From a virus, in IMG/VR virus record IMGVR_UViG_3300050821_002957, positions 271,192 through 335,191 of that record: a DNA stretch of 64,000 bases; one strand, given 5' to 3'. Under the pieces are notes generated by a model that was given only the letters and a program-made list of their open reading frames with translations, searched no databases and was not told where the DNA came from. Positions within the stretch are counted from its first letter, which is position 1, and every line of letters starts with the position of its first letter. Positions 1 to 64,000 of the stretch are shown here, one piece after another. A program made the position numbers and the translations under genes.

Positions 1-660
1 ACGGAGCAGAGAAAACAACGGATTTAAGCATGGGTCCAGCGTAACATGAATCCCAAACTTGTCAATCATTTGGGATGTAGATCGTAAAAACTGGAATTGG
101 ACATTGCTTCATGCGTCTGTCGTATTCTTCACACGGCAATTCTTCTTTGCAGGTCGGACATGCTTGGACGTGCTCACGCATGAACATGTAAAAATCGTCA
201 AGTTCCATTTTCTCCCTAAACAAACTTTGCGTAGCTGTCACACGATCTATCAATGTGCCACTTTAGAGCCTCAAGAACGGCAGCATCTTCAGAAGAAACT
301 TCATTCGGATCACCACCGGCATAGATGACATCGTGCTCTACGGCAATGTTGCGGTCGTACTTCATCAAAATTGTAAGACCGGCGATCACTCTCTCGATGG
401 TGCTCATGTTTTCCAATTTTTCCATGTGTCTAGTCCTTTTTAAAAAATGAGTGCGAACGACGGACACCACTCTACCGTCCGCACCCTCGCATGTTACTGC
501 GATGTCTTTGTAGTCATCACAATGATTTCCATTGCATCACTCATTGTGAAGGTGCCGGGAAGAAGCACGCCATTACTGATGATACGCCATGCCTGAAGAC
601 CTTCGTCGAAGACAATGTTATCGGGCAGGCGTTGATTGGAGCGACCAACAAAATCAAACA

Positions 661-960
661 TCATCGGTAACGTCCTGTCTTGCGGAGCCATTCGTCACGT
701 TCTGCTTTGCGTTGGCGCTGAAGAACCGTAGTCGCCATCGGAGCGCAGCGACAGACAGCGAATGCCATGAGTGCGATGATGAACCACGCAGCCAAATGAC
801 CCCAGTGGGAATTGTACGCTGAGAGAATAATGGCAATGAAAGATACAAATACTACGGCAAGTGATCCGTAGTTGATGATGGTCAGAAACCAGAAATAAAA
901 ATCCTGGTCACGAAGACGATTGCCGGGTAGGGTCGGTCCCATATAGTTGTCGATGTCCAT
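661..960 (-). CDS. small two-TM membrane protein (hypothetical)
   Basis: The ORF tail (MDIDNYMGPTLPG...FLTIINYGSLAVVFVSFIAIILSAY...FIIALMAFAV) has two hydrophobic helices. The long N-terminal extension in the ORF track is probably not translated. Confidence 0.3.
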   Translation of the reverse strand: MDIDNYMGPTLPGNRLRDQDFYFWFLTIINYGSLAVVFVSFIAIILSAYNSHWGHLAAWFIIALMAFAVCRCAPMATTVLQRQRKAERDEWLRKTGRYR

Positions 961-1007
961 TTCAAATTGGAAGGGTGAGGCGTTGTTGCGGCCCCACCCA
1001 ATTTGAT

Positions 1008-1913
1008 TTACGCTTCGACTTCGACTTCGTAGACAGCGAGGAACAGTTCGTTCAGTTCGTCGCTGTCGATGACTCCCGCACGATAATCCTTCAGGCCGAA
1101 CAGGAACTTCTGAGCAGGACCCGCAGGCGTATTCTCGATGGTCTCGTCGATCCACTTCTTCACGTCGGCGTCGGTGCGCTTGATCGGCCCGGACACAGCA
1201 GCGCCAATTGCAGAAGCAGCCTTGGCGATACCTGAAGCGGTTGCACGACCATTCGGAGAATCGGCCTTCGCTTTGGCAATGACGGCCTTACGATCCTTGG
1301 TGGCGATCTTGGCGACAGTGTGAACAGCATCGAACTTCATGCCACCAGTAGCGAGTTCTTTCTGCGAATCCACGTCGAGTTCGAGTACCTTGCGACGGTT
1401 GCTGATGAAAGACGCAGGCTTGCCGAGTTTCTTGGCAATTTGAGCATCGGTCAGTCCGCACGGCTCGACCACCTGGAGGAACAGAACGTAATCGGTGTCG
1501 GTCAGATCCTTGCGAGTGGCGTTTTCGATGAAGCTGGCGAAGAGCGCTTCGGCTTCGTTCATCGGCTGGAACATCGCATCGAGCAAAAACGGATTGTCGG
1601 GACCGTAGGCAATCTCGGTCTCTGTGCCGGTTGCCAGATCCAGACGCCATCCCTTCAGCTTCTTCTTGTTGATGATGTCGGCGGCGAGAATACGAGTGTG
1701 GCCGGTGACAGGGACGGCCTTCTCACCATCGCCACGACGCACGGTAATGGGCACCTTCTGTCCACCAGCGAGAAGACTCTGAACCATGTCTTCAATCTGT
1801 TCGTCGGTGCGAGTGACACGTCCGGTGTACTTGGCGAAGTTCTTCTTTAGATCGGCGGGTAAGAAGCGGGGAGCGTCCTTCTTTCCGTAAGTTTCGGTTG
1901 AGAATTTGATCAT
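1008..1913 (-). CDS. ParB-like nuclease/partition-domain protein
   Basis: A ParB/Srx-type motif (VPITVRRGD...GHTRILAA) is followed by an HTH (LTDAQIAKKLGKPASFISNRRKVLEL). Confidence 0.55.
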   Translation of the reverse strand: MIKFSTETYGKKDAPRFLPADLKKNFAKYTGRVTRTDEQIEDMVQSLLAGGQKVPITVRRGDGEKAVPVTGHTRILAADIINKKKLKGWRLDLATGTETEIAYGPDNPFLLDAMFQPMNEAEALFASFIENATRKDLTDTDYVLFLQVVEPCGLTDAQIAKKLGKPASFISNRRKVLELDVDSQKELATGGMKFDAVHTVAKIATKDRKAVIAKAKADSPNGRATASGIAKAASAIGAAVSGPIKRTDADVKKWIDETIENTPAGPAQKFLFGLKDYRAGVIDSDELNELFLAVYEVEVEA

Positions 1914-2005
1914 TTGTTTCGGTGTCCTTTTTTGTTTCGTTTTTACTACTCTGACTTTTCTACTCTAAACTAGGTGCATCTACTTTGTCAATAGCAAACG
2001 CAAAA

Positions 2006-2503
2006 TTATTTCACTAATTCCAACCAGCCCCATTGATTGTTGTCAGTCCACATGGTTTCCCATTCGTAGTCAATGGTGGCATCGAGCAGCACTTCGATAC
2101 GTTGTGCGTCATGACCACCGTATTTCTTTGACGGCCCAGGCATTTCTACGACGGTTCCGATGCGGCCTTCGTTCATCGAATTGCCGCAAATCAGCACACG
2201 ATCACCAACTTTCACGATGGCCGGTGCAGGTACGGGCTTCGGTGTCGGGTTTGATTCTAGTCTTGCCAAAACCTCGTTGACAAAATCAATTTCCTGCCGA
2301 TCACGTTCAGCCAGAACAGTCGGATCAATCAAGGCACGTTCGGCTTCATAAGCGGCCTTTGTAATGGCACACTTATCCAAAAATTCCCGGTGACAAGGCT
2401 TGCAGACACATTTGCGGACATGAGGACCAAAAGGCTTTTCCTCACTGAATGCACCAACATATTCGCCCTCCAGGTAATTCTCGTATTGGCTAGTGTTGAT
2501 CAT
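2006..2503 (-). CDS. hypothetical protein with a C-terminal SH3/KOW-like segment
   Basis: Clean 165-aa ORF. A sigma70-like promoter with the TAGATGTATCTA palindrome lies immediately upstream at 2505-2539. Confidence 0.4.
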   Translation of the reverse strand: MINTSQYENYLEGEYVGAFSEEKPFGPHVRKCVCKPCHREFLDKCAITKAAYEAERALIDPTVLAERDRQEIDFVNEVLARLESNPTPKPVPAPAIVKVGDRVLICGNSMNEGRIGTVVEMPGPSKKYGGHDAQRIEVLLDATIDYEWETMWTDNNQWGWLELVK

Positions 2504-2504
2504 G

Positions 2505-2539
2505 AAACCATCTTACCAGATAGATGTATCTAATGTCAA
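2505..2539 (-). promoter_or_regulatory. sigma70-like promoter with the palindrome TAGATACATCTA in the spacer
   Basis: Minus sense reads TTGACA-ttagatacatctatctgg-TAAGAT-ggtttc-ATG. Confidence 0.45.
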
Positions 2540-2816
2540 CGAGTCACGGCAACTTTTTTTCAAGACGTTTCATCTCGATCAGTTGATGAAACAAGTCGGT
2601 ACAGGTTTTCAACTGATCGAAAAATCGAGGATCGGCTGGCTTTTCTTCGGGATGGAGTGAAACCATTGTCGAAAGCAGCCCATTACAGGCTTCAATTTTG
2701 CGTTCCAACAAAGTGATAGGACTGGGTTTCACAAATACCGGAGCCGGGGGAGGAACGCTCCGTGAAGGAACGTTCCCCAAAGTCGTCAAGAGAAGGATGG
2801 CGACTATCATATCGTT

Positions 2817-3620
2817 TTACAGGGCGAACAGCGTGCCGAGTTTCTGCGTCGATTCCAAGGCTACGTGCGGATGCTTCACGATCTCATCCCGAAAAACTTC
2901 CGTGAAGGCGTTATGCAGAGACCACATGCTGCGTCCCTTGAATTCGTCGTGGCGAGGCTCAAAGTATTCGTGAGCGACAGGCAGCACTTGATTCTGATTG
3001 ATAATGCCACTTTCCAGCGCATCAAAAATCGTCGCTTTCGCTTCGATATCGGTGATCTTTGTTTCCTTCAGCAAATTCACCCGATTGCCCAGGACATCGA
3101 ACTTGAGAATCGCCTTGTCCACGCCGCCGAAGATGGCAGTGCGAGGATTTAAACCAGCAGTATGCTTCCGCCACAGAATTTCCTCATCTCCAGACAAAGC
3201 CATGTTGTCGCAGCAGAAGACACGGAACCCGGCGACCAGACCAACCGCCATCGACTTGTCATTGGCCGCACGCAGACCCATTGCAAAGGCGAAATCGTCT
3301 ACTGCACGCTTCAATACCAGGGTGCCGAAGAGCTTCATTCCGTTGCTCATGACGGCCATTTCACAGCGGTCGATGGAAATTTTGTGGTCGGCCAAACGCT
3401 CTTCGATCAAGTTGATGAAATCGGCGTGAGCGACGGGACGATGGGTAAGGGTGCGTGGCGGGGTATTCAAATTCAGAAGTTCGCCACGAGAAATCCGTAC
3501 TGCGCCCCGGTGGGTACAGAGAGTTGCGCTAACGTTCTTGGCTTCCATTTTGGAACCATCCATTTCTGCCGAGTTCGTCTCGACAAAACAATCATACGCC
3601 AATCTGAATCGAGATGTCAA
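2817..3620 (-). CDS. hypothetical protein, possibly of the DUF932 phage/plasmid-related family
   Basis: 267-aa ORF next to ParB. The family assignment is only a recollection of overall resemblance and is not verified. Confidence 0.3.
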   Translation of the reverse strand: MTSRFRLAYDCFVETNSAEMDGSKMEAKNVSATLCTHRGAVRISRGELLNLNTPPRTLTHRPVAHADFINLIEERLADHKISIDRCEMAVMSNGMKLFGTLVLKRAVDDFAFAMGLRAANDKSMAVGLVAGFRVFCCDNMALSGDEEILWRKHTAGLNPRTAIFGGVDKAILKFDVLGNRVNLLKETKITDIEAKATIFDALESGIINQNQVLPVAHEYFEPRHDEFKGRSMWSLHNAFTEVFRDEIVKHPHVALESTQKLGTLFAL

Positions 3621-3672
3621 TAGCCTGATAAGATTTTTTAGACGCCTATTCAGGTCGGTCTACATAATTGGT

Positions 3673-4920
3673 ATGGCTGCACCTTCTTATACTGGCGATT
3701 TTTCCATCAAAAGCCTCATCCTTACGAACACGACCGGCGAAACGGTTGATTTGCGCTTTGTGATGCTGGAAATCAACGTTTATGAATCGCTTTGGAACAA
3801 CAACACCACTTGCGATATTCTGATCAATGACGCAAACAACCTGATCATGAATATTCCGATGTTTGGATATGAGACGTTGCTGTTAGAATTTCAGACGCCG
3901 AATGGAGAATTATGGTCGAAGACGTTCCGGCTCATGCGAATTACAGATAGAACGTTGACTAAGGAACGAGCCTTGGGATACATTCTCCATTTTGTAACGC
4001 TCGAAGCAATCACAAATTTGAAGACCAGAGTGAGCAAGTCGTACAAAGGCATGTTGATCTCTGATATGGTGGACGATCTCTTCAATAACTGGTTAGATTC
4101 AGACTCCGACATCAACATTGAGACTACAAAAAATCAATTCCATTTTATCATCCCAAACATTCCACCAATTCAGGCAATCAACTGGCTGTCTACGCACGCA
4201 AACTCGACGGGCTATAGTGGATCAAATTATCTTTTCTATGAGGACAAATACGGGTTCAACTTTGTCACGATGGAATCACGAATGGCACAGGATTCGAGTA
4301 AGACGTATTTGTTTCAAGTGGCAAACGTTCGTACCGATCCACCGGCTTTGCTTCCTGACTTCTCGACCAATGACGTGGCGGCACTTTCTTATACTCTCGA
4401 CAGTCAAAGTGACATCGTAGAGAACATGCGAGCAGGAATGTACGGTAACCAACTTCTTACGCACAGCCACTCTCGTAAAATTTGGCGCAGCTATACGTTC
4501 GATTATCCTTCTTCATTCGATAACTATACTCACTTGTACGACAGCAACATGCTAGAATCTCAGGCGACACAGGACACAAACAAACCGGCCAGTCGTCTAA
4601 AACTCTATCCAACTGGAGCCGATCAAGATGGTTATCCCTTTGTGCCTGAGCAGTGGCTTCCGATTCGTATTTCACAGTTACAGCAGTTGCACAACATCAG
4701 ATTCACAATTGCGATTCCTGGCGACTCTCAAAGGACTGTCGGTGAAGTAGTGACATTCAATCTTCCGTCGCCGCAGCAGCCAGTCAATAATCAACAGGTA
4801 AACGACAAATATTATGCTGGTGACTTTTTGGTCCAAAGTGTCCGACACATCATCGACATTGACAAGTATCGGACTGTCCTTGAACTAACCAAAGATTCTA
4901 CGTTGTCGCAATATCCTTAA
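3673..4920 (+). CDS. hypothetical large N/T/Q-rich protein, possibly structural
   Basis: Long clean ORF. The internal Met (MAAPSYTG) was chosen as start so the gene does not overlap the convergent minus-strand gene. Confidence 0.35.
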   Translation: MAAPSYTGDFSIKSLILTNTTGETVDLRFVMLEINVYESLWNNNTTCDILINDANNLIMNIPMFGYETLLLEFQTPNGELWSKTFRLMRITDRTLTKERALGYILHFVTLEAITNLKTRVSKSYKGMLISDMVDDLFNNWLDSDSDINIETTKNQFHFIIPNIPPIQAINWLSTHANSTGYSGSNYLFYEDKYGFNFVTMESRMAQDSSKTYLFQVANVRTDPPALLPDFSTNDVAALSYTLDSQSDIVENMRAGMYGNQLLTHSHSRKIWRSYTFDYPSSFDNYTHLYDSNMLESQATQDTNKPASRLKLYPTGADQDGYPFVPEQWLPIRISQLQQLHNIRFTIAIPGDSQRTVGEVVTFNLPSPQQPVNNQQVNDKYYAGDFLVQSVRHIIDIDKYRTVLELTKDSTLSQYP

Positions 4921-4956
4921 AGCCATAAATACTTTATTTTTCAATAGTTTATAAGT

Positions 4957-5725
4957 TTTGCTTGGAGACCTTATAAATAGATGCGTGACCTATTGTATCT
5001 ACTCCATCACAAACAATTTGAACAGAAAACGTTATATAGGATTTACTGGTAACTTTCGTGTTCGGAAGAATAAACACAAAGACTTGTCTCGACGAGGAAG
5101 CCTTCAGGCAATTCATCATGCTATCCGCAAATACGGTTGGGAAAATTTTTCATGGGAAATTCTCTTTGAATCTAGCGACCGTGAACAGACTCTTAATGTA
5201 AAAGAGCCGGAATTCATAAAGCTCTATCAGACACAAAATCCCAAATATGGATACAACCAAACTGCTGGTGGCGAACACTATGTTTTGTCAGAAGAAGCTC
5301 GTCACAAAATTTCTCTCTCGAAACTAGGAAAGAAGAGACCGCCCCATGTTATTGAAGCTCTGCGACGTGCAAACTTCGGAACCAAACAAAGTGAAGAACG
5401 TAAAGCTAGACAAAGTGAATTACTAAGACACCGTTATGACCACAAGCCAAATCCAATGAAGGGTCGCAAACTGACCGAGCCGCACAAACAAAAACTCAGG
5501 GCAGTACATCCACACTTACCACACACCAAAACATCCAAAGCAAAAATTGCAGAAAAGAACAGCCGCCACTGGACCGTTGTCTTCCCGGATGGGCACCAAG
5601 AACAAATCGTGAACATGGCAAAGTTTTGTAGAGAGCACAATCTCCACCAGTCAAATATGTCAGAGACTCAATCGAATGGGAAGACTTACAAAGGATTTAA
5701 ATGTTGCCGATCCGAAATAACTTAA
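4957..5725 (+). CDS. GIY-YIG homing endonuclease
   Basis: The motifs CIYSITNNLNRKRYIGFTGNFRVR...YGYNQTAGGE are present, with a basic C-terminal DNA-binding region. Confidence 0.75.
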
Positions 5726-6819
5726 GCCTGCTTGCGTCTCGTGCGCTTAACCACTGGAGCCGTCTCTTCGACTTGAGTTCCATCATGATCAGGTAGAAGA
5801 ATCTCGTCACCTTCTTCAGGCGCTTCGATTTCCCATTCAATTTTTCCTTCGACCGCTTTGCAATAGACATACGATCCAGGAGAAATTTTGCCGTCAATAA
5901 AGTCGTCTGCGAGAGGATTGAGAAGGAATCGGTTGATTACTCGCTTTAACTCTCGTGCGCCATACTGAATGCTCGTGCCGGTTTTAGTGAGCAACTCAAG
6001 AGATGGTTCATCATAGTTCATGAAGAAGCCTTTGTTTCCGAGGCGTTCCATAATCTGCGTCTGAATCTTGTTGAGTTCTAGAGTTGTAATCTTTTTTAAC
6101 ATGTCAGGACTTAGCGGTTTGTATGTGACCACTTCATCGACACGATTTGGAAACTCAGGTGGAAATTTGCGTGCTAATGCTCCAAGACCAATTCTCTGAA
6201 TAGCAGCAAAATTATGATCGCTGAATGCATCAGTAGTAATCGGACCTTGAAGTTTGTTGAAACCGAAGCCGCCTGTGAACATTTCCGACATTTCTTTTGC
6301 GCCAAGGTTAGAAGACATGAAAATAACTGTCTTCTGAAAATCTGCGCTGGTATTGTCTCCCAGGCGAAGGGTTGCTTTATCGAGAATACCGAGTAATACT
6401 CTCCAGAGAGACGCACTACCCTTTTCAATTTCGTCGAAGAGAATAATTGAAATAGGAGATTTTTCAGTAGCTACAGCATTGATCTTGGCCTGCGAAAACA
6501 CCGGATGTGTTTCACGATGTCCCAAGTAACCAGGAGGAGCACCGATCAGCTTCGCAACTTCATGTTCCATCTGAAATTCGCCACAATCGATTCTTAGTAC
6601 ATTTTTGTCTGTACCGTGAAGAACTTCTGAAAGTGTCTCAGCAGTTCTGGTCTTACCTGTTCCCGTAGGTCCCATCAAGAAGAAGACACCGACCGGGCGA
6701 CCTGGAGCATTCAATCCAGCCATCGCACGCACAATGTACGGGATGATCTTGTCGATTGCATGATCCTGTCCAACGATCAACTTCTTCCACGCTTCGGCCA
6801 GTTCTTGTGATTTCATCAT
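5722..6819 (-). CDS. Clp/Hsp100-family AAA+ ATPase, single D2-type module (ClpA/ClpB/ClpC C-terminal-like)
   Basis: It carries VGQDHAI...FFLMGPTGTGKTRTAETL (Walker A), ILFDEIEKG (Walker B), a sensor region and a C-terminal small domain. The N-domain and D1 module are absent. Confidence 0.7.
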   Translation of the reverse strand: MMKSQELAEAWKKLIVGQDHAIDKIIPYIVRAMAGLNAPGRPVGVFFLMGPTGTGKTRTAETLSEVLHGTDKNVLRIDCGEFQMEHEVAKLIGAPPGYLGHRETHPVFSQAKINAVATEKSPISIILFDEIEKGSASLWRVLLGILDKATLRLGDNTSADFQKTVIFMSSNLGAKEMSEMFTGGFGFNKLQGPITTDAFSDHNFAAIQRIGLGALARKFPPEFPNRVDEVVTYKPLSPDMLKKITTLELNKIQTQIMERLGNKGFFMNYDEPSLELLTKTGTSIQYGARELKRVINRFLLNPLADDFIDGKISPGSYVYCKAVEGKIEWEIEAPEEGDEILLPDHDGTQVEETAPVVKRTRRKQA

Positions 6820-6855
6820 TCCCTAATTGCCTCGCTTGGATACTGCTGCTACTAC

Positions 6856-7134
6856 TTACAAATTCAACTTGTTCAACATATGTTTGAGTCGATCTGCATC
6901 TTTAGCTTGCATGATGAAACAATCGAAGTGACCATAACGACACTTGTACCCAAACACATATTTCACAGCCACCCACATCCGTTGGAAAAAGTTACGATAA
7001 TGTTGCAGGAACACTTCCGTGTATATGCTATTATCTTCGTCATCCCAAGCAAACCGCAGCGTGTGTTCTGACGAGTGACAAGCACAGTCAAAATATTGCG
7101 GCTCAAATGGCTCAATCATTGGTATCATCTTCAT
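6856..7134 (-). CDS. hypothetical Cys/His-rich small protein
   Basis: 92-aa ORF lying between the Clp ATPase and the sHsp gene. Confidence 0.3.
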   Translation of the reverse strand: MKMIPMIEPFEPQYFDCACHSSEHTLRFAWDDEDNSIYTEVFLQHYRNFFQRMWVAVKYVFGYKCRYGHFDCFIMQAKDADRLKHMLNKLNL

Positions 7135-7217
7135 CGGTATTTAGGGAATCCTTGTATGCCAAAAGAAAAGCCGGAACCTTTCGGCCCCGGCTCTCTTGTT
7201 TGTGAACTATATGACAA

Positions 7218-7751
7218 CTACTTAATCTCGAAAGTGGTTCGAGTTTTTTCTTCTGTTGGTTTTGGCTTTGAAACCACAACCGTCAGAACGCCGTTTTCAG
7301 ACGACACTGATTCGACAATCGCATTTGGTTGAAGGTCAAACGTGCGAACCCAAGCAGCCTTTGAAATTCCTTGGTGGCGATGAACTTCACCTACACCAGG
7401 AGCATTCGTAGACTTGGATGGATGAACGGCATCAGGTGCTTTCAATCCACGAACGATAAGAACATTGCCTTCTTTTTCGACTACAAGTTGACTCTTACTG
7501 TATCCGGCAGCAGCGAGTTCAAGACGAACTTTGCCATCAGCTTGCTCAATAATGTCATAAGGAGGGAAATTTCTTGCGCCGTTGGTAGTGGATGTTAACG
7601 TCACAAAGGGGAAATCGGGGTGCTCGATCAAACTCCAAAAGTCTGACACAACGCCTCGTCCTGACTCAAAAAGACCGAATAGGTCGTCTTTGGATGTACC
7701 AATTGAATACTTCATTTTATTCTCCTGTCTCCTCAATGTAGAGCGAGACAC
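7218..7751 (-). CDS. small heat-shock protein (Hsp20/alpha-crystallin family)
   Basis: Alpha-crystallin-domain-like segments are present (LELAAAGYSKSQLVVEKEGNVLIVRG ... ENGVLTVVVSKPKP). Confidence 0.65.
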   Translation of the reverse strand: MSRSTLRRQENKMKYSIGTSKDDLFGLFESGRGVVSDFWSLIEHPDFPFVTLTSTTNGARNFPPYDIIEQADGKVRLELAAAGYSKSQLVVEKEGNVLIVRGLKAPDAVHPSKSTNAPGVGEVHRHQGISKAAWVRTFDLQPNAIVESVSSENGVLTVVVSKPKPTEEKTRTTFEIK

Positions 7752-7796
7752 TGTTTGTTATAAAGAACCTCAGTTGAGAGCGTTCCTACTCAAGGC

Positions 7797-7804
7797 TATT
7801 TATA
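7797..7804 (-). promoter_or_regulatory. T4-type late-promoter motif TATAAATA
   Basis: An exact TATAAATA on the minus strand lies about 46 nt upstream of the sHsp start. A gp55 late sigma factor is encoded in the same window. Confidence 0.35.
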
Positions 7805-7807
7805 CAG

Positions 7808-8410
7808 CTAATTTGTCCCAGTCGAACCAAATCCACCAATACGATCTGTCTTCTGTGTCGGTTTCGTAGCGGTCTCTTCGACAACATAAGCCATGTCTGG
7901 GATCATCTCTGCTTGTGCAATGCGGTCACCATGAACAACGATAGCAATTTCAGTCGAATCATTCCTGAGTACAACAAAAGTAGGATCGACGTAATCTGCA
8001 TCGACAACACCTTCGTGATTCGCCAGGACCAAACCTTGCTTCAAAGCCAAGCCAGAACGACTGTGAAGACGGACGCTGTAGCCAACTGGAATATCAAAGA
8101 TCAAATTAGTCGGAACCATTACACGAGATCCCGGCTTGATAAAAATACAATTTTGTTCTGTGACTGCTGTCTGAGTTACTTCGACCAAAGTCTTCTTATT
8201 GTCAACATTGTAAGACCAGACTTGTACTCCCAGATCCAGGCAAGCTCGAAGATCAAAGCAGGCTGCATGTTGTGTTCCCCATTGTGGATCAAATGCTGTC
8301 GGAGTGAGCTTATAAAACTTGAGAGGAGGAGCGTCGGGTTGTGTTAATTCCTGATTAAACGGATCAGTAAGTGTAAGTGGTTGCGGTACGAATTTCATAT
8401 TCAATTCCAT
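7808..8410 (-). CDS. dut: dUTPase / dCTP-deaminase-family protein
   Basis: It contains a dUTPase motif-3-like segment (RLHSRSGLALKQGLVLANHEGVVDADYV). Confidence 0.65.
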   Translation of the reverse strand: MELNMKFVPQPLTLTDPFNQELTQPDAPPLKFYKLTPTAFDPQWGTQHAACFDLRACLDLGVQVWSYNVDNKKTLVEVTQTAVTEQNCIFIKPGSRVMVPTNLIFDIPVGYSVRLHSRSGLALKQGLVLANHEGVVDADYVDPTFVVLRNDSTEIAIVVHGDRIAQAEMIPDMAYVVEETATKPTQKTDRIGGFGSTGTN

Positions 8411-8438
8411 TTCATCATGGAATCAAATTCTGTCAAGT

Positions 8439-9215
8439 TTAGTGGGCGCTGTTGATCAGAACACCAATAGGATTGAGGCTTCGGTAAATCGTAGCGCCAG
8501 TCACAGCATAAGTCAGGATTCGGTCGTACCATTTTGGTTTTGTCAGCCGGTCAATGTTCATAGTGATAGAATCGATGTTTGCAGTGATAGGAGGAATAGA
8601 TGTAGCTAAAGTTCCTGAAACCATTGCAACATTCGTCGAGACGGTTCCAATATTTGCTTCGATCTTGGGAAGAGTTTCTGATAGACCGGCCATTGTGGTG
8701 CTGGTTGAGCGGCTCGCATCACGAATTGCAAACATGGTGTCACTAGCTTGGCCTTGAAGACATAGAGAGTTCTGTTTGCAGTTAAAATATAGATCAAAAT
8801 TCTTGTTGTACTGAGCAGCTACATCGGTCGGCACATTGGCATAAGCTGTAACCAAAGTGTTGATCGATTTGTTGGTCTCGCTTAGTTGAGTATTCAAATT
8901 TTTGTTAGCTTCGGCAAGTTGTGTGTTCACTGCCGAGACAAGACCTGACTGAACCAATGCAAGGCGATTATCACTCTTGTCGGCGACTGTATTGACTTCG
9001 GCGGTCAGCTTATCTTGGACTGTATCTATTTTGGCAAGCAATTTATCCTGGACAGTATCGATCTTAGTGAGTACTTTGTCAGGAAGGTTTTTGGCTGTAG
9101 TCTGGACTTCGAGCGTGGTCACAGTGAGTTGATGAAGAAAGAGACAAAGAAAAGCTGCGACGGGAACAACAGAAAGAAGAGCCAAGAGTTTTGCAAGTTT
9201 GATTAGACGATCCAT
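8439..9215 (-). CDS. membrane-anchored coiled-coil protein with internal tandem repeats
   Basis: An N-terminal TM helix is followed by the repeats KIDTVQDKLLAKIDTVQDKLTAEVNTVADK. The underlying 33-bp DNA repeat is visible at 8990-9070. Confidence 0.4.
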   Translation of the reverse strand: MDRLIKLAKLLALLSVVPVAAFLCLFLHQLTVTTLEVQTTAKNLPDKVLTKIDTVQDKLLAKIDTVQDKLTAEVNTVADKSDNRLALVQSGLVSAVNTQLAEANKNLNTQLSETNKSINTLVTAYANVPTDVAAQYNKNFDLYFNCKQNSLCLQGQASDTMFAIRDASRSTSTTMAGLSETLPKIEANIGTVSTNVAMVSGTLATSIPPITANIDSITMNIDRLTKPKWYDRILTYAVTGATIYRSLNPIGVLINSAH

Positions 9216-9691
9216 TGTTTGATACCCGAAAGAAAGGCTTCCTGTGTAACTTCAGATACCACTACTTGACCTTTGACAAATAACATGATTGTCGGGACGG
9301 CTCTGATAGAATACTTCATCGCAAGGTCTGCATTAGTATCTACGTCAACCCTAAGAAATGTTAACTCTGGGTCTTTAGAAAGCGCAGTGATGCCGGGAGC
9401 GTACAAACTAAAATTGAGAGCAATTGCACTGGAAGCTACATTGCTCTTTTGACTCCACAGGACAATGACACTCGTTTTATTTTGAAGGATCGCATCAAAG
9501 ACGGCGGCAATAGTGATATCTGTCATCATGTCCCTATTTAGCTTGACTTTACAGTCATCCTTAAGTATACTGTTTGCACTATGGCTACCAGTAAAGATAA
9601 CACTTTTGTCTGTAGTTTCTGCGATCCCCCAAGAAAATGTGTCAACGCTCAAGGTCTCGCAGCCCATCAACGGTCGGCACACCCAGATCAA
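9203..9691 (-). CDS. thioredoxin-fold protein lacking the CxxC active site
   Basis: The C-terminus is Trx-like (VPTIMLFVKGQVV...FLSGIKQWI). The position corresponding to WCGPC reads WSQKS. The real start is probably the internal MMTD near 9529. Confidence 0.4.
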   Translation of the reverse strand: MIWVCRPLMGCETLSVDTFSWGIAETTDKSVIFTGSHSANSILKDDCKVKLNRDMMTDITIAAVFDAILQNKTSVIVLWSQKSNVASSAIALNFSLYAPGITALSKDPELTFLRVDVDTNADLAMKYSIRAVPTIMLFVKGQVVVSEVTQEAFLSGIKQWIV

Positions 9692-9841
9692 GTCAAATCA
9701 AAATCAACACCTAAAAAGACGCATCACAAAACATATCACAAAAAATCATCAGAGATCTCATTGGCCGATGCGATCAATGCGTTGGAAATCAAACGAGACG
9801 CTTTGGATGAAGTCATTAAAAATTTGAAGGAGATGTTATGA
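9581..9841 (+). CDS. small basic protein with a C2H2-type zinc finger
   Basis: The finger FVCSFC...HQRSAH (C-x2-C...H-x3-H) is followed by a K/H-rich tail. Confidence 0.35.
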   Translation: MATSKDNTFVCSFCDPPRKCVNAQGLAAHQRSAHPDQVKSKSTPKKTHHKTYHKKSSEISLADAINALEIKRDALDEVIKNLKEML

Positions 9842-10140
9842 AACCATTGAGCAGGCGACAAGTCAGTACACTACGCCATTTAAAGATTCATGGAAGCGTC
9901 AGCATAGAGAGCTTGCGGTCCTTCCACCAGGGAACAATCTGGAGCCTTATGTACAAAGGACTCGTAGTCAAATTTGGAGGATCAGATGTAGGATTATCTA
10001 CGGCAGGCGAGGCAGTCCTTCGTGACTACAATTCGACGGCCCCGAGCTATCGCAAACATGATGCCGAATTGACCGACCGAGTTCAACGTCTTCTCGTGCG
10101 AGTGAAAATTCTTCAGATGCGAAAATCTGCGGCAGCTTGA
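9838..10140 (+). CDS. hypothetical protein
   Basis: 100-aa ORF whose start ATGA overlaps the upstream stop codon. Confidence 0.3.
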   Translation: MKPLSRRQVSTLRHLKIHGSVSIESLRSFHQGTIWSLMYKGLVVKFGGSDVGLSTAGEAVLRDYNSTAPSYRKHDAELTDRVQRLLVRVKILQMRKSAAA

Positions 10141-10168
10141 CATTTAGATGCATCTAGTGCTATGCTGG
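10139..10168 (+). promoter_or_regulatory. sigma70-like promoter with the perfect palindrome TAGATGCATCTA in the spacer
   Basis: It reads TTGACA-tttagatgcatctagtgc-TATGCT, immediately upstream of the ATG at 10173. Confidence 0.45.
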
Positions 10169-10172
10169 GTGC

Positions 10173-10361
10173 ATGTCTAATCCTCGTTACAGAATTAGTG
10201 GTGAACACATCGTGGACAATACCACGAACCACATTGTCATGACCCTCTCGTTGCCAAAATGGGAGGCTACGCTTTCATTCGAGTGCAAGGTTCTCAATGG
10301 TGAACTGGTCCCGAAATGGGTGGACGACGTTCTCATTTGGTTACCGCCTGCCGTTTCTTGA
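10173..10361 (+). CDS. small hypothetical protein
   Basis: 62-aa ORF downstream of the promoter at 10139. Confidence 0.3.
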   Translation: MSNPRYRISGEHIVDNTTNHIVMTLSLPKWEATLSFECKVLNGELVPKWVDDVLIWLPPAVS

Positions 10362-10471
10362 CAAGATCGCCAGACGTGGTACAGTTGAGAGGAATTGAAA
10401 CCGTCTCTACATTCTCCTGTGGAGGCTTCTTAGGTGCTGCGGAAGGAAATACCGCAGCACCATTTTTGTTT

Positions 10472-11722
10472 CTAGAGACGCCCGGAACGGATCAGTTCGA
10501 GGGCCTGTTCTTTCGATTTGATGTGACCGGCAAGCTGCCCATTCTCGGCGGCGTCCAGGATTCGTTTGAAATCTGGTCCTGGCTTCATTCCAAGTGCCTT
10601 CAGATCATCCCCATTGACAAATTTTGCCGGATTCAAGTCTTCGGCCTTCATGTTGGCAAACATTTTTGACAACATCTGGAAAGCAGCGATATGGACGTGC
10701 TTGTCCTGAGCCTCTGTACGGCATCCATAGAGCTTCAAGGCGTCGGGGAACAGCTTCTCACGCATCAGGCGTTTCAACACGTCCAGCGTCGTTCCAGCCG
10801 TCACAGAACCGATTCTGGACTGAAGGTCGATGATGCCGGTAATCTGCTTGATCGTGTCGTTAAAAAACTTCAGACGTTTACCAATTTTTTCTGCGCTCCC
10901 TGAAGGCAACATGTACAACGCACCAGCCAAACCCAATGCTGGATTGATGTTGGTGCCGATGAACGAAAGTGTTGCCATCATCTGAGCGTAATCATACGGA
11001 GTCATGTGGGCAACTTCCGGCAGAACATGCTCTAAGATGCCGGTGTTGTTCATTCCCTTGATTGTCTTGTGAGCGTCATGACCCATTGCCTTGGTCAATT
11101 CCTCTGTTATGCGCTCTACGTCCATTTTCGCAATGTTCGGAGCGTGCGCCTGCATTGCCGCCAGTGTCTCTGGGTGGATCTCAAATCCGAGCTTCGCCTG
11201 AAAACGATGTGCCCGAAGCATCCGAAGATGATCCTGTGTAAAACGGTCGTTCGGATTGCCGACACATTTGATGAGGCCGTTTTTTGCATCGGCCTTGCCA
11301 CCATGAAAATCGATGATGTCACCAGTGAACGGGTCCATGTACATTGCATTGACGGTGAAGTCACGCCGGTTGGAATCTTGTTGTTGATCACGAGTGTATT
11401 CGACATCATCTGGACGCCGACCATCAGTGTACTTTCCATCTTTGCGGAATGTGGCAATGTCGATACCGTGGCAGACAACGACACCAAATGATTTTCCTAC
11501 GACACTTGTTCCTGGGAAAAGTTTGAGAACTTCTTCAGGTGTGGCGTCAGTTGCTACGTCAAAATCTTTTGGCTTGTGGCCGGTCAAAAAATCACGAACA
11601 CAACCGCCAGCGAGATAGCCGACAAAGCCGTGTCTGCGAAGCGTAGTGATTACGTCTTTGGCGTCGTCAAGCGTGCCATAGGTGGACTCCCGAAGGAGGG
11701 CGAATTGTGTAAATGAGAGCAC
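10472..11722 (-). CDS. cca: tRNA nucleotidyltransferase (CCA-adding enzyme)
   Basis: The pol-beta head motif of the CCA/poly(A) polymerase family is present (GYLAGGCVRDFLTGHKPKDFDVATDATPEEV). Length is 416 aa. Confidence 0.8.
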   Translation of the reverse strand: MLSFTQFALLRESTYGTLDDAKDVITTLRRHGFVGYLAGGCVRDFLTGHKPKDFDVATDATPEEVLKLFPGTSVVGKSFGVVVCHGIDIATFRKDGKYTDGRRPDDVEYTRDQQQDSNRRDFTVNAMYMDPFTGDIIDFHGGKADAKNGLIKCVGNPNDRFTQDHLRMLRAHRFQAKLGFEIHPETLAAMQAHAPNIAKMDVERITEELTKAMGHDAHKTIKGMNNTGILEHVLPEVAHMTPYDYAQMMATLSFIGTNINPALGLAGALYMLPSGSAEKIGKRLKFFNDTIKQITGIIDLQSRIGSVTAGTTLDVLKRLMREKLFPDALKLYGCRTEAQDKHVHIAAFQMLSKMFANMKAEDLNPAKFVNGDDLKALGMKPGPDFKRILDAAENGQLAGHIKSKEQALELIRSGRL

Positions 11723-11901
11723 CGTATATTTAGTCCTTTAATATGAACATCCAGAGATTGTGATTTTGTTTTTCCTGTCGATCTCTTGACCATCGTTGAA
11801 CCAGCTTACCGACCAATCCGTAGACCACCAGGACAAAGCCGATGATCATTACGTTATTGATGCCGTACTGATTCAAAGCAAACATCACTTAGCCGATCCA
11901 A

Positions 11902-12219
11902 TCATTTTTTGTGCTCCCAGTGAATCACTACGGTTGCGTACATTCCACCGCCATCGTGCGACTCCCGAACACCATATCCAAGCGGTGTCAGCATTGAAGC
12001 TACTTTTGCGACAAATTTTGATGCCGGGTAATAATCAACCCGAAACGAAGCAGCGCCGCTCGACGTGTACTTGACCGGATTGTCAATCATGTCCTCGATC
12101 TTTGGTGCAACGACATTATTGATAAAATTGGTGACCTCGGTCTCAACTTCCTCAGCGTGCTTAATCTCGGCGGCGGCGACGTATTCAGCAGCAGTTTTGA
12201 TGGTCAATCCGTTGTTCAT
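11902..12219 (-). CDS. hypothetical protein
   Basis: The ORF starts at MNNGLTIK. A TTGACA-N18-TATTCT promoter with the AGATGTATCTA palindrome lies at 12226-12255. Confidence 0.35.
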   Translation of the reverse strand: MNNGLTIKTAAEYVAAAEIKHAEEVETEVTNFINNVVAPKIEDMIDNPVKYTSSGAASFRVDYYPASKFVAKVASMLTPLGYGVRESHDGGGMYATVVIHWEHKK

Positions 12220-12261
12220 GAATAAAGAATAGCATGAAGATGTATCTAATGTCAAGGCCCC

Positions 12262-12642
12262 TTAATCCGGCATCGTCATGATGTTCTTTTGATGCGGACG
12301 GGTCATGAAATTTCCATTGCCATCGGGATTCATTTTTGGTTGTGCAGCGTAGCAATAATCAAACGTGACGACTCGACCCGGCTGTTCGTTTTCTGAAGAA
12401 GGATCGGCCCATTCGTCGCCAGCCCAATTGCCACTTGTAATGTGAATTTCGTGAGTGTGTCCGACAGCACCGGGCATTTTGCTGATCGCTTGTCCATAAA
12501 CAGTGTCAGGAGTTCCACGACCACCTTCATGGCGACGACCCATCACAACGTTGTCGTAAGGATTGACATTGCCAGAAGGACCAGACATTGTACGGTTGTA
12601 CATCTGGTTTTGCATAGCGGCAAATTGGGAGAAACTCAACAT
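12262..12642 (-). CDS. hypothetical protein
   Basis: 126-aa ORF. Confidence 0.35.
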   Translation of the reverse strand: MLSFSQFAAMQNQMYNRTMSGPSGNVNPYDNVVMGRRHEGGRGTPDTVYGQAISKMPGAVGHTHEIHITSGNWAGDEWADPSSENEQPGRVVTFDYCYAAQPKMNPDGNGNFMTRPHQKNIMTMPD

Positions 12643-12680
12643 GCTTCTATTTAGATAGGATCACCACGATAAATAAGATC

Positions 12681-12995
12681 ATGTATGCCTCACTCGTGCT
12701 TTACACCGAACCACGGAGACCGCTGATCAATCCAAAGTTCGATTTGTTCGCTTGGTTAGACACTCGACAGGAACCAAATTTATTCCCGGCTCGTGTGGTA
12801 GATAAGGTTCAATTGATGCTTCCAGAGAAGGTAAAGACGATGGATGTTCTGTCGGCAGACATCTTTGACTTCATCTCTTGGCAAGCCGAAGAGAAGGGCT
12901 ATGCCGTCGTCAGAAGCATCGATACGAATTGGATGTACTGGTCGATCCTAGCTGACAAGTACGTACTCCTGGACATGGTTCGAGTGTTGATCTGA
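12681..12995 (+). CDS. hypothetical protein
   Basis: 104-aa ORF. Confidence 0.3.
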   Translation: MYASLVLYTEPRRPLINPKFDLFAWLDTRQEPNLFPARVVDKVQLMLPEKVKTMDVLSADIFDFISWQAEEKGYAVVRSIDTNWMYWSILADKYVLLDMVRVLI

Positions 12996-13458
12996 AATGA
13001 AAAAGGCCGACAGACACTCTCTTAAGTAGAGTATCCATCGGCCCAGTTCTCTGAACGAGTCGGTAGAGTCCTTGCAAGCGTCGATTGGGATGTTCGTAGG
13101 CGCAAGGCCATACATCTGATATCGACGGTTTTTAAACCCTACAAGATTCAGCCCGGTTGCGGTGCCGTTAGCTGATCTCTGCATCACACACTATCTCGTT
13201 AGCAGGATGTACACGTCGCTCACCATTTTTCTAATGATACGAAATCTCTACACTGTCGTGCAAAGTGCGTGTCAACCCTGGCAAACTTGAGTTGGCTTTG
13301 AACCGTCCAGACTTAGACTGGGTTCGCTTTGTCCCGGTCGCATCGTCTGTAACCTCTTGCTCACAAACCAATACTAACAAACCTCTTAGAAGGAGTCAAG
13401 AGAAATTTAAGGTTATTTTTCTATTGACTTCTCCCAAAAAATGTGCTATTCTGAAAGA

Positions 13459-13767
13459 TTACTCTAAAGGAGCACCCCAAATCGCAGCCGCAGAAGGGCC
13501 ACCAGCTTCCATGTAACATCCGTCTTCGCCACACTTCTCGCAAGTCATGTTATCGGCGGTGAATGCACTGGTCGCAGCTTCTCGGAGCCACTTCGCCTTG
13601 TTCAGCCCGGACATGTAGTCTTCATCTTCGGGCAACGTCTCGGCGATCAGCTTCTTGCTGTCAGTGGTGATTCTGAAGTTTACGCCTTCGAGTATTCTAT
13701 CACCGAACTGGTATCCATCCAACAGACAAGCGTCCACCGGCCCACAATCTGGACATACGAGTTTCAT
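13459..13767 (-). CDS. Cys-rich small protein (zinc-ribbon-like)
   Basis: The ORF starts at MKLVCPDCGP, contains a second CEKCGEDGC cluster, and overlaps the upstream gene by ATGA. Confidence 0.3.
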   Translation of the reverse strand: MKLVCPDCGPVDACLLDGYQFGDRILEGVNFRITTDSKKLIAETLPEDEDYMSGLNKAKWLREAATSAFTADNMTCEKCGEDGCYMEAGGPSAAAIWGAPLE

Positions 13768-13949
13768 TTCCACAGCCCTCCTATCGTTCCTATGATGTCT
13801 ACAAACGTGCCCACTGCACAGACAGCGACGATCCAATACATCACCGTCTTGAACGTCTGATTGCGTCCAGGAGCCTTCCAAATGATGAGGGCCAAGAACA
13901 GCGCTACAGCAATCAAAAAGTGCTTGAACACAGATTGTAGTTCGGTCAT
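13764..13949 (-). CDS. small membrane protein
   Basis: Two hydrophobic segments in 61 aa. Confidence 0.3.
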   Translation of the reverse strand: MTELQSVFKHFLIAVALFLALIIWKAPGRNQTFKTVMYWIVAVCAVGTFVDIIGTIGGLWK

Positions 13950-14102
13950 GAAAAATATTGTAGCAGATTTTTGAGGAAAGTAAAATGAGCCGTTGTGGAG
14001 TCGAACTCAGCTTGGGTATATTTGGTCCCTGCGGTGCGGTTGGCAGTCAAAGAGGATGCCTTCGGCAATTGGGGTACAATTCCATATGCAAGGAAAAAAA
14101 TT

Positions 14103-14190
14103 TTGGTGGGACGGGTGTGAGTCGAACACACAGGGTTCCAAGGAACATCCGCTTTACAGGCGGCTCTCGCTCCCTACGAGACTACCATCC
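14103..14190 (-). tRNA. tRNA-Tyr (anticodon GTA), type II with a long variable arm, CCA encoded
   Basis: Hand fold: acceptor GGGATGG/CCGTCCC, anticodon loop CTGTAAA, variable-arm stem GTTCC/GGAAC, T-arm GTGTG-TTCGACT-CACAC, discriminator A, CCA. Confidence 0.6.
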
Positions 14191-14712
14191 CAAGTTTGAA
14201 TGATAGGGCAGGAACGGTTATACTAAAGGCTTAACAGAGTGCTACTGAAGCACGCCGCCGTTCACGCCCAAAGTATAATAATAGAGAGTCATAAAATTTG
14301 ATCTGTGACTCGTCCGGGTAACAACTTCATTCCGGCACCCAGTCACTTCAATATGTATACTAGCACTATTCTTGAGTGCTGTCAAGCTGCTATAGTGCTG
14401 GCAATCTTCTCAAGCTCAACAATGTCTGCTTCGGTAAGAGAGAAACTAAGCACACTATCAAGTAACTGCCATTCTACATCATGCTCAAACAGTGTTGTAT
14501 CGATGCCCTTGAACTTCGCCAAATGACAAAGCAACTTTCGACTCATTCGCATCAATACGGCACCTTGAAGACCAAGTAACCATAGATCCAGACATGCAGG
14601 ATCATGATGTATTCCCAGACAGTCGCCCACGGTTCTGGTGTGAACGACTGCATCAACAGCGTGAACAAAAGAATTTTGAAGACAGAACTTCGTATCTTAT
14701 CGACCGGAGTGT

Positions 14713-15276
14713 TCATTCGCCGCCGTCTCCTCCATCTCCACCGTCTCCTCCGTCACCACCATCGCCATCTCCGCTGTTGTTTGATGACACAGCCGGTGCA
14801 GGATCTTCACGCTCGACCACAACAGTTGGCGTTGTTGCTACCTGAACAACATCTTCGACGATTTCTTCAAAAACCTGAGCAGCTACAAACGGGTCCACGT
14901 AATTGGTGGTGTCATCGGCGTTATAGACGGTTGTCGAATGAGTCCGAGGCACCAAATTGATTGAGCGAGGCGTGTTGCGAATTTGCCGGGGAATGTTGTT
15001 GCCAATCTGATTAGGCGTATTGTTGATCGGGCGAGGCGTTGTTCGCACACTCGGCCACGGAGTTGGGTTTACAGAATCACGAGGCCACGGTGTAGTTGGC
15101 TGTACTTCACGGTCACGATGAGGGAGCGTATCCTTCAACGATAAACTACCAGTCGGATATCGCTTCTCTTTCGGAGCGTCTTCGTACAACAAACTCTTGA
15201 TCGTTTTCCACAATGACATAAAGGGTCCTTCCTTTTCTGTTTTAATTAGGCAACCAAGTGCCCATCCAACTGCCAT
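14713..15276 (-). CDS. Pro/Thr-rich protein with a C-terminal (GDG)n repeat
   Basis: TPWP/NTP-type low-complexity sequence is followed by GDGDGGDGGDGGDGGDGGE. The DNA repeat lies at 14720-14770. Confidence 0.35.
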   Translation of the reverse strand: MAVGWALGCLIKTEKEGPFMSLWKTIKSLLYEDAPKEKRYPTGSLSLKDTLPHRDREVQPTTPWPRDSVNPTPWPSVRTTPRPINNTPNQIGNNIPRQIRNTPRSINLVPRTHSTTVYNADDTTNYVDPFVAAQVFEEIVEDVVQVATTPTVVVEREDPAPAVSSNNSGDGDGGDGGDGGDGGDGGE

Positions 15277-15865
15277 TCAACGACTGATCGATCTTCGGCA
15301 GCAGCTTGCTCAACTTGTGGCCTGGATACGCAGCCCGAAGATCGAGTTCCTGCGTCAATCCTTTCCAAACTTCCCATTCGGTGTATTGCATAGGATTATC
15401 TTACCACATCAATTTGTCTGGTCGTTTTCGTCGTACTCAGAGTTGACAATGCTCTGTGTTACGTTATCTGTCACTCGAATGACAATGCTTCTCCATCCTT
15501 GCCAATCGACCATGATTTGCAGAAGCTCAAGGCCGGTGAAGCCTGAGCGATTACACGCTATTTGAAAATCTTGAATGCGTTGTCGCTTCGTCTTGGTGGT
15601 TCGTCTTCCAGCAGGCATCGTAGTCTCCTATTTTCTGTGGCCGATATGATAGAACGAGCACCACCGGCACTTGTAAGCATCGAATGGGTCCTTCTGTTGG
15701 TCGGCGCATTTCTGTGCTGCTTCCATCGTAAGAAAGTCAATCTTGTTCATGCAACTTCGTACTTTGTCGTACATTGGACCAACCGGCGCAGGCTTCGGAG
15801 GCGTCTCACAAAAAGCAATGTACATGTCCTGAGTCGTAATTTTTGGTGGTTTGTTAGAAGGCATT

Positions 15866-16261
15866 TCAGTTCTCGATACGCTCTTCCCAGATTTTCAGCA
15901 CTTTCATGAACTGTTCATCGAGTTCCGGCGACTCTCCAATGGTAATTTTCCGACCCATGAGCTTACTGACTTCGGCGATACTCTGGTCCATTTTTTTGGT
16001 CGCACGCACAATGTCGAGTTCATGTAGATGATCGAAGTTCTTGGCAGTCTTCCAGATTTCTGCTTCAGCCTTCACGTCTACAATACTACGGTTGATCCAA
16101 TCGAAGATGGCCTTGTACTGACGTTTGTTGCTTCGGCGTTGAACTAGCGCCAACAACTTTTCACGATTGGTCTGAAGTTTACACAAAAGGGAGTGGAGTT
16201 CGATACGTCGAGCAGCCTTGTAAATTTGAAATTGCAACCATGTGCTCATTTCACGTCCCAT
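15866..16261 (-). CDS. hypothetical protein
   Basis: 131-aa ORF in a minus-strand operon. Confidence 0.35.
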   Translation of the reverse strand: MGREMSTWLQFQIYKAARRIELHSLLCKLQTNREKLLALVQRRSNKRQYKAIFDWINRSIVDVKAEAEIWKTAKNFDHLHELDIVRATKKMDQSIAEVSKLMGRKITIGESPELDEQFMKVLKIWEERIEN

Positions 16262-16896
16262 CCTTTCAGGAACAAAGACAAGACTACACGTTCGAGATTT
16301 CGTAAGGCTTCGTTGGAATCGGTAGCAGGCGCAGGATCGAGTTCAATTTTGTCACTGACCACCTGGGGCACATTTGTCGTCGGAACAAATGTTTTGCAAC
16401 GATTAATTGGTTGATGCCAGACGTAGGTCTTTCCCGCAATCTCGACGACGAAACGGTAGCACAGGGTATCTGTCTCAAAGACAAGATTGGAGACGAACCC
16501 ATTATCGTACAGATACCAAATGAAATTGGTTTTTAGGTCGTAGGCTTTATTGTTCGTTGCCGCCGTGAATTTTTTCGCCTTGATGTGCTTGTTCAGATCG
16601 TAGCACGCCTCACACCCGGCAGCGACGACATCTTCAAAAAGCATCCCACCGAGCGCCTCAAGTTCTCGTTCCGCCACCTTACGAAGCTCGACAACAAACT
16701 CAGGAGATTGCTTTGCAGTAGCGATAGCACTCTGCGGAAAGAATACTATGCCCGAGGCATCATTACGTTTGACCGGCGCACCCAACAGAGCGATCATGCC
16801 TTTGGTCCAGTTTTTACCCCGAAACGTATTGATATCGAGTGGATCATTAGTGCCGAAGTGATTGACAGACACCAGATAATTCGGAAACCCTTTCAT
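16246..16896 (-). CDS. hypothetical protein
   Basis: 216-aa ORF. Confidence 0.35.
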   Translation of the reverse strand: MKGFPNYLVSVNHFGTNDPLDINTFRGKNWTKGMIALLGAPVKRNDASGIVFFPQSAIATAKQSPEFVVELRKVAERELEALGGMLFEDVVAAGCEACYDLNKHIKAKKFTAATNNKAYDLKTNFIWYLYDNGFVSNLVFETDTLCYRFVVEIAGKTYVWHQPINRCKTFVPTTNVPQVVSDKIELDPAPATDSNEALRNLERVVLSLFLKGWDVK

Positions 16897-17150
16897 GCCT
16901 TTTTCTCCTCTAAGAATACAGTGTAACCGTATCGGTACATACCAAACAATTGCCCATCTTCATCCGTACCAGTAGAGATCATGTGAAATGCTCTGTCACC
17001 CATCACAATGATCATCGGGATATGGTCTAGCTCGACGGTACGAACTTCGTCATGCAGCCCATCACGAAGATACAGGCGCATCTGTTTTGGTTTCATGCTT
17101 TCACTCCGAAAATCTTTTTCAAAATCCAGACAGGCGGATGATCCAACCAT
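16893..17150 (-). CDS. hypothetical protein
   Basis: 85-aa ORF overlapping the next gene's stop by 4 nt. Confidence 0.3.
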   Translation of the reverse strand: MVGSSACLDFEKDFRSESMKPKQMRLYLRDGLHDEVRTVELDHIPMIIVMGDRAFHMISTGTDEDGQLFGMYRYGYTVFLEEKKA

Positions 17151-17422
17151 GCAAGATCATTGGCAAATGGACATTCATCCTGGCGCAAAGAGGACTCATA
17201 ATACTTGGCAGCGGCAACCGAAATGCTTGTTGATTCCACCCAACCATCACACTTTGAATACGTCATGTGAATGTATTCTAGAGCTTCTTCAGCGGTGCGG
17301 CCTCTGGTGAGCACCGTGCCAATACGGGAATGTGAGAAGCTCCACAGCAAATACTTCTCACCATTCGGAACGTACCGGAATTCAAGTTCTCGGCACTCTT
17401 CTGTTGTAAGCCACTTCATCAT
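17093..17422 (-). CDS. hypothetical protein
   Basis: 109-aa ORF. Confidence 0.3.
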   Translation of the reverse strand: MMKWLTTEECRELEFRYVPNGEKYLLWSFSHSRIGTVLTRGRTAEEALEYIHMTYSKCDGWVESTSISVAAAKYYESSLRQDECPFANDLAWLDHPPVWILKKIFGVKA

Positions 17423-18519
17423 TATTTCACCCCTGCAAATTGTTCGATCATTGCTTGCTGGGAAGGCTGACCGGCCAGCGGATTCGCCGACGAAGGCTTC
17501 ACACCCTTTACCAGCCGCACATTGTGGAACGTCGTCGGATACTGATTGAAGCCTTTTCCGTGGACACTGTAGTTGCAGATCACTTTGTTGCGAACAGTGA
17601 AGCTCGATCCATCGGCGAAGTGAAACACAATCTCGCCCTGAAAGCCTGCGCCATTCACATGACCCTCGATGATTTCGGGAATGACACCGGAACCGAAACC
17701 GCTCATGATCATCTGATTGTCTTTCGCTTCAAGAACGACGGCCAGCTTGGTGACGTTTTTGTAGAGGAACATACGCTGGGCATAATCGGCGTCCTTCTGA
17801 GCGATCTTGCGGAGCAGATCCTTGAAATTTGGAACGAGGCGAGTATAGTTGCCGGTGTGCGAATCCCATCCTTCGCCTACAGTCTGTAACAAGAAATCGG
17901 CAGAGGTCGGCGTATATCGTTCGTTGCGTGTGCGAGGATGGTCCATGCGATATTGAACCGAAGAGACGAAATTGTTGAACAGGATGTCTTCGTACTGGAG
18001 GGTCAGACCGTCTGTCATGTCCTTCAGAACTTTCGTGACGAGGATTGCCGCTTCGGTGGTCGGCATCGGCGGAACGTAATCGTCGGCCTTCTCTTCTTCG
18101 CTGCGCCCGACACGCTTCACAATTTTGTCCTTCAGGAGCATCAGCGCATCATACAGGTCAACGATCTCAGCGCAGACGGCGAACCATTGAGCATTGTCAA
18201 ACTTCTTCTTTTTGGCGAGCTTCACTTTTCCGGCGACTTGATTGCCGTACATGAAAGTCAGATCGAAGGTATAGTTCTCGACCTTGGGAAAATGATAGGC
18301 AGCGCTAAAGGCTTCGCTGTACAGTCCACGATGGCTGTCCTCTGCGATACTGACGACGGTATTGAGTGCTTCTTTGGCGCTCTTGAATTCAGGATTGGGG
18401 ATCGAATCGGTGTAGGTGTTCAGAGCATTGACGACCGTCTGGAGGGCTTTCTTGCCCCAAGACGATTGATTCGCTTGGCAGGCGGCGTTCAACAGCGGGT
18501 ATTGATCTACGCTCTTCAT
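17422..18519 (-). CDS. hypothetical protein
   Basis: 365-aa ORF. A promoter TTGACA-N17-TATTCT preceded by AGATGCATCT lies at 18526-18575. Confidence 0.4.
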   Translation of the reverse strand: MKSVDQYPLLNAACQANQSSWGKKALQTVVNALNTYTDSIPNPEFKSAKEALNTVVSIAEDSHRGLYSEAFSAAYHFPKVENYTFDLTFMYGNQVAGKVKLAKKKKFDNAQWFAVCAEIVDLYDALMLLKDKIVKRVGRSEEEKADDYVPPMPTTEAAILVTKVLKDMTDGLTLQYEDILFNNFVSSVQYRMDHPRTRNERYTPTSADFLLQTVGEGWDSHTGNYTRLVPNFKDLLRKIAQKDADYAQRMFLYKNVTKLAVVLEAKDNQMIMSGFGSGVIPEIIEGHVNGAGFQGEIVFHFADGSSFTVRNKVICNYSVHGKGFNQYPTTFHNVRLVKGVKPSSANPLAGQPSQQAMIEQFAGVK

Positions 18520-18593
18520 GAAACTAGAATAGCAAACCTACCCTACCATGTCAACAGTAGATGCATCTTTTTCTGGAAGGAATATTTTATCTA

Positions 18594-18624
18594 CCTCTTG
18601 ACATATTGACGGCTGGTGCGCTAT
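18594..18624 (+). promoter_or_regulatory. sigma70-like promoter
   Basis: It reads TTGACA-tattgacggctggtgcgc-TATGCTGG. The -10 context TATGCTGG is the same as in the promoter at 10139. Confidence 0.4.
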
Positions 18625-18685
18625 GCTGGTACTGTCAAAGAGAGTCCCATTTTCAACGACTTACGTCCGTTGATAAATACTCTCC

Positions 18686-19090
18686 ATGAAAACCTTCCTC
18701 GAATTTATCTTGACCGAGAATGCCATGTTACCGGGCGTTGCTGGCGTAATGAAACACCAACGGGACAATGGTTTAGCCAAGGTAGGTGTTCATCCCAATT
18801 TTGCTGCCATTAAGAAGCAGCGTGAAGATAGCATCAACAAAGTTGGCACCCATCCAAATTTTGCTGAAATCTTACGTCGGCGTCAAGCAGGTCAAATGTC
18901 GGAAGAAGAAATGAACGAACTGCTTGGTCTATTCAAAAAGAAAAACGATGCAAAACCCTCGCCGTTTGCCAAACCAAAAAACGCAATTGGACATGGTGAC
19001 AAGGCTTATCGCACGAACCACCATTATGGGAACGGTGACATCGAACCATCCACCGTTCCTATTTTCAAACCAACTTGGCAGAATCGTTAG
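18686..19090 (+). CDS. hypothetical protein with an internal duplicated motif
   Basis: The segments VGVHPNFAAIKKQREDS and VGTHPNFAEILRRRQ are repeated. Confidence 0.35.
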   Translation: MKTFLEFILTENAMLPGVAGVMKHQRDNGLAKVGVHPNFAAIKKQREDSINKVGTHPNFAEILRRRQAGQMSEEEMNELLGLFKKKNDAKPSPFAKPKNAIGHGDKAYRTNHHYGNGDIEPSTVPIFKPTWQNR

Positions 19091-19629
19091 AAACGTCTCG
19101 GACACGCTGGCGGCTTCGCACAATCACCGGGTCCACCATTGTCCTTGGTCACTTTTTTGTTGGGAACTTTCTTCGGCTTTTTGACCGGCGACAATTGATG
19201 TGCATCGAAGTATTGAACGTCAGTCAAAATGCCTTCATGCAGTTTTGATGATTGCAGACCGACTCGCTGTGACGACGTAAAAAATTTGGACAATGAAATC
19301 GCAACACCTTCAAAATCTGAAATGCTGTCTTTGTACGTGTCGCCGAGTACGATCATATCCGGCTCTTCTTCATATGAAATCACTGCGGCCCCAGGTTGTT
19401 CTTGGAGAAGCTGTTCGTCAATGTAGAATCCGTCCATCGGCCCACCGTCAGCCTTGAGACCCGGAGGCTGAATTGCCACTCGGACGCACGCATACAGGAA
19501 AGTTGTGCGAGAGACAGCGACACCTTTAAGTCCTGAAATGGGATCTTTGTATGTTCTGCCGAGCGTTGCTACTTCTGTCGCTGCGGTCTTCAAAACGTTT
19601 TCACGATCAATTGGTTTGGAGTTTGCCAT
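19087..19629 (-). CDS. hypothetical protein with a duplicated module
   Basis: The segments YKDPISGLKGVAVSRTTF and YKDSISDFEGVAISLSKF are repeated, and the C-terminal tail is basic. Confidence 0.35.
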   Translation of the reverse strand: MANSKPIDRENVLKTAATEVATLGRTYKDPISGLKGVAVSRTTFLYACVRVAIQPPGLKADGGPMDGFYIDEQLLQEQPGAAVISYEEEPDMIVLGDTYKDSISDFEGVAISLSKFFTSSQRVGLQSSKLHEGILTDVQYFDAHQLSPVKKPKKVPNKKVTKDNGGPGDCAKPPACPRRF

Positions 19630-19674
19630 GTGTCGAGAGTAACATGATGGCTATAGGTGTGTCAATAATTTTAA

Positions 19675-19762
19675 TGGCTGGAGGAGCAGGACTCGAACCT
19701 GCATATGAGCTTTCGCTACGACACATTAACAGTGTGCTGCCTTACCGTTAGGCGACCCTCCA
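19675..19762 (-). tRNA. tRNA with a GTT (Asn) anticodon loop but a long, type-II-like variable arm; CCA encoded
   Basis: Hand fold: acceptor TGGAGGG/TCCTCCA, D-arm GCCT-AACGGTA-AGGC, anticodon loop CTGTTAA, an 18-nt variable region with an AGC-GAAA-GCT hairpin, T-arm GCAGG-TTCGAGT-CCTGC, then G and CCA. Confidence 0.45.
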
Positions 19763-19783
19763 ATATAAATGGATGTATGGCAA

Positions 19784-20217
19784 ATTCACAGAAAGTAAAA
19801 GAATGGCGCAAAAGAACCAAACAACGAATGATTGATGCAATGGGTGGATCGTGTGTAGTCTGTGGCTACACTCGTTGTTCAGCCTCATTAGGATTTCATC
19901 ATCTCGATCCGAGCAAGAAACATTTTGGTTTCGGAGGTCTTCGTGCCAACCCAAAATCTTGGGAGAAGATCAGCGAAGAACTACGAAAATGCGTTCTGAT
20001 TTGCAATCGTTGTCACGGAGAAGTACATGATGGTATAACCATCATTCCCATTAATGCAAAACGGTACGACGAAAGTTATGCTCAGAAATTTGGAAGAAGA
20101 AAAATGGCTCCGGGGACAGGACTCGAACCTGTAACATCCGCTTTAACAGAGCGGCGCTCTACCATTGAGCTACCCCGGAATGAGGTTGCTTCTTTGGTTA
20201 GGGTCACGCCGTTTTAA
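19784..20217 (+). CDS. HNH homing endonuclease
   Basis: Motifs CVVCGY...HHLDP...CNRCHGEVHDG are present. The gene lies between two tRNA genes and its 3' end overlaps the antisense tRNA at 20105-20179. Confidence 0.65.
20105..20179 (-). tRNA. tRNA-Asn (anticodon GTT), CCA encoded
   Basis: Hand fold: acceptor TCCGGGG/CCCCGGA, D-arm GCTC-AATGGTA-GAGC, anticodon arm CCGCT-CTGTTAA-AGCGG, T-arm ACAGG-TTCGAGT-CCTGT, discriminator G, CCA. Confidence 0.65.
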
Positions 20218-20260
20218 AGCGTGACCTACGTATTGTAGGTTGTGTAAGTCATCACAATTC

Positions 20261-20268
20261 TATTTATA
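20261..20268 (-). promoter_or_regulatory. TATAAATA late-promoter-like motif within a conserved 28-mer
   Basis: The 28-mer GTCATCACAATTCTATTTATACCACGGT recurs at 22351-22378. Both copies lie upstream of minus-strand tRNA genes. Confidence 0.35.
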
Positions 20269-20520
20269 CCACGGTGTTTTGAAACTGTCAACCTTTTATT
20301 TTACATTGACTCCGATCATTCGTCATACCGATCCATGAATTCTCTAACGTCATCAATACGAATTACAAACAAAATGATGAACAGAGGACCGCCGATGCAA
20401 AATAACACTCTGGCAGTTTGCTCCATGTCCATTATCATCTCAAAGAACCCCGCAAGAAAAAGCAAAATGAATGCCAGCCGCCAGCAATTCTTCCAGTTGA
20501 TCTTCACATAATCGAACATG

Positions 20521-21456
20521 TTACACCACCAAATCTTTGGGCAAGCGTTCAGTCCGTGCAATCTCTTCTGCGGTCGGTTTGATCACATTGCCGACGATTC
20601 CACCGAAGATTGCTCCGACCGTATCTGTGTCGCCACCGACCTCAATGAAGCTGTTGATGCAGGATGCGAACGAAAGACCTTTTTCCAAAGCCTGATGTGC
20701 CTGCCATAATGCAAAAGGAACTGTATCGACTGCCGTTACTTCTTTGCCGTTTCCAACCTTGCCAATTATTCCCCAATTGGTTTCGTTAAATGCACCCTCA
20801 CTGGCGACCCATTCGATGCGATCACGAAGTTCCCCTGATGGTGTGTATTTGATGATGTTTAACCAGAAGTCTTCCTCAGGTCTTCCATAAGTTACGTTTG
20901 CTGCGGCTATGGCGACCGCTATCGAACCGGCAATAGCATCGACGTGATAATGGGTCACTTCGGCAGATAGACGTGCTTCTTGCGCTACAAGGCCATAGTC
21001 AGGTCCAAAGTGTGCGCCAATGACAGCATCACGCATTGCCGATCCGTTGCCTTTTGAGCCGATGCCCGGTCCCCACCAATTCTTGCTATGCTCAAGCCAA
21101 TTGTCGGAGTCATAGCTATAGGTCGTCAACAAACCACGAGTGCCACGCCCATAACCACGCTGAGGATCAACATGAAAATTACGAGCTAATTCCTGAGCGA
21201 GTTCGAGTTGATTGATCGTATTGAATCGGTACAAAGTTCTAACGACACCAATACCGACATGTGTGTCGTCTGTCCAGGGATAGAGAATGTCAATTTTTGT
21301 GATCCCTCGTTCAGTGGCGACATTCCCAGCCTTGTAATATTCAGCCGGAAGAATCTTCATCTGATTTTCGCCTGCTGCATCGCCTACCGACAAGGCAAGA
21401 AGCGAAAGATAAGTTTCTTTCTTTTTGTACTGCATCGGAGCAAGACAGGGTGTCAT
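20521..21456 (-). CDS. ADP-ribosylglycohydrolase (ARH/DraG family)
   Basis: Several ARH motifs are present: LSVGDAAGE, PWTDDTHVG, GNGSAMR and GGDTDTVGAIFGGIVG. Confidence 0.8.
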   Translation of the reverse strand: MTPCLAPMQYKKKETYLSLLALSVGDAAGENQMKILPAEYYKAGNVATERGITKIDILYPWTDDTHVGIGVVRTLYRFNTINQLELAQELARNFHVDPQRGYGRGTRGLLTTYSYDSDNWLEHSKNWWGPGIGSKGNGSAMRDAVIGAHFGPDYGLVAQEARLSAEVTHYHVDAIAGSIAVAIAAANVTYGRPEEDFWLNIIKYTPSGELRDRIEWVASEGAFNETNWGIIGKVGNGKEVTAVDTVPFALWQAHQALEKGLSFASCINSFIEVGGDTDTVGAIFGGIVGNVIKPTAEEIARTERLPKDLVV

Positions 21457-21463
21457 ATTTCAC

Positions 21464-21676
21464 CTACTTGGTCGGTTTGTGCCAACCATATGCATGTTGA
21501 GCGGTCTTTGGCTCATATCCTAGAACGAGGTTACAGTTGGCAATACATTCGTCAAGATGACCGTCGCCTTTGTGAGTTGGATCTTGCAAAAATTGAAGTG
21601 CATGACGAATTGCTTGGCGTGCAGATCGAGCTTCGTTTTGCAGACGTTGAATTTGTTCTTCTATAGTTTCTACCAT
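21464..21676 (-). CDS. small hypothetical protein
   Basis: 70-aa ORF. Confidence 0.3.
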   Translation of the reverse strand: MVETIEEQIQRLQNEARSARQAIRHALQFLQDPTHKGDGHLDECIANCNLVLGYEPKTAQHAYGWHKPTK

Positions 21677-21999
21677 GTCTTAGTGTTTGTCCTCCACCAC
21701 CCAAACAGATAGCATACCACGGCGTAGATAATTGTCCATTCACCAGCAGTGAGAAAGAATGTGCCGCATCCTATCGTAGGAGTATCGAATGACAAGTTTG
21801 CAAAGAAGGCTTTTCCAAGACAAACAGCGAGACCGCCAAAATAAACAGCGGCAAAGAAGAGTTCACTTGGTCGAGGTACGGTGATATTGGGCCACTTCAT
21901 ATCCACAATGTTCGCACCGATCACCAGGGAAGTCAAGTTTTGCGCCTTGATGTAGATGAGCTTCTTGATTTGGATTGTCGGGCGTGCAGATAGTTTCAA
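21670..21999 (-). CDS. small membrane protein
   Basis: Hydrophobic helices in 109 aa. Confidence 0.3.
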   Translation of the reverse strand: MKLSARPTIQIKKLIYIKAQNLTSLVIGANIVDMKWPNITVPRPSELFFAAVYFGGLAVCLGKAFFANLSFDTPTIGCGTFFLTAGEWTIIYAVVCYLFGWWRTNTKTW

Positions 22000-22101
22000 T
22001 GCCGGTAAACTTTGTGTTTGGATCGAAACTGAAATTTGGATCTAATTTGTAAATCATAGCAAGAAGTATATAGCACTTCTAAGCCAATGAAATTAAGGTT
22101 T

Positions 22102-22175
22102 TGGCAGGAGTGGTAGGAGTTGAACCCACGCTAAAGGTTTTGGAGGCCCTTGTGCTACCGTTACACCACACTCCT
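22102..22175 (-). tRNA. tRNA-Trp (anticodon CCA)
   Basis: Hand fold: acceptor AGGAGTG/CACTCCT, D-arm GTGT-AACGGTA-GCAC, anticodon loop CTCCAAA, T-arm GTGGG-TTCAACT-CCTAC, G and CCA. Confidence 0.6.
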
Positions 22176-22191
22176 GTGATGAGGAAGATTA

Positions 22192-22267
22192 TGGCCGCTG
22201 GTTCCAGTTACGCTCTGGACTCTTCTGTTCTTCAGACAGACGCTTTCACTAGATTAGCTTACCAGCG
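22192..22267 (-). tRNA. tRNA-Phe-like (anticodon loop CTGAAGA) with a non-canonical T-loop
   Basis: Acceptor CGCTGGT/ACCAGCG, then G and CCA. The anticodon arm is TCTGT-CTGAAGA-ACAGA. The T-arm is TCCAG-AGCGTAA-CTGGA and lacks the TTC motif. Confidence 0.45.
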
Positions 22268-22288
22268 GTGTTGTGCTTTGAGAGAGGC

Positions 22289-22327
22289 GCAACGACTGCT
22301 GGTTTCAACAGCAGTCGTTGCGCCCCG
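22289..22327. other. perfect 16-bp inverted repeat (hairpin with a 7-nt loop)
   Basis: It reads GGCGCAACGACTGCTG-gtttcaa-CAGCAGTCGTTGCGCC. It lies between the conserved TATAAATA 28-mer and the tRNA-Phe-like gene. Confidence 0.7.
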
Positions 22328-22369
22328 GTGGTAAATCGCCAATATGTAAAAGTGCGTGTCATCGTAATT

Positions 22370-22377
22370 CTATTTAT
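22370..22377 (-). promoter_or_regulatory. TATAAATA late-promoter-like motif (second copy of the conserved 28-mer)
   Basis: GTCATCGTAATTCTATTTATACCACGAT lies upstream of the tRNA-Phe-like and tRNA-Trp genes. Confidence 0.35.
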
Positions 22378-22553
22378 ACCACGATCATTGCTGTCTGTCA
22401 ACAATGAAATTCTGTGTCGTGAACAAATGGTTCCTCGGATGGGAGCGGTATCATAGGCAGTGATAATCCCACCTGATTCCCCGGCTCACGACAAAATAAC
22501 AAGGCCACTCGGAAGTAGCCAAGATCCCTTGGTACACATGGTAACAGGGTCTA

Positions 22554-22793
22554 CTATTCGTGAATGATTTCGCCTATCACTCGTTCTGGCATTAGCTTCT
22601 CAGGCGGGACACTTCCATTCATAAGGTCAACCATGCGCTGTGCTTGAGCTAGAGTGTGAAAGGTTCCATACGGTGTGACATGTGCTCCACCGTCGCCAGA
22701 ACCTACTTCAACCAAATCATACTTCGTTTCCGTCTTCGGCCAAATCTCGTACCTAATTTTCTGTTCGGTCGATGACTTGTTGACGAATTCCAT
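22554..22793 (-). CDS. small hypothetical protein
   Basis: 79-aa ORF. Confidence 0.3.
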   Translation of the reverse strand: MEFVNKSSTEQKIRYEIWPKTETKYDLVEVGSGDGGAHVTPYGTFHTLAQAQRMVDLMNGSVPPEKLMPERVIGEIIHE

Positions 22794-23735
22794 AAATGTG
22801 TGTCGGTGTTAAGGCACACCGAGCAGGCCGCAAGATTTTGTTACTGATCAATACCTGCTAAGAACCAGGATGTTTAAGAACTTATCCTTGAGAAAGCTCC
22901 GTTGTAGGCGACACGGCTTCCCTGAGAGTCAGAGTTACTTCAGCTACTCCTGATGGTATGGTGACTCAGCTACCCCGACTTTTTAGTGATCGGCTCCATT
23001 CCGGTATTCGATTCGGCAACGACAGATTCCGACTCTGCAACGTTCTGCTTCTTTTCGATGAGAAGCAAAAATCATAAAAACTCAAAATGACCAGAGGACC
23101 CTCAGCAGTGAGCGCAGATCCCACGTTCGCATACAAGCGTCAATGACAAGTTTTATCCAACGAGCCATTGTCTTGTACGTTGGCTCACCGTCGAGTGCGC
23201 TATCCAGTTCGACACACTCACCTGCGGTTCTAATGACTTTCGTCTCCCGCTGGCCCTATCATCGCCTCACACTTCCGTGTGTTTCAACATCCTGGTCATC
23301 TCAAGGGCGACAGCCTTGCGGCCACGACACCCCACCAGCTTTTTTACTGTGTACTGATCACAGGGAGAGCTAGAACGACTTTCGCCGCCCCACACCTACC
23401 GCCACTGGTCGAGACTTCTACATGCGACCAGCCATGTCGCTAAAAGGGGCACTACGAGTAGATGCCCTCCACCACGTTGTTCTTTTACGTCCAACAACGA
23501 AACGACTTAGACCCATAACTCTGACCGGAAATCAGAACTATGATCCACACTCCCCGGTGGAAGCCGGGAAGACTTTGAATGTGAACTAATAATTGACAAG
23601 GGATTATAGCCCCGAAGGACCATTTCACCATTTGAAAGATAACCCTCATCTTCCGGCTCACATCACGAAATACGGCTGCTTGTCCTACCATTAGACGACC
23701 GGATCTGCCGACGCTTTACGCCATGAGAGCAGATT

Positions 23736-24060
23736 GGACTCCGACCGGGACTCGAACCCGGATTTCTCAGCTAGACGAATGACGGAGCATAGTGCGCTCT
23801 ACGTCGGAATTGGTGGATACACATGGGAATTGAACCCATAACCTTCTCGGTGCAAGCGAGTTGCTCTCCCAATTGAGCTAGTGACCCATAACTTTGTACC
23901 TCGAACAAATAAGTATCAGAGGGCTTGTCATTAGGAAAGATAACCCTCTAAATCCGGCTCGAAGCACTACAAAACTTTTGGTGGATCGCCAGGGATTTGA
24001 ACCCTGCTGTTATCCTCGGTGCAAGCGAGGCAAACACCCCAAGCATTTCCGCAACCCACA
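23736..24060 (-). pseudogene. three degenerate tRNA-like elements (tRNA pseudogenes or fragments)
   Basis: One element has a T-arm CCGGG-TTCGAGT-CCCGG with the D-arm GAGC/GCTC but an unfoldable anticodon region. A second has an Ala-like loop CTTGCAC with an acceptor of only 5 of 7 pairs. A third has a clean 3' half (anticodon arm, T-arm, GCGATCC-A-CCA) with no matching 5' acceptor strand. Confidence 0.35.
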
Positions 24061-24278
24061 TTTAAATAGCACGAACAAATAGCGGTAGAAGACTGATAGG
24101 AGACTGCATTTAACGCACCCTCGGATTGGATACCGATCAGATACGCTTCAAACTCCCCTCCTCAAAGTTACGGGCGTCTTTTACTACACGTACAACGAAC
24201 TGCTTTGTGCCCACCAAATACTGCCGGTGAACTTTGTCATGGTTAGGTAACCTTCCAACCAGCGGCTCGTGCTATGTC

Positions 24279-24340
24279 GAAACAGAACGAAACAGAACGA
24301 AACAGAACGAAACAGTGCTCAACGATGCGAAACAGTGCGT
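24279..24340. repeat. 10-bp tandem repeat (CGAAACAGAA)x3 followed by two CGAAACAGTG units
   Basis: Directly visible as cgaaacagaacgaaacagaacgaaacagaacgaaacagtgctcaacgatgcgaaacagtgcg. Confidence 0.8.
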
Positions 24341-24421
24341 TAGGTCAAAGATCGTATTCTTTATCTATACACGCTACAGTTTGCTTTCAATAGCGCCTTT
24401 GACTCTTTCAGTCTAACATCC

Positions 24422-24691
24422 TTAGTATGGGATGTCAAGTGCCACGAACATAATAATTTCATCTTCGTCTTTTTTGCGACGAGCAGCAGCTTCTTTCTCA
24501 GTCAACACCAGAGGAGACGGATTGCCTTCGACTTTGATATTCACTGATAAACCTTGCTGGAGCCATCCAGATACTTCATCGGGCGGCGTCTCGACAAATG
24601 CCTGATCACACGCCTTCTGAATTTCGACATTGCGTATTGCAGCAAGCGGTTTGCCGGATGGCGTCATGATGTCTACGTTACAAAGAAGCAT
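24422..24691 (-). CDS. hypothetical protein
   Basis: 89-aa ORF. Confidence 0.3.
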   Translation of the reverse strand: MLLCNVDIMTPSGKPLAAIRNVEIQKACDQAFVETPPDEVSGWLQQGLSVNIKVEGNPSPLVLTEKEAAARRKKDEDEIIMFVALDIPY

Positions 24692-24693
24692 GT

Positions 24694-25023
24694 TTATCTA
24701 CCAACTGCTACGGCTGAAATTCCGATAACACTTTCAATATTGTACAACAGACGAGCGGCTTCTGACAATTCTGAGCCGGTGCGATCCAGTGTAGCATGGA
24801 CGCCGGTCGGATCAGAATCAGCTTTTGAGTCATCGTCTTCTCCGGTGTATTGAAGAACATCTAACACCGTTTTTAAGCGACGAGCCAACATCCTAGCCAA
24901 TTGCAAATTTGCATCCGAAGAAGATTGAATTGTCGTTGGTTCGTGGTTCTTTTCTGCTGGACCGTCAACAACTAATCCAAACTTCTCTAATAAAACTTTG
25001 TTTCCTTTCTTTCCTGTATTCAT
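24694..25023 (-). CDS. hypothetical protein
   Basis: ORF trimmed to the internal Met (MNTGKKGNK) so that it does not overlap tRNA-Ile. Confidence 0.3.
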   Translation of the reverse strand: MNTGKKGNKVLLEKFGLVVDGPAEKNHEPTTIQSSSDANLQLARMLARRLKTVLDVLQYTGEDDDSKADSDPTGVHATLDRTGSELSEAARLLYNIESVIGISAVAVGR

Positions 25024-25029
25024 AATTTT

Positions 25030-25105
25030 TGGTTGGCCCAGATGGAATCGAACCATCAACCTCAGAATTATCAGTTCTGCGCTCTACCAATTGAGCTATG
25101 GGCCA
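25030..25105 (-). tRNA. tRNA-Ile (anticodon GAT), CCA encoded
   Basis: Hand fold: acceptor TGGCCCA/TGGGCCA, D-arm GCTC-AATTGGTA-GAGC, anticodon arm CAGAA-CTGATAA-TTCTG, T-arm GATGG-TTCGATT-CCATC, discriminator A, CCA. Confidence 0.7.
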
Positions 25106-25190
25106 ACATACTCAGAAGTAGTTATACTAGCGGCGAATCATTAGTGGAGGCCCAATAATCCGCCGCCAGTTTTACAGAATCAACCAAAAA

Positions 25191-26984
25191 CTACTCTTCG
25201 GTCTCTTCTGCGATCCCAGCACTTGAACCACGAATAAAATCCGTAACCAATGCTGGAACATTCGAGTCGAACCCAACGATGTCCAAAGAATACGGGTCCT
25301 TCGGATCTGCGATGGTAAATTGCGTAGAAACCATTCCCATCACGATCAGGCGCACATCATCCTGCCCACGATGCTTACGATACTGCTTGAGAGCCTGCGA
25401 CGGTTGCATTTGTCCAGCCCAAGTCTCATTATCCGTGATCACCATGAAAGCGTCTGCGTCGATGCCAGCCTTTTGAGCGTGAAGCATCGGTGCAGCACAA
25501 TCGGTTCCACCAGCCGACATGCGAGAGGTCTTTGCCAACGCAGTCTTCAGAGTGTCCTTTGCGGTGATGCCAATTTCCTGCATTCCCGTAGAAAATGCAT
25601 AGATAGCGTAATTCGGTTCCGTGCGAGCCACAACCATCGCCATTGCTGCGCCTGCTTGTGCTGCCGTGATTCCGGTGCCTTGGATGATGCTGGACGCCCA
25701 CGACATAGAACCAGAAACGTCCATGCCAATGTACGTAGCCTTACCAGTCGGAATTGCGTTTGCGAATGCCAAGTAGAACGTGTTCTCTAAAGCGTCCACA
25801 ATGGTCGGTACAACGGTCCAGGTCGCATCGCTGCGCTGACCGTGGCCTTGGCCGTAGGTGCCTTGTGCCAACAATACCTGGAGCGGGTGAATCTTGCTCT
25901 TCTTGACGTAGGCTTCATCGTTCAAACGAGACACGACGAGCTTCGATGCTGCCGACAGCGGCTTCAAGAGACCAATCTTCGACATGGTTCCAAGATTACG
26001 AACCATTGCAGTTACCGGCATCTTCTGAAGCAGAGCTTCCCAGACTTCCGGTTGCGTCTTAAACTGCGTCGGAATCATTTCGTGAGTCAATCCACCGTCG
26101 ATGATGCACTTTACGATAGTGCTCGTATCCGTCGCCTTCTTTGCGGTTTCATAGGCGGTGATCAACTTCGGTGCGTTCGATCCGGTCAACAAATCATAAG
26201 CGTTCTGATAGCGAGCACGCTGATTCTGAATTTCCGCAGAAGTCAGATCAGTCGTGCGATGGCTGTTGCCCTGCCACTTCTTGACAGAACGAGTCCAGTT
26301 CTGAGCAGCTTCGTTCAAGGCATCGAGACCACCGAAACGACCCCAAGCCAGCAAAGCACTCTTCATCGGATCAGTCGCCTTGACGTGTGCGAGGCTGACG
26401 AGATCACGAGTGGACCAGCCATCACGCTGTTGATACTTCGCCAACTGATAAGCCAGCGAATCTTCCGTGCGTTCGGTGTACCAGTTGCCGATTGCAGTCT
26501 TTACACCACGACCGTATCCACGCATGGAATCGAGGTACTCGTTGAAGTGGAACATGTGAGTACCGATACGTGCAACCTTGCTCAATTGCGACAGAGCATA
26601 AGCAGCAGTTTCAGCCGAACCAAAATTCGGTGTTGCGGCAACTGCCAGGGCAAACAATGCCGGATCGTTCTTCGGAGCACGGCCTGCTTGCGAAATGTTG
26701 ACGATCATATCGACCGTGCGCTTTCCATCCAACTGCAAGCACGCACGAACGTTCGCTGCGTTGTCTACAGTCATCTTCTTGGCAGATGCATAGTACGTCG
26801 GCGCATCGCTACCGAGAATCAAAAATCGTTCGAGCATCTGGAAGGGAGTGATGGTGAAGGTGTATCCACCAGCGTTGTTCTGCTTCATCTCTGCTTCCCG
26901 GCCCGGAATTGCCTGCGACTGTGATGTCTTCTTGCCGCTTAATACCGTTGCGTAATTGCTCTTTGCTGATCCTGCCTTTGCCAT
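25191..26984 (-). CDS. rsr: Ro60/Rsr orthologue (TROVE domain plus C-terminal vWA domain)
   Basis: The TROVE-like N-region (GGYTFTITPFQMLERFLILGSDAPTYY) is followed by the vWA MIDAS motif YIGMDVSGSM. A GGAGA SD sits 7 nt upstream of the ATG at 26984. The longer ORF start in the track is probably not used. Confidence 0.75.
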   Translation of the reverse strand: MAKAGSAKSNYATVLSGKKTSQSQAIPGREAEMKQNNAGGYTFTITPFQMLERFLILGSDAPTYYASAKKMTVDNAANVRACLQLDGKRTVDMIVNISQAGRAPKNDPALFALAVAATPNFGSAETAAYALSQLSKVARIGTHMFHFNEYLDSMRGYGRGVKTAIGNWYTERTEDSLAYQLAKYQQRDGWSTRDLVSLAHVKATDPMKSALLAWGRFGGLDALNEAAQNWTRSVKKWQGNSHRTTDLTSAEIQNQRARYQNAYDLLTGSNAPKLITAYETAKKATDTSTIVKCIIDGGLTHEMIPTQFKTQPEVWEALLQKMPVTAMVRNLGTMSKIGLLKPLSAASKLVVSRLNDEAYVKKSKIHPLQVLLAQGTYGQGHGQRSDATWTVVPTIVDALENTFYLAFANAIPTGKATYIGMDVSGSMSWASSIIQGTGITAAQAGAAMAMVVARTEPNYAIYAFSTGMQEIGITAKDTLKTALAKTSRMSAGGTDCAAPMLHAQKAGIDADAFMVITDNETWAGQMQPSQALKQYRKHRGQDDVRLIVMGMVSTQFTIADPKDPYSLDIVGFDSNVPALVTDFIRGSSAGIAEETEE

Positions 26985-27059
26985 ATCATTATCTCCTATG
27001 ATACCTAATTTTTTCGACTTCACCAGAATAACACATGCCTGATTGTTGTCAAGCATGTA

Positions 27060-27398
27060 TTATCCAATATCACCTGCTCCATCTTTGTGACGTAAGATCA
27101 CTTCTTCAGCGATCATGTACGCCAAGACTGCAAGCTGTTCGTAATACTTCATGGTCATATCGATGATTTCGTCGATCTGACTACGTGTTGCGATGATACG
27201 AACCGGAATCATTCGTTCCTCAAACAGCGTCTCTTTAAAAATCCACTGTCCTTTCGCAACCGGCATGATCGTCAAACCACCAGAAATTGTACGCACCTTT
27301 TCATCCCAGATTTTGTGGAATCTGGTTCTGATCGGACGACCGTCATTCCGCATTGTCGGAACGAGAATCTCCCACATCGATTTTTTGGTGCTATTCAC
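27060..27398 (-). CDS. hypothetical protein, probably translationally coupled to rsr
   Basis: 112-aa ORF ending about 75 nt upstream of the rsr start. Confidence 0.35.
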   Translation of the reverse strand: MNSTKKSMWEILVPTMRNDGRPIRTRFHKIWDEKVRTISGGLTIMPVAKGQWIFKETLFEERMIPVRIIATRSQIDEIIDMTMKYYEQLAVLAYMIAEEVILRHKDGAGDIG

Positions 27399-27429
27399 AC
27401 ACCCACCATAACATGTAGATGTGTCTTTG

Positions 27430-27681
27430 TCAAACTACCAATTCAAATTGTTCGAGGTCCCCGGTCACATAGCTGCCCGTTTCAAGTTGAGCCGTCCAGT
27501 GATCAGGATGAAGTACGTATGATTCGGAAGTTGGATTCCAAATTTTATACCGCTCAGTTACCACGCCTGCGATTATATAGGCACACTGAAAATTACAGCC
27601 AGGACAACGTTCGGTTTTGGTTCCATCCCAGCCGCCATGATAGAGGATCTTGACGCCGGGTTTCATTTGGTCGAGGATCAT
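27430..27681 (-). CDS. hypothetical protein
   Basis: 83-aa ORF. Confidence 0.3.
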   Translation of the reverse strand: MILDQMKPGVKILYHGGWDGTKTERCPGCNFQCAYIIAGVVTERYKIWNPTSESYVLHPDHWTAQLETGSYVTGDLEQFELVV

Positions 27682-27709
27682 GAAATACTCACACTATCGG
27701 CTAACACCA

Positions 27710-27910
27710 TCAATTCTCATGAGTTTGCCTCTTAATGTCCGGTGCTATCAGTTCTATGAGCTTGTCCAGTTGAGGCCGAATGGTGTCTAGGTCAACTTTC
27801 GTGTAACCCTTTTGCATCATTGCGTCTACCATTTCATATGCCGTAGTTGTGATCTCGTACAATTCTTCTGTCAGATCGCTTTGGTAGACGTACTCGCCCC
27901 AATCTCTCAT
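27710..27910 (-). CDS. small hypothetical protein
   Basis: 66-aa ORF overlapping the upstream stop by 4 nt. Confidence 0.3.
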   Translation of the reverse strand: MRDWGEYVYQSDLTEELYEITTTAYEMVDAMMQKGYTKVDLDTIRPQLDKLIELIAPDIKRQTHEN

Positions 27911-29016
27911 CTGATTTCCCCACCAATCTCTGCAACCAGTTTACGAATTGCATCGCCCTCAGGACCGGCCCAACGGCGCTTCAGGTCTTCGTCAACATCT
28001 TTGGACTTATTACGCCAGTCGTCAATCGCTAATTTTTGTTTTTTAAGAAACGGATTGCCCTTTTTGATTTGTTCCGAAAGACCATCCCAGTCAATCAGGC
28101 CACCGCCGTTGATGTCAAAACTTACTTCAATTGCAATTTTGAAGCGACCATCGGTGTCATCAAGGTATTCTGTGTCGATAGCATCTTTTAGAGATAAGTG
28201 TGTCGGAAGAGAAATGTATCCAAACCGTTCTTCACGAACAATGATGCCTTCGTCAATTCGACTAATATTGAAATACTGGATTTTCCAGCTTGTATCGTCG
28301 CCCCAATAACAACCAGCGACAAATGCGTGCTTCGGAGGAAGAATTACACTCCCATAAGCATAGTCTTTTTTTGGTCCCCAGACCCATCGATATTCATCAC
28401 GTTCGTATGAAGTTCCAGCGTCGTTTATTTTGCCGGTGTACGCCCGGACTCTGGTTCCGTCTTCGTAATAGATGATTTTCCGACCAGACATTTTTGAACT
28501 AATGTCACCGATACGAGCACCTGGAGGAAATTTTTCGAGTAAGTTCTTCCAATCATTCTCCGAATAATCGTCTTCGCTAACATGCTGCCGAATCGTAGGA
28601 ATGTACAACTCGACTGGACAAAACCCATCACTGTCTTTTTCTTCCCCGCCGATGTCTTTGATGCCGACACCAGGAGTGATTTCTAAGACACGAGTGCCGG
28701 TATAGTGTGGAGAGTAGAGAGCATAATACTTGTCGCCTTTCCGAGTGACCGCAAAGGTTTCAGAGAAAGCATGATAGTTGCGTATGTACTCACCGATCAG
28801 ATAAGGATCTTGTCCTTGTGCGTCCTGTTGAAAGACCCCGATCTTCTGATAAGACCAACAGCCTTTACCTTTGTCGATTTGGTCGATTACTTTAGCCGTA
28901 AAGGATGGATATTCTTTTAAATACCCATCCTCATCTTGCGGAGCCACAGGCGTAGGAATCTGAACGGTGACCGAAGGGATCACCGTGTTCGATTTTCTAT
29001 TGAAAGACCAGAACAT
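27907..29016 (-). CDS. hypothetical protein (369 aa)
   Basis: Clean ORF between clpP and the rsr operon with no recognisable motif. Confidence 0.4.
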   Translation of the reverse strand: MFWSFNRKSNTVIPSVTVQIPTPVAPQDEDGYLKEYPSFTAKVIDQIDKGKGCWSYQKIGVFQQDAQGQDPYLIGEYIRNYHAFSETFAVTRKGDKYYALYSPHYTGTRVLEITPGVGIKDIGGEEKDSDGFCPVELYIPTIRQHVSEDDYSENDWKNLLEKFPPGARIGDISSKMSGRKIIYYEDGTRVRAYTGKINDAGTSYERDEYRWVWGPKKDYAYGSVILPPKHAFVAGCYWGDDTSWKIQYFNISRIDEGIIVREERFGYISLPTHLSLKDAIDTEYLDDTDGRFKIAIEVSFDINGGGLIDWDGLSEQIKKGNPFLKKQKLAIDDWRNKSKDVDEDLKRRWAGPEGDAIRKLVAEIGGEIR

Positions 29017-29018
29017 TA

Positions 29019-29618
29019 CTACTCTTCTCTCGGACGAGGCTTGACGATCTTGTCGATGATGCCGTATGCCAGTGCTTCTTCGGCATCCATGATGTAGTCA
29101 CGCTCAAGATCCTTCTCGATGCGCTCAATCGGCTGACTTGTCAAATCAACCATCATGTTGACCAGACGCTTCTTGGTCTTTAAAATATGTTCGGCGTAGA
29201 TCGCAATGTCTGTAGCCTGTCCACCAAGACCGTACATCGACGGCTGGTGAATCATGACCTCAGCACCAGGAAGAGCAAACCGCTTGCCCTTGGTGCCACA
29301 CATCAAGATTGATGCACCCATCGAAGCTGCACGACCGACACAGGTAGTCTTGATATCGACACCGACGAGGTTCATGGTATCAATGATTGCCATGCCTGCG
29401 GAGATCGATCCACCCGGCGAATTGATGTAAATCTGAATGTCTTTCTCAGGATTTTCGGTCGAGAGATAAAGTAACTGTGCGACGACAGCGTTCGCAACAT
29501 AGTCATCAATCGGTGTTCCCAAGAAAATGATATTGTCTTTCAACAGACGTGAGTAAATATCATACGCACGTTCACCCTTGTGATCCGATTCGATTACGAT
29601 TGGAGTAAGCATTGACAT
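29019..29618 (-). CDS. clpP: ATP-dependent Clp protease proteolytic subunit ClpP
   Basis: It has the catalytic Ser context [11 protein letters not shown], the His context MIHQPS and the ClpP N-terminal region [13 protein letters not shown]. Confidence 0.85.
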
Positions 29619-29654
29619 GATGGTTTTTATTGTTCCTTTTTGAAGGGGCGACCG

Positions 29655-29840
29655 TCAAGCCGCCCGTATGAAGCCGAGCGTGACAAAAAACACGGCGAAG
29701 AGCGCAGAGGCCCATCCGTAATTCTCGCCTTCAGCTAAAGCAACAACGACACAGATGGCGACGAAAATTCCGAGCCATACACCGACGAAGGCTAGACTGC
29801 CAAAAGCAACCACGCCTCCCAAAGTCAAAAGTTCTATCAT
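29655..29840 (-). CDS. small membrane protein
   Basis: Two TM helices in 61 aa. Confidence 0.3.
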   Translation of the reverse strand: MIELLTLGGVVAFGSLAFVGVWLGIFVAICVVVALAEGENYGWASALFAVFFVTLGFIRAA

Positions 29841-29856
29841 TTTATTTTCCCTTTCT

Positions 29857-30264
29857 CTACTTCAAATTCAGATCCTTACGAATCTTGTCAATCTTGTTAT
29901 TGGTAACTCGATTGTACTCGGACATGATGCGTTTCATAATCGTCCTGAACGATATCTGCACGATCAAAAAAAACATCGCTAACGGCCAGCAAATGACATC
30001 ATAAGCAATTTCCCCACGAAAATCAATTGCTTTCGGTGGTACAGCTTTTAGACGTATGTTGTTTTTTACATAATTCCGCCATTCATAGATGAGAAACTCT
30101 GGGATATTTTCACCCCGAATCCTATGAAACAACAAGAATCGTGCTCGTTCTGCCTCATAGAATCCAATCTCATCATCGACGTACAGCTTCCACCTGATGA
30201 ACCCCCATAAAAAACCCACGGCTGCATAACCAAACACAGCCAGGACATAGTAAAAAATTTTCAT
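29857..30264 (-). CDS. membrane protein
   Basis: An N-terminal TM helix and a second helix are present in 135 aa. Confidence 0.3.
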   Translation of the reverse strand: MKIFYYVLAVFGYAAVGFLWGFIRWKLYVDDEIGFYEAERARFLLFHRIRGENIPEFLIYEWRNYVKNNIRLKAVPPKAIDFRGEIAYDVICWPLAMFFLIVQISFRTIMKRIMSEYNRVTNNKIDKIRKDLNLK

Positions 30265-30797
30265 TGCGGCTCGAAGAGAATGACGTGTATGTTATCAAGC
30301 TCCTGTAGTCTATCATAAACCAATGCCTTTACGTCAACAAAATTCAGACCACCATTCGCACAACCTAACGCAGGCATCGCAAGAGACTTGATGAGTAAAC
30401 CTGACTTCAGCCGGTCCTTCAAATCATCGAGGCCAGCGGCGATCCATTCTAGTTTTGATCCATTTCTCCAATCGTCTTTCGTCGGAAAATTGATAATGAA
30501 TTCGTTGATCTGAGATGTTTGATAGTGTTCACATCCGCAGGCACACCACAACCCCTGATCATGGGCGTCAAAATCACATTCACAAAGACAGTCAGGGATT
30601 TCATGCCAAACCCAAACCTTACCAGTCTGAATGTACTTGCGAGCGCACAATTTCCTGTATTCGACGTACATGTCAGGATAACGCTGCTTGAACTGGAGTG
30701 CGATACCTTTGCCCATCACGCCGACACAATTCACAGTGTTGACGATAGCTTGTGCGCCGCAGTCGAAGAGGTTACCAGTCGTTCGTGTTTCGATCAT
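30261..30797 (-). CDS. macrodomain protein of the TARG1/DarG type (ADP-ribose hydrolase) with a Cys-rich insertion
   Basis: GNLFDCGAQAIVNTVNCVGVMGKGIALQFKQRYP resembles TARG1 GDLFSCP...CRMGAGIAVLFKKKF. The C-terminal LAMPALGCANGGL resembles LSMPRIGCGLDRL. An insert CLCECDFDAHDQGLWCACGCEH is present. Confidence 0.65.
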   Translation of the reverse strand: MIETRTTGNLFDCGAQAIVNTVNCVGVMGKGIALQFKQRYPDMYVEYRKLCARKYIQTGKVWVWHEIPDCLCECDFDAHDQGLWCACGCEHYQTSQINEFIINFPTKDDWRNGSKLEWIAAGLDDLKDRLKSGLLIKSLAMPALGCANGGLNFVDVKALVYDRLQELDNIHVILFEPQ

Positions 30798-30976
30798 TTT
30801 CTTTTCAGTTTCTTTTCTAGCCTACGAATTTCTTTTCGGGTTTCCGTTTCTTTAGCTTGGTTTCTCAAGTCTTCGAGATACTCTTCGTCGGTCGTATAGG
30901 TGTTGTAGCCACAATCCAGACATGTTTCTGTGTACTGCTGAATTCGATTATGTGGACAATCAAGAAAACTGATCAT
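30794..30976 (-). CDS. small Zn-ribbon-like protein
   Basis: It carries a CPHN...C...CLDCGY cluster and a K/R-rich tail. Confidence 0.3.
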   Translation of the reverse strand: MISFLDCPHNRIQQYTETCLDCGYNTYTTDEEYLEDLRNQAKETETRKEIRRLEKKLKRK

Positions 30977-31224
30977 TCACCTAACTCCACTAGATCGTAA
31001 AGAAGCTGGTTCAACTGATTGACCGGCATCGTCTGACCAAGAATATTATCAACATTCACACCAAAGCCTACGGCCCATTGCCAACGAGCACCGGATGGAG
31101 CTTTCGAGACAATCACACGAAATTTCTTTTCGTCACGAACACTCTCAATAATGTGAAGGTCAATTTCAGAATTCATTTTTATCTCGATAGGTGACAACAG
31201 GCCGAATGCCGCCCAATTCGACAT
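30973..31224 (-). CDS. small hypothetical protein
   Basis: 83-aa ORF. Confidence 0.3.
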   Translation of the reverse strand: MSNWAAFGLLSPIEIKMNSEIDLHIIESVRDEKKFRVIVSKAPSGARWQWAVGFGVNVDNILGQTMPVNQLNQLLYDLVELGE

Positions 31225-31394
31225 TCAACTTCACGCCTTCCGGTTGATCACGTGGCCGCTGACATAGCCGACCGAAATGATTTTATCAACATTGATGTTA
31301 TTGCGCCGCAGGTATTCTTGGAGCGCATCAATCAATTGTTCTTGTGACAGACGAATTTCTGACTGGATTGTAATGGGGTTCTTTTGGGGATACA

Positions 31395-31622
31395 TCATGC
31401 CTCCTCTTCAGTGAGCTTGCGAAAATTTTCTTCATGATAACCGAAGAGCACTCGACCATCTTTTAAAGCAATGGCTACGTGACCCGGCATCTGTTCGATC
31501 TCGCCAAGCATGAGTACAGTGTCGCCATTCTTGAAAGGATAGTCAAAGCCTTCAGGAAGGGCGTTGACCTCGCAAAGATATGGACGTTTGAGTGGCTTGT
31601 GCCTATAATATTTTTCGTTCAT
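31395..31622 (-). CDS. small hypothetical protein
   Basis: 75-aa ORF. Confidence 0.3.
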   Translation of the reverse strand: MNEKYYRHKPLKRPYLCEVNALPEGFDYPFKNGDTVLMLGEIEQMPGHVAIALKDGRVLFGYHEENFRKLTEEEA

Positions 31623-31924
31623 TCTAAACTTCCTATGAGTTCGAGGAACAATGGCAAGCTGTCTTCACACTCGACAATGTATCCGTCATCGTCCAATTTT
31701 CCTTTGAGGATACCAGCTTTGATCAGAGCCGCCTCAGGATCAGATTTCCATCCGCTGTTTCCGAACGGACGTTTCCCAGAGAAGCCTTCTTCTTTGATCA
31801 TCAGTTGGATCAACAATTCTTTCATCCATTCGAGGATCGTCACTTCTCGTTGCAGATCATCAGAATGAAAAAGAAGATACCCCGCTTGCTTCAGCACTTC
31901 CGATGTGTACTTTACGGTCTTCAT
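31619..31924 (-). CDS. small hypothetical protein
   Basis: ORF trimmed to the internal Met MKTVKY so that it abuts the MazG stop. Confidence 0.3.
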   Translation of the reverse strand: MKTVKYTSEVLKQAGYLLFHSDDLQREVTILEWMKELLIQLMIKEEGFSGKRPFGNSGWKSDPEAALIKAGILKGKLDDDGYIVECEDSLPLFLELIGSLE

Positions 31925-32568
31925 ACTTTGGCATCGCTCTCGCCGGTCAGGATTGCAGAGATGAAATGAGTACGGGGTGGCAAATCCGCAATTTGAATGT
32001 CTTCCTTTTCCCGGCCACCTGTCTCTGGATTGGTAATGAAGTCCCGCTGTGAAATCGTGGTCCAGCGGTCTACAAAACATGTTTCGATATCCAACGTATT
32101 TTCGACGCAATAATCACGGCACAAAATAACGATGGTATCAATAACACCTGGATGAATGTTTGCAGCGTAAAGAAATTGATCCGACAAACTTCCCAAATGT
32201 TTGCCAAGCAACAGAAGGATGAGTTCAGATTTTGATGGATTGCCTGGAACGTTAGTAGGAAGACGATACGCAGGGAGTGCTTTTAAATCCCGAAAAATTT
32301 CTGTGAATGTGGCGATCCGACCAACCCGAGCACAGAATTCTGCAAGACCGATGAGCACGTCACCAATTTCTTTTTTCTTTTCGGCCTGCCAGTACTCCCA
32401 GGTTCCCCGAATATTCCCGGATTGCTTCACTTCTACACGTTGAAGTTCGCCAAATTCTTCTCCGATGGCAAGAAGATCATGAGCATCGGTGCCGGTTGGA
32501 TAATTACGAAGATGCCATTGATGCAATTCGTTTACGAGGTCGCTAATGACAATTTTGGTGATGTCCAT
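31921..32568 (-). CDS. MazG-like nucleoside triphosphate pyrophosphohydrolase
   Basis: It carries LLAIGEEFGELQRV...KEIGDVLIGLAEF, which resembles the EExGExxE...E..DxL motifs of MazG. Confidence 0.55.
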   Translation of the reverse strand: MDITKIVISDLVNELHQWHLRNYPTGTDAHDLLAIGEEFGELQRVEVKQSGNIRGTWEYWQAEKKKEIGDVLIGLAEFCARVGRIATFTEIFRDLKALPAYRLPTNVPGNPSKSELILLLLGKHLGSLSDQFLYAANIHPGVIDTIVILCRDYCVENTLDIETCFVDRWTTISQRDFITNPETGGREKEDIQIADLPPRTHFISAILTGESDAKV

Positions 32569-32821
32569 ACACCCTCATTCTACACCAAAAATAGAAAAGC
32601 GCAAGGTCTATTAAACCCTGCGCTTCTGGTGCATTGCGTGTTCCGGTGGTATCGTCACATGCACGTTAGACGTTTCTACGTGTTCGGGTCTTTCTCCCGA
32701 CTAGCCTTTTCCCTGCACCTAGTGACCGTCTCCTAATCCCAGAATATTCTCAAGCGATCAGTAATTAGCTGCGTAGCTCTACCTTTTTCCAGATACGTCC
32801 GTATGACGGCTGCTTGCTCAA

Positions 32822-33103
32822 CTACCGATTCAGTGTAGCAGGTTCTTCAGATTTCTTTTCAAATTTCCGCTTTACCTTGCTGGTAGAATCAACGTAGATG
32901 TTGAGATTCTTTACGTCCCCAACATATTTTGAAACCGCCTGAACCCATTCCCGAGTCGGCGTGGCTCTCAACGTATGAGTTCCCTTCTCGGTGCCCTTAC
33001 GAATTTCTTCCCGAAGGGTCTCAGGAATCATCTGCCAATGCTTCGGGCACAATAATGCTTTGCCCCGAGTGTTTTCGTCGCAAATACGAACGATACATGC
33101 CAT
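32822..33103 (-). CDS. hypothetical protein
   Basis: 93-aa ORF. Confidence 0.3.
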   Translation of the reverse strand: MACIVRICDENTRGKALLCPKHWQMIPETLREEIRKGTEKGTHTLRATPTREWVQAVSKYVGDVKNLNIYVDSTSKVKRKFEKKSEEPATLNR

Positions 33104-33117
33104 GCTAAAAATAGCTC

Positions 33118-33549
33118 CTATGTGATACTGCTACTGAAATTTGTCGAACTACTACATGTCGCCAAATTACTTACAAACGTCGAACCACCGTTCAAATTTT
33201 CATTGACGCTCAGACAACTGCCACCGATGGTATAACTACCGTTGTCAGTCGCCGTCGTCGTTCCTGTGTACGTAATCTGAGTTCCATACGGCCATGTGTT
33301 AGGTGACGTATATGGATAATACGGATAGTAGTTTGGGTAATGATTCTTCGTGCAAGGGTTTTCGATGTAGCGAATCGTTTCCGGCCCAGGAATGAACCTG
33401 ATGGTTTCCTTGTCCGATTCTACTTCGACAACTCGAATTGTTTCTTTTGGCTCCGGGACCGTGATCGTCACCTTTTTGCCGTCTTCTGATACTTTTACCT
33501 GCGCCTCGCCAGGGATTTCAATTTCTATTCCATTTAAGTTTAACGTCAT
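33118..33549 (-). CDS. hypothetical protein with a YPYYPY low-complexity stretch
   Basis: 143-aa ORF. Confidence 0.3.
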   Translation of the reverse strand: MTLNLNGIEIEIPGEAQVKVSEDGKKVTITVPEPKETIRVVEVESDKETIRFIPGPETIRYIENPCTKNHYPNYYPYYPYTSPNTWPYGTQITYTGTTTATDNGSYTIGGSCLSVNENLNGGSTFVSNLATCSSSTNFSSSIT

Positions 33550-33570
33550 GTTGATCTCCTGTCAAGTTCC

Positions 33571-34194
33571 TTACTTATTCAATTCTGCTTCATTGACATC
33601 ACAGGCTAAGTTGCTGGTCATATAGTTTCCACTGAGAGCCGATGACGTATAGGTGCTACGGACAGCGCTCATTGCATTCATCGCCATTCCAGTGTTGGCT
33701 ACGGTATAGTTGACGGCATTCGATACGCCAATATCCTTCGCCGCCGCCCATGCATCTTGATTGGCACCGAAGTAGACGAAGCCCCATTTGTTTTCATCCT
33801 GACGAATTTTGATCAACGTCTGGATTGCTGCACGCTTCCATTCTCTAGAAGCATTTTCACGTCCGTCTGTCATGATTGTAACCATGACATCAGTCTCACC
33901 CCTGGTAGCCGTAGAAATAGTTGCACCAATGGCATCGAACAATGCTGTCCCGCCGTCTGGGGAATATGTGTTTTTGTTAAGTTTTTGAACTTGTGCGAGT
34001 GGAACATCGGTGAATACCTTTTCCACTTTTTCTGAGAACTTGGTGAGAGATACAAGGTAGGTAACTTCACCTGCCTTCTCTTCTTTCGCCATCATTTGTA
34101 ACTGTTCATTGAATCCATCGATTACGACTTGTTGCTGATTGAGCATCGAGCCGGATTCGTCAAGGATAAACTTCTGCTTAATTGTCTTAGCCAT
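33571..34194 (-). CDS. stand-alone von Willebrand factor A (vWA) domain protein
   Basis: It has the MIDAS motif DESGSM and the segments GGTALFDAI and TDGRENAS. An AGGAGG SD lies 9 nt upstream of the ATG at 34194. Confidence 0.65.
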   Translation of the reverse strand: MAKTIKQKFILDESGSMLNQQQVVIDGFNEQLQMMAKEEKAGEVTYLVSLTKFSEKVEKVFTDVPLAQVQKLNKNTYSPDGGTALFDAIGATISTATRGETDVMVTIMTDGRENASREWKRAAIQTLIKIRQDENKWGFVYFGANQDAWAAAKDIGVSNAVNYTVANTGMAMNAMSAVRSTYTSSALSGNYMTSNLACDVNEAELNK

Positions 34195-34899
34195 TCTGTA
34201 GTGGCCTCCTGTATTGAATTGCAAAGTGACGTACTGCATTACCCGCACTTCTGTTTTATATAGACAGGAGATTTTAGACAAAAAGGTGGGATGAAAAAGA
34301 AAAAGCGCAGGGTCCGGGAATGACCATTGCGCCTCTTCTCGACGTTTTCTCCTTGTGCTACCACAGACGCACCGATTAAAGTGCCGGGGCGACGATCCCC
34401 AAAGGAGTTTGGCTTGCGCCTTAAACACGTCCAGAGATTCCCGCTCCAAACGCTTCCACTTCGGTGTAGGTCCGCAGTGGTCAGTTACGCCCTCTCGTCA
34501 AGCGAGTGCGCTCTATTTTTATCGATGTCCGAGACAGGAATTTAACCTGCATACTCCGAAGTTGGATGCTATTCTACGGTGCGGACATGCCCACGATCCG
34601 TTTCAGCTACTTTCGGACAAACTTTATACACGGTGGTGCATCTTATACTTCTTGGATCGAAACCCAAGCGGGGACGGAGTATGCCGCATCGAGAGCATTG
34701 AACGGTTGCAGGACGTTACTCCCTTGGCCTGTATTCTCGACTTCCTTCTGGTCCGTAAGCCCGACTACCAGAAACTCACCAAAACCTACTTGTCGGCGGG
34801 AGGGATTTTTCACTTGCTAAATCCAGTCCGCTTATCCGGTGGGACCTATCCTTTTCAGGGCCGACGAGAAATCCGGGGCGCTTTCGTTAAGCTATCGTT

Positions 34900-35700
34900 C
34901 ATGACCGACCTGGAGTGCCAGGATCTTCCCCGTATCGAAGAACGGAGCACACTGCGCTCGACGTTCAAACTAATTGGAAGAGAGGACTTCACTTATAGTT
35001 GTTCCAACACTCCGACGTTGCAACATCGAAGCCAAGCTGACTTTCCAGCTTCCGTAGTTGACTATCTAGAATTCGTCTAACTCTGCGGAGTCGAACCGCT
35101 CTCGCCCCTCAACGGGGCTGTGCTTCCGTTACACTAAGTGAGCAACTACGTGTCTTCTCTCTTCCAAAAATCCACGGTCACTGCTTGCCTATGGAACCCT
35201 CATCACATTCGACATCTCTGCGATTTGAGGTAGCACTTTCCAGGTGCCCTTTATACCCTTACCGACATGCAGCGACCACTAAAAATTCCGGCTGGACTGC
35301 GCTGAACGAGGCCGGTTCGCTATTTCCTGTTCAACTAGATGATGGTAGCTTACCACCATCACGTCGGCTCTTACGCCGCAAGATTGTGCGCTATTACACT
35401 TCACATGGTGTTTAGTCACAATCCAGCCTAATCGACGAACGGAGCATACTGCGCTCTACGTTCAAAATCCGTAGTGTCCTGCCATTAGACGACCGGAACG
35501 TTACGTTCCGAGAGGGACTCGAACCCCCATTTCCACTATCGGTGCCGTCCTGCCATTAGACGATTTTCAGAGGAGTCGAACCCCATTTGCACCTTCTCCG
35601 CATCTTGGAGGAAGCTACGTGAGTGCTTCACCTATGGGTTTACCAGTGCTCTTTCGAGTTGGTTTCCATGTCTGCCGTCGCACGTCGGTATCAGCCTTTC
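34900..35700 (-). pseudogene. array of degenerate tRNA-like fragments
   Basis: T-arm-like hairpins occur (GGGGG-TTCGAGT-CCCTC and GCGG-TTCGACT-CCGC). The motifs GTCGTCTAATGGCAGGAC and ACGTAGAGCGCAGTATGCTCCGT are shared with the 23.6-23.8 kb region. No complete cloverleaf could be folded by hand. Confidence 0.3.
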
Positions 35701-36106
35701 GGTCCTAACACTCCAAGAAAACTTAAATGTGATGGCCCTTCTACGCCAGTCCTTTTCACGTCTTCTCTAGATCGCAGGCTCTCTCGTCTCAAGGACCATC
35801 ACAAAACAAATTGGTAGCAGGTAACCCTTCGTGCCTTGAAGGATTTTACAGAGTGCTCGTCCAACCTTGCTACCAAAAAATCTACATTTGGCGAAAAACT
35901 GGACCATGCCATTTCCAGGCTTGGCGGCGACTCATCTTGTCTCGACTTCGGGATCGCCCTTCACCCTATCCCATGTTCTTCCGGTTTCTATCCCGGCCTG
36001 TTAAGCACCAAACAAAACTGCGACTTCCAGTCTTTGTAATCCTTTATGGTCGCTGTCCGCTCTGGCTGCTCTGCGCTGCCCTCTCAACAAACCCAGGATA
36101 ACAAAC

Positions 36107-36595
36107 CTACGCTTCCATGTCAATAGCTACATCATCTTTTTTTGAATTATTTTCGACGATCCAGGGAACCTCGATTTTGACCTGTTTTTCTCGTTCCAAC
36201 CAAAACCACGCCATCTTGGTAAGACCGTAGACATGGTTCGTAGGATCGCCACCATTGAGCCTACAGAGCGCTATAGCGAATCGATTTGCATGGACCCAGG
36301 CCCAACCCCATTTTTCGGCACCGGCAAGGTGGAGGGCATTGAGATCCTCAACAGGCCGATCCAAAATAACCAACATATTTTCGCATTGATCAGGTGGGAG
36401 AGAATGGATGCGCTCGCCACAAATAAATTTTGCATGTTCTGAAACTTCAACCGTGGGATCGTTCAAGAATTTAACAGCGGCTTCATTGTCTTCAGCGACA
36501 AACCCCCAAATACCGAAGCCATCGCAAACGGGACAAGTATCAGTTCCTCGAATGCGTCCCGAGCCTTTACATAAATCGCAGGGTCCATAGGTCAT
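36107..36595 (-). CDS. hypothetical protein with a DnaJ-type CxxCxGxG zinc-finger N-terminus
   Basis: The N-terminus carries CDLCKGSGRI and CPVCDGFGI. Confidence 0.35.
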   Translation of the reverse strand: MTYGPCDLCKGSGRIRGTDTCPVCDGFGIWGFVAEDNEAAVKFLNDPTVEVSEHAKFICGERIHSLPPDQCENMLVILDRPVEDLNALHLAGAEKWGWAWVHANRFAIALCRLNGGDPTNHVYGLTKMAWFWLEREKQVKIEVPWIVENNSKKDDVAIDMEA

Positions 36596-36608
36596 GAACC
36601 CATTTAGA

Positions 36609-37382
36609 TCACTTGATTGGAGCGTATCCCATTTCGACAGCGTTGTAGGTCACACCGTTGATAGAAATTTGAACAAAAGTGATCTTAGAAATTGCAGCCA
36701 AGGCAACTGCTGCTGGAATCGCATTCGGTGGAACAACGGCATTGATCTGATAGAGACCCACGAAATCCGGCGATAATCCTGAAAACAAAACTTTAGCAGG
36801 TTCGCCAGCAATCGTGACGGTCGGTATGTCCACTGTATAGGCCAACTGAGTAGCCGACGCAGGTACACCATCTGTCTGTGTGACTGTAACCGGCCCCAGA
36901 CCTGTACAATAAATTTGTATCACTTGCCCAAGAGTTACTGGGTTCGTATAATCAACCAATTTGTAATTCACATCAAGAATTGCGCCTTGCTGGGTCACTG
37001 TATTAGTTTCAAAAATCGAAGCTGCGGTAGATGCAATTGGAAAGAGAGCAGAATTGTTGCCTACGGTGATAAGTGCATTCGGAGAAGAAGTATTGGTCTC
37101 CCACGGAATCTGAAGATTAATCTGAGTAGACGAGACGTAATAAAGAGGCGCTGCAAGGCCATTCACTAAAACTTGAATGCCACCAAGTGTCTTTGGAAGA
37201 GTTGCTGGTGCTACAGTGGTCGGCACACCAGGAAAGGTTCCGTAAATCGTTGCTGCCCCGCCAGGAGCCGCCAGACCATATCCAGTCCCACTTACGAGAC
37301 CTGCAATCGAGTTCTGCGAGAAACTCATCACGGCCATAAAGACCAACATCAAAAACTGCTTCATAATAATAACCTTCCTCAC
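36609..37382 (-). CDS. secreted or surface protein with a C-terminal domain resembling the Acidobacteria-type Soli_cterm motif
   Basis: An N-terminal signal or TM segment is followed by a Thr/Val/Pro-rich body. The C-terminus carries VLFSGLSPDFVGLYQINAVVP. Confidence 0.35.
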   Translation of the reverse strand: MRKVIIMKQFLMLVFMAVMSFSQNSIAGLVSGTGYGLAAPGGAATIYGTFPGVPTTVAPATLPKTLGGIQVLVNGLAAPLYYVSSTQINLQIPWETNTSSPNALITVGNNSALFPIASTAASIFETNTVTQQGAILDVNYKLVDYTNPVTLGQVIQIYCTGLGPVTVTQTDGVPASATQLAYTVDIPTVTIAGEPAKVLFSGLSPDFVGLYQINAVVPPNAIPAAVALAAISKITFVQISINGVTYNAVEMGYAPIK

Positions 37383-37824
37383 TACATCTTATAAATTTCT
37401 ATGGCGTCATCAAGGAGCGCCTGAAGTTGTTCTGCCTTATCATACAACAGAAAGGCTTGTTCAAAAAGTTCTGGGTTTGCTTTAGCTTGTTCTGCTTCTT
37501 GTCGAATACTTGCAATCTGCTGTTCTAGATGCTGTCTAGCTGTCTGTGTTGCTGCTGCGGTAGCATTCATAATGATTAATCAATGTACATGGAAATTCTT
37601 GGAGGAACGCATCCCTCAGGGACATAACAAAAATCGCCGGGACCAAGTTCACCATTCAGTGCTTTGAATAGATCCTTGTCGCCAATGAGTCTTGTCATAT
37701 TAGACCTAGAGTTTGATCCAATGAAAACAGTGTTATCGTAGGAAATCATAAAAAATTTGGCCGAATGAACTTTGCTCAGAAACATCCGGCCCTCTTTCAC
37801 GCATTCATCATTCGTAAAAGAAAT

Positions 37825-38898
37825 TTAGCGTTGCAAGTGACGTTGATTGACTATTGCACGGTACGGAAATTCTTTATTGATTCCCAACCAGTTGCACCAT
37901 GCCTCGAAAGAACCAGCATTGTGGGTATCGAGTGCAATGAGTCCGTCTTGCGGTGCTCTCGGATCGAATAGAAGCTGACGCCCGACACGAGCCATATCCG
38001 GCACATTGTCAGAGTAAGCCTTCCAGTATTCAGGACACCAGTCGAGTGCATCACTTACAACAGATGGTACACCTTCGGCAATTCCATCAGCAGTGACCAT
38101 ATTGAACGATTCGGTGTAACTGCCCTGAATCAACAGGTGCATCTTTCTGACGACATCCCTAAACTGCGGCCATGTTGCCCATCCAAGTTCTTTCAGTGTG
38201 AAACCAGGAATGCCCTGAGTCATCGCACGAACAGAATTCAAAATTGTGTTTCCGCCGCCTTCGGTCCTTCCACCACTGACCCAAAATTCGGTATCAACTT
38301 TGAGTTCTTCGTGAAGTTCTAGTGCTGCACCGGCTGCGCTCATCAAGTTCTTTTGTGGACGAGTTGCACCAAATGCACCGATCTTCAGAACGCCACCGCC
38401 ATAGACAGGCTTGTTCGGTGACACAGTATAGTCGAGATAGTACATGTTCGGTAGGTAGGTGCAGGGAGCTTGATACGCCTGACGGACCCACAGAATAAAC
38501 TTGGAAGAATTTCCTGCGATGTTAAAGTTCAACGAACCCAATTCCAGGTCGATGTACTCACGCATCAATTTTACGCCATTTGTGTCGGCCTGTAAGAATC
38601 CGACATTGCTGTGACAATTTACAGCAAACTGAACATTGTGATACTTATAGGTAATCGCCTGTAACTCTCTCGTAGGAATCCAGGGCGCAGCGATTTCGAC
38701 GTGCGTCACTGTAGGATTCTTGTCAAGAAATGCATCAAGGGCTGCGGAGTTCAAGATTGGGAGCACAGTGCATTTGATTCCGTGCTTGTTTAAAATCTTG
38801 GCGATGTTGAGGGCTGCTACACCAAGCCCTATGTGGGAAATTCCCGCAAAGGCCGCAAAGTTTTTGTAGCAGAGAACTAGATGAACATTAGGTTGCAT
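37825..38898 (-). CDS. hypothetical protein, possibly a glycosyltransferase
   Basis: 357-aa ORF near the sugar-metabolism theme. No firm motif was found, so the call is speculative. Confidence 0.25.
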   Translation of the reverse strand: MQPNVHLVLCYKNFAAFAGISHIGLGVAALNIAKILNKHGIKCTVLPILNSAALDAFLDKNPTVTHVEIAAPWIPTRELQAITYKYHNVQFAVNCHSNVGFLQADTNGVKLMREYIDLELGSLNFNIAGNSSKFILWVRQAYQAPCTYLPNMYYLDYTVSPNKPVYGGGVLKIGAFGATRPQKNLMSAAGAALELHEELKVDTEFWVSGGRTEGGGNTILNSVRAMTQGIPGFTLKELGWATWPQFRDVVRKMHLLIQGSYTESFNMVTADGIAEGVPSVVSDALDWCPEYWKAYSDNVPDMARVGRQLLFDPRAPQDGLIALDTHNAGSFEAWCNWLGINKEFPYRAIVNQRHLQR

Positions 38899-39012
38899 TG
38901 GATACCGTCAAAGGATGAATTTTTCTCTCTGTCAGTAGTTAGCGTAGCATCGATTTTGGATTTGACAAGTCCGCTTACCACTGGAGACTATTTACACCCA
39001 TCAACAGCTTGA

Positions 39013-39255
39013 TCATCCAATGTGAGCCGATACCACATTTCCGTTGACAACTTTAAAATTTATCCGAAAAGCGTTGTGGTCATTGTTGAGTGGTTGAAGC
39101 CCTGAATGTTCAACTTTTACGATGAAACCTGCCTGCTGTGCTTTGCTTTGTGCTTCGTCGATTCTCATCCCGACATATTGTGAAACGTCCATAATTTTAT
39201 ACCTATTGTGACTGACAGGCTTTCCGCCCCGAATTTTTGGTGTTAGGAAATCCAT
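39013..39255 (-). CDS. small protein with a PASTA/BamE-like segment
   Basis: It contains YVGMRIDEAQSKAQQAGFIVKV. Confidence 0.25.
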   Translation of the reverse strand: MDFLTPKIRGGKPVSHNRYKIMDVSQYVGMRIDEAQSKAQQAGFIVKVEHSGLQPLNNDHNAFRINFKVVNGNVVSAHIG

Positions 39256-39557
39256 TATTCCTCGTCGTTAATATCTAGCCAATCGGGAGCTTCCCAGGTT
39301 CGGTGAATAACTCTGACGTAGATTACACCTTCTTCTTCGTCAAGATTCCATTCAAGATCATCGCCAACTTCTATGTTCAATTCACGAACTAATCCATCTG
39401 GCAGTGTCATCATTCCGTTCGGTTGTATGACACAGGCATATGACCTATTACCAAATCCAGAGTTCACCCAGACACCTAAAATGGGTGGTTCATCATTATC
39501 TTCAGTCGGCTCTTCGTCAAAGTCTTCCGGTTCTAGCTCTGCGTAATCTTCAGCCAT
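39255..39557 (-). CDS. AbrB/SpoVT (MazE-like) swapped-hairpin domain protein with an acidic N-terminus
   Basis: It contains MMTLPDGLVRELNIEVGDDLEW. Confidence 0.35.
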   Translation of the reverse strand: MAEDYAELEPEDFDEEPTEDNDEPPILGVWVNSGFGNRSYACVIQPNGMMTLPDGLVRELNIEVGDDLEWNLDEEEGVIYVRVIHRTWEAPDWLDINDEE

Positions 39558-40681
39558 TTTCTTCCTACCCGAATCACTGACATTTCTGGCAACGGTTCTT
39601 TGAGTCTTGGATCGATAACTACACTACCATTTACATTTACGGCTCCGCTCTTCACCAGACGACTGCCCTCTGAGACCGAAGATGCCAAACCCATCAGCAC
39701 CAAGACTCGATCCAGGCGTGTATTGACCGAATGAAAAACCGGAATTCTTACAACTGGAATATCGACCGGCGCTTCACGATCTGAAAATCTCTTTGTCCAT
39801 TCAATTTCAGCGGTGTCTGCTTTTGGTTCGTCATGTAACCAATGAACAATTCGCCATGCCAAATATTTCTTAGATTGAAATGGTTGAGGATGCCAGCCAC
39901 ATTTATTTGGAAACAGAACCTCTTGCCATTGGCGCATTACATCATCAGCAATCGACATAACTTTGCTGAACATTTCAAATGGTTCATCCAGCAAACCAAT
40001 GTGATTACCGAACGACTTGGACATCTTTCGACCGTCCGTACCAAACAACAAAGGAACCGTCGCAATAACCTGAGGTTTCTCACCACGATCATGCATGTAC
40101 ATCCGGCCCATCAGCATGTTGTAAAATTGATCGTTGCCGCCAAGTTCAATATCTACACCTTCTCTGAAAGAGTCATATGCCTGAAGCATGGGGTATAACA
40201 TCTCATGCATAAAGACCGGAGTGTTTGTTACCTTGCGTTCTTTAAAATCGTCACGGCCACCGATTTGACTGAGGGTGAAATGGGACATGAGACGAATTAC
40301 ATCTTGCATCTTCATCTCGTCAAACCATTCGGCATTCTTTTTGACGACGGTTTTGGTTCGATCCAAAATTTTGAAAGCCTGTGTCATATAGCTCCAGGCG
40401 TTCGTATTGATTTCATCGTCAGAAAGCGCAGGCCGAAGCTGATTGCGCCCGGTCGGATCACCAATCGATGCTGTGGTGTTGCCGACGATCATCACAATGG
40501 TGTGCCCAGCATCCTGAAATTCACGCATCTTTTTCAACAGCACAGCATGACCAAGATGTAGGTCTGGTGCTGTGGGATCGAATCCGGCTTTCACACGTAA
40601 CGGATGACCTGACGCAATAAGAGCATCAAACTCCTTTTCGTCGAGGAGTTGCGTAAACCCGGATTTGAGTGATTGTTGCAC
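39533..40681 (-). CDS. tyrS: tyrosyl-tRNA synthetase
   Basis: It has the class I HIGH motif in a TyrRS context (GFDPTAPDLHLGH), the KMSKS motif and a C-terminal S4-like domain (LVKSGAVNVNG). Confidence 0.85.
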   Translation of the reverse strand: MQQSLKSGFTQLLDEKEFDALIASGHPLRVKAGFDPTAPDLHLGHAVLLKKMREFQDAGHTIVMIVGNTTASIGDPTGRNQLRPALSDDEINTNAWSYMTQAFKILDRTKTVVKKNAEWFDEMKMQDVIRLMSHFTLSQIGGRDDFKERKVTNTPVFMHEMLYPMLQAYDSFREGVDIELGGNDQFYNMLMGRMYMHDRGEKPQVIATVPLLFGTDGRKMSKSFGNHIGLLDEPFEMFSKVMSIADDVMRQWQEVLFPNKCGWHPQPFQSKKYLAWRIVHWLHDEPKADTAEIEWTKRFSDREAPVDIPVVRIPVFHSVNTRLDRVLVLMGLASSVSEGSRLVKSGAVNVNGSVVIDPRLKEPLPEMSVIRVGRKWLKITQS

Positions 40682-40704
40682 CCAACTAGTTTAGCATATG
40701 AAAA

Positions 40705-41022
40705 TTAATCGTCAACCACTTTACCGCCTCGGATCACTTGTGCATTGAACGTGACTTTGGCAGTTCCGGCGAAAGGACTCATTGGTTGCGGTCGGCCTTC
40801 AGAATCGGTAAAGACGGGAAGCTGCCGTACAACTTTTTCGGGGATATCAAGTGTCGTAAAAAGTTCGTCAAAAATTTTCTGGATGCCTTTGTTCAACTCT
40901 TCTCTGCTGGCACCGAAAATTTCTTTCTGAAATTTTCCTGGTAGGGCAACATTGGCGACGAATTCCTGGACACCATCTTTGATTCCATAGTCACTAAAAC
41001 GAACAAGTATCACTTCTCTCAT
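40705..41022 (-). CDS. hypothetical protein
   Basis: ORF trimmed to MREVILVRFSDYG. It may have an alpha/beta sandwich fold. Confidence 0.3.
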   Translation of the reverse strand: MREVILVRFSDYGIKDGVQEFVANVALPGKFQKEIFGASREELNKGIQKIFDELFTTLDIPEKVVRQLPVFTDSEGRPQPMSPFAGTAKVTFNAQVIRGGKVVDD

Positions 41023-41102
41023 AACTGCATTTAGACAATAAAAAAAGGAGCAGATCCTAAGACCCACTCCCTTTCTAGACATAAGACTGAACAAAAACTA
41101 TT

Positions 41103-41930
41103 TTAGGCGACCTGAGTGATCTGCCAGAAATCGTCTGCAAGATTTCCATCAAGCAAGTACTCGAACGGCATGTAGAAGTAACCCTTTGCGCCCCAGAAAG
41201 GACCCCAGGAATTACGGACGATGAAAGTACGAGGCGGTGCGCCATTGACTGTCGTGTTGGTTGCATTGTAGCCGACAACCAATACAGCATGTCCACCCAA
41301 TAGATTTTCAGAAGCAGCAGGCATCGGAACAATTCCGGTTGCTGCTACTTGTGCGCTTTCAAAAGAATCATAGACGCTGAATCCGATCACGAACGGGAAA
41401 CCCGATGCGAGGCAGGACTGCATTGCGTTCAATTCTTGTGGAACACTTGCGTATTGAATGGCCTTGCTCTTCAAAGCAGTCGTATAGCAAGAGGCCGGTG
41501 GCTTCTCAGTGAACTTTGAAGTGTTATAAGGCCATGTTGCTTCCGGTGGGACTCCCCAGGTTGCTACGGCTTTGATGCCATCGCTAAGAGTTGCGCCGGA
41601 ATCCGAAGATACAGTGCCTTCTTCGACACGCTCATTGTAATAAATGAACAGGCGAGATGGCATGAAAATCGGAAGTTTCAATTTAATCTGATCGTATTCA
41701 ATTGCGCCTGCGATAGCATTTGCAGTGCATGATCCGAGTTGCTGCTGGTTGTAACAGGCAGGACATCCTGAACGCATGTCTACGAAAGTAGCGATCTTTT
41801 CAGGTGCAATCCGTGCTGCGAAGATTCTTTTGCGATGGTCAGGAAGAGACGGCTTCCAGCCATATTTCTTGCCGAGTGGAGAGAGTTTGTTGCTCATGCT
41901 GCTATTTAGCAGCATAGAAATCGTTGTCAA
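41103..41930 (-). CDS. papain-like (C1 family) cysteine peptidase
   Basis: The catalytic Cys lies in QQQLGSCTANAIAGAI and the His in LGGHAVLVVGYN. A FIVRNSWGPFWGAKGYFYMPFEYL segment follows. Confidence 0.7.
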   Translation of the reverse strand: MTTISMLLNSSMSNKLSPLGKKYGWKPSLPDHRKRIFAARIAPEKIATFVDMRSGCPACYNQQQLGSCTANAIAGAIEYDQIKLKLPIFMPSRLFIYYNERVEEGTVSSDSGATLSDGIKAVATWGVPPEATWPYNTSKFTEKPPASCYTTALKSKAIQYASVPQELNAMQSCLASGFPFVIGFSVYDSFESAQVAATGIVPMPAASENLLGGHAVLVVGYNATNTTVNGAPPRTFIVRNSWGPFWGAKGYFYMPFEYLLDGNLADDFWQITQVA

Positions 41931-41933
41931 CTA

Positions 41934-42314
41934 TCAACAACAACCCACCCCACGATGATCATAACAATAGTCTTCCGGTTTTGGATTTAAAATATCATCC
42001 AAAACTGCCCAGGCCATCGCCACTCGGAACCAACAATGTTCGGCACCGATAATTTCCATGCTCTCAAATAGCGGCGGCGAGTCCAGACGAAAAGTAATCG
42101 CCACTCGGACAGGAACAAAGAAACGTCTTTTGTCAACCCCAAGTTCCGTTGCCAAATCCATCAAAGTTTTCTTGATGGTCTCGGTCGTGAAATCATCTTT
42201 GATGGATAAGAGCGCATTTTTGGTTCGCTCCAACACCAAAACAGATTCTTGGATTGTTCCTTTTTTGGCCGGGATCAACAACAACGGATCGTATTCTTTC
42301 AGACCGGCGCTCAT
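41934..42314 (-). CDS. stand-alone protein resembling the GluRS C-terminal subdomain (YqeY/GatB_Yqey-like)
   Basis: LATELGVDKRRFFVPVRVAITFRLDSPPLFESMEIIGAEH resembles the FMPLRVALTG...LLGKE segment of GluRS. Confidence 0.4.
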   Translation of the reverse strand: MSAGLKEYDPLLLIPAKKGTIQESVLVLERTKNALLSIKDDFTTETIKKTLMDLATELGVDKRRFFVPVRVAITFRLDSPPLFESMEIIGAEHCWFRVAMAWAVLDDILNPKPEDYCYDHRGVGCC

Positions 42315-42892
42315 AATACCAGCTTTCGTTCGATTTCTGCCGCCATACGAAGATCAGTAATTCGCACAATCGGCAACACCCAATTCTGTGTTTCAAGTTT
42401 GTACTTGTTCCGGCGAGCTTCTTCCCACTTGCTCAAATCGGTCACGTTGTCAATCCGGTCACAACCTTTGATGCGGCGAGGACGAGCATCGGCGTGTGTC
42501 AACGTCATATAATATTCATCGTCGGGCCGTTTTGCACGAGCTACCAATTCGCCTGTAATTGGATTGAACGACGGCAATTCTTTGGACAATACGATAATAT
42601 CTTCGTACATTTCTTGCCCGAACAGATTCACTATTACCGAAGTTGGAACATAACAATCTTCGACGATATCATGCCCAAGTCCCAACGCTACATGCATAGC
42701 GTCGGCGTAACCATAAGTCATCGCAACGTCGAATGCAACACGGCGAACGTGCTCAAAATACCGTTCACCAGTCAGACGGCGGCTCTGCTTACGATGCGCT
42801 TCCTTGACCAACCAATACATGCGCTGGACATACGACAGTTCATCAGCATTCAAATACTCAGCCATCGTATTGAAAAATTCTTTACGGTTCAT
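42311..42892 (-). CDS. HD-domain phosphohydrolase (RelA/SpoT-type (p)ppGpp hydrolase-like)
   Basis: The HD motif context is RYFEHVRRVAFDV...HVALGLGHDIVED. The promoter TTGACA-N18-TAGCGT lies upstream. Confidence 0.6.
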   Translation of the reverse strand: MNRKEFFNTMAEYLNADELSYVQRMYWLVKEAHRKQSRRLTGERYFEHVRRVAFDVAMTYGYADAMHVALGLGHDIVEDCYVPTSVIVNLFGQEMYEDIIVLSKELPSFNPITGELVARAKRPDDEYYMTLTHADARPRRIKGCDRIDNVTDLSKWEEARRNKYKLETQNWVLPIVRITDLRMAAEIERKLVL

Positions 42893-43201
42893 GATTTTTA
42901 CGCTATCACAGTAGATACATCGTTGTCAATTCTGGGTAGATGTCATGGAGATTCGCTGTGGCTTGAATCGCCAACAATGACGCCATGCAAAATGAGCCAT
43001 ACCAGCATGACCACACCGAGCACATTTCGTTCTCCAATGCTTTCCTGAGACCCCACGAATAACCCACCAGAGATCGTGATACCAGCGATGTACCGAAACT
43101 TTATGTGGTTCGCTCATTGTAATCCTAAAGCCTTTCTCATTGCGAATTGTGTTTGCAAGACGCCAGCCTCTTCGCCAACCTCTAATGCATTGGTGAGTAA
43201 A

Positions 43202-43630
43202 TCAATGAGCGTATTTCTGTTGATACATCCACTCAACCAAATCTTGTCGTTGAGTGATTTCTGGATACATCCACTCAACCAAAGCAAGAGCCGATGCTAC
43301 AGTTCTAAGCTCGACATCAGTCATCAACAGGCGATACCCATTCAACCGTTTCCCACTTTCAAGATCCATCACCAGATATTGCATTTTGGATGCTAACGAT
43401 ATACCCGGCTCTTCCCGGTCCAGATTTTCTATCCACGGTTTATCGTCTTTAGTCGTGTTGAAAATGATGTCACCTGCCAACCGAAGAATATCAGCCATCT
43501 GGTTTTTCACATGTGCCGAAACTGCATGTAACATCCTAATTTTCCTCGTTATTAAAAATTTGAATTGCCGTAGCGTACTTACGGAACGACAATGAACCAC
43601 AAGACGAAAATCGCATCGAGACGGTAGCAA
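43202..43630 (-). CDS. hypothetical protein with a C-terminal direct repeat
   Basis: The 3' end contains a 19-bp direct repeat (atacatccactcaaccaaa) that encodes LVEWMY twice. Confidence 0.3.
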   Translation of the reverse strand: MLPSRCDFRLVVHCRSVSTLRQFKFLITRKIRMLHAVSAHVKNQMADILRLAGDIIFNTTKDDKPWIENLDREEPGISLASKMQYLVMDLESGKRLNGYRLLMTDVELRTVASALALVEWMYPEITQRQDLVEWMYQQKYAH

Positions 43631-43919
43631 TCTGTTCAGGACCCTCTTCGAGGAAATTATCCAGATCGGACATTGACGTAAAATCGATCATGAAAGTCAT
43701 CCCTTGATCCATTTCTTCAGCAACGAATCCGGCAGCGGTTTTTCACCACGAAGCTGCTGTAAATACTGGACGAACACTCCGTCAACCGCCTTGGCATTAT
43801 TCACATCAGGAATCTTCAATTCCTTTTTTGCATGAAGGCGAGAAAATGATAAATCCCCTGAAGTTGACCAAACTCACCGTTCGTCATTTCAATGGTCTTC
43901 AAAGTCTTGGTCCGTGGCA

Positions 43920-44186
43920 TCACGCCTCTGCTTTCAGGGCCTTCTCTAAGCGTTCAATCACCGCTTCCTCTTTAGAGGCATGTTTTCCGATGAGCGCACC
44001 ATGTTTGATGCCGAGCAGACAGGTTTCGACGATGCTGACATGCCGACGCTTGGCCGATTGGGAAGACGATTTCTTGCTGAGAACTTCGACGGCATTCGCA
44101 GCATGAATATCAGCAAGATAAACGGCGAGATTTTTCCAATTGTCCAATTCGATCTTCAGATCTAGAATCTCGTTCTCAGTCATCAT
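43920..44186 (-). CDS. hypothetical protein
   Basis: 88-aa ORF. Confidence 0.3.
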   Translation of the reverse strand: MMTENEILDLKIELDNWKNLAVYLADIHAANAVEVLSKKSSSQSAKRRHVSIVETCLLGIKHGALIGKHASKEEAVIERLEKALKAEA

Positions 44187-44188
44187 GA

Positions 44189-44488
44189 TTATGCTCCGAT
44201 CTCGATGGTGGGCATTTCCATTCCGGCAGCAAAGCCATGCCGAGTATAAAATGACTTGATAGGGATCATTGCCGTTTTAAAGGACTTTTCAGTACCGTCA
44301 CCGTTCTGAATGAAATGCATCAGCTTTTTCGCAGATCGAATGGGAGCATTCCAATACGCCCAACCATCACTGCAAAGATTGACTTGATCACGAAAATCGG
44401 AGAGGAATTTAGCCGCTTGATAAGTGGGTGTGTCTGGACGATATTTACGAACAGCACTATCGATTTCGTTTTCATTCATGTAGTTCAT
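44189..44488 (-). CDS. hypothetical protein
   Basis: 99-aa ORF. The promoter AGATACATCT-TTGACA-N17-TAGAAT lies 15 nt upstream of its ATG. Confidence 0.35.
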   Translation of the reverse strand: MNYMNENEIDSAVRKYRPDTPTYQAAKFLSDFRDQVNLCSDGWAYWNAPIRSAKKLMHFIQNGDGTEKSFKTAMIPIKSFYTRHGFAAGMEMPTIEIGA

Positions 44489-44727
44489 AAGAAGATTCTA
44501 TCAAATGGATGGTGTCATGTCAAGAGAAGATGTATCTTTTTTTAGAAACGCCAAAAATGAACTGGAATTGGCGTTTCGGCAATGAAAGTTTCGACTGCAT
44601 TTTTAACAGCAAGAAGTGTTTCTTGGTCATGTGGCTCTGGAGAAAGCCAGTATTCACGAATGATTTCACGTATCAGGTTTCATAGTACCATATTACCAGA
44701 ACCTAAATTCATTGTCAATAGATGTAA

Positions 44728-45165
44728 CTAATTTCTATGTTCGTCGAAAAACAATTTTTGACTGATTATTGGCATAAGCTTTTCAAGGGCAACAGGAGAA
44801 ATTCTATCAATGAGATCATATTCTGTGCCGACGAGAGCGCCAAATTCGACTTCATAACTCTCGTAACCGCTTAAGTATCTAATGTATACGTAATCCACCT
44901 TCGGTGACTTCGTAACTCGAAAACGAACACCATCACCCATTGAAACAGGTGTCTGAGCACCCCACATTTTAAAAATTGTATTATTACGGGGATTCGTGAT
45001 GAAATCTTCAATTGAACTAGTAAACTTTGTCTTCATGCCGTCCTTGGTTAGCTGATCCGATGGTCCCCGGAGGGCCTGGATACACACCTTGGAAGGCGGA
45101 AAACAATTGGCGATATGAGGGGTCTGGGATTCGTCCGAAGACGTTTTGGAGGGTGACCGCCTCAA
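44728..45165 (-). CDS. hypothetical protein
   Basis: 145-aa ORF. Confidence 0.3.
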   Translation of the reverse strand: MRRSPSKTSSDESQTPHIANCFPPSKVCIQALRGPSDQLTKDGMKTKFTSSIEDFITNPRNNTIFKMWGAQTPVSMGDGVRFRVTKSPKVDYVYIRYLSGYESYEVEFGALVGTEYDLIDRISPVALEKLMPIISQKLFFDEHRN

Positions 45166-45245
45166 GAATACTCTCTTAGTGTACTACAGAAACTTAAAGA
45201 TTTTCTTTCGCTTCACTTGATATTGTAGCGATTTTCTCAGCGATG

Positions 45246-45725
45246 TCAAGCAACCCTGTAATCCGTGGTATTTGCACCTTTTCCACCGGAACCATTACAA
45301 GGTTTGCAAAGTGGCTGAATGTTGCTGATAAACCCGGTCCCACCTTTGATGATAGGAATAACGTGGTCGGCCTCAAGAGCCTCATCTAGCTCTGATTCAT
45401 GTCGTCCACAACATAAACATCGATGGTCGTATTGAATTTTAAGTTCTCGCCATTCCTTTGCTGTGAAGCTGCCGCCATTTTGTTCTTCACGCAACCTCCG
45501 CTTATTTCGCTCTGCTACGAGTGCTGCATGAATAACGTGTTTATTCTTAGGATCATCCCAATAACGTTTTTGTGATTGCCGGATTTTGATCCGATTGTTC
45601 GTATAATATTTTCTCGAAAATTTCTTTCCATTCAACTGGAAGTACTCTTTATAGCAGGTCACACAATTTCCGCTGACCGGCCAATTTTCGTGGTCCGGGT
45701 TTTCTTTTGAAAGATTTAGCACCAC
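45246..45725 (-). CDS. HNH homing endonuclease
   Basis: Motifs HRCLCCGRHE...ADHVIPIIKGGTGFISNIQPLCKPCN are present. Confidence 0.7.
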   Translation of the reverse strand: MVLNLSKENPDHENWPVSGNCVTCYKEYFQLNGKKFSRKYYTNNRIKIRQSQKRYWDDPKNKHVIHAALVAERNKRRLREEQNGGSFTAKEWRELKIQYDHRCLCCGRHESELDEALEADHVIPIIKGGTGFISNIQPLCKPCNGSGGKGANTTDYRVA

Positions 45726-45755
45726 TCTAAATACTTTCTCAGGTGACCAACACAG

Positions 45756-46325
45756 ATGCCATTCAATCCCGTAATCGGAGCATACCAGAACCAGCCGACC
45801 GATATCAACTTTTTAAACACGCACCGCTTTCGTGTGATTCTGCGGCGCTGTCCTAATGTCGTCTATTGGGTTCAGGAATGCAACCTGCCTGCTATGGGAA
45901 TGGGCAACGCCGTACAGCCGACACCGTTCGTCGATGTGCCACGTCCCGGCGACAAGATTCGGTACGAAGATTTTACGATGTCGTTTCCAGTCGATCAGGA
46001 CATGATGAACTATCGAGAAATCGGAGATTGGATGGTCGGCCTTGGATTCCCTCAAGAGTTTGGACAGTATGCAGACCTCAAATCTTCTTATGATGGCATC
46101 TATTCGGATATCTGGCTCTTGATTTTAGATTCGGACAACAATGTGGCGCATACCGTCAAATTTATTGGTGCTTTCCCTACCTATCTTTCGCAAATTCAGT
46201 TTACGACGACGGTCTCCGATACGATCATTCCAATGGTCTCGGCAACATTCAAATATGCGTACTGGTCGCTGGACGATGTGAACGCTGGATCTTCGACCGT
46301 GACGCTTGGTGATTTCGTCCAGTAG
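45756..46325 (+). CDS. tail-tube-family protein (gp19/gp54-like)
   Basis: Length is 189 aa. The motif spacing F.V.I...C..LP...PV...GD...D.T resembles T4 gp19. The call is by recollection only. Confidence 0.3.
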   Translation: MPFNPVIGAYQNQPTDINFLNTHRFRVILRRCPNVVYWVQECNLPAMGMGNAVQPTPFVDVPRPGDKIRYEDFTMSFPVDQDMMNYREIGDWMVGLGFPQEFGQYADLKSSYDGIYSDIWLLILDSDNNVAHTVKFIGAFPTYLSQIQFTTTVSDTIIPMVSATFKYAYWSLDDVNAGSSTVTLGDFVQ

Positions 46326-46360
46326 CCATTTGCGAGATTTTGTGGTAGACTTTTAGGCGT

Positions 46361-46855
46361 ATGAGATCGTTCAAAGAAATGTGCGCTGAAATCATAGCTG
46401 AAGCCGTAGAACCTCTGACCGAAGCGTCTGTCGAAAAAACCGTCACCATCTTACGTGGAATCTCAGGTGCAGGCAAGAGCACGTACACGGCGAAGCATTT
46501 TCCTGATGCTGTCATATGCAGTGCTGATCATTATTTTGGTCATGGTGCCGACTACAAGTTCGACGGTAGCAAACTCGGCAAAGCGCACGATCAATGTTTC
46601 CAGTTGTTCATGACGGCCTGCAACTCCGGGAAACCGAGCATTGTCGTCGATAATACGAACACCACTTTGCGAGAGTTTTTACGTTACGTCGAATTTGCAA
46701 AGAGCCGTGGATACAAAGTCGATGTCGTTCGTTTGGTGGTTGATCCTAAGATTGCCGCCAAGCGCAATGTTCATGGCGTTCCGGCTGAAAAGGTCCAACA
46801 AATGCAGAATCGTTTCCAGGATTATCGTGGTGAGACCGTAGTCCACAACAACTAA
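46361..46855 (+). CDS. P-loop kinase (AAA_33 / polynucleotide-kinase-like)
   Basis: It has Walker A LRGISGAGKST and a D(x)nT pattern like the T4 Pnk kinase domain. No phosphatase domain is present. Confidence 0.55.
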   Translation: MRSFKEMCAEIIAEAVEPLTEASVEKTVTILRGISGAGKSTYTAKHFPDAVICSADHYFGHGADYKFDGSKLGKAHDQCFQLFMTACNSGKPSIVVDNTNTTLREFLRYVEFAKSRGYKVDVVRLVVDPKIAAKRNVHGVPAEKVQQMQNRFQDYRGETVVHNN

Positions 46856-46988
46856 ACGAACAGGCTATCATTCAACTGGTCGGAATGGAAAGTAAGTTAG
46901 CGGCAGGCCCCGTCAGAAATACCAGTGCGAAGCGTTGCGAAACCTGTTCTCTACTAGACAAAATCTGATTCCATGATGTAATGGGATC

Positions 46989-47501
46989 ATGCACATTGAC
47001 GATCTCATGGCGATGATTGACGCTGATGTCGGTGTTCCATTGCGCCGTGATCATGTCGAATGGGAATCCAGTAGGACCCAGGCGTTACATCAAAAGTATC
47101 GCAAGATTCTCTATTACGAAAAAGTCGAACTGGATCGAATGAAAGCGGCGATTGATCCGCTACGTAAACTCAAGCGTGACTATTACAGCGGCAAGAGTGA
47201 AAAGCCCTCGCCTCTGAAGCCTGACACCAAACTCAAAATCACTACAGAAGAGACGACGGCATCCAAGCGTGTCATCAAAGACGAACTAAGTTTCTGGGTA
47301 GACTGTGATCCAGATGTCATCGCCGCCCGAGACCTCGTTTCTCAGCAGGCGGAAAAAGTAGAGCTTATCAAAGACACTCTTGACGACATCAGAAAGAGAT
47401 CCTTCAGTTTAAGTACAATTTTGAATTCGCAACGGTTTAAACATGGTCTGGAAAATTTGGGCCAAGTGATTGACATGAGCGATCCTGATTACGAAAGATG
47501 A
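46989..47501 (+). CDS. hypothetical coiled-coil protein
   Basis: 170-aa ORF. Confidence 0.3.
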   Translation: MHIDDLMAMIDADVGVPLRRDHVEWESSRTQALHQKYRKILYYEKVELDRMKAAIDPLRKLKRDYYSGKSEKPSPLKPDTKLKITTEETTASKRVIKDELSFWVDCDPDVIAARDLVSQQAEKVELIKDTLDDIRKRSFSLSTILNSQRFKHGLENLGQVIDMSDPDYER

Positions 47502-47986
47502 CTAGCCCTATGATTGATGTCGAAGAAATATTTGCCGTCTGTGCTCAAGAGTTCCCAGATGTCGAAAAGCGAGTCTTCAGCGAGCCTGATTTTTTAAAGA
47601 ATGACGGCAAATACAATTCTAAAAATGAATGGGAAAGATTATGGGAAACACATCATCATCGTGATGCCGTGGTAGAGCATAAAGAAACGGCAGATAAAAT
47701 TGTGGAGATCAGCACCCATGATATTTTCTTTCGTTCTAACATAGGCAAAGGTTCCAAAGGAGAACAAAAGCGAGCTATTGAACCGTGGAAGTATGCGTAC
47801 AGCTACAAGTCCACATCAAGTAACAAAAAGTATCGGTGTGTCGGCGGTCCTCTCGATGGGAAATATTCGACCATTGGAGCCGACAAAAATTACGTCAGCT
47901 ATAACTGTTCCGCCAATTCTCGTTATGGCAAAAAGAAGTATCCAACCGGAATGCTGATTCATACGAGTTTATTAGGAGTCAAATGA
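47498..47986 (+). CDS. hypothetical protein
   Basis: 162-aa ORF whose start ATGA overlaps the upstream stop. Confidence 0.3.
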   Translation: MTSPMIDVEEIFAVCAQEFPDVEKRVFSEPDFLKNDGKYNSKNEWERLWETHHHRDAVVEHKETADKIVEISTHDIFFRSNIGKGSKGEQKRAIEPWKYAYSYKSTSSNKKYRCVGGPLDGKYSTIGADKNYVSYNCSANSRYGKKKYPTGMLIHTSLLGVK

Positions 47987-48171
47987 AAATACCTGTCAAA
48001 TTGAATAAAGAAAAGCAAGCTAAGTTCGACATATTGGTGGCGCAACTGATTGAAGAAGGATTTGATGTTGCTCTGAACAATCAACAACAAACTGTCACAT
48101 TTTATCTAAATCATACTGACTCGATGTATTCTCTCAATCTACACGCCGATGGAACCTGGACATTAGAATGA
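47983..48171 (+). CDS. small hypothetical protein
   Basis: 62-aa ORF overlapped by 4 nt. Confidence 0.3.
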   Translation: MKIPVKLNKEKQAKFDILVAQLIEEGFDVALNNQQQTVTFYLNHTDSMYSLNLHADGTWTLE

Positions 48172-48374
48172 TCGATCCAGAAGATGTATTTCGAGTTTGC
48201 GCTGAAGAGAGAATCATTCCAACTCTCAATCGTGAACCTGTGTATTTCATTACCGAAGAACTGTTCAAGCATCGAATGGAGTGTGCCAGCTATGGAACAG
48301 ATCGCATACCAGAAGTGACGGATGACGACGTAGAAAAGATGGTGAAACAGTTAATCAAGAAAGGCCAAAAATAG
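48168..48374 (+). CDS. small hypothetical protein
   Basis: 68-aa ORF overlapped by 4 nt. Confidence 0.3.
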   Translation: MIDPEDVFRVCAEERIIPTLNREPVYFITEELFKHRMECASYGTDRIPEVTDDDVEKMVKQLIKKGQK

Positions 48375-48392
48375 TGCCTCTACATAGTATTA

Positions 48393-50069
48393 GTGTCAGA
48401 TATTCTTCACATCTCGAAGGCCAACGAGACCTATATTCGTCTCAAAGCCGACCGTCATATTTTGATGGAGCTTTGGGATCATTTTTCCTATCCACATCCT
48501 AATGCTGCATTCATTCCTGCGTTCAGAGAAAAGCGCTGGGATGGCAAAGTTCGTCTCCTCGATTTACGATCTGGCAAGCTCCCTCTCGGTCTTCATCTCC
48601 TAGTCAAAGAATACTGCGATCAGATGGGATACGAAGTTTCCTATGAGGACCCTATTGACGTAGAAAATCCCTTCTCTGTCGAAGAGTTCCGGCGCATGAT
48701 CGAAGCTCTCAAGCCTTCTACCGAAATCGAAGGCGTCCGGGAGATGATCGTTCCACATGATTTCCAGGAACGTGGCATCATTCATGCGATCCAAGCCAAT
48801 CGATCCCTTCTCTTGAGCGCAACCGCCAGCGGCAAGTCTTTCATGATTTACGTTCTGCTGCGCTATTACCTCGCCAGGACCAAAGGAAAAATTTTGATCA
48901 TTGTTCCGACCACTGCTTTGGTAAGTCAACTTTACGATGATTTTATCGACTATGCCCATTACGTAGATTTCAATGTCGAAGCCAACTGTCACAAGGTCTA
49001 CGATGGCGGCGAGAAGCGTACAGACAAACGTGTGACGATTTCTACGTGGCAGGCGTTAGCAGTGAAGGAGCGCCTCCCTAAAGAGATCCTGGACGAACTG
49101 AAGGCTGAAAAGACACCGGCACAGGTCAAGGCCATCGTCAAGAAGTGGAACAAGCAAGCTCCGTACATTTTGGAAGAAGAGTTCTTTCACGAGTTCAAAG
49201 TGGTCTTCGGCGACGAATGCCACAAATTTTCTTCGCAAGATCCAGGTGGCGGCGGTGAGCTAGAAGAAATCATGTCGAAACTGATCAATGCCCGTTATCG
49301 GATCGGGACGACAGGAACACTCAGGGACGCCAAAATTCATCACATGGTTCTCGAAGGTATTTTCGGCAAGGTCTACAAGGTTGTCACCACCAGAGAATTG
49401 ATCGACCAGAAGAAGGCCGCAGAGCTTTACATCAAGTGTCTACAATTTCAGTATTCAGATGCAGAGCGGAAGATGATGAAGAAAAAATCCTATCCCGAAG
49501 AGATGGAATTTCTTCAGTCACATCAACATCGTAATCGGTTCGTCAGAGATCTCGCTTTGTCGCTGGACGGGAATACATTGGTCCTGTTTGAAAAGATCGA
49601 CAAACACGGCAAAATTTTGTTCGACATGATCAAGGACAACATTGCGCCGGGAAGAAAACTGTTTTTTGTCTATGGAAAAACGCCGACCGAAGATCGCAAT
49701 CAGGTTCGGAAAATCACAGAAGGGGAAAAGGACGCCATTATCGTTGCCTCTTATGGAACGTTTGCCGAAGGCGTAAATATTCGCAACATTAATAGCATCA
49801 TTTTTGCTTCACCGACCAAGGCAAAAGTCCGGGTACTCCAGTCGATTGGTCGTGGCTTACGCCTGTCCCGGAGGAAGACGATGGTGACCCTGTACGATTT
49901 GGCCGACGATCTGTCTATTTGGAACAAAAGTGGAACGATGGTTCATGATAACTATTCGCTCCAGCACTTTACGGAAAGGATCAATTTTTACAACACCGAG
50001 CAGTTCGATTACAAGCTGTACAAATGTTGGTTGGAGCCGAATGAAGTTCAAGGACTATCAGGAACATAA
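48393..50069 (+). CDS. uvsW: UvsW-type SF2 DNA/RNA helicase
   Basis: It is alignable by eye to T4 UvsW: RWDGKVRLLD, Walker A SATASGKS, KILIIVPTTAL, Walker B DECH, plus helicase C motifs. Confidence 0.85.
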   Translation: MSDILHISKANETYIRLKADRHILMELWDHFSYPHPNAAFIPAFREKRWDGKVRLLDLRSGKLPLGLHLLVKEYCDQMGYEVSYEDPIDVENPFSVEEFRRMIEALKPSTEIEGVREMIVPHDFQERGIIHAIQANRSLLLSATASGKSFMIYVLLRYYLARTKGKILIIVPTTALVSQLYDDFIDYAHYVDFNVEANCHKVYDGGEKRTDKRVTISTWQALAVKERLPKEILDELKAEKTPAQVKAIVKKWNKQAPYILEEEFFHEFKVVFGDECHKFSSQDPGGGGELEEIMSKLINARYRIGTTGTLRDAKIHHMVLEGIFGKVYKVVTTRELIDQKKAAELYIKCLQFQYSDAERKMMKKKSYPEEMEFLQSHQHRNRFVRDLALSLDGNTLVLFEKIDKHGKILFDMIKDNIAPGRKLFFVYGKTPTEDRNQVRKITEGEKDAIIVASYGTFAEGVNIRNINSIIFASPTKAKVRVLQSIGRGLRLSRRKTMVTLYDLADDLSIWNKSGTMVHDNYSLQHFTERINFYNTEQFDYKLYKCWLEPNEVQGLSGT

Positions 50070-50508
50070 AGAGGAAATCTCAATCCGATTGATAAAGTTG
50101 GTAAGCGGCGAAAGCATCATCTGTCGAGCGCCGGAATGTGAAGGATCGCTGCTGACGATTTTCTGTCCAATGCAGGTGACCGAGATCAGTACGACGGACC
50201 TTTCGACCAATGAAAGCATCTATCTGATGACGCCCTGGATTCCGTTCGCTGTCGATCAGACATTGCAACTAAATAAAACCACCATCATGCTGCTTACGGA
50301 AGTGCATGAAGATATGGCGCAAGCGTACCTGGAGCGGGTCGATGTATTTGTGAATGGAGGAGAAGAAGAAACAGAAGAACCGCAGAGAGTGCTAAAAGAA
50401 CGTCGGCTTTGCAAACATCAGCGATCTACCAGTATGGATGCGGATGAAGAAACGGAGCCGCCAACGAACCAAAAAGCACGATCCCGAAGAAAATCAAAAT
50501 CAACTTGA
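50041..50508 (+). CDS. hypothetical protein (position of UvsW.1-like ORFs)
   Basis: The ORF overlaps the uvsW 3' end by 29 nt and has an acidic, then basic C-terminal tail. Confidence 0.3.
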   Translation: MKFKDYQEHKEEISIRLIKLVSGESIICRAPECEGSLLTIFCPMQVTEISTTDLSTNESIYLMTPWIPFAVDQTLQLNKTTIMLLTEVHEDMAQAYLERVDVFVNGGEEETEEPQRVLKERRLCKHQRSTSMDADEETEPPTNQKARSRRKSKST

Positions 50509-50644
50509 TGATCAGGATCGCCACAAGGACTTTGACCATAAACCAGACGAATTTGGTGATGCCAACTGCGCCTTTGGCGGCAAGATAGATCACCGCAATT
50601 AGTATCAAAAGAAAGAAAAAAGGCATACGAGCACACAGTACCAT
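50426..50644 (-). CDS. small hydrophobic membrane protein
   Basis: 72 aa made almost entirely of TM segments. It is antisense to the neighbouring genes. Confidence 0.25.
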   Translation of the reverse strand: MVLCARMPFFFLLILIAVIYLAAKGAVGITKFVWFMVKVLVAILIIKLILIFFGIVLFGSLAAPFLHPHPYW

Positions 50645-50768
50645 GTTTAGATGTAGATGTCAAGTTGACAGATCCAGAAAGCATGGTGAAATAGACACAT
50701 GACGGCACAGCACCAGTTTCAGCAAAAGCGTGGTTCCAGGCCGTTAAATTTGGAGAACCACAGAAAGG

Positions 50769-51437
50769 ATGACAGATACCAAAGAACTAGAAATTACGCC
50801 ACCCAAAAAGGCTACGACTCACTACGTTGACAACAAGAAATTATTTGCTGCACTAGTCGAATGGCAGAAGGATTTAAAGCGAGCGCACCGGAAGAAAGAA
50901 CCGAAGCCGCAACTTCCCGAATACGTCGCCGAGTGCATGATGAAGATGGCGAATCGACTTTCTCAGAAGGCCGGATTCGTGAACTATACGTATCGAGAAG
51001 ACATGGTAGGCGATGCCCTCGAATCATGTCTACGTTATATTCACAATTTCAATCCTGCAAAAAGTAACAACGCCTTTGCTTACATTACGCAAATTATTCA
51101 TAATGCATTTATTAGGAGAATCCAGAAAGAACAGAAGCAGCTTTACGTCAAAATGCGTATTGTAGACGATGCTGACTTCGTAGGTTCGTATGAAAGGCAG
51201 GAAGGAGACTCGACACAGTACAACAACTCTTATGTGACTTATCTACAGGAAAATAAGGGCGACGTGATTTCCAAATTTGAAAGTTGGAAAGAGTCGAAGA
51301 AGACCAAGGCAAATGCAAAGAAGAAAGAGGCAAAGCTGCTGGCTGGATTGTTTGTCGAAGAAGAGCCAGATGCAGCGGTTGTCGTGACAGTTACACCGAA
51401 AAAGAAAAAAGCGAAGGTAGCAAAGGCAAAGAAATGA
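50769..51437 (+). CDS. 55: late-transcription sigma factor gp55
   Basis: It is alignable to T4 gp55: YVDNKKLFAALVEWQ, LHNFNP and AFAYITQIIHNAFIRRIQKEQK. Confidence 0.8.
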   Translation: MTDTKELEITPPKKATTHYVDNKKLFAALVEWQKDLKRAHRKKEPKPQLPEYVAECMMKMANRLSQKAGFVNYTYREDMVGDALESCLRYIHNFNPAKSNNAFAYITQIIHNAFIRRIQKEQKQLYVKMRIVDDADFVGSYERQEGDSTQYNNSYVTYLQENKGDVISKFESWKESKKTKANAKKKEAKLLAGLFVEEEPDAAVVVTVTPKKKKAKVAKAKK

Positions 51438-51709
51438 TCACAATTGATTACATCATCAGCGATATTGAAAGGCAGGACGGAAAGGTTTTGTTGTGGTTGA
51501 CACGTCCGTTCGGGCCGATCCCAGAAGAACAAGCGGGAGATCTGAAGGAAGGCGACGAGATGACCATTAACATTGCATTCCCCGGCGACATTCCACCAGA
51601 TGCACCCACTGACGAAAACCAATTGAATTTGTTCGACGGGCATGAAGTTGTAAGCGACAATGGTGAGACTGTCCTAAGGGAAGAATGCGAACATGGAATT
51701 TACTCCTGA
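51434..51709 (+). CDS. small hypothetical protein
   Basis: Its start ATGA overlaps the gp55 stop. Confidence 0.3.
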   Translation: MITIDYIISDIERQDGKVLLWLTRPFGPIPEEQAGDLKEGDEMTINIAFPGDIPPDAPTDENQLNLFDGHEVVSDNGETVLREECEHGIYS

Positions 51710-52283
51710 GTTTATTGCAGCAGCGAAGAAGGCGGCAAAAGAGACTGCCGACAGTTTCACTCTTCTTAATGCACCAAAGGCCGATCCGTTGGCTTTATTT
51801 CCTTCTGAAAACGAAGTATCTGAAGAAGAAGAAAAAGTACTGGCAATCATCAAAGAGATAGAACAAGTACCGAGTGCTTACGACAGGATAAATCATCGGC
51901 GACTAATCAACTCGATCACAGAGTTTGTTCGACACGCTTTAATAGAGTCATTGTTTGAATATCCAGAAGATATTCCGCCGTTTGTAACTCGTATGATCGG
52001 TCTTTATCTTGATCATCTTCAAGAAAAGGAATCAATAGAAAGCTATTCGGTAGTCTGTGACACACGAAACAACACCGATGGAGTATATGACACGACCGAA
52101 TTGGTGGTCGATGTCTACATTACGCCGACCAAGGCGATGGAATACATTCAACTCAATTTTGTTCTGACCGAAAAGGGTGTTGGATTTGATGAAGTCACCG
52201 GATCGTTTGACAGCGAATCTGATGGTTCTGAATATGACAACGGTCTAGATTGGCCGAATGATTTTTGTCCCGAATACGAATGA
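51693..52283 (+). CDS. acidic hypothetical protein
   Basis: 196-aa ORF. Confidence 0.3.
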   Translation: MEFTPEFIAAAKKAAKETADSFTLLNAPKADPLALFPSENEVSEEEEKVLAIIKEIEQVPSAYDRINHRRLINSITEFVRHALIESLFEYPEDIPPFVTRMIGLYLDHLQEKESIESYSVVCDTRNNTDGVYDTTELVVDVYITPTKAMEYIQLNFVLTEKGVGFDEVTGSFDSESDGSEYDNGLDWPNDFCPEYE

Positions 52284-52618
52284 CTTCCGATAACGACCAA
52301 TACGAAGTAACAGCAGTCAGTGATCATAGACGATGCTTCTCGAAGTTCATCTTTGACATGACGAACGTCGAAGGCTCTCCCGGCATCGGCTGCACCTGCA
52401 AGACAGACACAATAGAGACACGAATTGTCGGTACACAGTCATATCGTAACTGGCAATTCCCAAAGGGCCGCAACCCGTTCAAGGTTGGTCAGATTGTCAC
52501 ACTTGAAAATTTGAAGACTGGTCGAACCACCGGAGCCATTCAAGAAGCTGAGGCGAAGTTAGCAGAACGCCGCAAGAAAATACAACAGGATAAGGAAGCT
52601 GAGAAAGGGAAGTCATGA
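52265..52618 (+). CDS. hypothetical protein
   Basis: 117-aa ORF. Confidence 0.3.
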   Translation: MSRIRMTSDNDQYEVTAVSDHRRCFSKFIFDMTNVEGSPGIGCTCKTDTIETRIVGTQSYRNWQFPKGRNPFKVGQIVTLENLKTGRTTGAIQEAEAKLAERRKKIQQDKEAEKGKS

Positions 52619-52953
52619 CAAGAGAACTGAGAAGGAAGTTGATAAAGGCAGCACATGAGAAGTATGTGGCAGCACGCTCTGAGTTATACAGAAAATGTCA
52701 TGAAGAACTGATGGCAATTAAGGACGAAATTTACGCTCCGCTTGACCTTATAGAAATCGATGATAAGCTGGTTTTGAGCAGGAAGCCCACCCGATGGCGT
52801 AGTAACGGTAATGATGACATCTGCAACATAGGAGAACTATGTCTACGTCATCATCAAGAGCCGAAGAACTGCGAGAGGCTTACGAATTACTCTCTCAACA
52901 CGCCCGATTTAGCAAGAAATTCTTCACTGATCAATACACAAAATTTGGCATGA
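52615..52953 (+). CDS. hypothetical protein
   Basis: 112-aa ORF. Confidence 0.3.
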   Translation: MTRELRRKLIKAAHEKYVAARSELYRKCHEELMAIKDEIYAPLDLIEIDDKLVLSRKPTRWRSNGNDDICNIGELCLRHHQEPKNCERLTNYSLNTPDLARNSSLINTQNLA

Positions 52954-52987
52954 GAGGCATCAGACAGTTGATTGCTTTACTTGTGTT

Positions 52988-53602
52988 ATGAATTACCACA
53001 TGAACAGAGTGAAGGCTGTTGAAAAAGGAGAGCACTGTTACGAGGGCAACCCTTGTAAATACGGACACACACTCAAAAGTATTGGGAAGCGGGATCGTTG
53101 TATCCCATGCAGGCAAAAGGATGAAAAACAACGAAACTCCACTGAGAAAGCTCGTAAACGAAGAAGTGAGGCCCAACGTCGATTCCGACGAACTGAACAC
53201 GGCCAAGTCTATTTCAAAATCCTAGAGAAATCATTAGAACGTCGTGAAAGAAAACGGGCAAGAGAACAAACCGCCGACAGTAGAGAGAAGAAACGCCATT
53301 ATCACAGAAAAGCAAAATACGGTATTGATCGACAAAATTTTGAGATGTGGTTAGCAATTCAAGAACATGTATGTCCAATTTGTCGGGAACCCTTGTATGA
53401 GGGTGTAACCGGAAGTGAGCAGTTGTGTGTAGATCATGATCACAATTGTTGTCCAGGAAATCATACTTGTGGAAAATGTGTTCGTGGATTTTTGCATCGA
53501 CGCTGTAATACTCTTTTGGGATTGACAGAAAAATATCCAGGAACATGGAGTGAAAACACTAGGCGATATTTGACTAGCAAAGGGATGGGTAGAATTATAT
53601 GA
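52988..53602 (+). CDS. Endonuclease-VII-family (T4 gp49-like) nuclease, probably a homing endonuclease
   Basis: It has an N-terminal Cys cluster, then CPICREPL...LCVDHDHNCC...CGKCVRGFLHRRCN. A basic KR-rich linker is present. Confidence 0.6.
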   Translation: MNYHMNRVKAVEKGEHCYEGNPCKYGHTLKSIGKRDRCIPCRQKDEKQRNSTEKARKRRSEAQRRFRRTEHGQVYFKILEKSLERRERKRAREQTADSREKKRHYHRKAKYGIDRQNFEMWLAIQEHVCPICREPLYEGVTGSEQLCVDHDHNCCPGNHTCGKCVRGFLHRRCNTLLGLTEKYPGTWSENTRRYLTSKGMGRII

Positions 53603-54261
53603 CCTATCGTTGTTATCTCATCACGAATACAGTGAATCGCAAGCAATACGTCGGGTACACCAAGTATTCACTCATCACTCGTCTAACGGCACACTTTTCT
53701 AAAGCTAAGACTGGTAGCCCCTCGACACTTCATGCAGCGATGCGGAAGTATGGCCGGGAGTCATTCAAGATTGAATTACTGTCCTTATCTAGAAGTCTTG
53801 ATAGAGTAAGGTTCCGTGAACGGGGTTGGATCAAGACTTATAATACTTTCGACCAAGGATATAACATGTCCATTGGTGGAGAAACGTCGGCTCCTTCCAC
53901 TAAAGTCTATTCTGAAGTGCGTCGTCAAAAAATAGCTGCTAGAACGAAAGCATATTGGGCATCAGAAGAAGGTCAAGCAAAACGAAGGCGTCTCCAAATA
54001 CGAAATAGACGTATTCAATCTAATCGGATGAAGGTTCGTTGGGCAAATCCTACTGAAGCTCAACTGAAGGCACGTCGTCCAGGCCGACCCAAAGGTTCAA
54101 AAAACATCTGGCCGCTTCCATTTAAGTGCAAGCCAGTACAACACAACGATAAAATTTACAACAGCGCCAAAGAAGCCGCCGTAGAGTTTGGAGTAGTCGT
54201 TAGGACAATCCATGCTTGGTGTGCGGCCCATAAGAATGGCTGGAGACATCCTTGGAAATAG
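53599..54261 (+). CDS. GIY-YIG homing endonuclease
   Basis: Motifs YRCYLITNTVNRKQYVGYT...R...YNMSIGGE are present, with a basic C-terminal region. Confidence 0.75.
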   Translation: MTYRCYLITNTVNRKQYVGYTKYSLITRLTAHFSKAKTGSPSTLHAAMRKYGRESFKIELLSLSRSLDRVRFRERGWIKTYNTFDQGYNMSIGGETSAPSTKVYSEVRRQKIAARTKAYWASEEGQAKRRRLQIRNRRIQSNRMKVRWANPTEAQLKARRPGRPKGSKNIWPLPFKCKPVQHNDKIYNSAKEAAVEFGVVVRTIHAWCAAHKNGWRHPWK

Positions 54262-55346
54262 CATTGATCGGAGACACACACGCAGGGCATAAGAACGATA
54301 GCCTTCTGTTTCAGGACTACTTCAAGCGCTTTTACGATCAGGTGTTTTTTCCTGAATTGGAAAAGCGTAGTATCTCAACCATTATCCATGTGGGGGACGT
54401 ATTTGACCGCCGTAAGTATGTCAATTTTCATATTCTTCAGCGAACGAGAGTTGATTTCTTGGAAAAATTGGCCGACTACGATACCCATTTCCTTTGTGGG
54501 AATCATGACGTTTATTTTAGGGACTCCAATGAGACAAATGCCTTAAGAGAGCTTGTCTATGGACGCTATTCTAAGATTCACATCTACGAAGAGCCACAGG
54601 AGCTTGTCATTGATGGTCTAAAAATCCTGCTTATGCCGTGGCTCAATCCTACGAACATGGACACTGGTCTCAGCATGATCGAACGTAGCACTGCATCGGT
54701 TTTGATGGGTCATTTAGAAATTGCTGGGTTCAAATTTGATCAGACTCAGGTGTGTGAGCATGGAATGGACAAGAACATTTTCGGCAAATTCAAGAAGGTG
54801 TTTTCCGGTCACTTCCATCATGCCTCAGAAGAAGGTCCGATCCGTTATCTTGGTGCGCCCTACGAATACACCTTTGCAGATCTGAACGATCCCAAAGGCT
54901 TCTACATCTTTGACACCGATACTTTAGAGCTTGAGTTCATTCAGAATCCAGAGCGAATGTTCTATCGAGTGATCTATGACGACCGGGAAGAAGATGCCGC
55001 CGAGAAGTTGCTGGGAATGGACTTCAGTGAGTTTGAAGGCAAGATGGTTCGGATCATTGTGCCATACAAGAACAATCCGGTCCTGTACGAGCAGTGGATC
55101 GACAAGCTGATTCAGAACAATCCATCTGAGTGGTCCATCAAGGAACAACTGTCTCTTGAAGTGGATGGCGAAATCGAAGAGATGATGTTCGAGGAATTCA
55201 AGGTTGAAGGTGGTCAGGTCGTTCATGGCGGCACCGCTGAGATCCTGGACAAGTACATTGATGCTCTAGAAACCGATGTGAATAAAGACCGGCTTAAGGG
55301 TGTGCTGAGAGAATTGTTGGTCGAGGCTACGGCGTCTGTAAGTTGA
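54252..55346 (+). CDS. 47: recombination endonuclease subunit gp47 (Mre11/SbcD-like)
   Basis: It carries the T4 gp47-like motifs IGDTHAG, HVGDVFD, GNHD, SGHFH and DLNDPKGFYIFDTDT. Confidence 0.85.
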   Translation: MEIALIGDTHAGHKNDSLLFQDYFKRFYDQVFFPELEKRSISTIIHVGDVFDRRKYVNFHILQRTRVDFLEKLADYDTHFLCGNHDVYFRDSNETNALRELVYGRYSKIHIYEEPQELVIDGLKILLMPWLNPTNMDTGLSMIERSTASVLMGHLEIAGFKFDQTQVCEHGMDKNIFGKFKKVFSGHFHHASEEGPIRYLGAPYEYTFADLNDPKGFYIFDTDTLELEFIQNPERMFYRVIYDDREEDAAEKLLGMDFSEFEGKMVRIIVPYKNNPVLYEQWIDKLIQNNPSEWSIKEQLSLEVDGEIEEMMFEEFKVEGGQVVHGGTAEILDKYIDALETDVNKDRLKGVLRELLVEATASVS

Positions 55347-55376
55347 CAAAAACCTGCTCCGTGGTGTAATAGGTCT

Positions 55377-55634
55377 ATGAGTAAGATGCCTGACGTGCTC
55401 CGGGAATTTTTGTGGTCTTTGACAGAAGCCGAAGCGAACGAAATTCTGGACTGGATGGCAGCTACTCCACAGGTTGCACGAGGCAGTCAAATCACGGATA
55501 TTGTGTACCGAGAGCCGATCAAGCAGGTTACGCAAGTGAATTATCCATATGTGCCTGTCGCCGACCCATACTACAGTCATGAGTGTGTTCAGTGTTGGTT
55601 GCCGAAGTACTTGTGCATGTGTCCAGGAAAATAA
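55377..55634 (+). CDS. small hypothetical protein
   Basis: 85-aa ORF. Confidence 0.3.
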   Translation: MSKMPDVLREFLWSLTEAEANEILDWMAATPQVARGSQITDIVYREPIKQVTQVNYPYVPVADPYYSHECVQCWLPKYLCMCPGK

Positions 55635-55635
55635 T

Positions 55636-56076
55636 ATGAGTCATCAAACATACGTCGCCGGGTTCCTCTTCGACAGCACCTATGAGCACGTCGCCCTGAT
55701 CAAAAAAGAGAAACCAGCATGGCAGAAGGGAAAGTTGAATGGTATCGGCGGAAAGATTGAGCCGGGTGAAACTTCTATTGATGCCATGCGCCGAGAGTTC
55801 AGGGAAGAGACCGGAGTTGACATTCAAGAATGGAACCAATACATTCAACTTTCGGGTGATGAATTTGCTGTCGAATTCTTTTACGCCATCGGTGATCCTT
55901 TCCTAGTCCAGACGACTACGGAAGAAGTGGTGAACGTCTATGCCACCGGCTACTTGCCTCAGCTTGATACTATTCCAAATTTGCAGTGGCTCATCCCAAT
56001 GGCAATGACGATGGAATTTGAATCGGCTGGAAAGTTTTTGATGAAAGAGATCCCAAAAGTCCAGGTAGGAAATTAA
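55636..56076 (+). CDS. Nudix hydrolase
   Basis: The Nudix box is GGKIEPGETSIDAMRREFREETGV. The ATG was chosen at 55636. Confidence 0.7.
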   Translation: MSHQTYVAGFLFDSTYEHVALIKKEKPAWQKGKLNGIGGKIEPGETSIDAMRREFREETGVDIQEWNQYIQLSGDEFAVEFFYAIGDPFLVQTTTEEVVNVYATGYLPQLDTIPNLQWLIPMAMTMEFESAGKFLMKEIPKVQVGN

Positions 56077-56438
56077 TATGGAATGTAAACACACCGACGA
56101 ACACATTTGCGACTGTCCGTGTCATGCGACGACTGAGACCGGCGAACCAGCCGTCCTCCACATGATCCCTTGCTGTGACATCTGTAGCGTCTGCAAGCGG
56201 TACATCGACCAGTACAAGAGCGTATCCATCAACGCATGAGAACATTCCGAGTGCGGGGAGATCGCAAAGACTGTACGTATGATTTATGGAAGCACCTGCC
56301 TATTAACGATGGTGACACATTACAATTTGATGATGGTGACTCTCAATTTATAGCTGGCTATGGCTGGAAGTTCACACCAATAAATCGTAATTTTGTAGTT
56401 TCGGTTCCGTTTCACATCATCCAACAACTTCAACAACA

Positions 56439-56876
56439 ATGACAATGCGCCGATGCCCTGCATGTAAACAGGATAAAGAAGATACGTTGGATAACTTTTA
56501 TAAGAGAACTGGAACGAGTAGAGTACATACCTACTGTAAACCATGTTATGCAGCGAGAGGAGTGGCTTATAGAAAGACAGTCAAAGACACCCCGGAGTTT
56601 AAATCGAAACGCAGATTTGAGCAAAGAAAACGTAGGATGGGAATCGATAAAGATACTTTTTGGAAGATGTTTGAATTTCAATCGGGTATTTGTCCTATAT
56701 GTAAATTATCGTTAGAAGAAGGTACAGGAAAGGTTCATGTAGATCATGATCACAAGACTGGGAAAATACGAGATTTATTGTGTCGCCGATGCAATATCAT
56801 GATAGGGTTGGCACAAGACAATCGTGAAATTCTAGCGGCAGCGATTCGATATTTGGAGAAACATGATTGTATTTAA
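56439..56876 (+). CDS. Endonuclease-VII-family nuclease (second copy), probably a homing endonuclease between genes 47 and 46
   Basis: It carries CPACKQ...CKPCY...CPICKLSL...VHVDHDHKTG...LCRRCN. Confidence 0.6.
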   Translation: MTMRRCPACKQDKEDTLDNFYKRTGTSRVHTYCKPCYAARGVAYRKTVKDTPEFKSKRRFEQRKRRMGIDKDTFWKMFEFQSGICPICKLSLEEGTGKVHVDHDHKTGKIRDLLCRRCNIMIGLAQDNREILAAAIRYLEKHDCI

Positions 56877-58794
56877 AGAACTGTCTTGGCGAAATTTTTT
56901 GAGCACTGGTAATGTGCCAACAGTAATCCGGCTCAATACATCACCAACCACACTTATTCTTGGATATAACGGTTCTGGCAAATCAACTTTTCTTGATGCA
57001 ATTTGTTACGCACTGTTCAAGAAGCCATTCCGCAAGATCAAGAAAGATCAGATCGTCAACACTATCAACGGCAGTGATTGTGAAGTCAGGATTGATTTCT
57101 CTATTGGCACCCATGACTATACTGTGCGCCGGGGAATCAAGCCTGACTTCTTTGAGATCATCATGCCGGATGGAGAACCACGTAAGAAGGCCGCAGGAGC
57201 CAAGGACGATCAGGCATTCTTGGAAGAAGACATTCTGAAGGTCAACTACGAATCGTTTACTCAGGTCGTCATTCTCGGTAATGCTGCCTACACGCCTTTC
57301 ATGCAGTTGAAGGCAGCACAACGGAGAGAATTCATCGAGCACATTCTAGACATCGGTGTCTTCAGTAGCATGAACGAAATTCTGAAGAAGAAGCAGACCA
57401 CGGTCACAACTTCTTTGGCAACGCTCAACAAAGACATTGATCTTCAAAAAGAAAAGCTCACTCTGGTCAAGGGCTTCATCGACAAGTTGGAAGCAGATCG
57501 AAAGAAGGCCAATAAAAATATCATCGCTCAGATGGCCGAACAGAATGCCATCATCGACGAATTGGAGCCGGTCGCTGATAATCTACAAAAAGAAATCACG
57601 GCGTTGCATGAACAGTTGCAATCGAAGACAAAGGAATTGAACGCTGCTTCGGTGAAAGAAATTGATGCACTTACCGATCAGATGGAAGATAGTCTGGATG
57701 CGCTTCGGGAAAAGATCGTCGATACGTCTGCCATTGAGAACCGGCTTCGTACTATGTCTCCACTGCGTACCGGCATTCTGAACAACATCAAGAATACCAA
57801 GGCGTCTATTTTATTTTACGAAGACAATGACTCCTGCAAGACCTGTAAGCAAGGTATTGAACAACAGTTTCGGTCGAACATCATTGAGCAAAAGCAAAAA
57901 CAGATTGAAGAGTACGAAGTCGGTCTCGCCAAGTTGGACAAAGAAGTAGAAAAGCAACAAGCACGTCTTACCGAACTGAACGAAAGCAATCGTAAGTTAG
58001 AAGAGCAAATTAGTAAGGCTCAATCGGCACATCAAGTCACTGTCCGTAAGATGATGCATGAGAATACGGCGAACATTGCGGAGATGACGGCAGAGTTACA
58101 GGCTGATCTCAAATTTCTCAATGCCAAACATAGCACACACTCTGCAACCCTTAGTGGCGCACGTCAACTCGTAAAGAAGATGGAGGCCGACAAGAAGGCA
58201 GCGGAGTCATCCAAGAACATCGACGAACAGTACAAGAAACGTGACGAAATTGTAGAAAAGGCCGATAAGCTAGAATCGACCAAGGCAGATGCAATCGAGA
58301 CCCGGCATTTTTATGAGATCGCCGCCGTCCTGTTGAAAGATTCCGGCATCAAGGCAGCGATCATCAAGCAGTATTTGCCGATGATCAATAAGCTGGTCAA
58401 TAAGTATCTGGTCGAGCTTGACTTTTATTTGCTGTTTGCCCTGGACGAAAATTTCGACGAGACATTCAAGAGTCGGCATCGGGACACGCTTCAGTATTAT
58501 TCATTTTCTGAAGGTGAGAAACTCCGTATCGACTTAGCGTTGCTGTTTTGTTGGAGAGACATTGCCAGGATGAAAAATTCCTGTGCTTGTAATTTGCTAA
58601 TTTTAGACGAAGTAATAGACGGTTCAATGGATCACAATGGAACCGATTTTTTCATCAAATTGATCAATGAGCTTGGAACTGGTTCTAATGTATTCGTGAT
58701 TTCGCACAAACAAGACTCGTCGCTAGATAAGTTTAAAGATGTTTTGCGTTTTGAAAAGGTGAAAAATTTCAGTCAGTTGGCGGTGAATCTATGA
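56863..58794 (+). CDS. 46: recombination endonuclease subunit gp46 (Rad50/SbcC-like ATPase)
   Basis: Walker A is GYNGSGKST and a long coiled coil follows. The segments SGIKAAIIKQYLPMINK, FSEGEKLRIDLALLF, LILDEVIDGSMD and VFVISHK are alignable to T4 gp46. Confidence 0.9.
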   Translation: MIVFKELSWRNFLSTGNVPTVIRLNTSPTTLILGYNGSGKSTFLDAICYALFKKPFRKIKKDQIVNTINGSDCEVRIDFSIGTHDYTVRRGIKPDFFEIIMPDGEPRKKAAGAKDDQAFLEEDILKVNYESFTQVVILGNAAYTPFMQLKAAQRREFIEHILDIGVFSSMNEILKKKQTTVTTSLATLNKDIDLQKEKLTLVKGFIDKLEADRKKANKNIIAQMAEQNAIIDELEPVADNLQKEITALHEQLQSKTKELNAASVKEIDALTDQMEDSLDALREKIVDTSAIENRLRTMSPLRTGILNNIKNTKASILFYEDNDSCKTCKQGIEQQFRSNIIEQKQKQIEEYEVGLAKLDKEVEKQQARLTELNESNRKLEEQISKAQSAHQVTVRKMMHENTANIAEMTAELQADLKFLNAKHSTHSATLSGARQLVKKMEADKKAAESSKNIDEQYKKRDEIVEKADKLESTKADAIETRHFYEIAAVLLKDSGIKAAIIKQYLPMINKLVNKYLVELDFYLLFALDENFDETFKSRHRDTLQYYSFSEGEKLRIDLALLFCWRDIARMKNSCACNLLILDEVIDGSMDHNGTDFFIKLINELGTGSNVFVISHKQDSSLDKFKDVLRFEKVKNFSQLAVNL

Positions 58795-58994
58795 AAATGA
58801 AAGAATGTCCGACATGTGAAGGTGAGAAGACAGAGCCTTGTGAATTGTGTGATGGCAGCGGAACCTGTCAGCACTGTAATGATGGTCAGTGTCCCGATTG
58901 CTACGGCGACGGATACCAAGACTGTTTTGAATGTGACGGGGAAGGTCAGGTCGAAGATGACGATGCACCAGAGGAAGACGAAGAAAGTGAATGA
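58791..58994 (+). CDS. Cys-rich protein with five CxxCxGxG-type repeats and an acidic tail
   Basis: It carries CPTCEGE, CELCDGSG, CQHCNDGQ, CPDCYGDG and CFECDGEG. Confidence 0.4.
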   Translation: MKMKECPTCEGEKTEPCELCDGSGTCQHCNDGQCPDCYGDGYQDCFECDGEGQVEDDDAPEEDEESE

Positions 58995-59265
58995 ATGCCT
59001 TGATTTTCGAGATAAGCCACTGAAGAAAGGCGATTGGGTGATTCGGGCCGTCAGCTATGGGTCAACCAGCGCATGGCTTGTCTATTCTCGTCTTGAAGAA
59101 GATCCTCAACCAAATCCGAAAAAGGGTGGCTGGGCCTTTTGGATCAGGACTTATAGGCACGGTATTTTTGGTGGACGAGGTAAGGCAGAAAATCATACCA
59201 CCATGATTCGTATTGAAGAATCTGAAGTTCCAAAAGAAATTTTAGAAGCGGCATCGAAGTTATAA
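58987..59265 (+). CDS. hypothetical protein (GTG start inferred)
   Basis: The ORF continues in frame 1 after the Cys-rich gene, and no in-frame ATG lies downstream of that stop. Confidence 0.25.
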   Translation: MNECLDFRDKPLKKGDWVIRAVSYGSTSAWLVYSRLEEDPQPNPKKGGWAFWIRTYRHGIFGGRGKAENHTTMIRIEESEVPKEILEAASKL

Positions 59266-59273
59266 GTACGGAT

Positions 59274-60611
59274 ATGACCCTACAAGAGAAAATTGAAACC
59301 AGGACTGCTCGGATCGGAATCATTGGTCTTGGGTATGTCGGCTTGCCTCTCGCCGTCGAATTTGGAAAGGCCGGATTTCATGTACATGGATTTGATCTTG
59401 ACGAGGAAAAGGTTACCAACATCAAGACTGGATTTAATTATATTCCTGATGTCGATCCAGACGAACTTCGTAAGCTGTGTGATGCACATTTTGAAAACGT
59501 CAATCAAAGACCACAACTGGGCGGAAGTTTGACGGCATCTTCAGTCTTTACTCCTTTAGCTGACATGGACGCAGTGATTATTTGTGTTCCTACTCCGCTC
59601 AAAAAGACAAAAGATCCCGATATTCAATACATTGTTGCGGCCTGTGAATCGATTGCACGACATCTTCATTCGCCGATGCTGATTTCTCTTGAATCCTCGA
59701 CCTATCCTGGGACCACGGATGAATTGATGTTGCCGATGTTCCAACGAGAAGGATTTGAAGTCGGCAAGGATTTCTTCTTGTGCTTCTCGCCGGAAAGAGT
59801 CGATCCGGGCAACAAAGATTTTCATACCAAAAACATTCCCAAGGTCATCGGCGGTATCACTCCAGAATGCACTAGACTGGGCCAACTGTTGTATGAAACT
59901 GCCATTCAGACGATCATTCCGGTCCAAGGCACACGCACGGCAGAGATGGTGAAGCTGCTTGAGAACACATTCCGCATGGTCAATATCGGATTGGTCAACG
60001 AACTGGCGATCATGTGCGACAAGATGAACATCAACATCTGGGAAGTGATCGATGCCGCAAAGACCAAGCCATTCGGGTTCATGCCTTTCTATCCAGGTCC
60101 AGGTCTTGGTGGTCATTGTATTCCTATTGATCCGTTTTATTTTTCCTGGAAGGCCAAGCAATATGGATGTGAACCACGCTTCATTGAGACAGCAGGCTAC
60201 GCCAACGCTCAGATGCCTCACTATGTCGTCCAGAAGGTCCAGGACGCATTGAACAAAGAGAAGAAGGCTATCAATGGGTCCAAGATTCTGATCCTAGGAA
60301 TGGCGTACAAACGTGACATTGACGACGTGCGTGAATCCCCGGCGCTTGACGTTGCTCATTTACTATTGGACAAGGGCGCAGAGCTTCAATATTTCGACAT
60401 GTACATTCCTAAAGCTAGGGTGAATGGATATCATCTGGAAAGCCTTAGAGTTGATCAAATTGACGATGCCGTAGATAACGCAGATTGCATCGTCATTACC
60501 ACCGATCACAGCTACATGGATTACAAAGATGTGGTCGAGCACTGCAAACTGATTGTCGATACCAGGAACGCTTTGAAAGGATTGAATGATCCTAAAATTG
60601 TTCGGATATGA
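59274..60611 (+). CDS. nucleotide-sugar dehydrogenase (UDP-glucose / UDP-N-acetylmannosamine dehydrogenase family)
   Basis: It has an N-terminal Rossmann motif (IGIIGLGYVGLPLAVEF) and a central catalytic region with a GGHCIP-type Cys. Length is 445 aa. Confidence 0.75.
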   Translation: MTLQEKIETRTARIGIIGLGYVGLPLAVEFGKAGFHVHGFDLDEEKVTNIKTGFNYIPDVDPDELRKLCDAHFENVNQRPQLGGSLTASSVFTPLADMDAVIICVPTPLKKTKDPDIQYIVAACESIARHLHSPMLISLESSTYPGTTDELMLPMFQREGFEVGKDFFLCFSPERVDPGNKDFHTKNIPKVIGGITPECTRLGQLLYETAIQTIIPVQGTRTAEMVKLLENTFRMVNIGLVNELAIMCDKMNINIWEVIDAAKTKPFGFMPFYPGPGLGGHCIPIDPFYFSWKAKQYGCEPRFIETAGYANAQMPHYVVQKVQDALNKEKKAINGSKILILGMAYKRDIDDVRESPALDVAHLLLDKGAELQYFDMYIPKARVNGYHLESLRVDQIDDAVDNADCIVITTDHSYMDYKDVVEHCKLIVDTRNALKGLNDPKIVRI

Positions 60612-60692
60612 AAAAAAGAGAAGATTTTTGGATCAATGCCGTAGAATTGTTAGAAACTTGACAGATCCCAAAATCGTGCGAATCTAGTTGTC

Positions 60693-60938
60693 ATGGAAAA
60701 GGTGAAGATTTTTAGTCATTGTGATTTTCTGGAAAAACAGGTCAATGATTGGATTGCTGCAACAAAACCTAAAATTACGAGGGTCTTGCAGACACAAGCA
60801 GGAGACTATGGTACTTACGTCATTCTGACCATCTTTTACGAGGACACGGTGGATACGATGCAGGATGAGCTTTACCGCTCCGACATAAGAAGAGCATATA
60901 TTCCACCCAGCATTATGGATTTGGAAGTAAATGTGTGA
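60693..60938 (+). CDS. small hypothetical protein
   Basis: 81-aa ORF. Confidence 0.3.
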   Translation: MEKVKIFSHCDFLEKQVNDWIAATKPKITRVLQTQAGDYGTYVILTIFYEDTVDTMQDELYRSDIRRAYIPPSIMDLEVNV

Positions 60939-61318
60939 TAGAACTTTCTGAAGCTCATTTTGTCGAAGTGCTTGAGGCGCTCCATCGTGATCAGACCGGC
61001 CTTGCTGATGCTTTGCTGGCCGTCAGGAAACTTGCACTGTCCCGATCATGGATTGTAGAAGGCCGTGGTAGCTACGAATGGGATGATGATCGCTACCAAG
61101 AGGAATTTGGAGCCTTTCTTACAGAAATAGTTGAGGAAATTGACAAGGCTCTCCATAAAAGCAGTCGAGCGCATCAAATTTGCTGTGGAACTTATCGGCA
61201 TCTAGCAATTCATGATAAAGGTCCGGTCCAGATGAGATTAAATTTTGGGATGGCAGCGTATGAAGATTATGCGGACTTCGTAGAGCATGTCATCAAGGTG
61301 TCCTCACTTGAAGTTTGA
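60935..61318 (+). CDS. hypothetical protein
   Basis: 127-aa ORF. Confidence 0.3.
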   Translation: MIELSEAHFVEVLEALHRDQTGLADALLAVRKLALSRSWIVEGRGSYEWDDDRYQEEFGAFLTEIVEEIDKALHKSSRAHQICCGTYRHLAIHDKGPVQMRLNFGMAAYEDYADFVEHVIKVSSLEV

Positions 61319-61465
61319 ATATAAAACAGTTCCGTCTAATTGGATGTATCGAGAGCAGTGGCTTGACCTTTTAAACAAGGAAGGTCAAGATGGATGGGAA
61401 ATTGTAGAAACTCGCCAAGGTCCATCTGGGTTTTTGACTTTCAAGAGGCAGATCGACGAAGGAAT

Positions 61466-61705
61466 ATGGGATACCACAAAGTAGAGATTAAAAGAGGCGT
61501 TCTTGGAGAGATCAGTAAAATCCAGGAAGAGCTTGACGAACTACAAGACGCTGAAGGGCAGCATGTTCGTCTTTTGATGTTGTGTGAACTGGCGGATTTG
61601 GTAGGAGCCATTGACCACTATCTCAGAGTAAATTTTCCAGATTGGGGCATTAACGATTTGCATCATATGGCATTGCTTACACAAGAGCACAAAGAGGGGA
61701 GATGA
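61466..61705 (+). CDS. MazG-like all-alpha NTP pyrophosphatase (small form)
   Basis: It carries LGEISKIQEELDELQDA...ELADLVGAIDHY. Confidence 0.4.
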   Translation: MGYHKVEIKRGVLGEISKIQEELDELQDAEGQHVRLLMLCELADLVGAIDHYLRVNFPDWGINDLHHMALLTQEHKEGR

Positions 61706-62064
61706 GTAGAACAATTAACGATCACGTAGTACAGGGCGATACTGCTCGACAATTAATCATTGAAGTCTTGGATGAACCCGGACAAGGCGGCGCAAATCAT
61801 TTGTACGCTATTAGGAATGGCCTAGATTTTTTGTGCAGCGTCAGATTTCAAAATGGTCCGATTAAGGAATTTGGTGTGAATGGCATCACTCAAGAAGCGT
61901 TGTTGGCAATCGTCATCGACCGGCTGCGTTGTTTTCAGGCAGGACCGTTCGCCGGGGAACACAATGCCATTGCTCTTGAAAAGTGTGAAGATGCCCTGAA
62001 TCACTTACAGGCACGAACCAGAGATCGTATTGCTCGTGGTGTCGAAGGAACAAGCACAAAATGA
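61702..62064 (+). CDS. hypothetical protein
   Basis: 120-aa ORF. Confidence 0.3.
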   Translation: MSRTINDHVVQGDTARQLIIEVLDEPGQGGANHLYAIRNGLDFLCSVRFQNGPIKEFGVNGITQEALLAIVIDRLRCFQAGPFAGEHNAIALEKCEDALNHLQARTRDRIARGVEGTSTK

Positions 62065-62798
62065 TGAAACACTGCATGATCGATTATGGCTTGGTAGGAC
62101 AGGCTCAGACGTTCTATAAGGCGTTGGGATACATTAACCTCGACTTACCTTGGTTGGTCAGTCCGCAGGCGATTGTAGCCACACTACCGGCTGGCAAGAA
62201 GATATTTCAAAGCAATTTCGGATGTCTGGTTGGTTCCGGCGAGCAGAGCTTTATTCAGATGATGATGGATGGTACTTTGAAACCCGGAAAGTATCAGACT
62301 ACGACGCCTTGTTTCCGTGATGAAGAACCTATTTCCGAATTTTCACGGTTGAATTTTTTGAAGACAGAATTGATTTGGTACATGCCGGATGTCGAATTGA
62401 AAGTAGCATACGATAAAGTTTTGAACGATGCTCTTTCGTGCTTTTTTGAAATTTCTCATGCTGACACATTGGATGCGGTTCAAACATCTGAAGGATTTGA
62501 CATTTGCTGCAACGGAATCGAGCTAGGAAGCTACGGCGTGCGGAAAATGGGCGAACATACCTGGGTCTTTGGGACCGGCCTTGCAGAGCCACGATTCTCC
62601 ATGACTGTAAATCGTCGTCTCACTCCCGAAATCTTGGAAAAGCAGCGTGCAGATGAATTGGAACAAGAACGTCTAGAGCATGAAGCAATGCATCTTGCTG
62701 GTCATGCACATTCTCACGATCCAAACGGGATTTTGTTGGATCACAATCATGAACCGATCAGCGAGCAGGAAGAGACTTCCGTCGCACAAGAATCTTAA
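62061..62798 (+). CDS. class-II aminoacyl-tRNA-synthetase-like catalytic core paralogue (AsnA/EpmA/HisZ-like)
   Basis: It has a motif-2-like segment (TPCFRDEEPISEFSRLNFLKTE) and a motif-3-like segment (GTGLAEPRFSM), with no anticodon-binding domain. A His-rich tail follows. Confidence 0.4.
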   Translation: MMKHCMIDYGLVGQAQTFYKALGYINLDLPWLVSPQAIVATLPAGKKIFQSNFGCLVGSGEQSFIQMMMDGTLKPGKYQTTTPCFRDEEPISEFSRLNFLKTELIWYMPDVELKVAYDKVLNDALSCFFEISHADTLDAVQTSEGFDICCNGIELGSYGVRKMGEHTWVFGTGLAEPRFSMTVNRRLTPEILEKQRADELEQERLEHEAMHLAGHAHSHDPNGILLDHNHEPISEQEETSVAQES

Positions 62799-63117
62799 TA
62801 GGGATTCCGTGTTCGTACATCACTTTTCCTTCATAATCTTTCCGGCGTAAGGCTTCATTTCCAGGATGATTTTCTGAAGTCAGTTCTACCCATTCACTAC
62901 GACTGCCGACACCTTTGTTCGCCGGGTCGGAAAGATTCTCTGCGTTATTGAGCCAGCGTTTGTTCATGACGACTTGTTTCATCCTCTTCGCCGTAGACCA
63001 ATGCTGTATCGTGGGTTTGAAGGAAACTGTACGTTCGGCGGTGGCAGTTTCTTCATCGTCTCCAGGGATGTTGAATGCGCCCAAGCCATCACCCAGCCAC
63101 CAATGTAGCCCATACAT
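62758..63117 (-). CDS. hypothetical protein
   Basis: 119-aa ORF. Confidence 0.3.
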   Translation of the reverse strand: MYGLHWWLGDGLGAFNIPGDDEETATAERTVSFKPTIQHWSTAKRMKQVVMNKRWLNNAENLSDPANKGVGSRSEWVELTSENHPGNEALRRKDYEGKVMYEHGIPIKILVRRKSLPAR

Positions 63118-63136
63118 ACTGAAGTTGGAATGCCCA

Positions 63137-63787
63137 TTAGAATTCGATTTCCTTTGCTGGTTTGTATTTGAGTAGGGCGGCGAGTTCGACCATTAATTCA
63201 TTGAAGTCGGACGGTTTTTCTTCCATCTTGTATCGCTTTGCAATTGGTTGGATTCGACGATCTTCATCGCTTCGAGCTTCATCTTTATACCAATACGTCT
63301 TGGCTTCACGGTCGATATCGTAGCAGCCTCGTTTTTCGTAGTGGGCACAAATGTCAGCGTGCATTTCCTTTAAGGCGTTGAGCGTCTTGATTCGAGCCAC
63401 TCGTTGTTTTTCAGGGCGCTCGATTTCATCACGCATGTTATGATCGGTCTCACGTTGAAGTTGTTTGAGCCGCTCTGATGCCATCTCCCAGTTCATATAG
63501 ATCATGCGTTGAATCCACCACTTATTTTCAAGTAGGACTTTGAGCCGGGTTTCTTCTTCTGCTGGTGTGTGCGTCGGAGTGATCCATTTTTTGGTGACTG
63601 GATCACGTCGTCCTTCTGTCCACTTCTTCTTGCCGTAAGGATGGTAAGGAGATTCTTCAATATCACGAGGAATCGGTTCAAAATTCAGCACGTTGGATTC
63701 CTGGCGTGAATTATCTACCAGCCGCACGAGGACACATGCATCATTGTCTTCATCGACACCAAAGCGCCGGATGGCTTCTTCCTGCAT
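63137..63787 (-). CDS. hypothetical protein
   Basis: 216-aa ORF. Confidence 0.3.
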   Translation of the reverse strand: MQEEAIRRFGVDEDNDACVLVRLVDNSRQESNVLNFEPIPRDIEESPYHPYGKKKWTEGRRDPVTKKWITPTHTPAEEETRLKVLLENKWWIQRMIYMNWEMASERLKQLQRETDHNMRDEIERPEKQRVARIKTLNALKEMHADICAHYEKRGCYDIDREAKTYWYKDEARSDEDRRIQPIAKRYKMEEKPSDFNELMVELAALLKYKPAKEIEF

Positions 63788-64000
63788 CTCGTCGTAAAAT
63801 TTTTGCAGTTTTTTTGGATCAGGGCATCGTCGTCAGCAACGTGCGAAGGCCATCGGTATTGAAAGACTGAAGCGTACCAACAGCAGTTTCTTCAAGGAAA
63901 ATATCCGACAATGCTGGAACGATCATCGTCTTTCCGTTGACCTTGATTCTTGCTGGTCTCATGTAAAATTCGATGACATCAGATGGTGAATAGGGAGCTT

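Follow-up and report, generated by a model that had tools for sequence, protein, structure and literature searches.

One question raised by this phage locus is what an enzyme of the ADP-ribosylhydrolase (ARH) type, encoded on its own, would do during infection and on which ADP-ribose marks it would act. Viral domains of this kind (termed 'ARG') were catalogued in 2022, occurring in ~5% of jumbo phages, in Aeromonas phage Aeh1 as an ADP-ribosyltransferase (ART)-ARG pair, in Gordonia phage GMA2 and in the NCLDVs, and were predicted to deconjugate ADP-ribose (ADPr) from macromolecules (PMC9503650). Such an enzyme is thus no novelty among jumbo phages, and the present gene is a further member of the group. 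The catalogued proteins belong to the same superfamily and likewise occur in large phages, but share only 13-19% identity with it in structure-based alignment. The gene was studied in a stretch of 64,000 nucleotides, here called the window, of a ~405-kb genome.

An ARH-superfamily protein nearest to ARH3

The first-pass annotation placed the open reading frame at 20521-21456, where it is indeed found, on the minus strand, and all four of the ARH motifs that it quoted occur in the translation (SVGDAAGE at residues 23-30, TDDTHVG at 62-68, GNGSAMR at 136-142 and GGDTDTVGAIFGG at 274-286). The gene and its ribosome-binding site are as follows.

20521..21456, minus strand: ARH3-like ADP-ribosylhydrolase gene, open reading frame of 311 aa with ATG start
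21460..21465, minus strand: Shine-Dalgarno sequence AGGTGA, read from the sequence, 3 nt upstream of the ATG at 21456

Since inspection of the sequence finds nothing comparable to this AGGTGA before the internal Met8, the start giving 311 aa is supported. Consensus scans for promoters and terminators near the gene returned weak, uninformative matches only, and the only structured RNAs that Rfam finds nearby are tRNAs, a Y RNA not being among them.

The family assignment is secure. Pfam PF03747, the profile on which the earlier call was to be checked, matches well above its gathering threshold and spans most of the domain (E=6.8e-36; 124.8 bits, the cut-off being 26.2; profile positions 3-276 of 287), and PHROG 6572 (ADP-ribosylglycohydrolase) matches with E=5e-23. 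When a profile of the family is compared with the PDB, ARH3 scores 149 bits (E=1e-42), followed by MJ1187 with 94, Tri1 with 65, the Thermus ARH with 62, DraG with 57 and ARH1 with 48 bits. The AlphaFold (AF2) model is all-helical (pLDDT 92.6, pTM 0.92); in a Foldseek search of the PDB its top 46 matches are ARH3 throughout (TM 0.72-0.76), with probability 1.00 for ARH3, MJ1187 and the Thermus ARH. The phage protein is a member of the ARH superfamily whose nearest characterised relative, though at 21-24% identity not its ortholog, is ARH3. Vertebrate ARH3 (ADPRS/ADPRHL2; PDB 2FOZ, 6D36, 6G1P), the best match in both sequence and fold, is likewise a single-domain, all-alpha protein of ~300-350 aa with TDD and DxDT metal motifs, RGYG and GSxGNGxAMR ligand loops and a TH motif, but the phage setting provides no PARP/HPF1 system for such an enzyme to oppose.

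More specific identities within the superfamily can be set aside. The NCBIfam equivalog for DraG (TIGR02662) reaches 32.9 bits against a cut-off of 337.05 and matches the C-terminal motif only, that for Tri1 (NF041672) reaches 21.7 bits against 490, and ARH1, at 48 bits, falls well under ARH3. DraG and Tri1, the Arg-specific bacterial ARHs, share the superfamily and, as predicted, the two-metal chemistry, but the phage gene lacks their context, there being neither DraT or nif genes nor any ART of the Tre1 type within the window. Of the earlier call, then, the superfamily membership stands, while its suggestions of a Tri1-like role and of Arg-ADPr substrates become less likely. The likeness to ARH3 instead of DraG, Tri1 or ARH1 favours O-linked over Arg-linked substrates, and by this analogy the preferred linkage is probably O-glycosidic, on serine, on a phosphate end or on ribose.

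Active site and its departures from ARH3

The residues expected to carry out catalysis and ligand binding were compared across 40 homologs at 36-73% identity.

21367..21384, minus strand: GDAAGE motif, residues 25-30, with the candidate catalytic Glu E30 (homolog alignment)
21283..21366, minus strand: clade-specific 'flap', residues 31-58, following the Glu (alignment and model)
21265..21273, minus strand: T62-D63-D64, first metal-binding triad, aligned to ARH3 T76-D77-D78
21031..21060, minus strand: GSKGNGSAMR loop, residues 133-142, predicted to bind the diphosphate and adenine of ADP-ribose (alignment)
20950..20955, minus strand: T168-H169 'TH' motif, invariant, aligned to ARH3 T181-H182
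20620..20631, minus strand: D276-T277-D278-T279, second metal-binding motif, aligned to ARH3 D314-D316-T317

Both metal-binding groups, T62/D63/D64 and D276/D278/T279, are invariant in 40/40 homologs. The loss of the Mg-coordinating Asp/Thr residues, which the first-pass annotation had named as what would speak against its call, is thus not seen on comparison with ARH3. Invariant also are G133, S134, G136, N137, G138 and M141 of the loop, which aligns to G-S148-Y149-G-N151-G of ARH3, as well as H169 and G101, which align to ARH3 H182 and G115. The ARH3 ligand residues F143, S148, Y149, N151, H182 and G115 correspond to W128, S134, K135, N137, H169 and G101 in the phage protein, so that 5/6 of the ADP-ribose-binding positions are conserved or conservatively replaced, the exception being the adenine-stacking Tyr149, which is replaced by Lys135. 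According to PDB entry titles, E41, D77 and D314 are the residues of ARH3 mutated in the deposited mechanistic structures.

The N-terminal Glu departs from the usual pattern. Within the motif, D26 and G29 never vary among the 40 homologs and E30 is kept in at least 90% of them, but this candidate catalytic Glu stands at G+1 (GDAxGE) instead of the canonical G+4 (GDALGxxxEF), a pattern that one family member (P0116) retains as GDAFGGNFEF. The register differs also from that of ARH3, whose catalytic Glu (E41 in the human enzyme) lies on the flap after helix 1, in the motif GDCVGSFYE; sequence alignment of the motif to PDB chains gave local alignments beginning only past it. Immediately after the Glu, the flap of residues 31-58 takes the place of the ARH3 flap. 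Its model confidence is low (pLDDT 50-66), its residues N31, K34, L36, P37, Y41 and G44 are invariant within the 19-member phage clade, and bacterial homologs have unrelated sequence at this position.

These departures bear on whether the protein is an ADP-ribose hydrolase at all, since it could instead be a pseudo-enzyme, a binding protein or an ARH-fold hydrolase of some other ribosyl substrate. The non-canonical Glu register and the change of Tyr149 to Lys would fit such a role, as would the placing of Streptomyces homologs in an AurF-type operon, and some ARH-fold proteins, ARH2 and crystallin J1 among them, are inactive. The complete invariance of the residues aligned to the ARH3 metal site and to its diphosphate and ribose contacts among the 40 homologs is, however, typical of active enzymes; the invariance at the metal site rules out a pseudo-enzyme as the main reading, and we regard the whole group of non-hydrolase explanations as highly improbable. 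The enzyme is apparently active, as predicted from the conserved aligned residues. It would then be a divalent-metal-dependent ADP-ribosyl glycohydrolase that binds an ADP-ribosylated substrate, its two-metal centre (T62/D63/D64 and D276/D278/T279) and Glu30 hydrolysing the bond at C1'' of the distal ribose to yield free ADP-ribose and the unmodified acceptor.

Locus, clade and possible partners

The phages that carry the gene form an uncultured T4-superfamily clade with genomes of 370-405 kb; at least five of these genomes keep an ortholog (51-73% identity) at the same locus. No close relative was found among GenBank phages by megablast or tblastn (E<=1e-5), and IMG/VR yields a single relative at 45% identity. 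In this clade the gene keeps to one slot among the arrayed tRNA genes, with a Ro60 homolog upstream of it, and two tRNAs bound the slot in the window.

22102..22175, minus strand: tRNA-Trp(CCA), upstream boundary of the slot (ARAGORN and Rfam)
20105..20179, minus strand: tRNA-Asn(GTT), downstream boundary of the slot (ARAGORN and Rfam)

The order Trp...ARH...Asn recurs in four relatives (L003, L005, L173 and L174), and the surrounding block comprises tRNAs, Ro60, a CCA-adding enzyme and a TyrRS-like gene, to which IF1 is added in relatives. Two more distant phage homologs (L012 and L013) have no tRNAs nearby.

In such surroundings the enzyme could serve as an RNA-end healing factor in a tRNA-repair module, stripping ADP-ribose caps from 5'- or 3'-phosphates, for example those made by Tpt1/KptA, for tRNA repair or recycling. 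ARH3 and an ARH3-like enzyme of Streptomyces can both cut ADPr from the phosphate ends of RNA and DNA (PMC11833690), and Tpt1/KptA and RlaP each adjoin a bacterial homolog of the phage gene. These two neighbours are, however, single cases (1/146 each), no RNA ligase, polynucleotide kinase/phosphatase or Tpt1 was seen in the window, and what phosphate-end ADP-ribosylation of RNA does in the cell is itself unclear (PMC11833690). Since, moreover, the tRNA-array position is common to related, syntenic genomes, which are not independent evidence, it argues weakly for functional linkage, and we consider a role in RNA-end repair quite unlikely.

A different possibility is that the gene acts together with an adjacent partner. 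Small conserved partner ORFs can be discounted, the upstream 70-aa ORF recurring solely in the closest relative (L003) and the downstream small ORFs being unrelated among L001, L003, L005 and L012. As to transferases, the enzyme could be the antidote or tuner of the phage's own ART, whether Alt/Mod-like or of the ART-PolyVal type. T4-like phages often carry ARTs, and in one clade member (L174) a 148-aa ART-PolyVal gene (PF18760) lies 1.5 kb from the ARH; an ART-PolyVal 73% identical to it is found on a 399,930-bp contig, and the contig bearing one further ARH (P0024) is likewise 399,930 bp long. ART-ARG pairs have also been described in Aeromonas phages (PMC9503650). Against this, neither the window nor the ARH loci of L001, L003, L005, L173 and L175 contain a homolog of the ART-PolyVal found in L174, the 16 relatives detected for it are all absent from the contigs of 405,631, 370,131 and 374,748 bp, and no ART family was matched within the 64 kb of the ~405-kb genome (Pfam, with PHROGs on ten large unannotated ORFs). 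ART-PolyVal accompanies the ARH in some clade genomes only, and its absence from the others implies that the ARH is retained without that ART. An adjacent ART partner is for these reasons rejected, and a function as antidote to a phage-encoded ART appears unlikely. Unlike Aeh1, with its ART-ARG pair, the present clade has no adjacent ART partner, and the gene is a stand-alone one with no fused or obligate partner.

The bacterial relatives offer no partner either. Streptomyces proteins ~37% identical to the phage protein are among its nearest cellular relatives. In the surroundings of 80 bacterial homologs no neighbour family occurs in more than five loci, no DarT or helicase neighbours were found among the top 25 families listed, and the Pfam and PADLOC listings for the 146 immediate neighbours, each of the top 25 families, contain no recurrent DarT, ART or Sir2. 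An origin of the phage gene as an orphan antitoxin is accordingly set aside, its bacterial relatives having no recurrent toxin or ART neighbour among the families listed for these 80 loci. The natural host counterpart, were it such an orphan, would be DarG3, with which we compare it by description only; this antitoxin of ARH-like fold belongs to DarHTG and neutralises a DarT-family ART in anti-phage defence (PMC13069673).

The window does, as the first-pass annotation had claimed from a macrodomain at 30.3 kb, encode a second, unrelated ADP-ribose eraser.

30261..30797, minus strand: orphan DarG2-like (AdfM-like) macrodomain of 178 aa, ~9 kb from the ARH gene and on the same strand

It matches Pfam Macro with E=5.9e-12 and PADLOC DarG with E=4.3e-58, the latter over the macro part only (positions 4-146 of 329), and is kept in the relative L003; another relative, L005, has a NADAR gene. 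Orphan erasers of these two kinds, AdfN (NADAR) and AdfM (macro), are experimentally proven phage counter-defences (PMC11825919, PMC13309987), the DarG2-like macrodomain AdfM of other jumbo phages countering DarTG2 (PMC13309987). Like the present ARH they are stand-alone erasers of T4-like and jumbo phages; they differ in having unrelated folds, proven DNA substrates and antitoxins as nearest relatives (PMC11825919, PMC13309987), whereas the nearest bacterial relatives of the ARH lack a recurrent link to DarT or ART among the top 25 families listed.

What the enzyme would erase

We take the enzyme to be, with a probability of roughly 45%, a stand-alone counter-defence eraser of macromolecular ADP-ribosylation. 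During infection it would remove ADP-ribose marks set on macromolecules by host ART toxins or defence systems, working alongside the DarG2-like macrodomain that the genome also encodes and whose task would be thymine-linked ADP-ribosylation of DNA. As the gene lies in a block of tRNA, Ro60, CCA-adding-enzyme and aminoacyl-tRNA synthetase genes, its target may belong to the machinery of translation or of RNA. The conserved active site, the retention throughout the clade, the presence of an eraser toolkit and the stand-alone nature of the gene support this reading; the non-canonical Glu register, the replacement of Tyr149 by Lys135 and the finding that the bacterial relatives are not antitoxins of toxin-antitoxin pairs weaken it. 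It counts further against it that we know of no host ART defence whose product an ARH3-type enzyme reverses.

The published biochemistry narrows the range of substrates. SCO5809 of Streptomyces coelicolor, likewise a stand-alone bacterial ARH, is described as an ARH3 homolog; it frees the phosphate ends of RNA and DNA from ADPr, whereas ADPr on the guanine base or on a 2'-OH stays in place (PMC11833690). It is one of seven DraG-like paralogs in that organism (PMC5087735) and is likened to the phage protein by this ARH3-like description, as a possible member of the same subfamily. ARH3 and the ARH3-like Streptomyces enzyme both failed on guanine-ADPr RNA and on the 2'-OH-modified RNA made by RhsP2 (PMC11833690). 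Reversal of RhsP2-type 2'-OH RNA ADP-ribosylation, although chemically attractive, is therefore set aside, since in the published assays PARG alone achieves it (PMC11833690). The first-pass annotation proposed that the enzyme might undo the action of CmdTAC, ParT or Tre-like toxins; CmdT-type ADP-ribosylation of adenine in RNA is described as irreversible so far (PMC13036486).

Macromolecular adducts are not the only substrates conceivable for a protein so like ARH3. Acting as a glycosidase of soluble molecules derived from ADP-ribose, it could release ADP-ribose that feeds the recovery of NAD+, in the manner of RyDEP, a phage glycosidase of another fold whose cleavage of such bonds supplies NAD+ resynthesis (PMC13232231). 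At the locus of L097, which represents an independent phage lineage (45% identity), the gene that overlaps the start of the ARH is cytidylyltransferase-like, of the NMNAT/PPAT family (E=1.6e-15), and the window also encodes an Acb2/Tad1-hairpin protein and a NUDIX gene, all of which would be in keeping with soluble substrates. The NMNAT-like neighbour is, however, one case and could equally be a PPAT, no NARP1/NARP2 or NadV-type genes were found beside the ARH in the main clade, and our literature search found no ARH enzyme reported to cleave cADPR isomers. Comparative genomics, moreover, has been used to argue that phage ARH domains prefer macromolecular conjugates, abundance patterns assigning these to ARH and soluble derivatives to Macro and NADAR (PMC9503650), and we hold a soluble substrate to be improbable.

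Returning to counter-defence against macromolecular ADP-ribosylation, a bolder form of this reading may be put forward, although we think it rather doubtful. Beside the NADAR AdfN and the macrodomain AdfM, the clade would add a third type of phage 'orphan eraser', clearing ART products beyond the range of Macro and NADAR. The defence countered might be a system with an ARH antitoxin (DarHTG/DarG3) or an unknown ART acting on tRNA, rRNA or translation factors, the flap of residues 31-58 might recognise the substrate, and the gene would belong to a translation-protection island with the tRNAs, Ro60, the CCA-adding enzyme, the aaRS-like genes and the HD-domain hydrolase.

Of the three superfamilies of ADP-ribose erasers, two, NADAR (AdfN) and the macrodomain (AdfM), have members proven in phage counter-defence, whereas for the ARH fold we know of no phage eraser whose role is demonstrated. 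The clade provides a clean test case, the enzyme being intact-looking, stand-alone and ARH3-like and occurring together with a DarG2-like macrodomain and, in one relative, with NADAR. Its substrate would reveal host ADP-ribosylation beyond the reach of the other two erasers, and could point either to an undiscovered ART-based defence or to the enzymatic destruction of ADPR-derived immune signals. Should the substrate prove to be ordinary, such as Ser- or phosphate-linked ADPr, the gene would add no more than a new lineage to a catalogued category.

Assignment of ARH to a subfamily and its predicted active site

The ADP-ribosylhydrolase (ARH) reading frame claimed by the first-pass annotation is found at exactly the coordinates it gave:

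20521-21456, minus strand: ARH, 311 aa, ATG start

On inspection of the sequence AGGTGA stands three bases 5' of the ATG at 21456, and as nothing comparable precedes the internal Met8, a start giving 311 aa is reasonable. All four motifs quoted earlier occur in the translation (residues 23-30, 62-68, 136-142 and 274-286), and the suggested comparison with PF03747 gave a decisive match (E=6.8e-36, 124.8 bits against a threshold of 26.2 bits) spanning profile positions 3-276 of 287 (Pfam). PHROG 6572, annotated as ADP-ribosylglycohydrolase, also matches (E=5e-23). When the sequence alone was searched against the PDB, ARH3 ranked first (E=1e-13), DraG aligned at the C-terminal motif only (E ~5e-3) and ARH1 was insignificant; a family profile scores ARH3 at 149 bits (E=1e-42), followed by MJ1187 (94), Tri1 (6DRE, 65), a Thermus ARH (62), DraG (57) and ARH1 (48 bits). 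The AlphaFold2 model (pLDDT 92.6, pTM 0.92) was built from A1, an alignment of ARH with 39 homologs at 36-73% identity, and its top 46 Foldseek matches in the PDB are without exception structures of ARH3 (TM 0.72-0.76, 21-24% identity). ARH3 being best in sequence, profile and fold searches at an identity of 21-24%, we classify the phage protein as ARH3-like, not as an ARH3 ortholog. Identity with DraG or Tri1 was rejected, the respective NCBIfam equivalogs scoring 32.9 bits (cut-off 337) and 21.7 bits (cut-off 490).

Invariant in A1 are T62-D63-D64, R100-G101-Y102, G133-S134, G136-N137-G138, M141, T168-H169, D244, D276, D278 and T279, and E30 is kept in at least 90% of the sequences. In HMMER alignments with human ARH3 (2FOZ chain index + 16 = UniProt number, anchored on T76/D77/D78), T62/D63/D64 correspond to T76/D77/D78, D276/D278/T279 to D314/D316/T317, S134, N137, H169 and G101 to S148, N151, H182 and G115, and W128 to F143. 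Titles of PDB entries record the ARH3 mutants E41A, D77A, D314A and D314E, so that the residues at issue are those studied mechanistically. The Asp/Thr metal ligands, whose loss had been named as the mark of a pseudo-enzyme, are retained, since they align with those of ARH3 and are invariant in A1. The phage protein differs from ARH3 in having Lys135 where ARH3 has the adenine-stacking Tyr149, and from the canonical GDALGxxxEF, with its Glu four residues later, in having GDAxGE, in which the candidate catalytic E30 directly follows the Gly; one family member, P0116, keeps GDAFGGNFEF. Weighing this conservation and these departures, we predict with high confidence, from sequence and model, an active metal-dependent ARH3-type ADP-ribosyl hydrolase; that the protein is inactive, or acts on a substrate other than ADP-ribose, is very improbable.

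Residues 31-58, directly after E30, are the sole low-confidence part of the model and occupy the place of the flexible Glu flap of ARH3. They are strongly conserved in the 19-member phage clade (N31, K34, L36, P37, Y41 and G44 invariant), and the bacterial homologs in A1 have unrelated sequence in their place; we infer a clade-specific substrate-recognition element.

The source phage and the ARH locus

Pfam annotation of the window, walked along the source contig, identified UvsW, UvsY, gp53, sheath, endonuclease VII and Rad50/Mre11-like genes, and by its gene content the source is assigned to the T4 superfamily. The window also carries seven or eight tRNAs, a NUDIX gene and the following translation, RNA and accessory genes:

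10472-11722, minus strand: CCA-adding enzyme
25191-27056, minus strand: Ro60/TROVE-vWA homolog, 621 aa
39255-42892, minus strand: translation/alarmone-related run (MazE-like, weak match; TyrRS-like, tRNA-synt_1b + S4; peptidase C1; Anticodon_2 protein; HD_4, RelA/SpoT-type hydrolase, weak match)
62061-62798, plus strand: HisRS-like protein
5722-6819, minus strand: ClpX-like AAA+ ATPase (AAA_2 + ClpB_D2-small)
29019-29618, minus strand: ClpP protease
30261-30797, minus strand: orphan macrodomain, 178 aa (Pfam E=5.9e-12)
61702-62064, plus strand: 120-aa protein matching Acb2_Tad1_hairpin (Pfam)

The two Clp genes lie ~22 kb apart, and ClpP adjoins the macrodomain, an arrangement conserved in relatives. 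UvsW is ~41% identical to its best cultured counterparts, in Methylophilales phage Melnitz and cyanomyoviruses. The exact ARH protein is encoded by metagenomic contigs, the longest of which is 405,631 bp, and relatives at 60-70% identity by contigs of 370,131, 374,748 and 399,930 bp. Neither megablast nor tblastn matched the locus or ARH in the GenBank phage set; IMG/VR holds one relative at 45% and otherwise other ARH subfamilies only (at most 35%), and catalogued viral ARHs (Aeh1, GMA2, giant viruses) are 13-19% identical to the ARH model.

Within the tRNA array ARH stands between tRNA-Trp and tRNA-Asn in the window and in four related loci (L003, L005, L173, L174), and Ro60 lies 4-10 kb upstream wherever the locus extends that far (the window, at ~4 kb, L003, L005, L173 and L175). 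An IF1 homolog (eIF-1a/S1-fold, 70 aa; 9792-10004 in L003) immediately precedes ARH in eight relatives (L003, L005, L093, L094, L095, L173, L174 and L175), the copies being 64-78% identical among themselves; the window lacks it, and no tRNAs other than tRNA-Tyr were detected in the L175 locus. The small ORFs directly flanking ARH include no conserved partners among the clade loci, and because the clade genomes are syntenic relatives, the common position argues only weakly for functional coupling. Among three distant phage homologs (45-46% identity), tRNAs lie 2 kb away in L097 and are missing up to a distance of 10 kb in L012 and L013. These distributions bear on the reading that ARH removes ADP-ribose from RNA ends within tRNA maintenance, an activity for which ARH3 and the ARH3-like Streptomyces SCO5809 offer a precedent, removing phosphate-end ADPr from RNA and DNA (PMC11833690); we consider it rather improbable.

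Further features of these loci were recorded. In L097 a cytidylyltransferase-like gene (9508-10002; NMNAT/PPAT family, E=1.6e-15) overlaps the start of ARH (45% identical), a possible link to NAD metabolism. In the window a tRNA-Ile (25030-25105, minus strand) lies 86 nt downstream of Ro60, an adjacency also seen in L005; Rfam gave no Y-RNA match near Ro60 in the window, so the stretch may conceal a Y-RNA or tRNA-like partner of divergent sequence. One tRNA of 88 nt, with the Asn anticodon GTT (19675-19762, minus strand), has a variable arm of ~13 nt, unusual for tRNA-Asn and conserved in L174 (6238-6324, 87 nt), and adjoins a normal 75-nt tRNA-Asn. Antisense between the two is an HNH homing-endonuclease ORF (19705-20217, plus strand; PHROG 35854, E=5e-27), which suggests an endonuclease-associated duplication or insertion within the array.

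Partner transferases and cellular relatives

Another reading is that ARH tunes a phage-encoded ADP-ribosyltransferase (ART), pairs of the two being described in Aeromonas phages (PMC9503650). ART families are absent from the precomputed Pfam matches of the 64-kb window and from a PHROG scan of ten large unannotated ORFs, and a divergent ART may lie elsewhere in the remaining ~340 kb of the genome. In L174 a stand-alone 148-aa ART-PolyVal gene (4690-5136, minus strand) lies 1.5 kb from ARH, with no homolog in the window or the other ARH loci. One of its 16 detectable relatives, 73% identical, is on a 399,930-bp contig, matching in size that of the ARH homolog P0024, and none is on the 405,631-, 370,131- or 374,748-bp contigs. 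Co-occurrence is thus patchy, ARH being kept without this ART, and we regard the tuning of a phage ART as unlikely.

Bacterial and archaeal homologs reach 33-40% identity at most and are scattered among Actinomycetota, Chloroflexota, Planctomycetota, Verrucomicrobiota, Myxococcota and other phyla. When three genes either side were surveyed in 80 genomes, no family occurred in more than 5 loci among 447 neighbours. Among the top 25 families listed for the 146 immediate neighbours, Pfam gave no recurrent family, no recurrent DarT, ART or Sir2, and Tpt1/KptA and RlaP as singletons; PADLOC matches were sporadic. Since no such neighbour recurs, this ARH, unlike the counter-defence erasers AdfN and AdfM, is not visibly derived from a toxin-antitoxin antitoxin, as judged from gene neighbourhoods. 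An ARH-fold antitoxin, DarG3, was reported in 2026 in the DarHTG defence system (PMC13069673).

ADP-ribose erasers and the proposed role of ARH

The macrodomain placed at 30.3 kb by the first-pass annotation is borne out by Pfam and PADLOC, the latter classing it as DarG-like (E=4.3e-58) with a match that takes in nothing of DarG beyond its macro portion. AdfM, a DarG2-like orphan antitoxin recently shown to protect chimalliviruses from DarTG2 (PMC13309987), has this architecture; by analogy the macrodomain probably counters DarTG2 as AdfM does, here in a member of the T4 superfamily rather than a chimallivirus. L005, from a 375-kb relative, has a 164-aa NADAR-domain protein (2572-3066) encoded in the interval from Ro60 to the tRNA array; AdfN, with which T4 counters DarTG1, has the NADAR fold (PMC11825919), and the L005 protein is a candidate factor of that kind. 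Counting ARH, macrodomain and NADAR, the clade draws its erasers from as many as three unrelated superfamilies. The 120-aa hairpin protein may be a sponge for cyclic nucleotides or cADPR, directed against CBASS or Thoeris.

ARH ('ARG') domains have been reported in about 5% of jumbo phages and, on the ground that they are scarcer than Macro and NADAR, argued to target macromolecular conjugates, direct evidence on phage versions being confined to ART-paired systems (PMC9503650). That the enzyme hydrolyses soluble signals or metabolites derived from ADPR seems doubtful. Phages are known to destroy 2'cADPR and 3'cADPR, by an unrelated RyR-domain glycosidase (PMC13232231); a literature search for an ARH that does so found none. 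ARH3 and SCO5809 remove neither guanine-base ADPr, which NADAR reverses, nor RhsP2-type 2'-OH ADPr, which PARG reverses (PMC11833690), and the latter result removes the idea, otherwise attractive, that this ARH reverses 2'-OH RNA modification.

We tentatively favour, at a probability of roughly 0.45, a stand-alone counter-defence role in which ARH would strip ADP-ribosylation from macromolecules, complementing the DarG2-like macrodomain; given the surrounding block of RNA and translation genes, its target possibly belongs to the translation or RNA machinery. Phage ARH domains are a known category, and what is new is a previously unsampled lineage, whose ARH offers a clean candidate for a function still missing among phage erasers, that of the ARH type.

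Follow-up and report, generated by a model that had tools for sequence, protein, structure and literature searches.

Ro60/Rsr gene and its neighbourhood

The window (the whole 64 kb stretch of DNA that was analysed) encodes a tail protein, an SbcCD-like nuclease, a helicase, a CCA-adding enzyme, TyrRS and many tRNAs, and its source is thus the genome of a large phage. On the minus strand, the following protein genes were identified:

29019-29618, minus strand: ClpP (family match 3.2e-75), upstream of Ro60
25191-26984, minus strand: Ro60/Rsr, in a reading frame open back to an ATG at 27056

The initial annotation had read the product of 25191-26984 as Ro60/Rsr from a TROVE-like N-region and a C-terminal vWA MIDAS motif, and had called for a comparison with TROVE and vWA profiles. 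Both profiles matched (Pfam TROVE, 2.9e-40; vWA_Ro60, 2.2e-57), the MIDAS signature DxSxS is present as D446-x-S-x-S within GMDVSGSM, and the sequence clearly identifies the protein as a Ro60/Rsr orthologue with a TROVE ring and a vWA/MIDAS domain. The best solved structure among the PDB sequence matches was Rsr of D. radiodurans (2NVO, 4.7e-105); human Ro60 (9NEN, 1.1e-96) and Xenopus Ro60 (1YVP, 2.9e-92) were matched as well. The block KYxQRxGWSxxDLxxLxH is kept, and with it the residues that correspond to K170, R174 and H187 in the alignment. The full open reading frame (25191-27056, minus strand) comprises 621 aa, and the start noted earlier, 26984, corresponds to the internal M25. Since conservation with the closest relative (locus L081, 67% identity) begins at residue 31, M25 is the likely start.

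The gene context was also as described before: ClpP and four ORFs without a family match are located on the Ro60 strand, upstream of the gene, and the arrangement is not that of rsr-rtcB. RtcB had no match among the 17 scanned ORFs of at least 200 aa in the window, a set that comprised all ORFs of at least 350 aa except the antisense ORF 25842-26924 (plus strand) inside the Ro60 gene; nor was PNPase found among the ORFs scanned.

Four candidate Y RNAs downstream of Ro60

The motif GAGCCGG-N(3-14)-GGRWTATC was observed three times in the window, versus 0.01 expected. A covariance model trained solely on other Ro60 loci (R2) picked out exactly four elements of the 64 kb (E-values from 1.6e-13 to 7e-4), each on the Ro60 strand; the next best match was 10.7 bits (E 1.6). 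The elements are:

24066-24275, minus strand: Y1, candidate long Y RNA of ~210 nt (descriptor scan; R2 26.5 bits, E 8.6e-5)
23896-23967, minus strand: Y2, candidate short Y RNA of 72 nt (R2 58.9 bits, E 1.6e-13)
23578-23664, minus strand: Y3, candidate short Y RNA of 87 nt with a branched loop (R2 43.0 bits, E 3.1e-9)
22415-22493, minus strand: Y4, candidate short Y RNA of 79 nt (R2 23.1 bits, E 7e-4)

In each of Y1-Y4 the 5' and 3' ends pair into a terminal stem of 8-11 bp, at the top of which GAGC, a bulged C and GG (GC in Y1) lie opposite UU(N)GUUC. This stem top with its bulged C is the predicted conserved docking site for Ro60. Above the terminal stem follow an internal loop, a covarying upper stem and the motif UUAYC, and the distal domain is variable, ranging from about 20 to 150 nt. 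Y1, which was never part of any seed alignment, combines a terminal stem of 11 bp, GAGC-C-GC opposite UUUGUUC, the upper stem UGGAAGG/UCUUCUA, UUACC and an insert of ~150 nt that is not tRNA-like; in its orthologues (L081, 4082-4294; L083, 2197-2410) the docking module is kept and the insert has diverged. Y2, Y3 and Y4 (72-87 nt) resemble YrlB or sbRNAs. Y2 folds with a z-score of −4.8 and scored 34.6 bits (E 1.5e-4) with the Rfam nematode sbRNA family RF01656, of which the gathering score is 38. The folding z-scores of Y3 (orthologue L083, 3171-3259) and Y4 (orthologue L081, 4615-4682, 47 bits) were −2.2 and −3.0, respectively. For each of the four elements, orthologues were found in contigs with a Ro60 of 64-65% identity. 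In alignment A3, which was fitted to the model and for which seeds were chosen for having the closing helix, 90.5% of the cells are paired, versus 31-52% with the partners slid, and both sides vary in 14 of the 16 pairs; a MAFFT-only version was also made. Promoter and terminator scans gave results at chance level.

The same module accompanies Ro60 elsewhere. Among 80 viral Ro60 loci, 57 had at least one R2 match and all 98 matches were on the Ro60 strand, at a median distance of 150 nt upstream or 306 nt downstream of the gene (maximum 2993 nt); in 44 metagenomic Ro60 loci the strand agreed in 190 of 190 matches. In Mycobacterium phage Catera and Streptomyces phage Beuffert the R2 matches adjoin Ro60 and overlap sub-threshold Rfam YrlA matches. 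R2 recognises three elements upstream of Ro60 in Catera, one of which overlaps an Rfam YrlA match, and the modules therefore belong to the same family of docking modules as YrlA/YrlB.

We consider it highly probable that the phage carries Ro60 together with four cognate Y RNAs of the bacterial/phage Yrl family, forming one RNP module. The spacing counts against this reading: Y1-Y4 are located 916-2776 nt downstream of Ro60, within a tRNA island, which exceeds the typical distance; one tRNA and two ORFs lie between Ro60 and the Y RNAs. One could instead regard Y1-Y4 as functionally unrelated to Ro60 and as belonging to the tRNA island itself, whether as repeats or as structured spacers (for example attenuators, signals for processing or hairpins in decay), given that the region is full of duplicated, decaying tRNA fragments and that the folding z-scores of Y3 and Y4 are moderate. 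We give hardly any credence to this possibility. The module lies on the Ro60 strand in all 288 matches, in loci as distant as those with 36-47% identical Ro60; it is present in 57 of the 80 viral Ro60 loci, versus any tRNA in 25, and in most of those that are free of tRNAs. Furthermore, it fits the docking helix contacted by Ro60 in Y RNAs (PMC4201824), and RF01656 nearly reaches its gathering score on Y2.

tRNA island and the search for a tRNA mimic

The other elements downstream of Ro60 are:

25126-25170, minus strand: 19-bp hairpin, within the 85-nt spacer directly after the Ro60 stop codon
25030-25105, minus strand: tRNA-Ile(GAU) (ARAGORN; Rfam tRNA 75.5 bits)
24278-24315: 10-nt tandem repeat, CTGTTTCGTT on the minus strand (TRF score 76, 3.8 copies, 100% matches)
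23979-24057, minus strand: degenerate tRNA-Ala(UGC)-like element (ARAGORN only)
23815-23887, minus strand: tRNA-Ala(UGC) (ARAGORN; Rfam 51.1 bits)
23735-23809, minus strand: tRNA-like element recognised from sequence and fold, with a 7-bp acceptor stem and T-arm CCGGGUUCGAGUCCCGG
22286-22324, minus strand: perfect 16-bp hairpin (inverted pair I1; fold z −7.6)
22195-22267, minus strand: tRNA-Phe(GAA)-like gene (Rfam tRNA 39.7 bits)
22102-22175, minus strand: tRNA-Trp(CCA) (ARAGORN; Rfam 57 bits)

Except for tRNA-Ala 23815-23887, which is new, this inventory bears out the initial annotation, which had listed a tRNA-Ile 85 nt after rsr on the same strand, a stem in the intervening spacer, tRNA-Trp, a tRNA-Phe-like gene with an abnormal T-loop, degenerate tRNA-like elements, a perfect 16-bp hairpin and a 10-bp tandem repeat. 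The tRNA-Ile starts exactly 85 nt past the Ro60 stop. The spacer hairpin (−31.1 kcal/mol, z −5.14) has no U tract and is probably a 3' stabiliser or processing stem; a hairpin of unrelated sequence occupies the same position in L083. The tandem repeat (repeat family D1) abuts the 5' end of Y1 and could be a regulatory site. The Ala-like element, in which a proper D-arm is lacking, contains a G3:U70 pair and encodes CCA; Rfam tRNA gave no match to it at E≤10, and the element and the next tRNA-Ala have identical anticodon arms (D8). The element at 23735-23809, called by neither ARAGORN nor Rfam tRNA, has a D-like hairpin and a UCCA end, lacks an anticodon stem and weakly matches the tRNA-like mascRNA family (16 bits). 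Further tRNA remnants are found near 22900-22975 and 23504-23523. In the Phe-like gene the T-loop is AGCGUAA instead of UUCGAAU (Rfam alignment), and a normal tRNA-Phe is present at the syntenic position in L081. The 16-bp hairpin lies upstream of the Phe-like gene and tRNA-Trp and is preceded by a box, TTGGCGATTTACCA(A/C)CGGGGC, that is common to L081.

It had been proposed that the Y RNA module lies within the flanking 3 kb, is of the YrlA type and has its Ro60 partner among these elements. The location held, with Y1-Y4 on the Ro60 strand. The listed candidates (tRNA-like genes, post-rsr stem, 16-bp hairpin and repeat) have no Ro60-binding helix and no R2 match; neither the spacer hairpin nor the 16-bp hairpin is a Y RNA. 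All four Y RNAs are elements absent from the earlier list.

That the partner would be a YrlA-type tRNA mimic (22195-22267, 23979-24057, 23735-23809, the hairpins or the repeat) now appears very unlikely. The idea draws on three or four arm-defective tRNA-like elements in the island, all with an encoded CCA, and on YrlA itself, which mimics tRNA and in M. smegmatis is cleaved by RNase P and acquires CCA (PMC4201824); in addition, 23690-23760 contains a T-arm, a hairpin and the D-arm-like UCGUCUAAUGGUAGGACA, in the permuted order of YrlA. However, the candidates lack the bulged Ro60 helix, and besides Y1-Y4 nothing exceeds 10.7 bits with R2. The Rfam YrlA model gave no match at E≤10 in 21800-25400 and 23560-24290, although it detects true YrlA-type members in related loci at 32-44 bits, and no YrlA-type tRNA-mimic domain was detected with Rfam in Y1-Y4. 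Segment 23665-23815 folds no better than shuffled sequences (z 0.04), and the Phe-like, Ala-like and Trp genes correspond in position to ordinary tRNA-Phe, -Ala and -Trp in L081/L083, so that these resemble tRNA genes, or copies of them in decay, more than domains of a Y RNA. Of the Ro-binding stem plus tRNA-like module that was anticipated in the flanking 3 kb, the predicted docking stems were recovered and the tRNA-like domain was not.

Alternatively, Y1 with the Ala-like element and Y2 with tRNA-Ala might stay unreleased as two-module RNAs, a docking hairpin followed by a tRNA(-like) domain; the tRNA module would then be appended in cis, whereas it is loop-inserted in YrlA. The spacers are just 8 nt (24066 to 24057; 23896 to 23887). 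Two copies of the unit made up of Y RNA, spacer and tRNA-Ala are present (D5, D8; spacing 169-170 nt), and past Y3 there is a third one, in decay (D10, D11). Y1 is likewise followed by a normal tRNA-Ala in L083 (5-nt spacer), and the Beuffert Y RNAs lie 2-5 nt from tRNAs. We nevertheless find the composite very doubtful. RNase P normally cuts at tRNA 5' ends and would split the modules; the tRNA past Y1 is largely deleted in L081, where the T-arm alone is left, which makes the linkage dispensable; and direct adjacency is not general, because a tRNA or tmRNA lies within 20 nt downstream in just 5 of the 98 viral-locus Y RNA matches.

Comparison with known Ro60/Y RNA systems

The pairing of Ro60 and Y RNA in phages is already known, and the window probably encodes another phage Ro60/Y RNA RNP, with Y RNAs that resemble those of metazoans and alternate with tRNAs. 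Same-strand Y RNAs within 4 kb of Ro60 have been reported for 254 bacteria and 22 phages (PMC4201824). YrlA/YrlB loci (Salmonella, M. smegmatis and mycobacteriophages; RF02553, RF02565; PMC4201824) share with the window the location within 4 kb on the Ro60 strand, the presence of several Y RNAs in short YrlB-like and longer forms, and a GNCGAA-type 5' motif. The published motif GNCGAAN0-1G is not matched exactly: the window has GCCGGA, GCCGGA, GCCGGG and GCCGCU, with G or C at position 5 instead of A. Chen et al. 2014 found that every species examined has a tRNA-like domain in one or more of its Y RNAs (PMC4201824), whereas the T-arm/acceptor/D-arm domain is absent from each of Y1-Y4. Conservation of the bulged helix extends to both its strands in the window, while the 5' strand alone is recognised in Salmonella and M. 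smegmatis (PMC4201824). Unlike YrlA/YrlB, the Y RNAs of the window are downstream of Ro60 and tRNA-interleaved, and their scores are far under the Rfam gathering scores (YrlB 16 bits versus 97).

Ro60 of Thermus phage phiLo binds two phage Yrl RNAs in a ternary complex with host PNPase (PMC12135203; PDB 9KOP, 9L5Y). As in the window, a phage Ro60 has more than one nearby phage Y RNA-like partner, and the stem-bulge-stem design and CGAA-type motif of Yrl1/Yrl2 are similar; the phiLo RNAs are two and upstream of the gene, whereas those of the window are four, downstream and inside a tRNA island. phiLo Ro60 was not among the PDB sequence matches of the window protein at E≤1e-3, and the two proteins are therefore distant. 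The Rsr/Yrn1/Yrn2 system of D. radiodurans (RYPER; PDB 2NVO; RF01053) resembles the window in retaining both strands of the Ro60-binding helix, but Yrn1 has its own tRNA-like domain. RF01053 gave no significant match in the window and just 20 bits in one related locus.

Metazoan Y RNAs and nematode sbRNAs (RF01656; PMC4726728) have the bulged-C stem GGUCCGA/UUGACC, for which the window has GAGCCGG/UUGUUC, and likewise an upper stem followed by UUAUC. The RF01656 consensus UCGGUCCGGAGUCGAUGGGUUAUCAU nearly coincides with that of R2, UCGGGCCGAAGUUAAUGGGUUAUCAU. Whereas all window elements are under the gathering score of this family, one relative (L105, 4012-4081) scored above it with 43.4 bits. 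Animal Y RNAs are Pol III transcripts with a La-bound 3' oligo-U tail, which the window does not encode, and the animal UUAUC is tied to the initiation of DNA replication, with no obvious phage counterpart.

Proposed mechanism

By analogy with Xenopus Ro60/Y RNA, the RYPER of D. radiodurans and Salmonella, and Thermus phage phiLo Ro60-Yrl, the bulged Y RNA helix would bind to the outer surface of Ro60 and the Y RNA would gate the central cavity. In the RYPER of D. radiodurans, Y RNA reportedly tethers Ro60 to PNPase. The variable distal domain would similarly recruit an effector, for which PNPase, a 3'-5' exonuclease of the host, is the likeliest choice; the identity of the effector is a guess, because PNPase and RtcB are both absent from the window ORFs scanned. 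In the course of infection the RNP may then trim or break down RNAs that are structured or misfolded, and the four distal domains may confer four specificities. Polycistrons of tRNA and Y RNA are the probable source of the Y RNAs, from which tRNA-processing enzymes would free them; the 3' ends of Y1 and Y2 each stop 8 nt short of a tRNA-Ala-type element.

The Ro60 protein

The gene in question comprises an open reading frame of 621 aa (25191–27056, minus strand). The start at 26984, adopted in the initial annotation, corresponds to M25 and is likely, because similarity to the closest relative begins at residue 31. Assignment of the protein as a Ro60/Rsr orthologue is upheld by two Pfam domains, the TROVE domain (HEAT-repeat ring; residues 59–398, PF05731, E 2.9e-40) and the Ro60-type vWA domain (residues 442–608, PF25045 vWA_Ro60, E 2.2e-57), by a MIDAS motif (D446-V-S-G-S within GMDVSGSM, plus GGTDC and ITDNE), and by full-length homology to proteins of solved structure, D. 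radiodurans Rsr (2NVO, 4.7e-105) and the human (9NEN, 1.1e-96) and Xenopus (1YVP, 2.9e-92) proteins. The block KYxQRxGWSxxDLxxLxH is retained, with K207, R211 and H224 as alignment equivalents of K170, R174 and H187; we take K170 and R174 to be residues of the Y RNA surface and H187 to be a cavity residue of Ro60. The orthologue has an intact ring, a vWA/MIDAS domain and a conserved RNA-surface block.

Four predicted Y RNAs downstream of Ro60

Rfam searches of the window at gathering thresholds returned tRNAs only, and at E≤10 neither Y_RNA nor YrlA was matched between 21800 and 25400. One near-threshold match, to the nematode stem-bulge RNA (sbRNA) family RF01656, a set of Y RNA homologues, was found at 23898–23966 (−) with 34.6 bits against a gathering threshold of 38 (E 1.5e-4). 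This element and two others have GAGCCGG...GG(G/A)UUAUC in common (3 observed versus 0.01 expected). Two scans were performed: (i) a structural descriptor specifying a terminal helix, a bulged C, G-R paired to UU, and then a helix-closing G; and (ii) the motif plus the helix. Together they yielded four elements on the Ro60 strand.

Candidate Y RNAs of the window, with score and E-value for R2 (a covariance model built from other Ro60 loci only) and orthologues in the closely related loci L081 and L083.
Y1: 24066–24275 (−), 210 nt, terminal helix 11 bp; R2 26.5 bits, E 8.6e-5 (absent from every seed alignment); orthologues L081 4082–4294 and L083 2197–2410
Y2: 23896–23967 (−), 72 nt, terminal helix 11 bp; R2 58.9 bits, E 1.6e-13; orthologue L083 3093–3159
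Y3: 23578–23664 (−), 87 nt, terminal helix 9 bp; R2 43.0 bits, E 3.1e-9; orthologue L083 3171–3259
Y4: 22415–22493 (−), 79 nt, terminal helix 10 bp; R2 23.1 bits, E 7e-4; orthologue L081 4615–4682

Y1–Y4 lie 916–2776 nt downstream of Ro60 on the minus strand, within the same-strand criterion of ~4 kb (PMC4201824). The 5' and 3' ends pair in all four (GAGC-C-G(G/C) with UU(N)GUUC, stems of 9–11 bp); the bulged C is followed by GG in Y2–Y4 and by GC in Y1, and the outer pairs of the terminal stem vary between copies (CUUC/GAGG, AUGU/ACAU, UCGU/ACGA). Above the docking helix follow, in order, an internal loop, an upper stem, UUAUC (UUACC in Y1) and a distal domain, which is ~20–40 nt in Y2–Y4 and ~150 nt in Y1. 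This plan is that of the end by which Y RNAs bind Ro60; in vertebrate Y RNAs the corresponding helix pairs GGUCCGA with UUGACC and likewise bulges out a C. In place of the exact bacterial 5' motif GNCGAAN0-1G described by Chen et al. (PMC4201824), the window has GCCGGA (twice), GCCGGG and GCCGCU. At the A-to-G position, which pairs with U, 77 family sequences have A (37), G (27) or another base (13), and the window motif is read as a purine variant of the published one. Y1–Y4 are very probably the cognate Y RNAs of Ro60. Promoter and terminator scans gave counts at or below shuffle expectation.

Covariance models and association with Ro60 loci

A scan with the Ro60 protein provided 80 IMG/VR viral loci (36–46% identity), and the descriptor and motif scans revealed the Y RNA module beside Ro60 in many of them. 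A first model (R1) was built on an alignment of 26 short examples (A2), three from the window and 23 from the loci; in plain MAFFT the lower helix of A2 was 98% paired and the upper helix 75%, compared with 43–50% in slid controls. At E≤0.01, R1 matched the 80 viral loci 98 times, always on the Ro60 strand, and 57 of the 80 loci contained at least one match. The matches were located upstream (78, median 150 nt) or downstream (20, median 306 nt, maximum 2993 nt) of Ro60.

R2 was rebuilt from the 98 locus sequences only and run with filters off over the whole 64-kb window, where it returned exactly four elements; the next best match scored 10.7 bits (E 1.6). Over 77 distinct locus sequences, 90.5% of the cells were paired versus 31–52% after sliding, and 14 of 16 pairs had changed on both sides, numbers that are somewhat inflated because this alignment was fitted to the model. 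Helix 1 is 93–98% paired, with double changes at 5–8 of its 10 pairs. Conserved positions are G5-G7, C9 (the bulge, 94%), G10 (100%), G22-G23, U24 and U25 (100%), A26 (96%), Y27 and C28 (99%), U164-U165 and G167. When R2 was applied to 44 metagenomic Ro60 loci, all 190 matches were on the Ro60 strand. Covariation, strict linkage to the Ro60 strand and the orthologues all speak for the four docking-helix RNAs, and a simple covariance model recovers Y RNAs beside most Ro60 genes.

Related loci and cultured phages

The closest relatives (L081–L083) came from the metagenome scan and have a Ro60 that is 64–65% identical. The Y1 orthologues retain an almost identical docking module, and their 150-nt insert is unalignable; a conserved structure in the insert was considered and dropped, as the window version is too diverged from those of L081 and L083 to align.

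R2 also detected elements beside Ro60 in cultured phages: three, just upstream of the gene, in the Mycobacterium phage Catera, five in the Streptomyces phage Beuffert and one in Phosso. One R2 element each in Catera and Beuffert overlaps a sub-threshold Rfam YrlA match, which places the window elements with the phage and bacterial Y RNAs of the published Yrl family. Annotation of Ro60 itself is frequent in phages (363 phage records), and their Y RNAs go unannotated: the GenBank records of Catera, Beuffert and Phosso contain no ncRNA features.

In many metagenomic loci, Y RNAs of 105–160 nt are arranged in tandem directly upstream of Ro60 and on its strand, with up to about ten per array (L099 3884–4717, L115 3135–3935, L108 2299–3112, L125 427–1249, and others); a limited literature search turned up no description of arrays of about ten. 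A tmRNA (113 bits) or permuted tmRNA (71 bits) was present on the Ro60 strand in two loci (L055 4084–4509 and L058 9472–9696), that of L055 beginning 18 nt after a Y RNA.

YrlA-type domains and tRNA-like elements

The initial annotation had sought a YrlA-type partner among the tRNA-like elements, the hairpins and the 10-nt repeat. Its reading of the region as a Ro60 and Y RNA module stands; none of the candidates it named scores with R2, and no YrlA-type domain was detected in the window. The YrlA tRNA-like domain (RF02553: T-arm, acceptor hairpin, D-arm) had no match at E≤10 in 21800–25400 or in 23560–24290, the loops of Y2–Y4 are too short to hold such a domain, and inspection of the Y1 insert by eye disclosed no T-loop or D-arm consensus. 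The Rfam YrlA model scores 32–44 bits on the long members of L058, L105, L072, Catera and Beuffert. A T-arm, hairpin and D-arm-like order at 23690–23812 suggested a permuted tRNA-like YrlA domain, which was rejected: no Ro60-binding helix flanks it, neither R2 nor YrlA matches it, and its fold is no better than that of shuffles.

The tRNA-Phe-like, tRNA-Ala-like and tRNA-Trp genes match the positions of ordinary tRNAs in L081 and L083, and the unit Y RNA/8-nt spacer/tRNA-Ala is present in duplicated and decaying copies (repeats D5, D8, D10 and D11). On this evidence, tRNA genes or their remnants in a dynamic array are the best interpretation of the aberrant tRNA-like elements. Y1 and Y2 are each followed by a tRNA-Ala-type element at a distance of 8 nt, and Y2 starts 11 nt after such an element; Y-tRNA spacers are 2–5 nt in L083 and Beuffert, the neighbours in the latter being tRNA-Ile and tRNA-Ser. 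From this close spacing it is plausible that the Y RNAs are matured from a polycistron by tRNA-processing enzymes. That a downstream tRNA always sets the Y RNA 3' end was rejected, since only 5 of the 98 viral-locus matches have a tRNA or tmRNA within 20 nt; the pattern holds for Y1, Y2 and some elements in L001, L025, L055, L064, L083 and Beuffert.

Several further features of the island were recorded. An ORF-poor stretch of ~780 nt (22794–23577, minus strand) between Y3 and a small ORF has no Rfam match at E≤10 and contains tRNA remnants; one at ~22900–22975 resembles the 5' half of the L081 tRNA-Phe and another, at 23504–23523, copies the spacer plus the start of tRNA-Ala. The same stretch holds a hairpin, CCAGC-N13-GCUGG (~23325–23352, loop like ACACGUAAAAAA), which recurs about four times in L083 (3290–3620) and once in L081 (~4500–4530). 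The 10-nt tandem repeat (24278–24315) abuts the 5' end of Y1, and a different direct repeat, GAACGCCAAGCGATCC and GGACGCCAAGCGACCC, is found upstream of the Y1 orthologue in L083 (~2110–2160); these repeats may be protein-binding sites controlling the ncRNA array. A conserved box, TTGGCGATTTACCA(A/C)CGGGGC, at 22326–22346 (−) and at ~4887–4910 in L081, leads into a long hairpin immediately 5' of the tRNA-Phe(-like)/tRNA-Trp pair; the sequence of the hairpin differs and its position is kept. All tRNA and tRNA-like genes read in the island (22102–25105) have an encoded CCA.

Resemblance to animal Y RNAs and nematode sbRNAs

The R2 consensus of the family, UCGGGCCGAAGUUAAUGGGUUAUCAU...CCCAUUUGCAACAACUUGUCCG, is nearly that of nematode sbRNAs, UCGGUCCGGAGUCGAUGGGUUAUCAU...CCCAUCGACACCAACUUGACCG, and both strands of the bulged helix as well as the UUAYC motif are conserved across the family. 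An element of L105 (4012–4081) scores 43.4 bits with RF01656, above the gathering threshold, and one of L058 (8465–8577) scores 35.6 bits, next to 34.6 for Y2. The likeness of Y2 to RF01656 is genuine; membership is not claimed, its score being below 38. A weight matrix of the 5' half, constructed from viral loci only, gave 18–19 bits for human Y1, Y4 and Y5, in register at position 1, a score reached by 0–1 of 2000 shuffles; the comparison serves as a lead only.

Kowalski and Krude deny homology between the Y RNAs of bacteria and those of vertebrates, and describe UUAUC as an animal motif required for DNA replication (PMC4726728). UUAUC, which is treated in the literature as specific for animal Y RNAs and sbRNAs, is common to the L105, Y2 and L058 elements. 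In view of the bulged-C docking helix (both strands) and UUAUC after the upper stem that they have in common, the short phage and bacterial Yrl RNAs could share direct homology with the Y RNAs of animals and the sbRNAs of nematodes, a relationship we consider rather unlikely. The family found here makes the statement of non-homology worth re-examining. If homology were true, UUAUC would be an ancient element of the Ro60 RNP, older than its role in metazoan DNA replication, and phages, with their mobile tRNA/Y RNA arrays, could plausibly carry Ro60/Y RNA modules from one lineage to another.

Proposed mechanism and relation to published systems

Xenopus Ro60 makes its contacts on the 5' strand of the bulged helix, Ro60 of D. 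radiodurans and of Salmonella is tethered to PNPase by a Y RNA, and in the Thermus phage phiLo two phage Yrl RNAs are bound by Ro60, which assembles with PNPase of the host into a ternary complex (PMC4201824, PMC12135203, PMC4726728). By analogy with these characterised systems, each Y RNA of the window would dock on Ro60 through its terminal helix and gate the central cavity, and an effector, probably PNPase of the host, would be brought in by the variable distal domain; in infected cells the resulting RNP would act on structured or misfolded RNA by degradation or trimming. We rate the chances of the PNPase tether specifically at somewhat under even.

Phage Ro60 and Y RNAs have been known since 2014, with structural characterisation in 2025, so the existence of a Ro60/Y RNA RNP in phage is already established and the advance made here is incremental. 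The analysis goes a little beyond the published accounts consulted in describing a lineage with four Y RNAs, none a tRNA mimic, and likewise a little in the conservation of the two-strand helix and UUAYC, the relative above the sbRNA threshold and the lead from the human matrix. The locus offers a clean and compact case, with one Ro60, four Y RNAs with different distal domains, orthologues and no tRNA-mimic domain. It makes testable in phage which effectors are recruited by the different Y RNA loops, whether Y RNA maturation is coupled to tRNA processing, and what the role of the UUAYC motif is.

Genome context

The window is from a large phage, as it encodes a tail protein, a helicase, an SbcCD-like nuclease, a CCA-adding enzyme, TyrRS and seven tRNA genes.

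Genes of the window outside the ClpP-Ro60 block, and tRNA genes.
5722–6819 (−), ClpX/ClpA-like AAA+ ATPase (AAA_2 + ClpB_D2-small)
10472–11722 (−), CCA-adding tRNA nucleotidyltransferase
14104–25105, tRNA genes (at least seven)
20521–21456 (−), ADP-ribosylglycohydrolase (ARH)
30261–30797 (−), macro-domain protein
39533–40681 (−), tyrosyl-tRNA synthetase

Every sequence feature listed in the initial annotation was found at its position: tRNA-Ile 85 nt downstream of Ro60 (with a 19-bp hairpin in the spacer, z −5.1), tRNA-Trp, the tRNA-Phe-like gene with T-loop AGCGUAA, the perfect 16-bp hairpin, the 10-nt repeat (3.8 copies) and several degenerate tRNA-like elements. Upstream of Ro60, on the same strand, are ClpP (3.2e-75) and four ORFs without family match. 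Megablast of 22000–27100 against 50,697 phage records gave no near-identical DNA, and thus no annotated close relative among those records.

The gene order common to the close relatives is macro, o135, o61, ClpP, o83, o112, Ro60, ncRNA island, o109 and ARH. A conserved protein partner beside Ro60 was looked for and rejected: o112, o83, ClpP, macro and ARH recur only in the three closest contigs, with the exception of the macro-domain ORF, which also matches in L001. The macro-domain protein and the ADP-ribosylglycohydrolase flank the ClpP-Ro60-ncRNA island block, an order kept in L082 and L081, and may be a counter-defence pair that reverses ADP-ribosylation. The ClpX/ClpA-like ATPase is located ~22 kb from the phage ClpP (29019–29618, minus strand), and the phage may bring a complete Clp protease.

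What the first reader, a model, noticed from the sequence alone, without database searches (positions are those of the whole stretch)
22192..22378. tRNA-Phe-like gene with a non-canonical T-loop, flanked by a perfect 16-bp hairpin and a conserved TATAAATA-bearing 28-mer
The fold has a 7-bp acceptor, discriminator G plus encoded CCA, and an exact tRNA-Phe anticodon loop CTGAAGA. Its T-arm is TCCAG-AGCGTAA-CTGGA and lacks the T54-Psi55-C56 motif, so it may not bind ribosomes or EF-Tu normally. Immediately upstream in transcript sense lie a 16-bp perfect hairpin (22289-22327) and the 28-mer GTCATCGTAATTCTATTTATACCACGAT. The 28-mer recurs at 20245-20272 upstream of tRNA-Asn. It looks like a dedicated promoter or processing cassette for tRNA operons, possibly read by the phage gp55 late sigma.
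Basis: seen in the sequence. Interest (0 to 1): 0.5.

Follow-up and report, generated by a model that had tools for sequence, protein, structure and literature searches.

The report
Phage tRNA-Phe with a rewired elbow
The odd "tRNA-Phe-like" gene is a real, conserved phage tRNA-Phe in which two near-universal D-loop/T-loop contacts have been swapped for other bases, so standard gene finders miss it; it is transcribed from a strong bacterial-type promoter through a conserved leader hairpin.

Summary
The tRNA-like gene is real: 22195-22267 on the minus strand, with CCA at 22192-22194. Rfam tRNA scores it 39.7 bits; ARAGORN misses it. It is not a pseudogene. It belongs to a large family of tRNA-Phe(GAA) genes (192 distinct sequences recovered) in phage contigs and tRNA arrays of metagenome-assembled genomes. 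All stems covary. The D arm is an extended stem with a 4-nt loop. Position 18 covaries perfectly with position 55: G18/U55 in 95 sequences, A18/G55 in 93, no exceptions. Family members occupy the otherwise empty Phe slot of arrays with 15 or more tRNAs. The window copy has the A18/G55, A54-U58 form.

The "28-mer" is the -10 and start region of a near-consensus sigma-70 promoter (TTGACA, 17 bp, TGG-TATAAA). It occurs twice at 25/28 identity, not exactly. Because the -10 region reads TATAAATA and the window encodes a gp55-type late sigma, additional late use is not excluded.

It is the strongest hairpin in the window, and three related jumbo phages keep a hairpin at this place. Its function is unknown.

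No expression or charging data exist. I call it a new variant of a known kind.

The parts
22195..22267 (-). Non-canonical tRNA-Phe(GAA), 73 nt. Features: A8 A9; D arm GCUAAUC-UAGU-GAAAGC (extended stem, 4-nt loop); anticodon loop CUGAAGA; 4-nt variable loop; T arm UCCAG-AGCGUAA-CUGGA; C1-G72; discriminator G73.
   Evidence: Rfam RF00005 scores 39.7 bits. A family profile built without this copy gives E = 9.5e-17. The family shows covariation.
22192..22194 (-). Genomically encoded 3' CCA.
   Evidence: Read directly from the sequence. CCA is encoded in 60 of 83 family members from the first scan.
22284..22326 (-). Leader stem-loop. It has 16 perfect base pairs (22286-22301/22309-22324) and reaches 18 bp as RNA. 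The loop is UUGAAAC. No U-tract follows.
   Evidence: Relatives L393, L396 and L397 have hairpins at the homologous place, with a conserved 5' arm GGGGCAUAAC.
22327..22366 (-). Conserved single-stranded 5' part of the leader (…GAUGACACGCACUUUUACAUAUUGGCGAUUUACCACC). The predicted transcription start is near 22365-22369.
   Evidence: Nearly identical in relative L393 and partly conserved in L397 and L396. The start site is inferred from the -10 position and has not been measured.
22373..22401 (-). Sigma-70-type promoter: -35 TTGACA (22396-22401), 17-bp spacer, extended -10 TGG (22379-22381) and -10 TATAAA (22373-22378). TATAAATA spans 22371-22378.
   Evidence: The promoter is conserved upstream of the tRNA-Phe locus in L393 and L397.
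22358..22385 (+). It covers the -10 region and the initially transcribed region of the promoter.
22102..22175 (-). tRNA-Trp(CCA), 16 nt downstream of the tRNA-Phe CCA. It probably belongs to the same transcript.
   Evidence: The Phe-then-Trp order is kept in L393, L396 and L397.
20263..20291 (-). Second copy of the promoter (TTGACA, N17 with TGG, TATAAA), upstream of tRNA-Asn. The 28-mer copy lies at 20248-20275 and matches at 25 of 28 positions.
20202..20226 (-). 8-bp leader hairpin (GGUCACGC…GCGUGACC) between the second promoter and tRNA-Asn (20105-20179).
50769..51437 (+). Homolog of the T4 gp55-type late sigma factor. It bears on the late-promoter reading of TATAAATA.
   Evidence: phrog_234 'late sigma transcription factor', E = 1.1e-53.

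Best explanation
The element is a functional gene for a phage tRNA-Phe (anticodon GAA). It belongs to a widespread lineage of tRNA-Phe genes carried in tRNA clusters of large phages and other mobile tRNA arrays; searches of the paper library found no description of it.

The RNA keeps the tRNA cloverleaf, the G19-C56 and G53-C61 pairs, U20, the GAA anticodon and an encoded CCA. Its core is built differently:
- A8 replaces U8.
- The D arm is a longer stem: 3 bp, an A.A apposition, a bulged A, then 2 further bp. It is capped by a 4-nt loop, U-R18-G19-U.
- The last two variable-loop bases form triples with the two extra D-stem pairs.
- The D-loop/T-loop contact 18-55 exists in two interchangeable states, G18/U55 or A18/G55.
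- The 54-58 pair is free to vary.
The window copy has the A18/G55, A54-U58 state (T loop AGCGUAA).

The following steps are inferred, not shown. Host sigma-70 RNA polymerase starts at the TTGACA-N17-TGG-TATAAA promoter near position 22366. It transcribes a roughly 100-nt leader with a conserved 5' segment and a long hairpin, then tRNA-Phe, then tRNA-Trp. RNase P and 3' trimming release the tRNAs. PheRS charges the tRNA through G34, A35, A36 and U20, and it decodes UUC/UUU during infection.

Because the -10 region also reads TATAAATA and the phage encodes a gp55-type sigma, the same site may also fire late in infection.
For: The gene is real. Rfam tRNA scores it 39.7 bits, and a family profile that excludes this copy hits only this site in the window, E = 9.5e-17.

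The family is large.
- The pattern CTGAAGA-N13/14-GAGCGTAAC found 108 viral loci, of which 82 fold as perfect cloverleaves.
- Together these gave 192 distinct sequences, 188 with anticodon GAA.

The structure covaries.
- Mutual information recovers every cloverleaf pair. It also recovers 18-55, 54-58, 26-44 and 32-38 (canonical numbering; alignment columns 27-45 and 33-39) and two D-stem/variable-loop triples.
- On 89 diverse members, 96.1% of cells are paired against 65.2% in shuffles. The covariation score is 0.786 against 0.173 in shuffles and 0.09-0.15 in slid controls.
- The 18-55 pair is G/U in 95 sequences and A/G in 93, with no exception.
- The switch recurred. For 30 of 93 G55 sequences the nearest relative is of U55 type, and L193 and L120 differ at only 3 other positions.

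The family fills the Phe slot.
- In 67 viral loci with 15 or more tRNAs, each other amino acid is present in 60-96% of loci, but a second tRNA-Phe in only 3%.
- In 34 genome loci the figure is 0%.
- Neighbouring tRNAs lie on the same strand in 1015 of 1017 cases.

Cultured phages carry unannotated members: Pseudomonas phage Boevelstad, whose tRNA cluster as shown (66-74 kb) has no annotated tRNA-Phe, and Ralstonia phage RsoM2USA.

The promoter is well supported. It has a 6/6 -35 element, a 17-bp spacer, TGn and a 5/6 -10 element. The pattern occurs twice against 0.04 expected. It resembles 15 other promoters of this type on the same strand. It is conserved upstream of the Phe locus in relatives L393 and L397.

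The leader hairpin is conserved in structure in 4 related jumbo phages.

Array-encoded tRNAs, including tRNA-Phe(GAA), were detected as aminoacylated in vivo in Anabaena (PMC8421152). Whether that tRNA-Phe belongs to this family was not checked.
Against: - There are no expression, processing, aminoacylation or decoding data for any member.
- The window copy has C1-G72 and G73. The family mostly has G1-C72 and A73 (A73 in 170 of 188). By established knowledge, A73 contributes to PheRS identity in several systems, so this copy may be charged less well.
- The closest relative with DNA available (L393) carries a second tRNA-Phe directly upstream of its family member. Relatives L396 and L397 have only other tRNA-Phe types at this locus. 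The family member is therefore not always the sole tRNA-Phe.
- The window covers 64 kb of a roughly 400-kb genome, so another tRNA-Phe may lie elsewhere.
- The 'empty Phe slot' rests on ARAGORN, which could miss other aberrant tRNA-Phe genes.
- The search patterns were derived from this element, so the invariance of the D arm, the T loop and, in the first scan, the anticodon loop is partly by construction. The 18-55 covariation is not, because each scan left the partner position free.
- The -10 hexamer lacks the conserved T at its last position.
Confidence: 0.7

Rival explanations
1. It is a tRNA-like RNA that does not act in translation. It could be a decoy for tRNA-targeting enzymes, a substrate for a non-ribosomal aminoacyl-transferase, or a regulator. 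On this view the altered T loop and D loop exist to keep it off the ribosome or EF-Tu.
For: Near-universal nucleotides are replaced: U8, G18, T54 and Psi55. In relative L393 the family member sits beside another tRNA-Phe, so it could be an accessory there. By established knowledge, staphylococcal cell-wall tRNA-Gly species with altered T loops are a precedent for non-translational tRNAs.
Against: Family members are the only tRNA-Phe in arrays that carry tRNAs for 15 or more amino acids. The anticodon GAA, U20, G19-C56, G53-C61, the 7/5-bp acceptor/T geometry and CCA are all kept. The G18/U55 members with the canonical UUCGAAA T loop are ordinary-looking tRNAs, and they interconvert with the A18/G55 form in near-identical backgrounds. 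This argues that the two forms are functionally equivalent.
Confidence: 0.12
2. It is a decaying tRNA pseudogene left in the phage genome.
For: ARAGORN does not call it and its Rfam score is the lowest of the window's tRNAs. Its minimum-free-energy fold is not the cloverleaf.
Against: There are 192 distinct homologs with compensatory changes in every stem and perfect tertiary covariation. This copy has perfect 7-, 5- and 5-bp stems and an encoded CCA. It has a conserved promoter.
Confidence: 0.03
3. The deviations are an adaptation rather than neutral drift. They would let the tRNA escape host enzymes that read the canonical T loop or core. Examples are T-loop tRNases such as Cash, which needs U54 and U55. 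Alternatively they would make the tRNA independent of host modification enzymes, because it has no U8, U54 or U55 and, in this copy and about 70% of members, G37 in place of A37. This concerns why the form exists and is compatible with the best explanation.
For: CbCash cleaves at the UUC of the T loop, and single U54 or U55 mutations abolish cleavage (PMC13462974). Phage tRNAs are known to escape anticodon nucleases by loop mutations (PMC10264068). The A18/G55 form also occurs in other isoacceptors of these arrays: 87 of 106 G55 tRNAs have AG rather than GG in the D loop. It clusters by array: 5.2% of other tRNAs have G55 in arrays with a G55-type Phe, against 1.9% otherwise, odds ratio 2.9.
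Against: In this window every other tRNA has a canonical UUC T loop, so a general T-loop nuclease would still disable translation. The array-level enrichment is not corrected for relatedness. No nuclease or modification enzyme specific for the tRNA-Phe elbow is known to me. The two states are about equally frequent, which fits near-neutral exchange.
Confidence: 0.25
4. The TATAAATA element is a T4-type late promoter read by the phage gp55 sigma, either instead of or in addition to host sigma-70.
For: TATAAATA matches 8 of 8 positions in both window copies and in relatives L393 and L397, although the flanks diverge. The sigma-70 -10 element lacks its conserved final T. The window encodes a gp55 homolog, E = 1.1e-53. 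Two further TATAAATA sites, at 4972(+) and 7797(-), have no -35 element.
Against: Both copies have a perfect TTGACA at exactly 17 bp plus a TGn motif. T4 late promoters do not need these, and the combination is far beyond chance. The same -35/TGn architecture is found at 15 other minus-strand sites whose -10 elements are not TATAAATA. Only 4 TATAAATA sites occur in 64 kb. The one structural gene start examined has CTAAATA instead.
Confidence: 0.3
5. The hairpin is the functional product or signal in its own right. It could be an RNase III site or a 5'-end stabiliser for the tRNA precursor. It could also be a small RNA released by RNase P cleavage at the tRNA 5' end. It would not be a terminator.
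For: It forms 18 bp of perfect duplex and is the strongest hairpin in the window. A long hairpin with the conserved 5' arm GGGGCAUAAC is kept in three relatives while the rest of the stem changes. In L397 the leader is followed by a stem plus U-tract, read by eye as an intrinsic terminator, before tRNA-Phe, which suggests a separate small RNA.
Against: No U-tract follows the hairpin and the terminator scan does not list it. There is no Rfam match beyond generic hairpin models. With only 4 related sequences, covariation cannot be quantified. The loop sequence is not conserved.
Confidence: 0.35

Closest known systems
Canonical bacterial and phage elongator tRNA-Phe(GAA) (Rfam RF00005), for example the annotated tRNA-Phe of Salmonella phage 7-11 (HM997019, 3053-3127)
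   Same: It shares the cloverleaf with 7/5/5-bp acceptor, anticodon and T stems. It also shares the GAA anticodon, the CUGAAGA anticodon loop, the G10-C25, C11-G24 and U12-A23 D-stem pairs, U20, G19-C56, G53-C61 and an encoded CCA.
   Different: A8 replaces U8. The D loop has no GG, and the D arm closes into an extended stem with a 4-nt loop. A18/G55 replaces G18/Psi55. A54-U58 replaces T54-A58. Positions 59-60 are A59 A60. The variable loop has 4 nt and forms shifted base triples.
tRNA-Sec D arm (6-bp D stem with a 4-nt D loop; from established structural knowledge, not tested here)
   Same: It has a lengthened D stem capped by a tetraloop that still presents G19 to C56. The usual U8-A14 and 15-48 contacts are absent.
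   Different: tRNA-Sec has an 8/5 or 9/4 acceptor/T geometry, a long variable arm, a UCA anticodon and dedicated factors (SelA, SelB). This family has 7/5 geometry, a 4-nt variable loop and a GAA anticodon.
Long horizontally transferred tRNA arrays (L-arrays) and phage tRNA clusters (PMC8421152, PMC6409571, PMC4758250)
   Same: The genomic setting is the same: dense, same-strand clusters of up to about 30 tRNAs on phages and mobile elements, often beside homing endonucleases. In Anabaena the array tRNAs, including tRNA-Phe(GAA), are aminoacylated in vivo.
   Different: The papers I searched do not describe the D-arm or elbow architecture or the 18-55 switch. PMC8421152 does not contain the terms 'T-loop', 'D-loop' or 'G18'. 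In this window the gene sits in a loose island of tRNAs, Y-like RNAs and a Ro60 gene rather than a dense array.
Phage tRNAs that escape tRNA-targeting defences (anticodon-loop mutations, PMC10264068; T-loop nuclease Cash, PMC13462974)
   Same: Phage-encoded tRNAs deviate from host tRNAs at positions that defence nucleases read. U54 and U55 are exactly the bases that Cash requires.
   Different: The escape described so far concerns anticodon loops. No T-loop or elbow escape variant is described in those papers. Here the link to defence is only a hypothesis.
Extended -10 sigma-70 promoters, and the T4 late promoter TATAAATA read by gp55
   Same: The sigma-70 features are -35 TTGACA, a 17-bp spacer, TGn and TATAAA. 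The octamer TATAAATA equals the T4 late consensus, and a gp55 homolog is encoded in the window.
   Different: As a sigma-70 promoter it lacks the final T of the -10 element. As a T4-type late promoter it carries a perfect -35 element and TGn, which gp55 does not use.

Membership tests
tRNA (Rfam RF00005) | Score at or above the curated gathering threshold of the covariance model. | tested here: met
   39.7 bits against a threshold of 29, with full-length model match 1-71.
tRNA (canonical elongator) | Conserved core nucleotides U8, G18, G19, T54, Psi55, C56, A58 and G53-C61. | tested here: not met
   The element has A8, A18, A54, G55 and U58. G19, C56 and G53-C61 are kept. ARAGORN does not call it.
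Rewired-elbow tRNA-Phe family (defined here) | Sequence match to a profile built from the other members. | tested here: met
   nhmmer with a profile of 187 members, excluding this copy, gives E = 9.5e-17 and 56.6 bits. It is the only hit in the window.
Rewired-elbow tRNA-Phe family (defined here) | A8 A9; D arm GCUAAYC-URGU-GRAAGC with the 15-22 and 16-21 pairs; GAA anticodon; 4-nt variable loop; G19-C56. | tested here: met
   All of these are present in the window copy.
Rewired-elbow tRNA-Phe family (defined here) | Matched 18-55 state: G18 with U55, or A18 with G55. | tested here: met
   The window copy has A18 and G55. Across the family the counts are 95 G/U and 93 A/G, with no mismatched state.
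Rewired-elbow tRNA-Phe family (defined here) | Lies among other tRNA genes on the same strand. | tested here: met
   tRNA-Trp lies 16 nt downstream on the same strand. In the family, 1015 of 1017 neighbouring tRNAs are on the same strand.
Functional tRNA-Phe (aminoacylated by PheRS, used in decoding) | Charged with phenylalanine and delivered to the ribosome. | not testable with these tools
   The evidence is indirect only: the family fills the Phe slot of arrays, and GAA and U20 are kept. The window copy has G73 rather than the family's usual A73.
Sigma-70 promoter (extended -10 class) | -35 TTGACA, a 16-18-bp spacer, TGn and a -10 TATAAT-like hexamer. | tested here: met
   The -35 element matches 6/6, the spacer is 17 bp, TGG is present, and TATAAA matches 5/6 with the final T missing. 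There are 2 matches against 0.04 expected. Promoter activity was not tested.
T4-type late promoter (gp55-dependent) | TATAAATA at -10 and a gp55-type sigma encoded by the phage. | tested here: met
   TATAAATA lies at 22371-22378 and 20261-20268. A gp55 homolog lies at 50769-51437.
T4-type late promoter (gp55-dependent) | Used late in infection, with transcription starting downstream of TATAAATA by gp55-RNA polymerase. | not testable with these tools
   There are no transcript data. The perfect -35 element and TGn point to sigma-70 use.
Intrinsic terminator | A GC-rich hairpin followed directly by a U-tract. | tested here: not met
   The hairpin is followed by UCUCUCAAAGC. The terminator scan does not list it.

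The most novel reading that the evidence does not exclude
Phage and mobile tRNA arrays carry a class of 'elbow-recoded' tRNAs: A18/G55, a variable 54-58 pair, A8, and in many members G37. On this reading the tRNAs fold and function without the host's core modifications (s4U8, m5U54, Psi55, ms2i6A37). They would also be invisible to defence nucleases that read the UUC T loop, such as CRISPR-associated Schlafen (Cash). The window's tRNA-Phe would be the most extreme and most common example. It would keep Phe decoding going when host tRNAs are cut or under-modified.
Probability: 0.2. Interest if true: 0.8.

Novelty: new variant of a known kind. Interest (0 to 1): 0.6.

Why it matters
1. It shows that two of the most conserved tertiary contacts of tRNA, G18-Psi55 and T54-A58, have natural, repeatedly used alternatives. 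That gives structural biologists a ready-made covariation series to study.

2. ARAGORN misses these genes: it found 4 of 103 AGCGUAA members. They are also left unannotated or covered by spurious CDSs in GenBank phage records (Boevelstad, RsoM2USA, DU_PP_V). Phage tRNA repertoires therefore look as if they lack tRNA-Phe when they may not.

3. The replaced bases are exactly those read by a known T-loop defence nuclease and by host core-modification enzymes. This gives a directly testable hypothesis in the phage-host tRNA arms race.

4. For this phage, it defines a transcription unit of promoter, conserved leader hairpin, tRNA-Phe and tRNA-Trp. The unit lies inside an RNA island with a Ro60 gene and Y-like RNAs.

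Tried and rejected
- Megablast of 19500-25500 against 50,697 phage records found no match.
- The search for related loci with the neighbouring ADP-ribosylglycohydrolase found nothing in viral contigs or metagenome contigs. Relatives were reached instead through the search for homologous proteins followed by the look-up of encoding contigs. Two of those places had no DNA on file.
- Scanning collections for TTGACA-N17-TATAAATAGAATT returned 21 viral and 69 metagenome loci. These are unrelated strong promoters, not relatives of this cassette.
- A permissive Rfam scan of 22180-22560 gave only generic miRNA-hairpin matches for the leader and nothing for the adjacent Y-like RNA.
- blastn of a family consensus against plasmids and against 5,426 E. 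coli genomes found no match.
- The best Ro60 match among cultured phages, Sinorhizobium phage Phosso, is not syntenic and was of no use.
- Literature searches for an A18/G55 or non-canonical T-loop phage tRNA found nothing relevant.
- Pseudogene: rejected because of covariation in the family.
- Terminator: rejected because no U-tract follows the hairpin.
- An alternative acceptor register (CCGCUGG/CCAGCGG): rejected because it would leave no CCA, and because columns 7-66 covary in the family.
Full report
**Observation**

On the minus strand, 22195-22267 reads CGCUGGU AA GCUAAUCUAGUGAAAGC G UCUGU CUGAAGA ACAGA AGAG UCCAG AGCGUAA CUGGA ACCAGCG G, followed by CCA at 22192-22194.
- Rfam's tRNA model matches it end to end at 39.7 bits, against a gathering score of 29.
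- ARAGORN finds seven other tRNAs in the window but not this one.
- C56 is in fact present. The deviations are A54, G55, U58, A8 and a D loop without GG.

The perfect 16-bp hairpin is real but lies at 22286-22301/22309-22324. It is the strongest local hairpin in the 64 kb and reaches 18 bp as RNA.

The 28-mer lies at 22358-22385 and 20248-20275 and is 25/28 identical. The exact shared core is the 17-mer GTGGTATAAATAGAATT, found twice against 0.15 expected.

**The 28-mer is part of a promoter**

Aligning the two upstream regions extends the similarity to a shared TTGACA. Both copies read TTGACA, 17 bp ending in TGG, then TATAAA. That is a perfect -35 element, optimal spacing, an extended -10 TGn and a 5/6 -10 element. 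The pattern TTGACA-N16-18-TATAAW occurs only at these two places, against 0.04 expected.

The built-in promoter scan skipped them only because it demands a T at the last -10 position. Fifteen further TTGAC(A/C)-spacer-TGn-TAnnn(A/T) sites lie on the minus strand. The phage therefore appears to use host sigma-70 RNA polymerase for this gene block.

The predicted start is near 22365-22369. This gives a leader of about 100 nt, then the tRNA-Phe-like gene, a 16-nt spacer and tRNA-Trp at 22102-22175. The second promoter copy drives an 8-bp hairpin and tRNA-Asn.

**What the genome is**

The window encodes the following:
- a Ro60/TROVE protein
- a CCA-adding enzyme
- TyrRS
- an ADP-ribosylglycohydrolase
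- UvsW, UvsY and SbcCD-like proteins
- tail tube and tail sheath proteins
- a gp55-type late sigma at 50769-51437 (phrog_234, E = 1.1e-53)

An identical protein occurs on contigs of up to 405 kb. Homologs at 60-70% identity sit on contigs of 370-400 kb. This is a T4-related jumbo phage with no close relative among deposited phage genomes.

**The tRNA belongs to a large family**

The first scan searched viral contigs for CTGAAGA-N13/14-GAGCGTAAC and returned 108 loci. About 25 are chance matches. The other 82 fold into perfect cloverleaves, with different stem sequences and almost the same D arm.

The second scan used the D arm only (AAGCTAAYCTRGTGRAAGC).
- It found 96 loci in the species-representative genome collection, of which 80 are true members. 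Most of these lie on metagenome-assembled contigs carrying up to 30 tRNAs in 8 kb.

Pooled, the scans gave 192 distinct 73-nt sequences, 188 of them with anticodon GAA. A profile built from the 187 members other than the window copy finds exactly this site in the window, E = 9.5e-17.

**Covariation and architecture**

Mutual information over the 192 sequences ranks all acceptor, anticodon-stem and T-stem pairs first. The next pairs, in alignment columns, are 18-55, 15-22, 22-47, 15-47, 54-58, 27-45 (canonical 26-44), 33-39 (canonical 32-38) and 16-21.

On 89 members that differ from each other at 8 or more positions:

| Measure | Observed | Shuffled | 3' partners slid |
|---|---|---|---|
| Cells forming a standard pair | 96.1% | 65.2% | 32.5-42.2% |
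| Covariation score | 0.786 | 0.173 | 0.09-0.15 |

Twenty of the 25 pairs show changes on both sides.

The D arm is therefore not a 4-bp stem with a large loop. It consists of:
- G10-C, C11-G and U12-A
- an invariant A.A apposition and a bulged A14
- two further Watson-Crick pairs, U-A exchanging with C-G and C-G exchanging with U-A
- a tetraloop, U-R18-G19-U

The last two variable-loop bases covary with those two extra pairs (U-A with A, C-G with G). This is the signature of base triples. G19-C56, G53-C61 and U20 are invariant or nearly so; the invariance of A8, A9, A13, A14 and the lower D-stem positions is partly fixed by the search and selection patterns.

**The 18-55 switch**

Column 18 and column 55 occur as G with U in 95 sequences and as A with G in 93, with no exception.

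This is not an artefact of the searches. The first scan fixed the T loop and left the D loop free; the second did the reverse.

The switch happened many times. For 30 of the 93 G55 sequences, the nearest relative (elbow columns excluded) is of U55 type. L193 and L120 differ at only 3 other positions.

The 54-58 pair is A-U in 85 sequences, C-A in 32, U-A in 28, A-A in 23 and G-G in 11. Members with UGGU and the canonical UUCGAAA T loop look like ordinary tRNAs and are called by ARAGORN (23 of 23). Members with AGCGUAA are called in only 4 of 103 cases.

The window's non-canonical T loop is thus one half of a compensated tertiary contact, not damage.

**Function inferred from context**

Neighbouring tRNA genes within 600 nt are on the same strand in 1015 of 1017 cases.
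- In 67 viral loci with at least 15 ARAGORN tRNAs, every other amino acid is represented in 60-96% of loci. A tRNA-Phe other than the family member is present in 3%.
- In 34 such genome loci the figure is 0%.

Pseudomonas phage Boevelstad has an unannotated member (UGGU, AUCGUAA) at the end of a 12-tRNA cluster with no annotated tRNA-Phe. Ralstonia jumbo phage RsoM2USA has one with a covarying lower D stem, hidden under a 'hypothetical protein' CDS. Huge-phage assemblies LR745206 and LR756502 carry others.

I conclude that the family is the tRNA-Phe of these arrays. In Anabaena, array tRNAs including tRNA-Phe(GAA) are aminoacylated in vivo (PMC8421152). I did not check whether that tRNA-Phe is a family member.

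**Caveats for the window copy**

- It has C1-G72 and G73, where the family mostly has G1-C72 and A73.
- In the closest relative with DNA (L393), the family member (D loop AAGA, T loop AGCGUUA) follows another tRNA-Phe that has an A53.G61 mismatch.
- L396 has two other tRNA-Phe genes, and L397 has one canonical tRNA-Phe.
- tRNA-Phe genes are therefore in flux at this locus, and the family member is not always the only one.
- The window holds no other tRNA-Phe candidate, but it covers only 64 kb of about 400 kb.

**Leader and hairpin**

The promoter is conserved in relatives: TTGACC-N18-TATAAATAGAAAC in L393 and TTGACA-N17-TATAAATAAAC in L397. In both it lies upstream of the Phe...Trp tRNA group, directly in L393 and in L397 after a stem plus U-tract that I read by eye as a terminator.

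The leader begins with a conserved segment, …UUUACCA(A/C)CGGGGCAUAAC. This segment forms the 5' arm of a long hairpin in all four phages. The stems are 18 bp perfect here, 9+7 bp in L393, 8+5 bp in L397 and 7+7 bp in L396, with different 3' arms and loops.

In L397 that stem plus U-tract separates the leader from tRNA-Phe, so there the leader may be a separate small RNA.

In the window no U-tract follows the hairpin, and the terminator scan does not list it. Rfam gives only generic hairpin matches. The role of the hairpin (RNase III site, stabiliser or small RNA) remains open.

**The gp55 question**

TATAAATA occurs 4 times in the window against 0.88 expected. Two of the sites are these promoters. 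The other two, at 4972(+) and 7797(-), have no -35 element.

Points for late use:
- The octamer is kept in L393 and L397.
- The sigma-70 -10 element lacks its final T.
- A gp55 homolog is encoded.

Points for sigma-70 use:
- The -35 element is perfect, the spacing is exact and TGn is present.
- Fifteen sibling promoters have the same architecture with other -10 elements.
- The tail-tube gene is preceded by CTAAATA rather than TATAAATA.

I rate sigma-70 use as likely and additional late use as possible.

**Why the elbow differs**

This is inference. The replaced positions are the sites of s4U8, m5U54, Psi55 and, through G37, ms2i6A37. They include the two uridines that the T-loop nuclease Cash requires (PMC13462974).

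The A18/G55 form is not confined to tRNA-Phe. Among other array tRNAs, 87 of 106 with G55 have AG rather than GG in the D loop, whereas 2310 of 2610 with U55 have GG. Arrays with a G55-type tRNA-Phe have 5.2% G55 among their other tRNAs, against 1.9% otherwise (not corrected for relatedness).

This fits either independence from host modification or escape from nucleases. However, all other tRNAs in this window have UUC T loops, and the two states are equally common. Near-neutral exchange on a more rigid D-arm scaffold is at least as likely.

**Comparison with the literature**

Searches found papers on tRNA arrays, on phage tRNAs escaping anticodon nucleases, and on T-loop and anticodon-arm tRNases. 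None describes this tRNA-Phe architecture or an A18/G55 elbow. The library is incomplete, so prior description cannot be excluded.

**Verdict**

- The finding is a new variant of a known kind, of moderate to high interest to tRNA and phage biologists.

Noticed in passing
window 22405-22481 (-), ~23575-23665 (-), ~23896-23967 (-); Ro60 gene 25191-27056 (-): Three Y-RNA-like genes lie downstream of a phage Ro60/TROVE gene. Each has a terminal stem formed by 5' GUGAGCCGG…GGGUUAUC and 3' …UUUGUUCAC. One ends a few nt before the -35 element of the Phe promoter. One gives a sub-threshold Rfam hit to nematode stem-bulge (Y-like) RNAs at 34.6 bits. The same motif occurs in relatives L393 and L396.
   Followed up: partly
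window 19675-19762 (-): A tRNA with the Asn anticodon GUU has a 17-nt variable arm, which is class-II-like and unusual for tRNA-Asn. It lies next to a normal tRNA-Asn. An unassigned 170-aa plus-strand ORF (19705-20217, no Pfam match, with CxxC/HH motifs read by eye) overlaps both tRNA-Asn genes. The phage also encodes its own TyrRS (39533-40681) and a CCA-adding enzyme (10472-11722).
   Followed up: no
window 23815-23887 (-) and 23979-24057 (-): Two aberrant tRNA-Ala(UGC)-like genes flank a Y-like RNA. One has two acceptor-stem mismatches. The other is 79 nt with an odd D arm and is called by ARAGORN only. They may be tRNA-like modules that work with the Y RNAs.
   Followed up: no
window 22302-22308 (loop of the hairpin, minus strand): The 7-nt loop of the perfect hairpin reads UUGAAAC, which is the heptamer of a tRNA-Phe anticodon loop (U33, GAA). 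My estimate of the chance of this is about 1 in 1000. It is not conserved in the relatives' hairpins, so it may be coincidence.
   Followed up: partly
window 50769-51437 (+); 45728-45734 (+): The window encodes a homolog of the gp55-type late sigma factor. A CTAAATA motif lies 21 nt upstream of the tail-tube gene start at 45756, which could be this phage's late-promoter form.
   Followed up: partly
loci L304, L306, L307, L311, L318, L321, L324, L372, L387 (downstream of TTGACA-N17-TATAAATAGAATT): In unrelated viral and metagenome contigs, the same strong promoter is followed by RNAs of about 70 nt ending …GGACGCGGGGGCAGUACCCGCCGCCUCCACCA. By eye, from memory of tmRNA 3' ends, this looks like a tmRNA/tRNA-like acceptor-T-arm minihelix, and it also has G at position 55 of the T loop.
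   Followed up: no
viral and genome loci L003-L302 (tRNA arrays): The A18/G55 elbow also occurs in many other isoacceptors of these arrays, including Met, Gln, Leu, Tyr, Cys and Ile. Typical examples have T loops such as UGCGAAU paired with D loops such as AGUAGUA. About 15% of ARAGORN-called array tRNAs lack U54U55.
   Followed up: partly
genome loci such as L214, L224, L241, L252, L260 (Alphaproteobacteria and Xanthobacteraceae MAG contigs): Sixteen of 80 family members in MAG tRNA arrays have C33 instead of the near-universal U33 (anticodon loops CCGAAAA or CCGAAGA), usually together with C54. One member, L254 on a Thermoplasmatota MAG contig, carries anticodon UUU on the same scaffold.
   Followed up: no
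L393 5411-5485; L396 4618-4692: Related jumbo phages carry a second, different odd tRNA-Phe lineage. It has an A53.G61 mismatch in place of the near-universal G53-C61 pair (T arm GUGGA-UUCGAGC-GCCAC).
   Followed up: no
L115 (Pectobacterium phage DU_PP_V, MF979564, ~38580-38660); L401 1489-1564 (Ralstonia phage RsoM2USA): Deposited phage genomes contain unannotated tRNA-Phe genes with A54-U58 T loops or the family D arm. In RsoM2USA the gene is covered by an opposite-strand 'hypothetical protein' CDS.
   Followed up: partly
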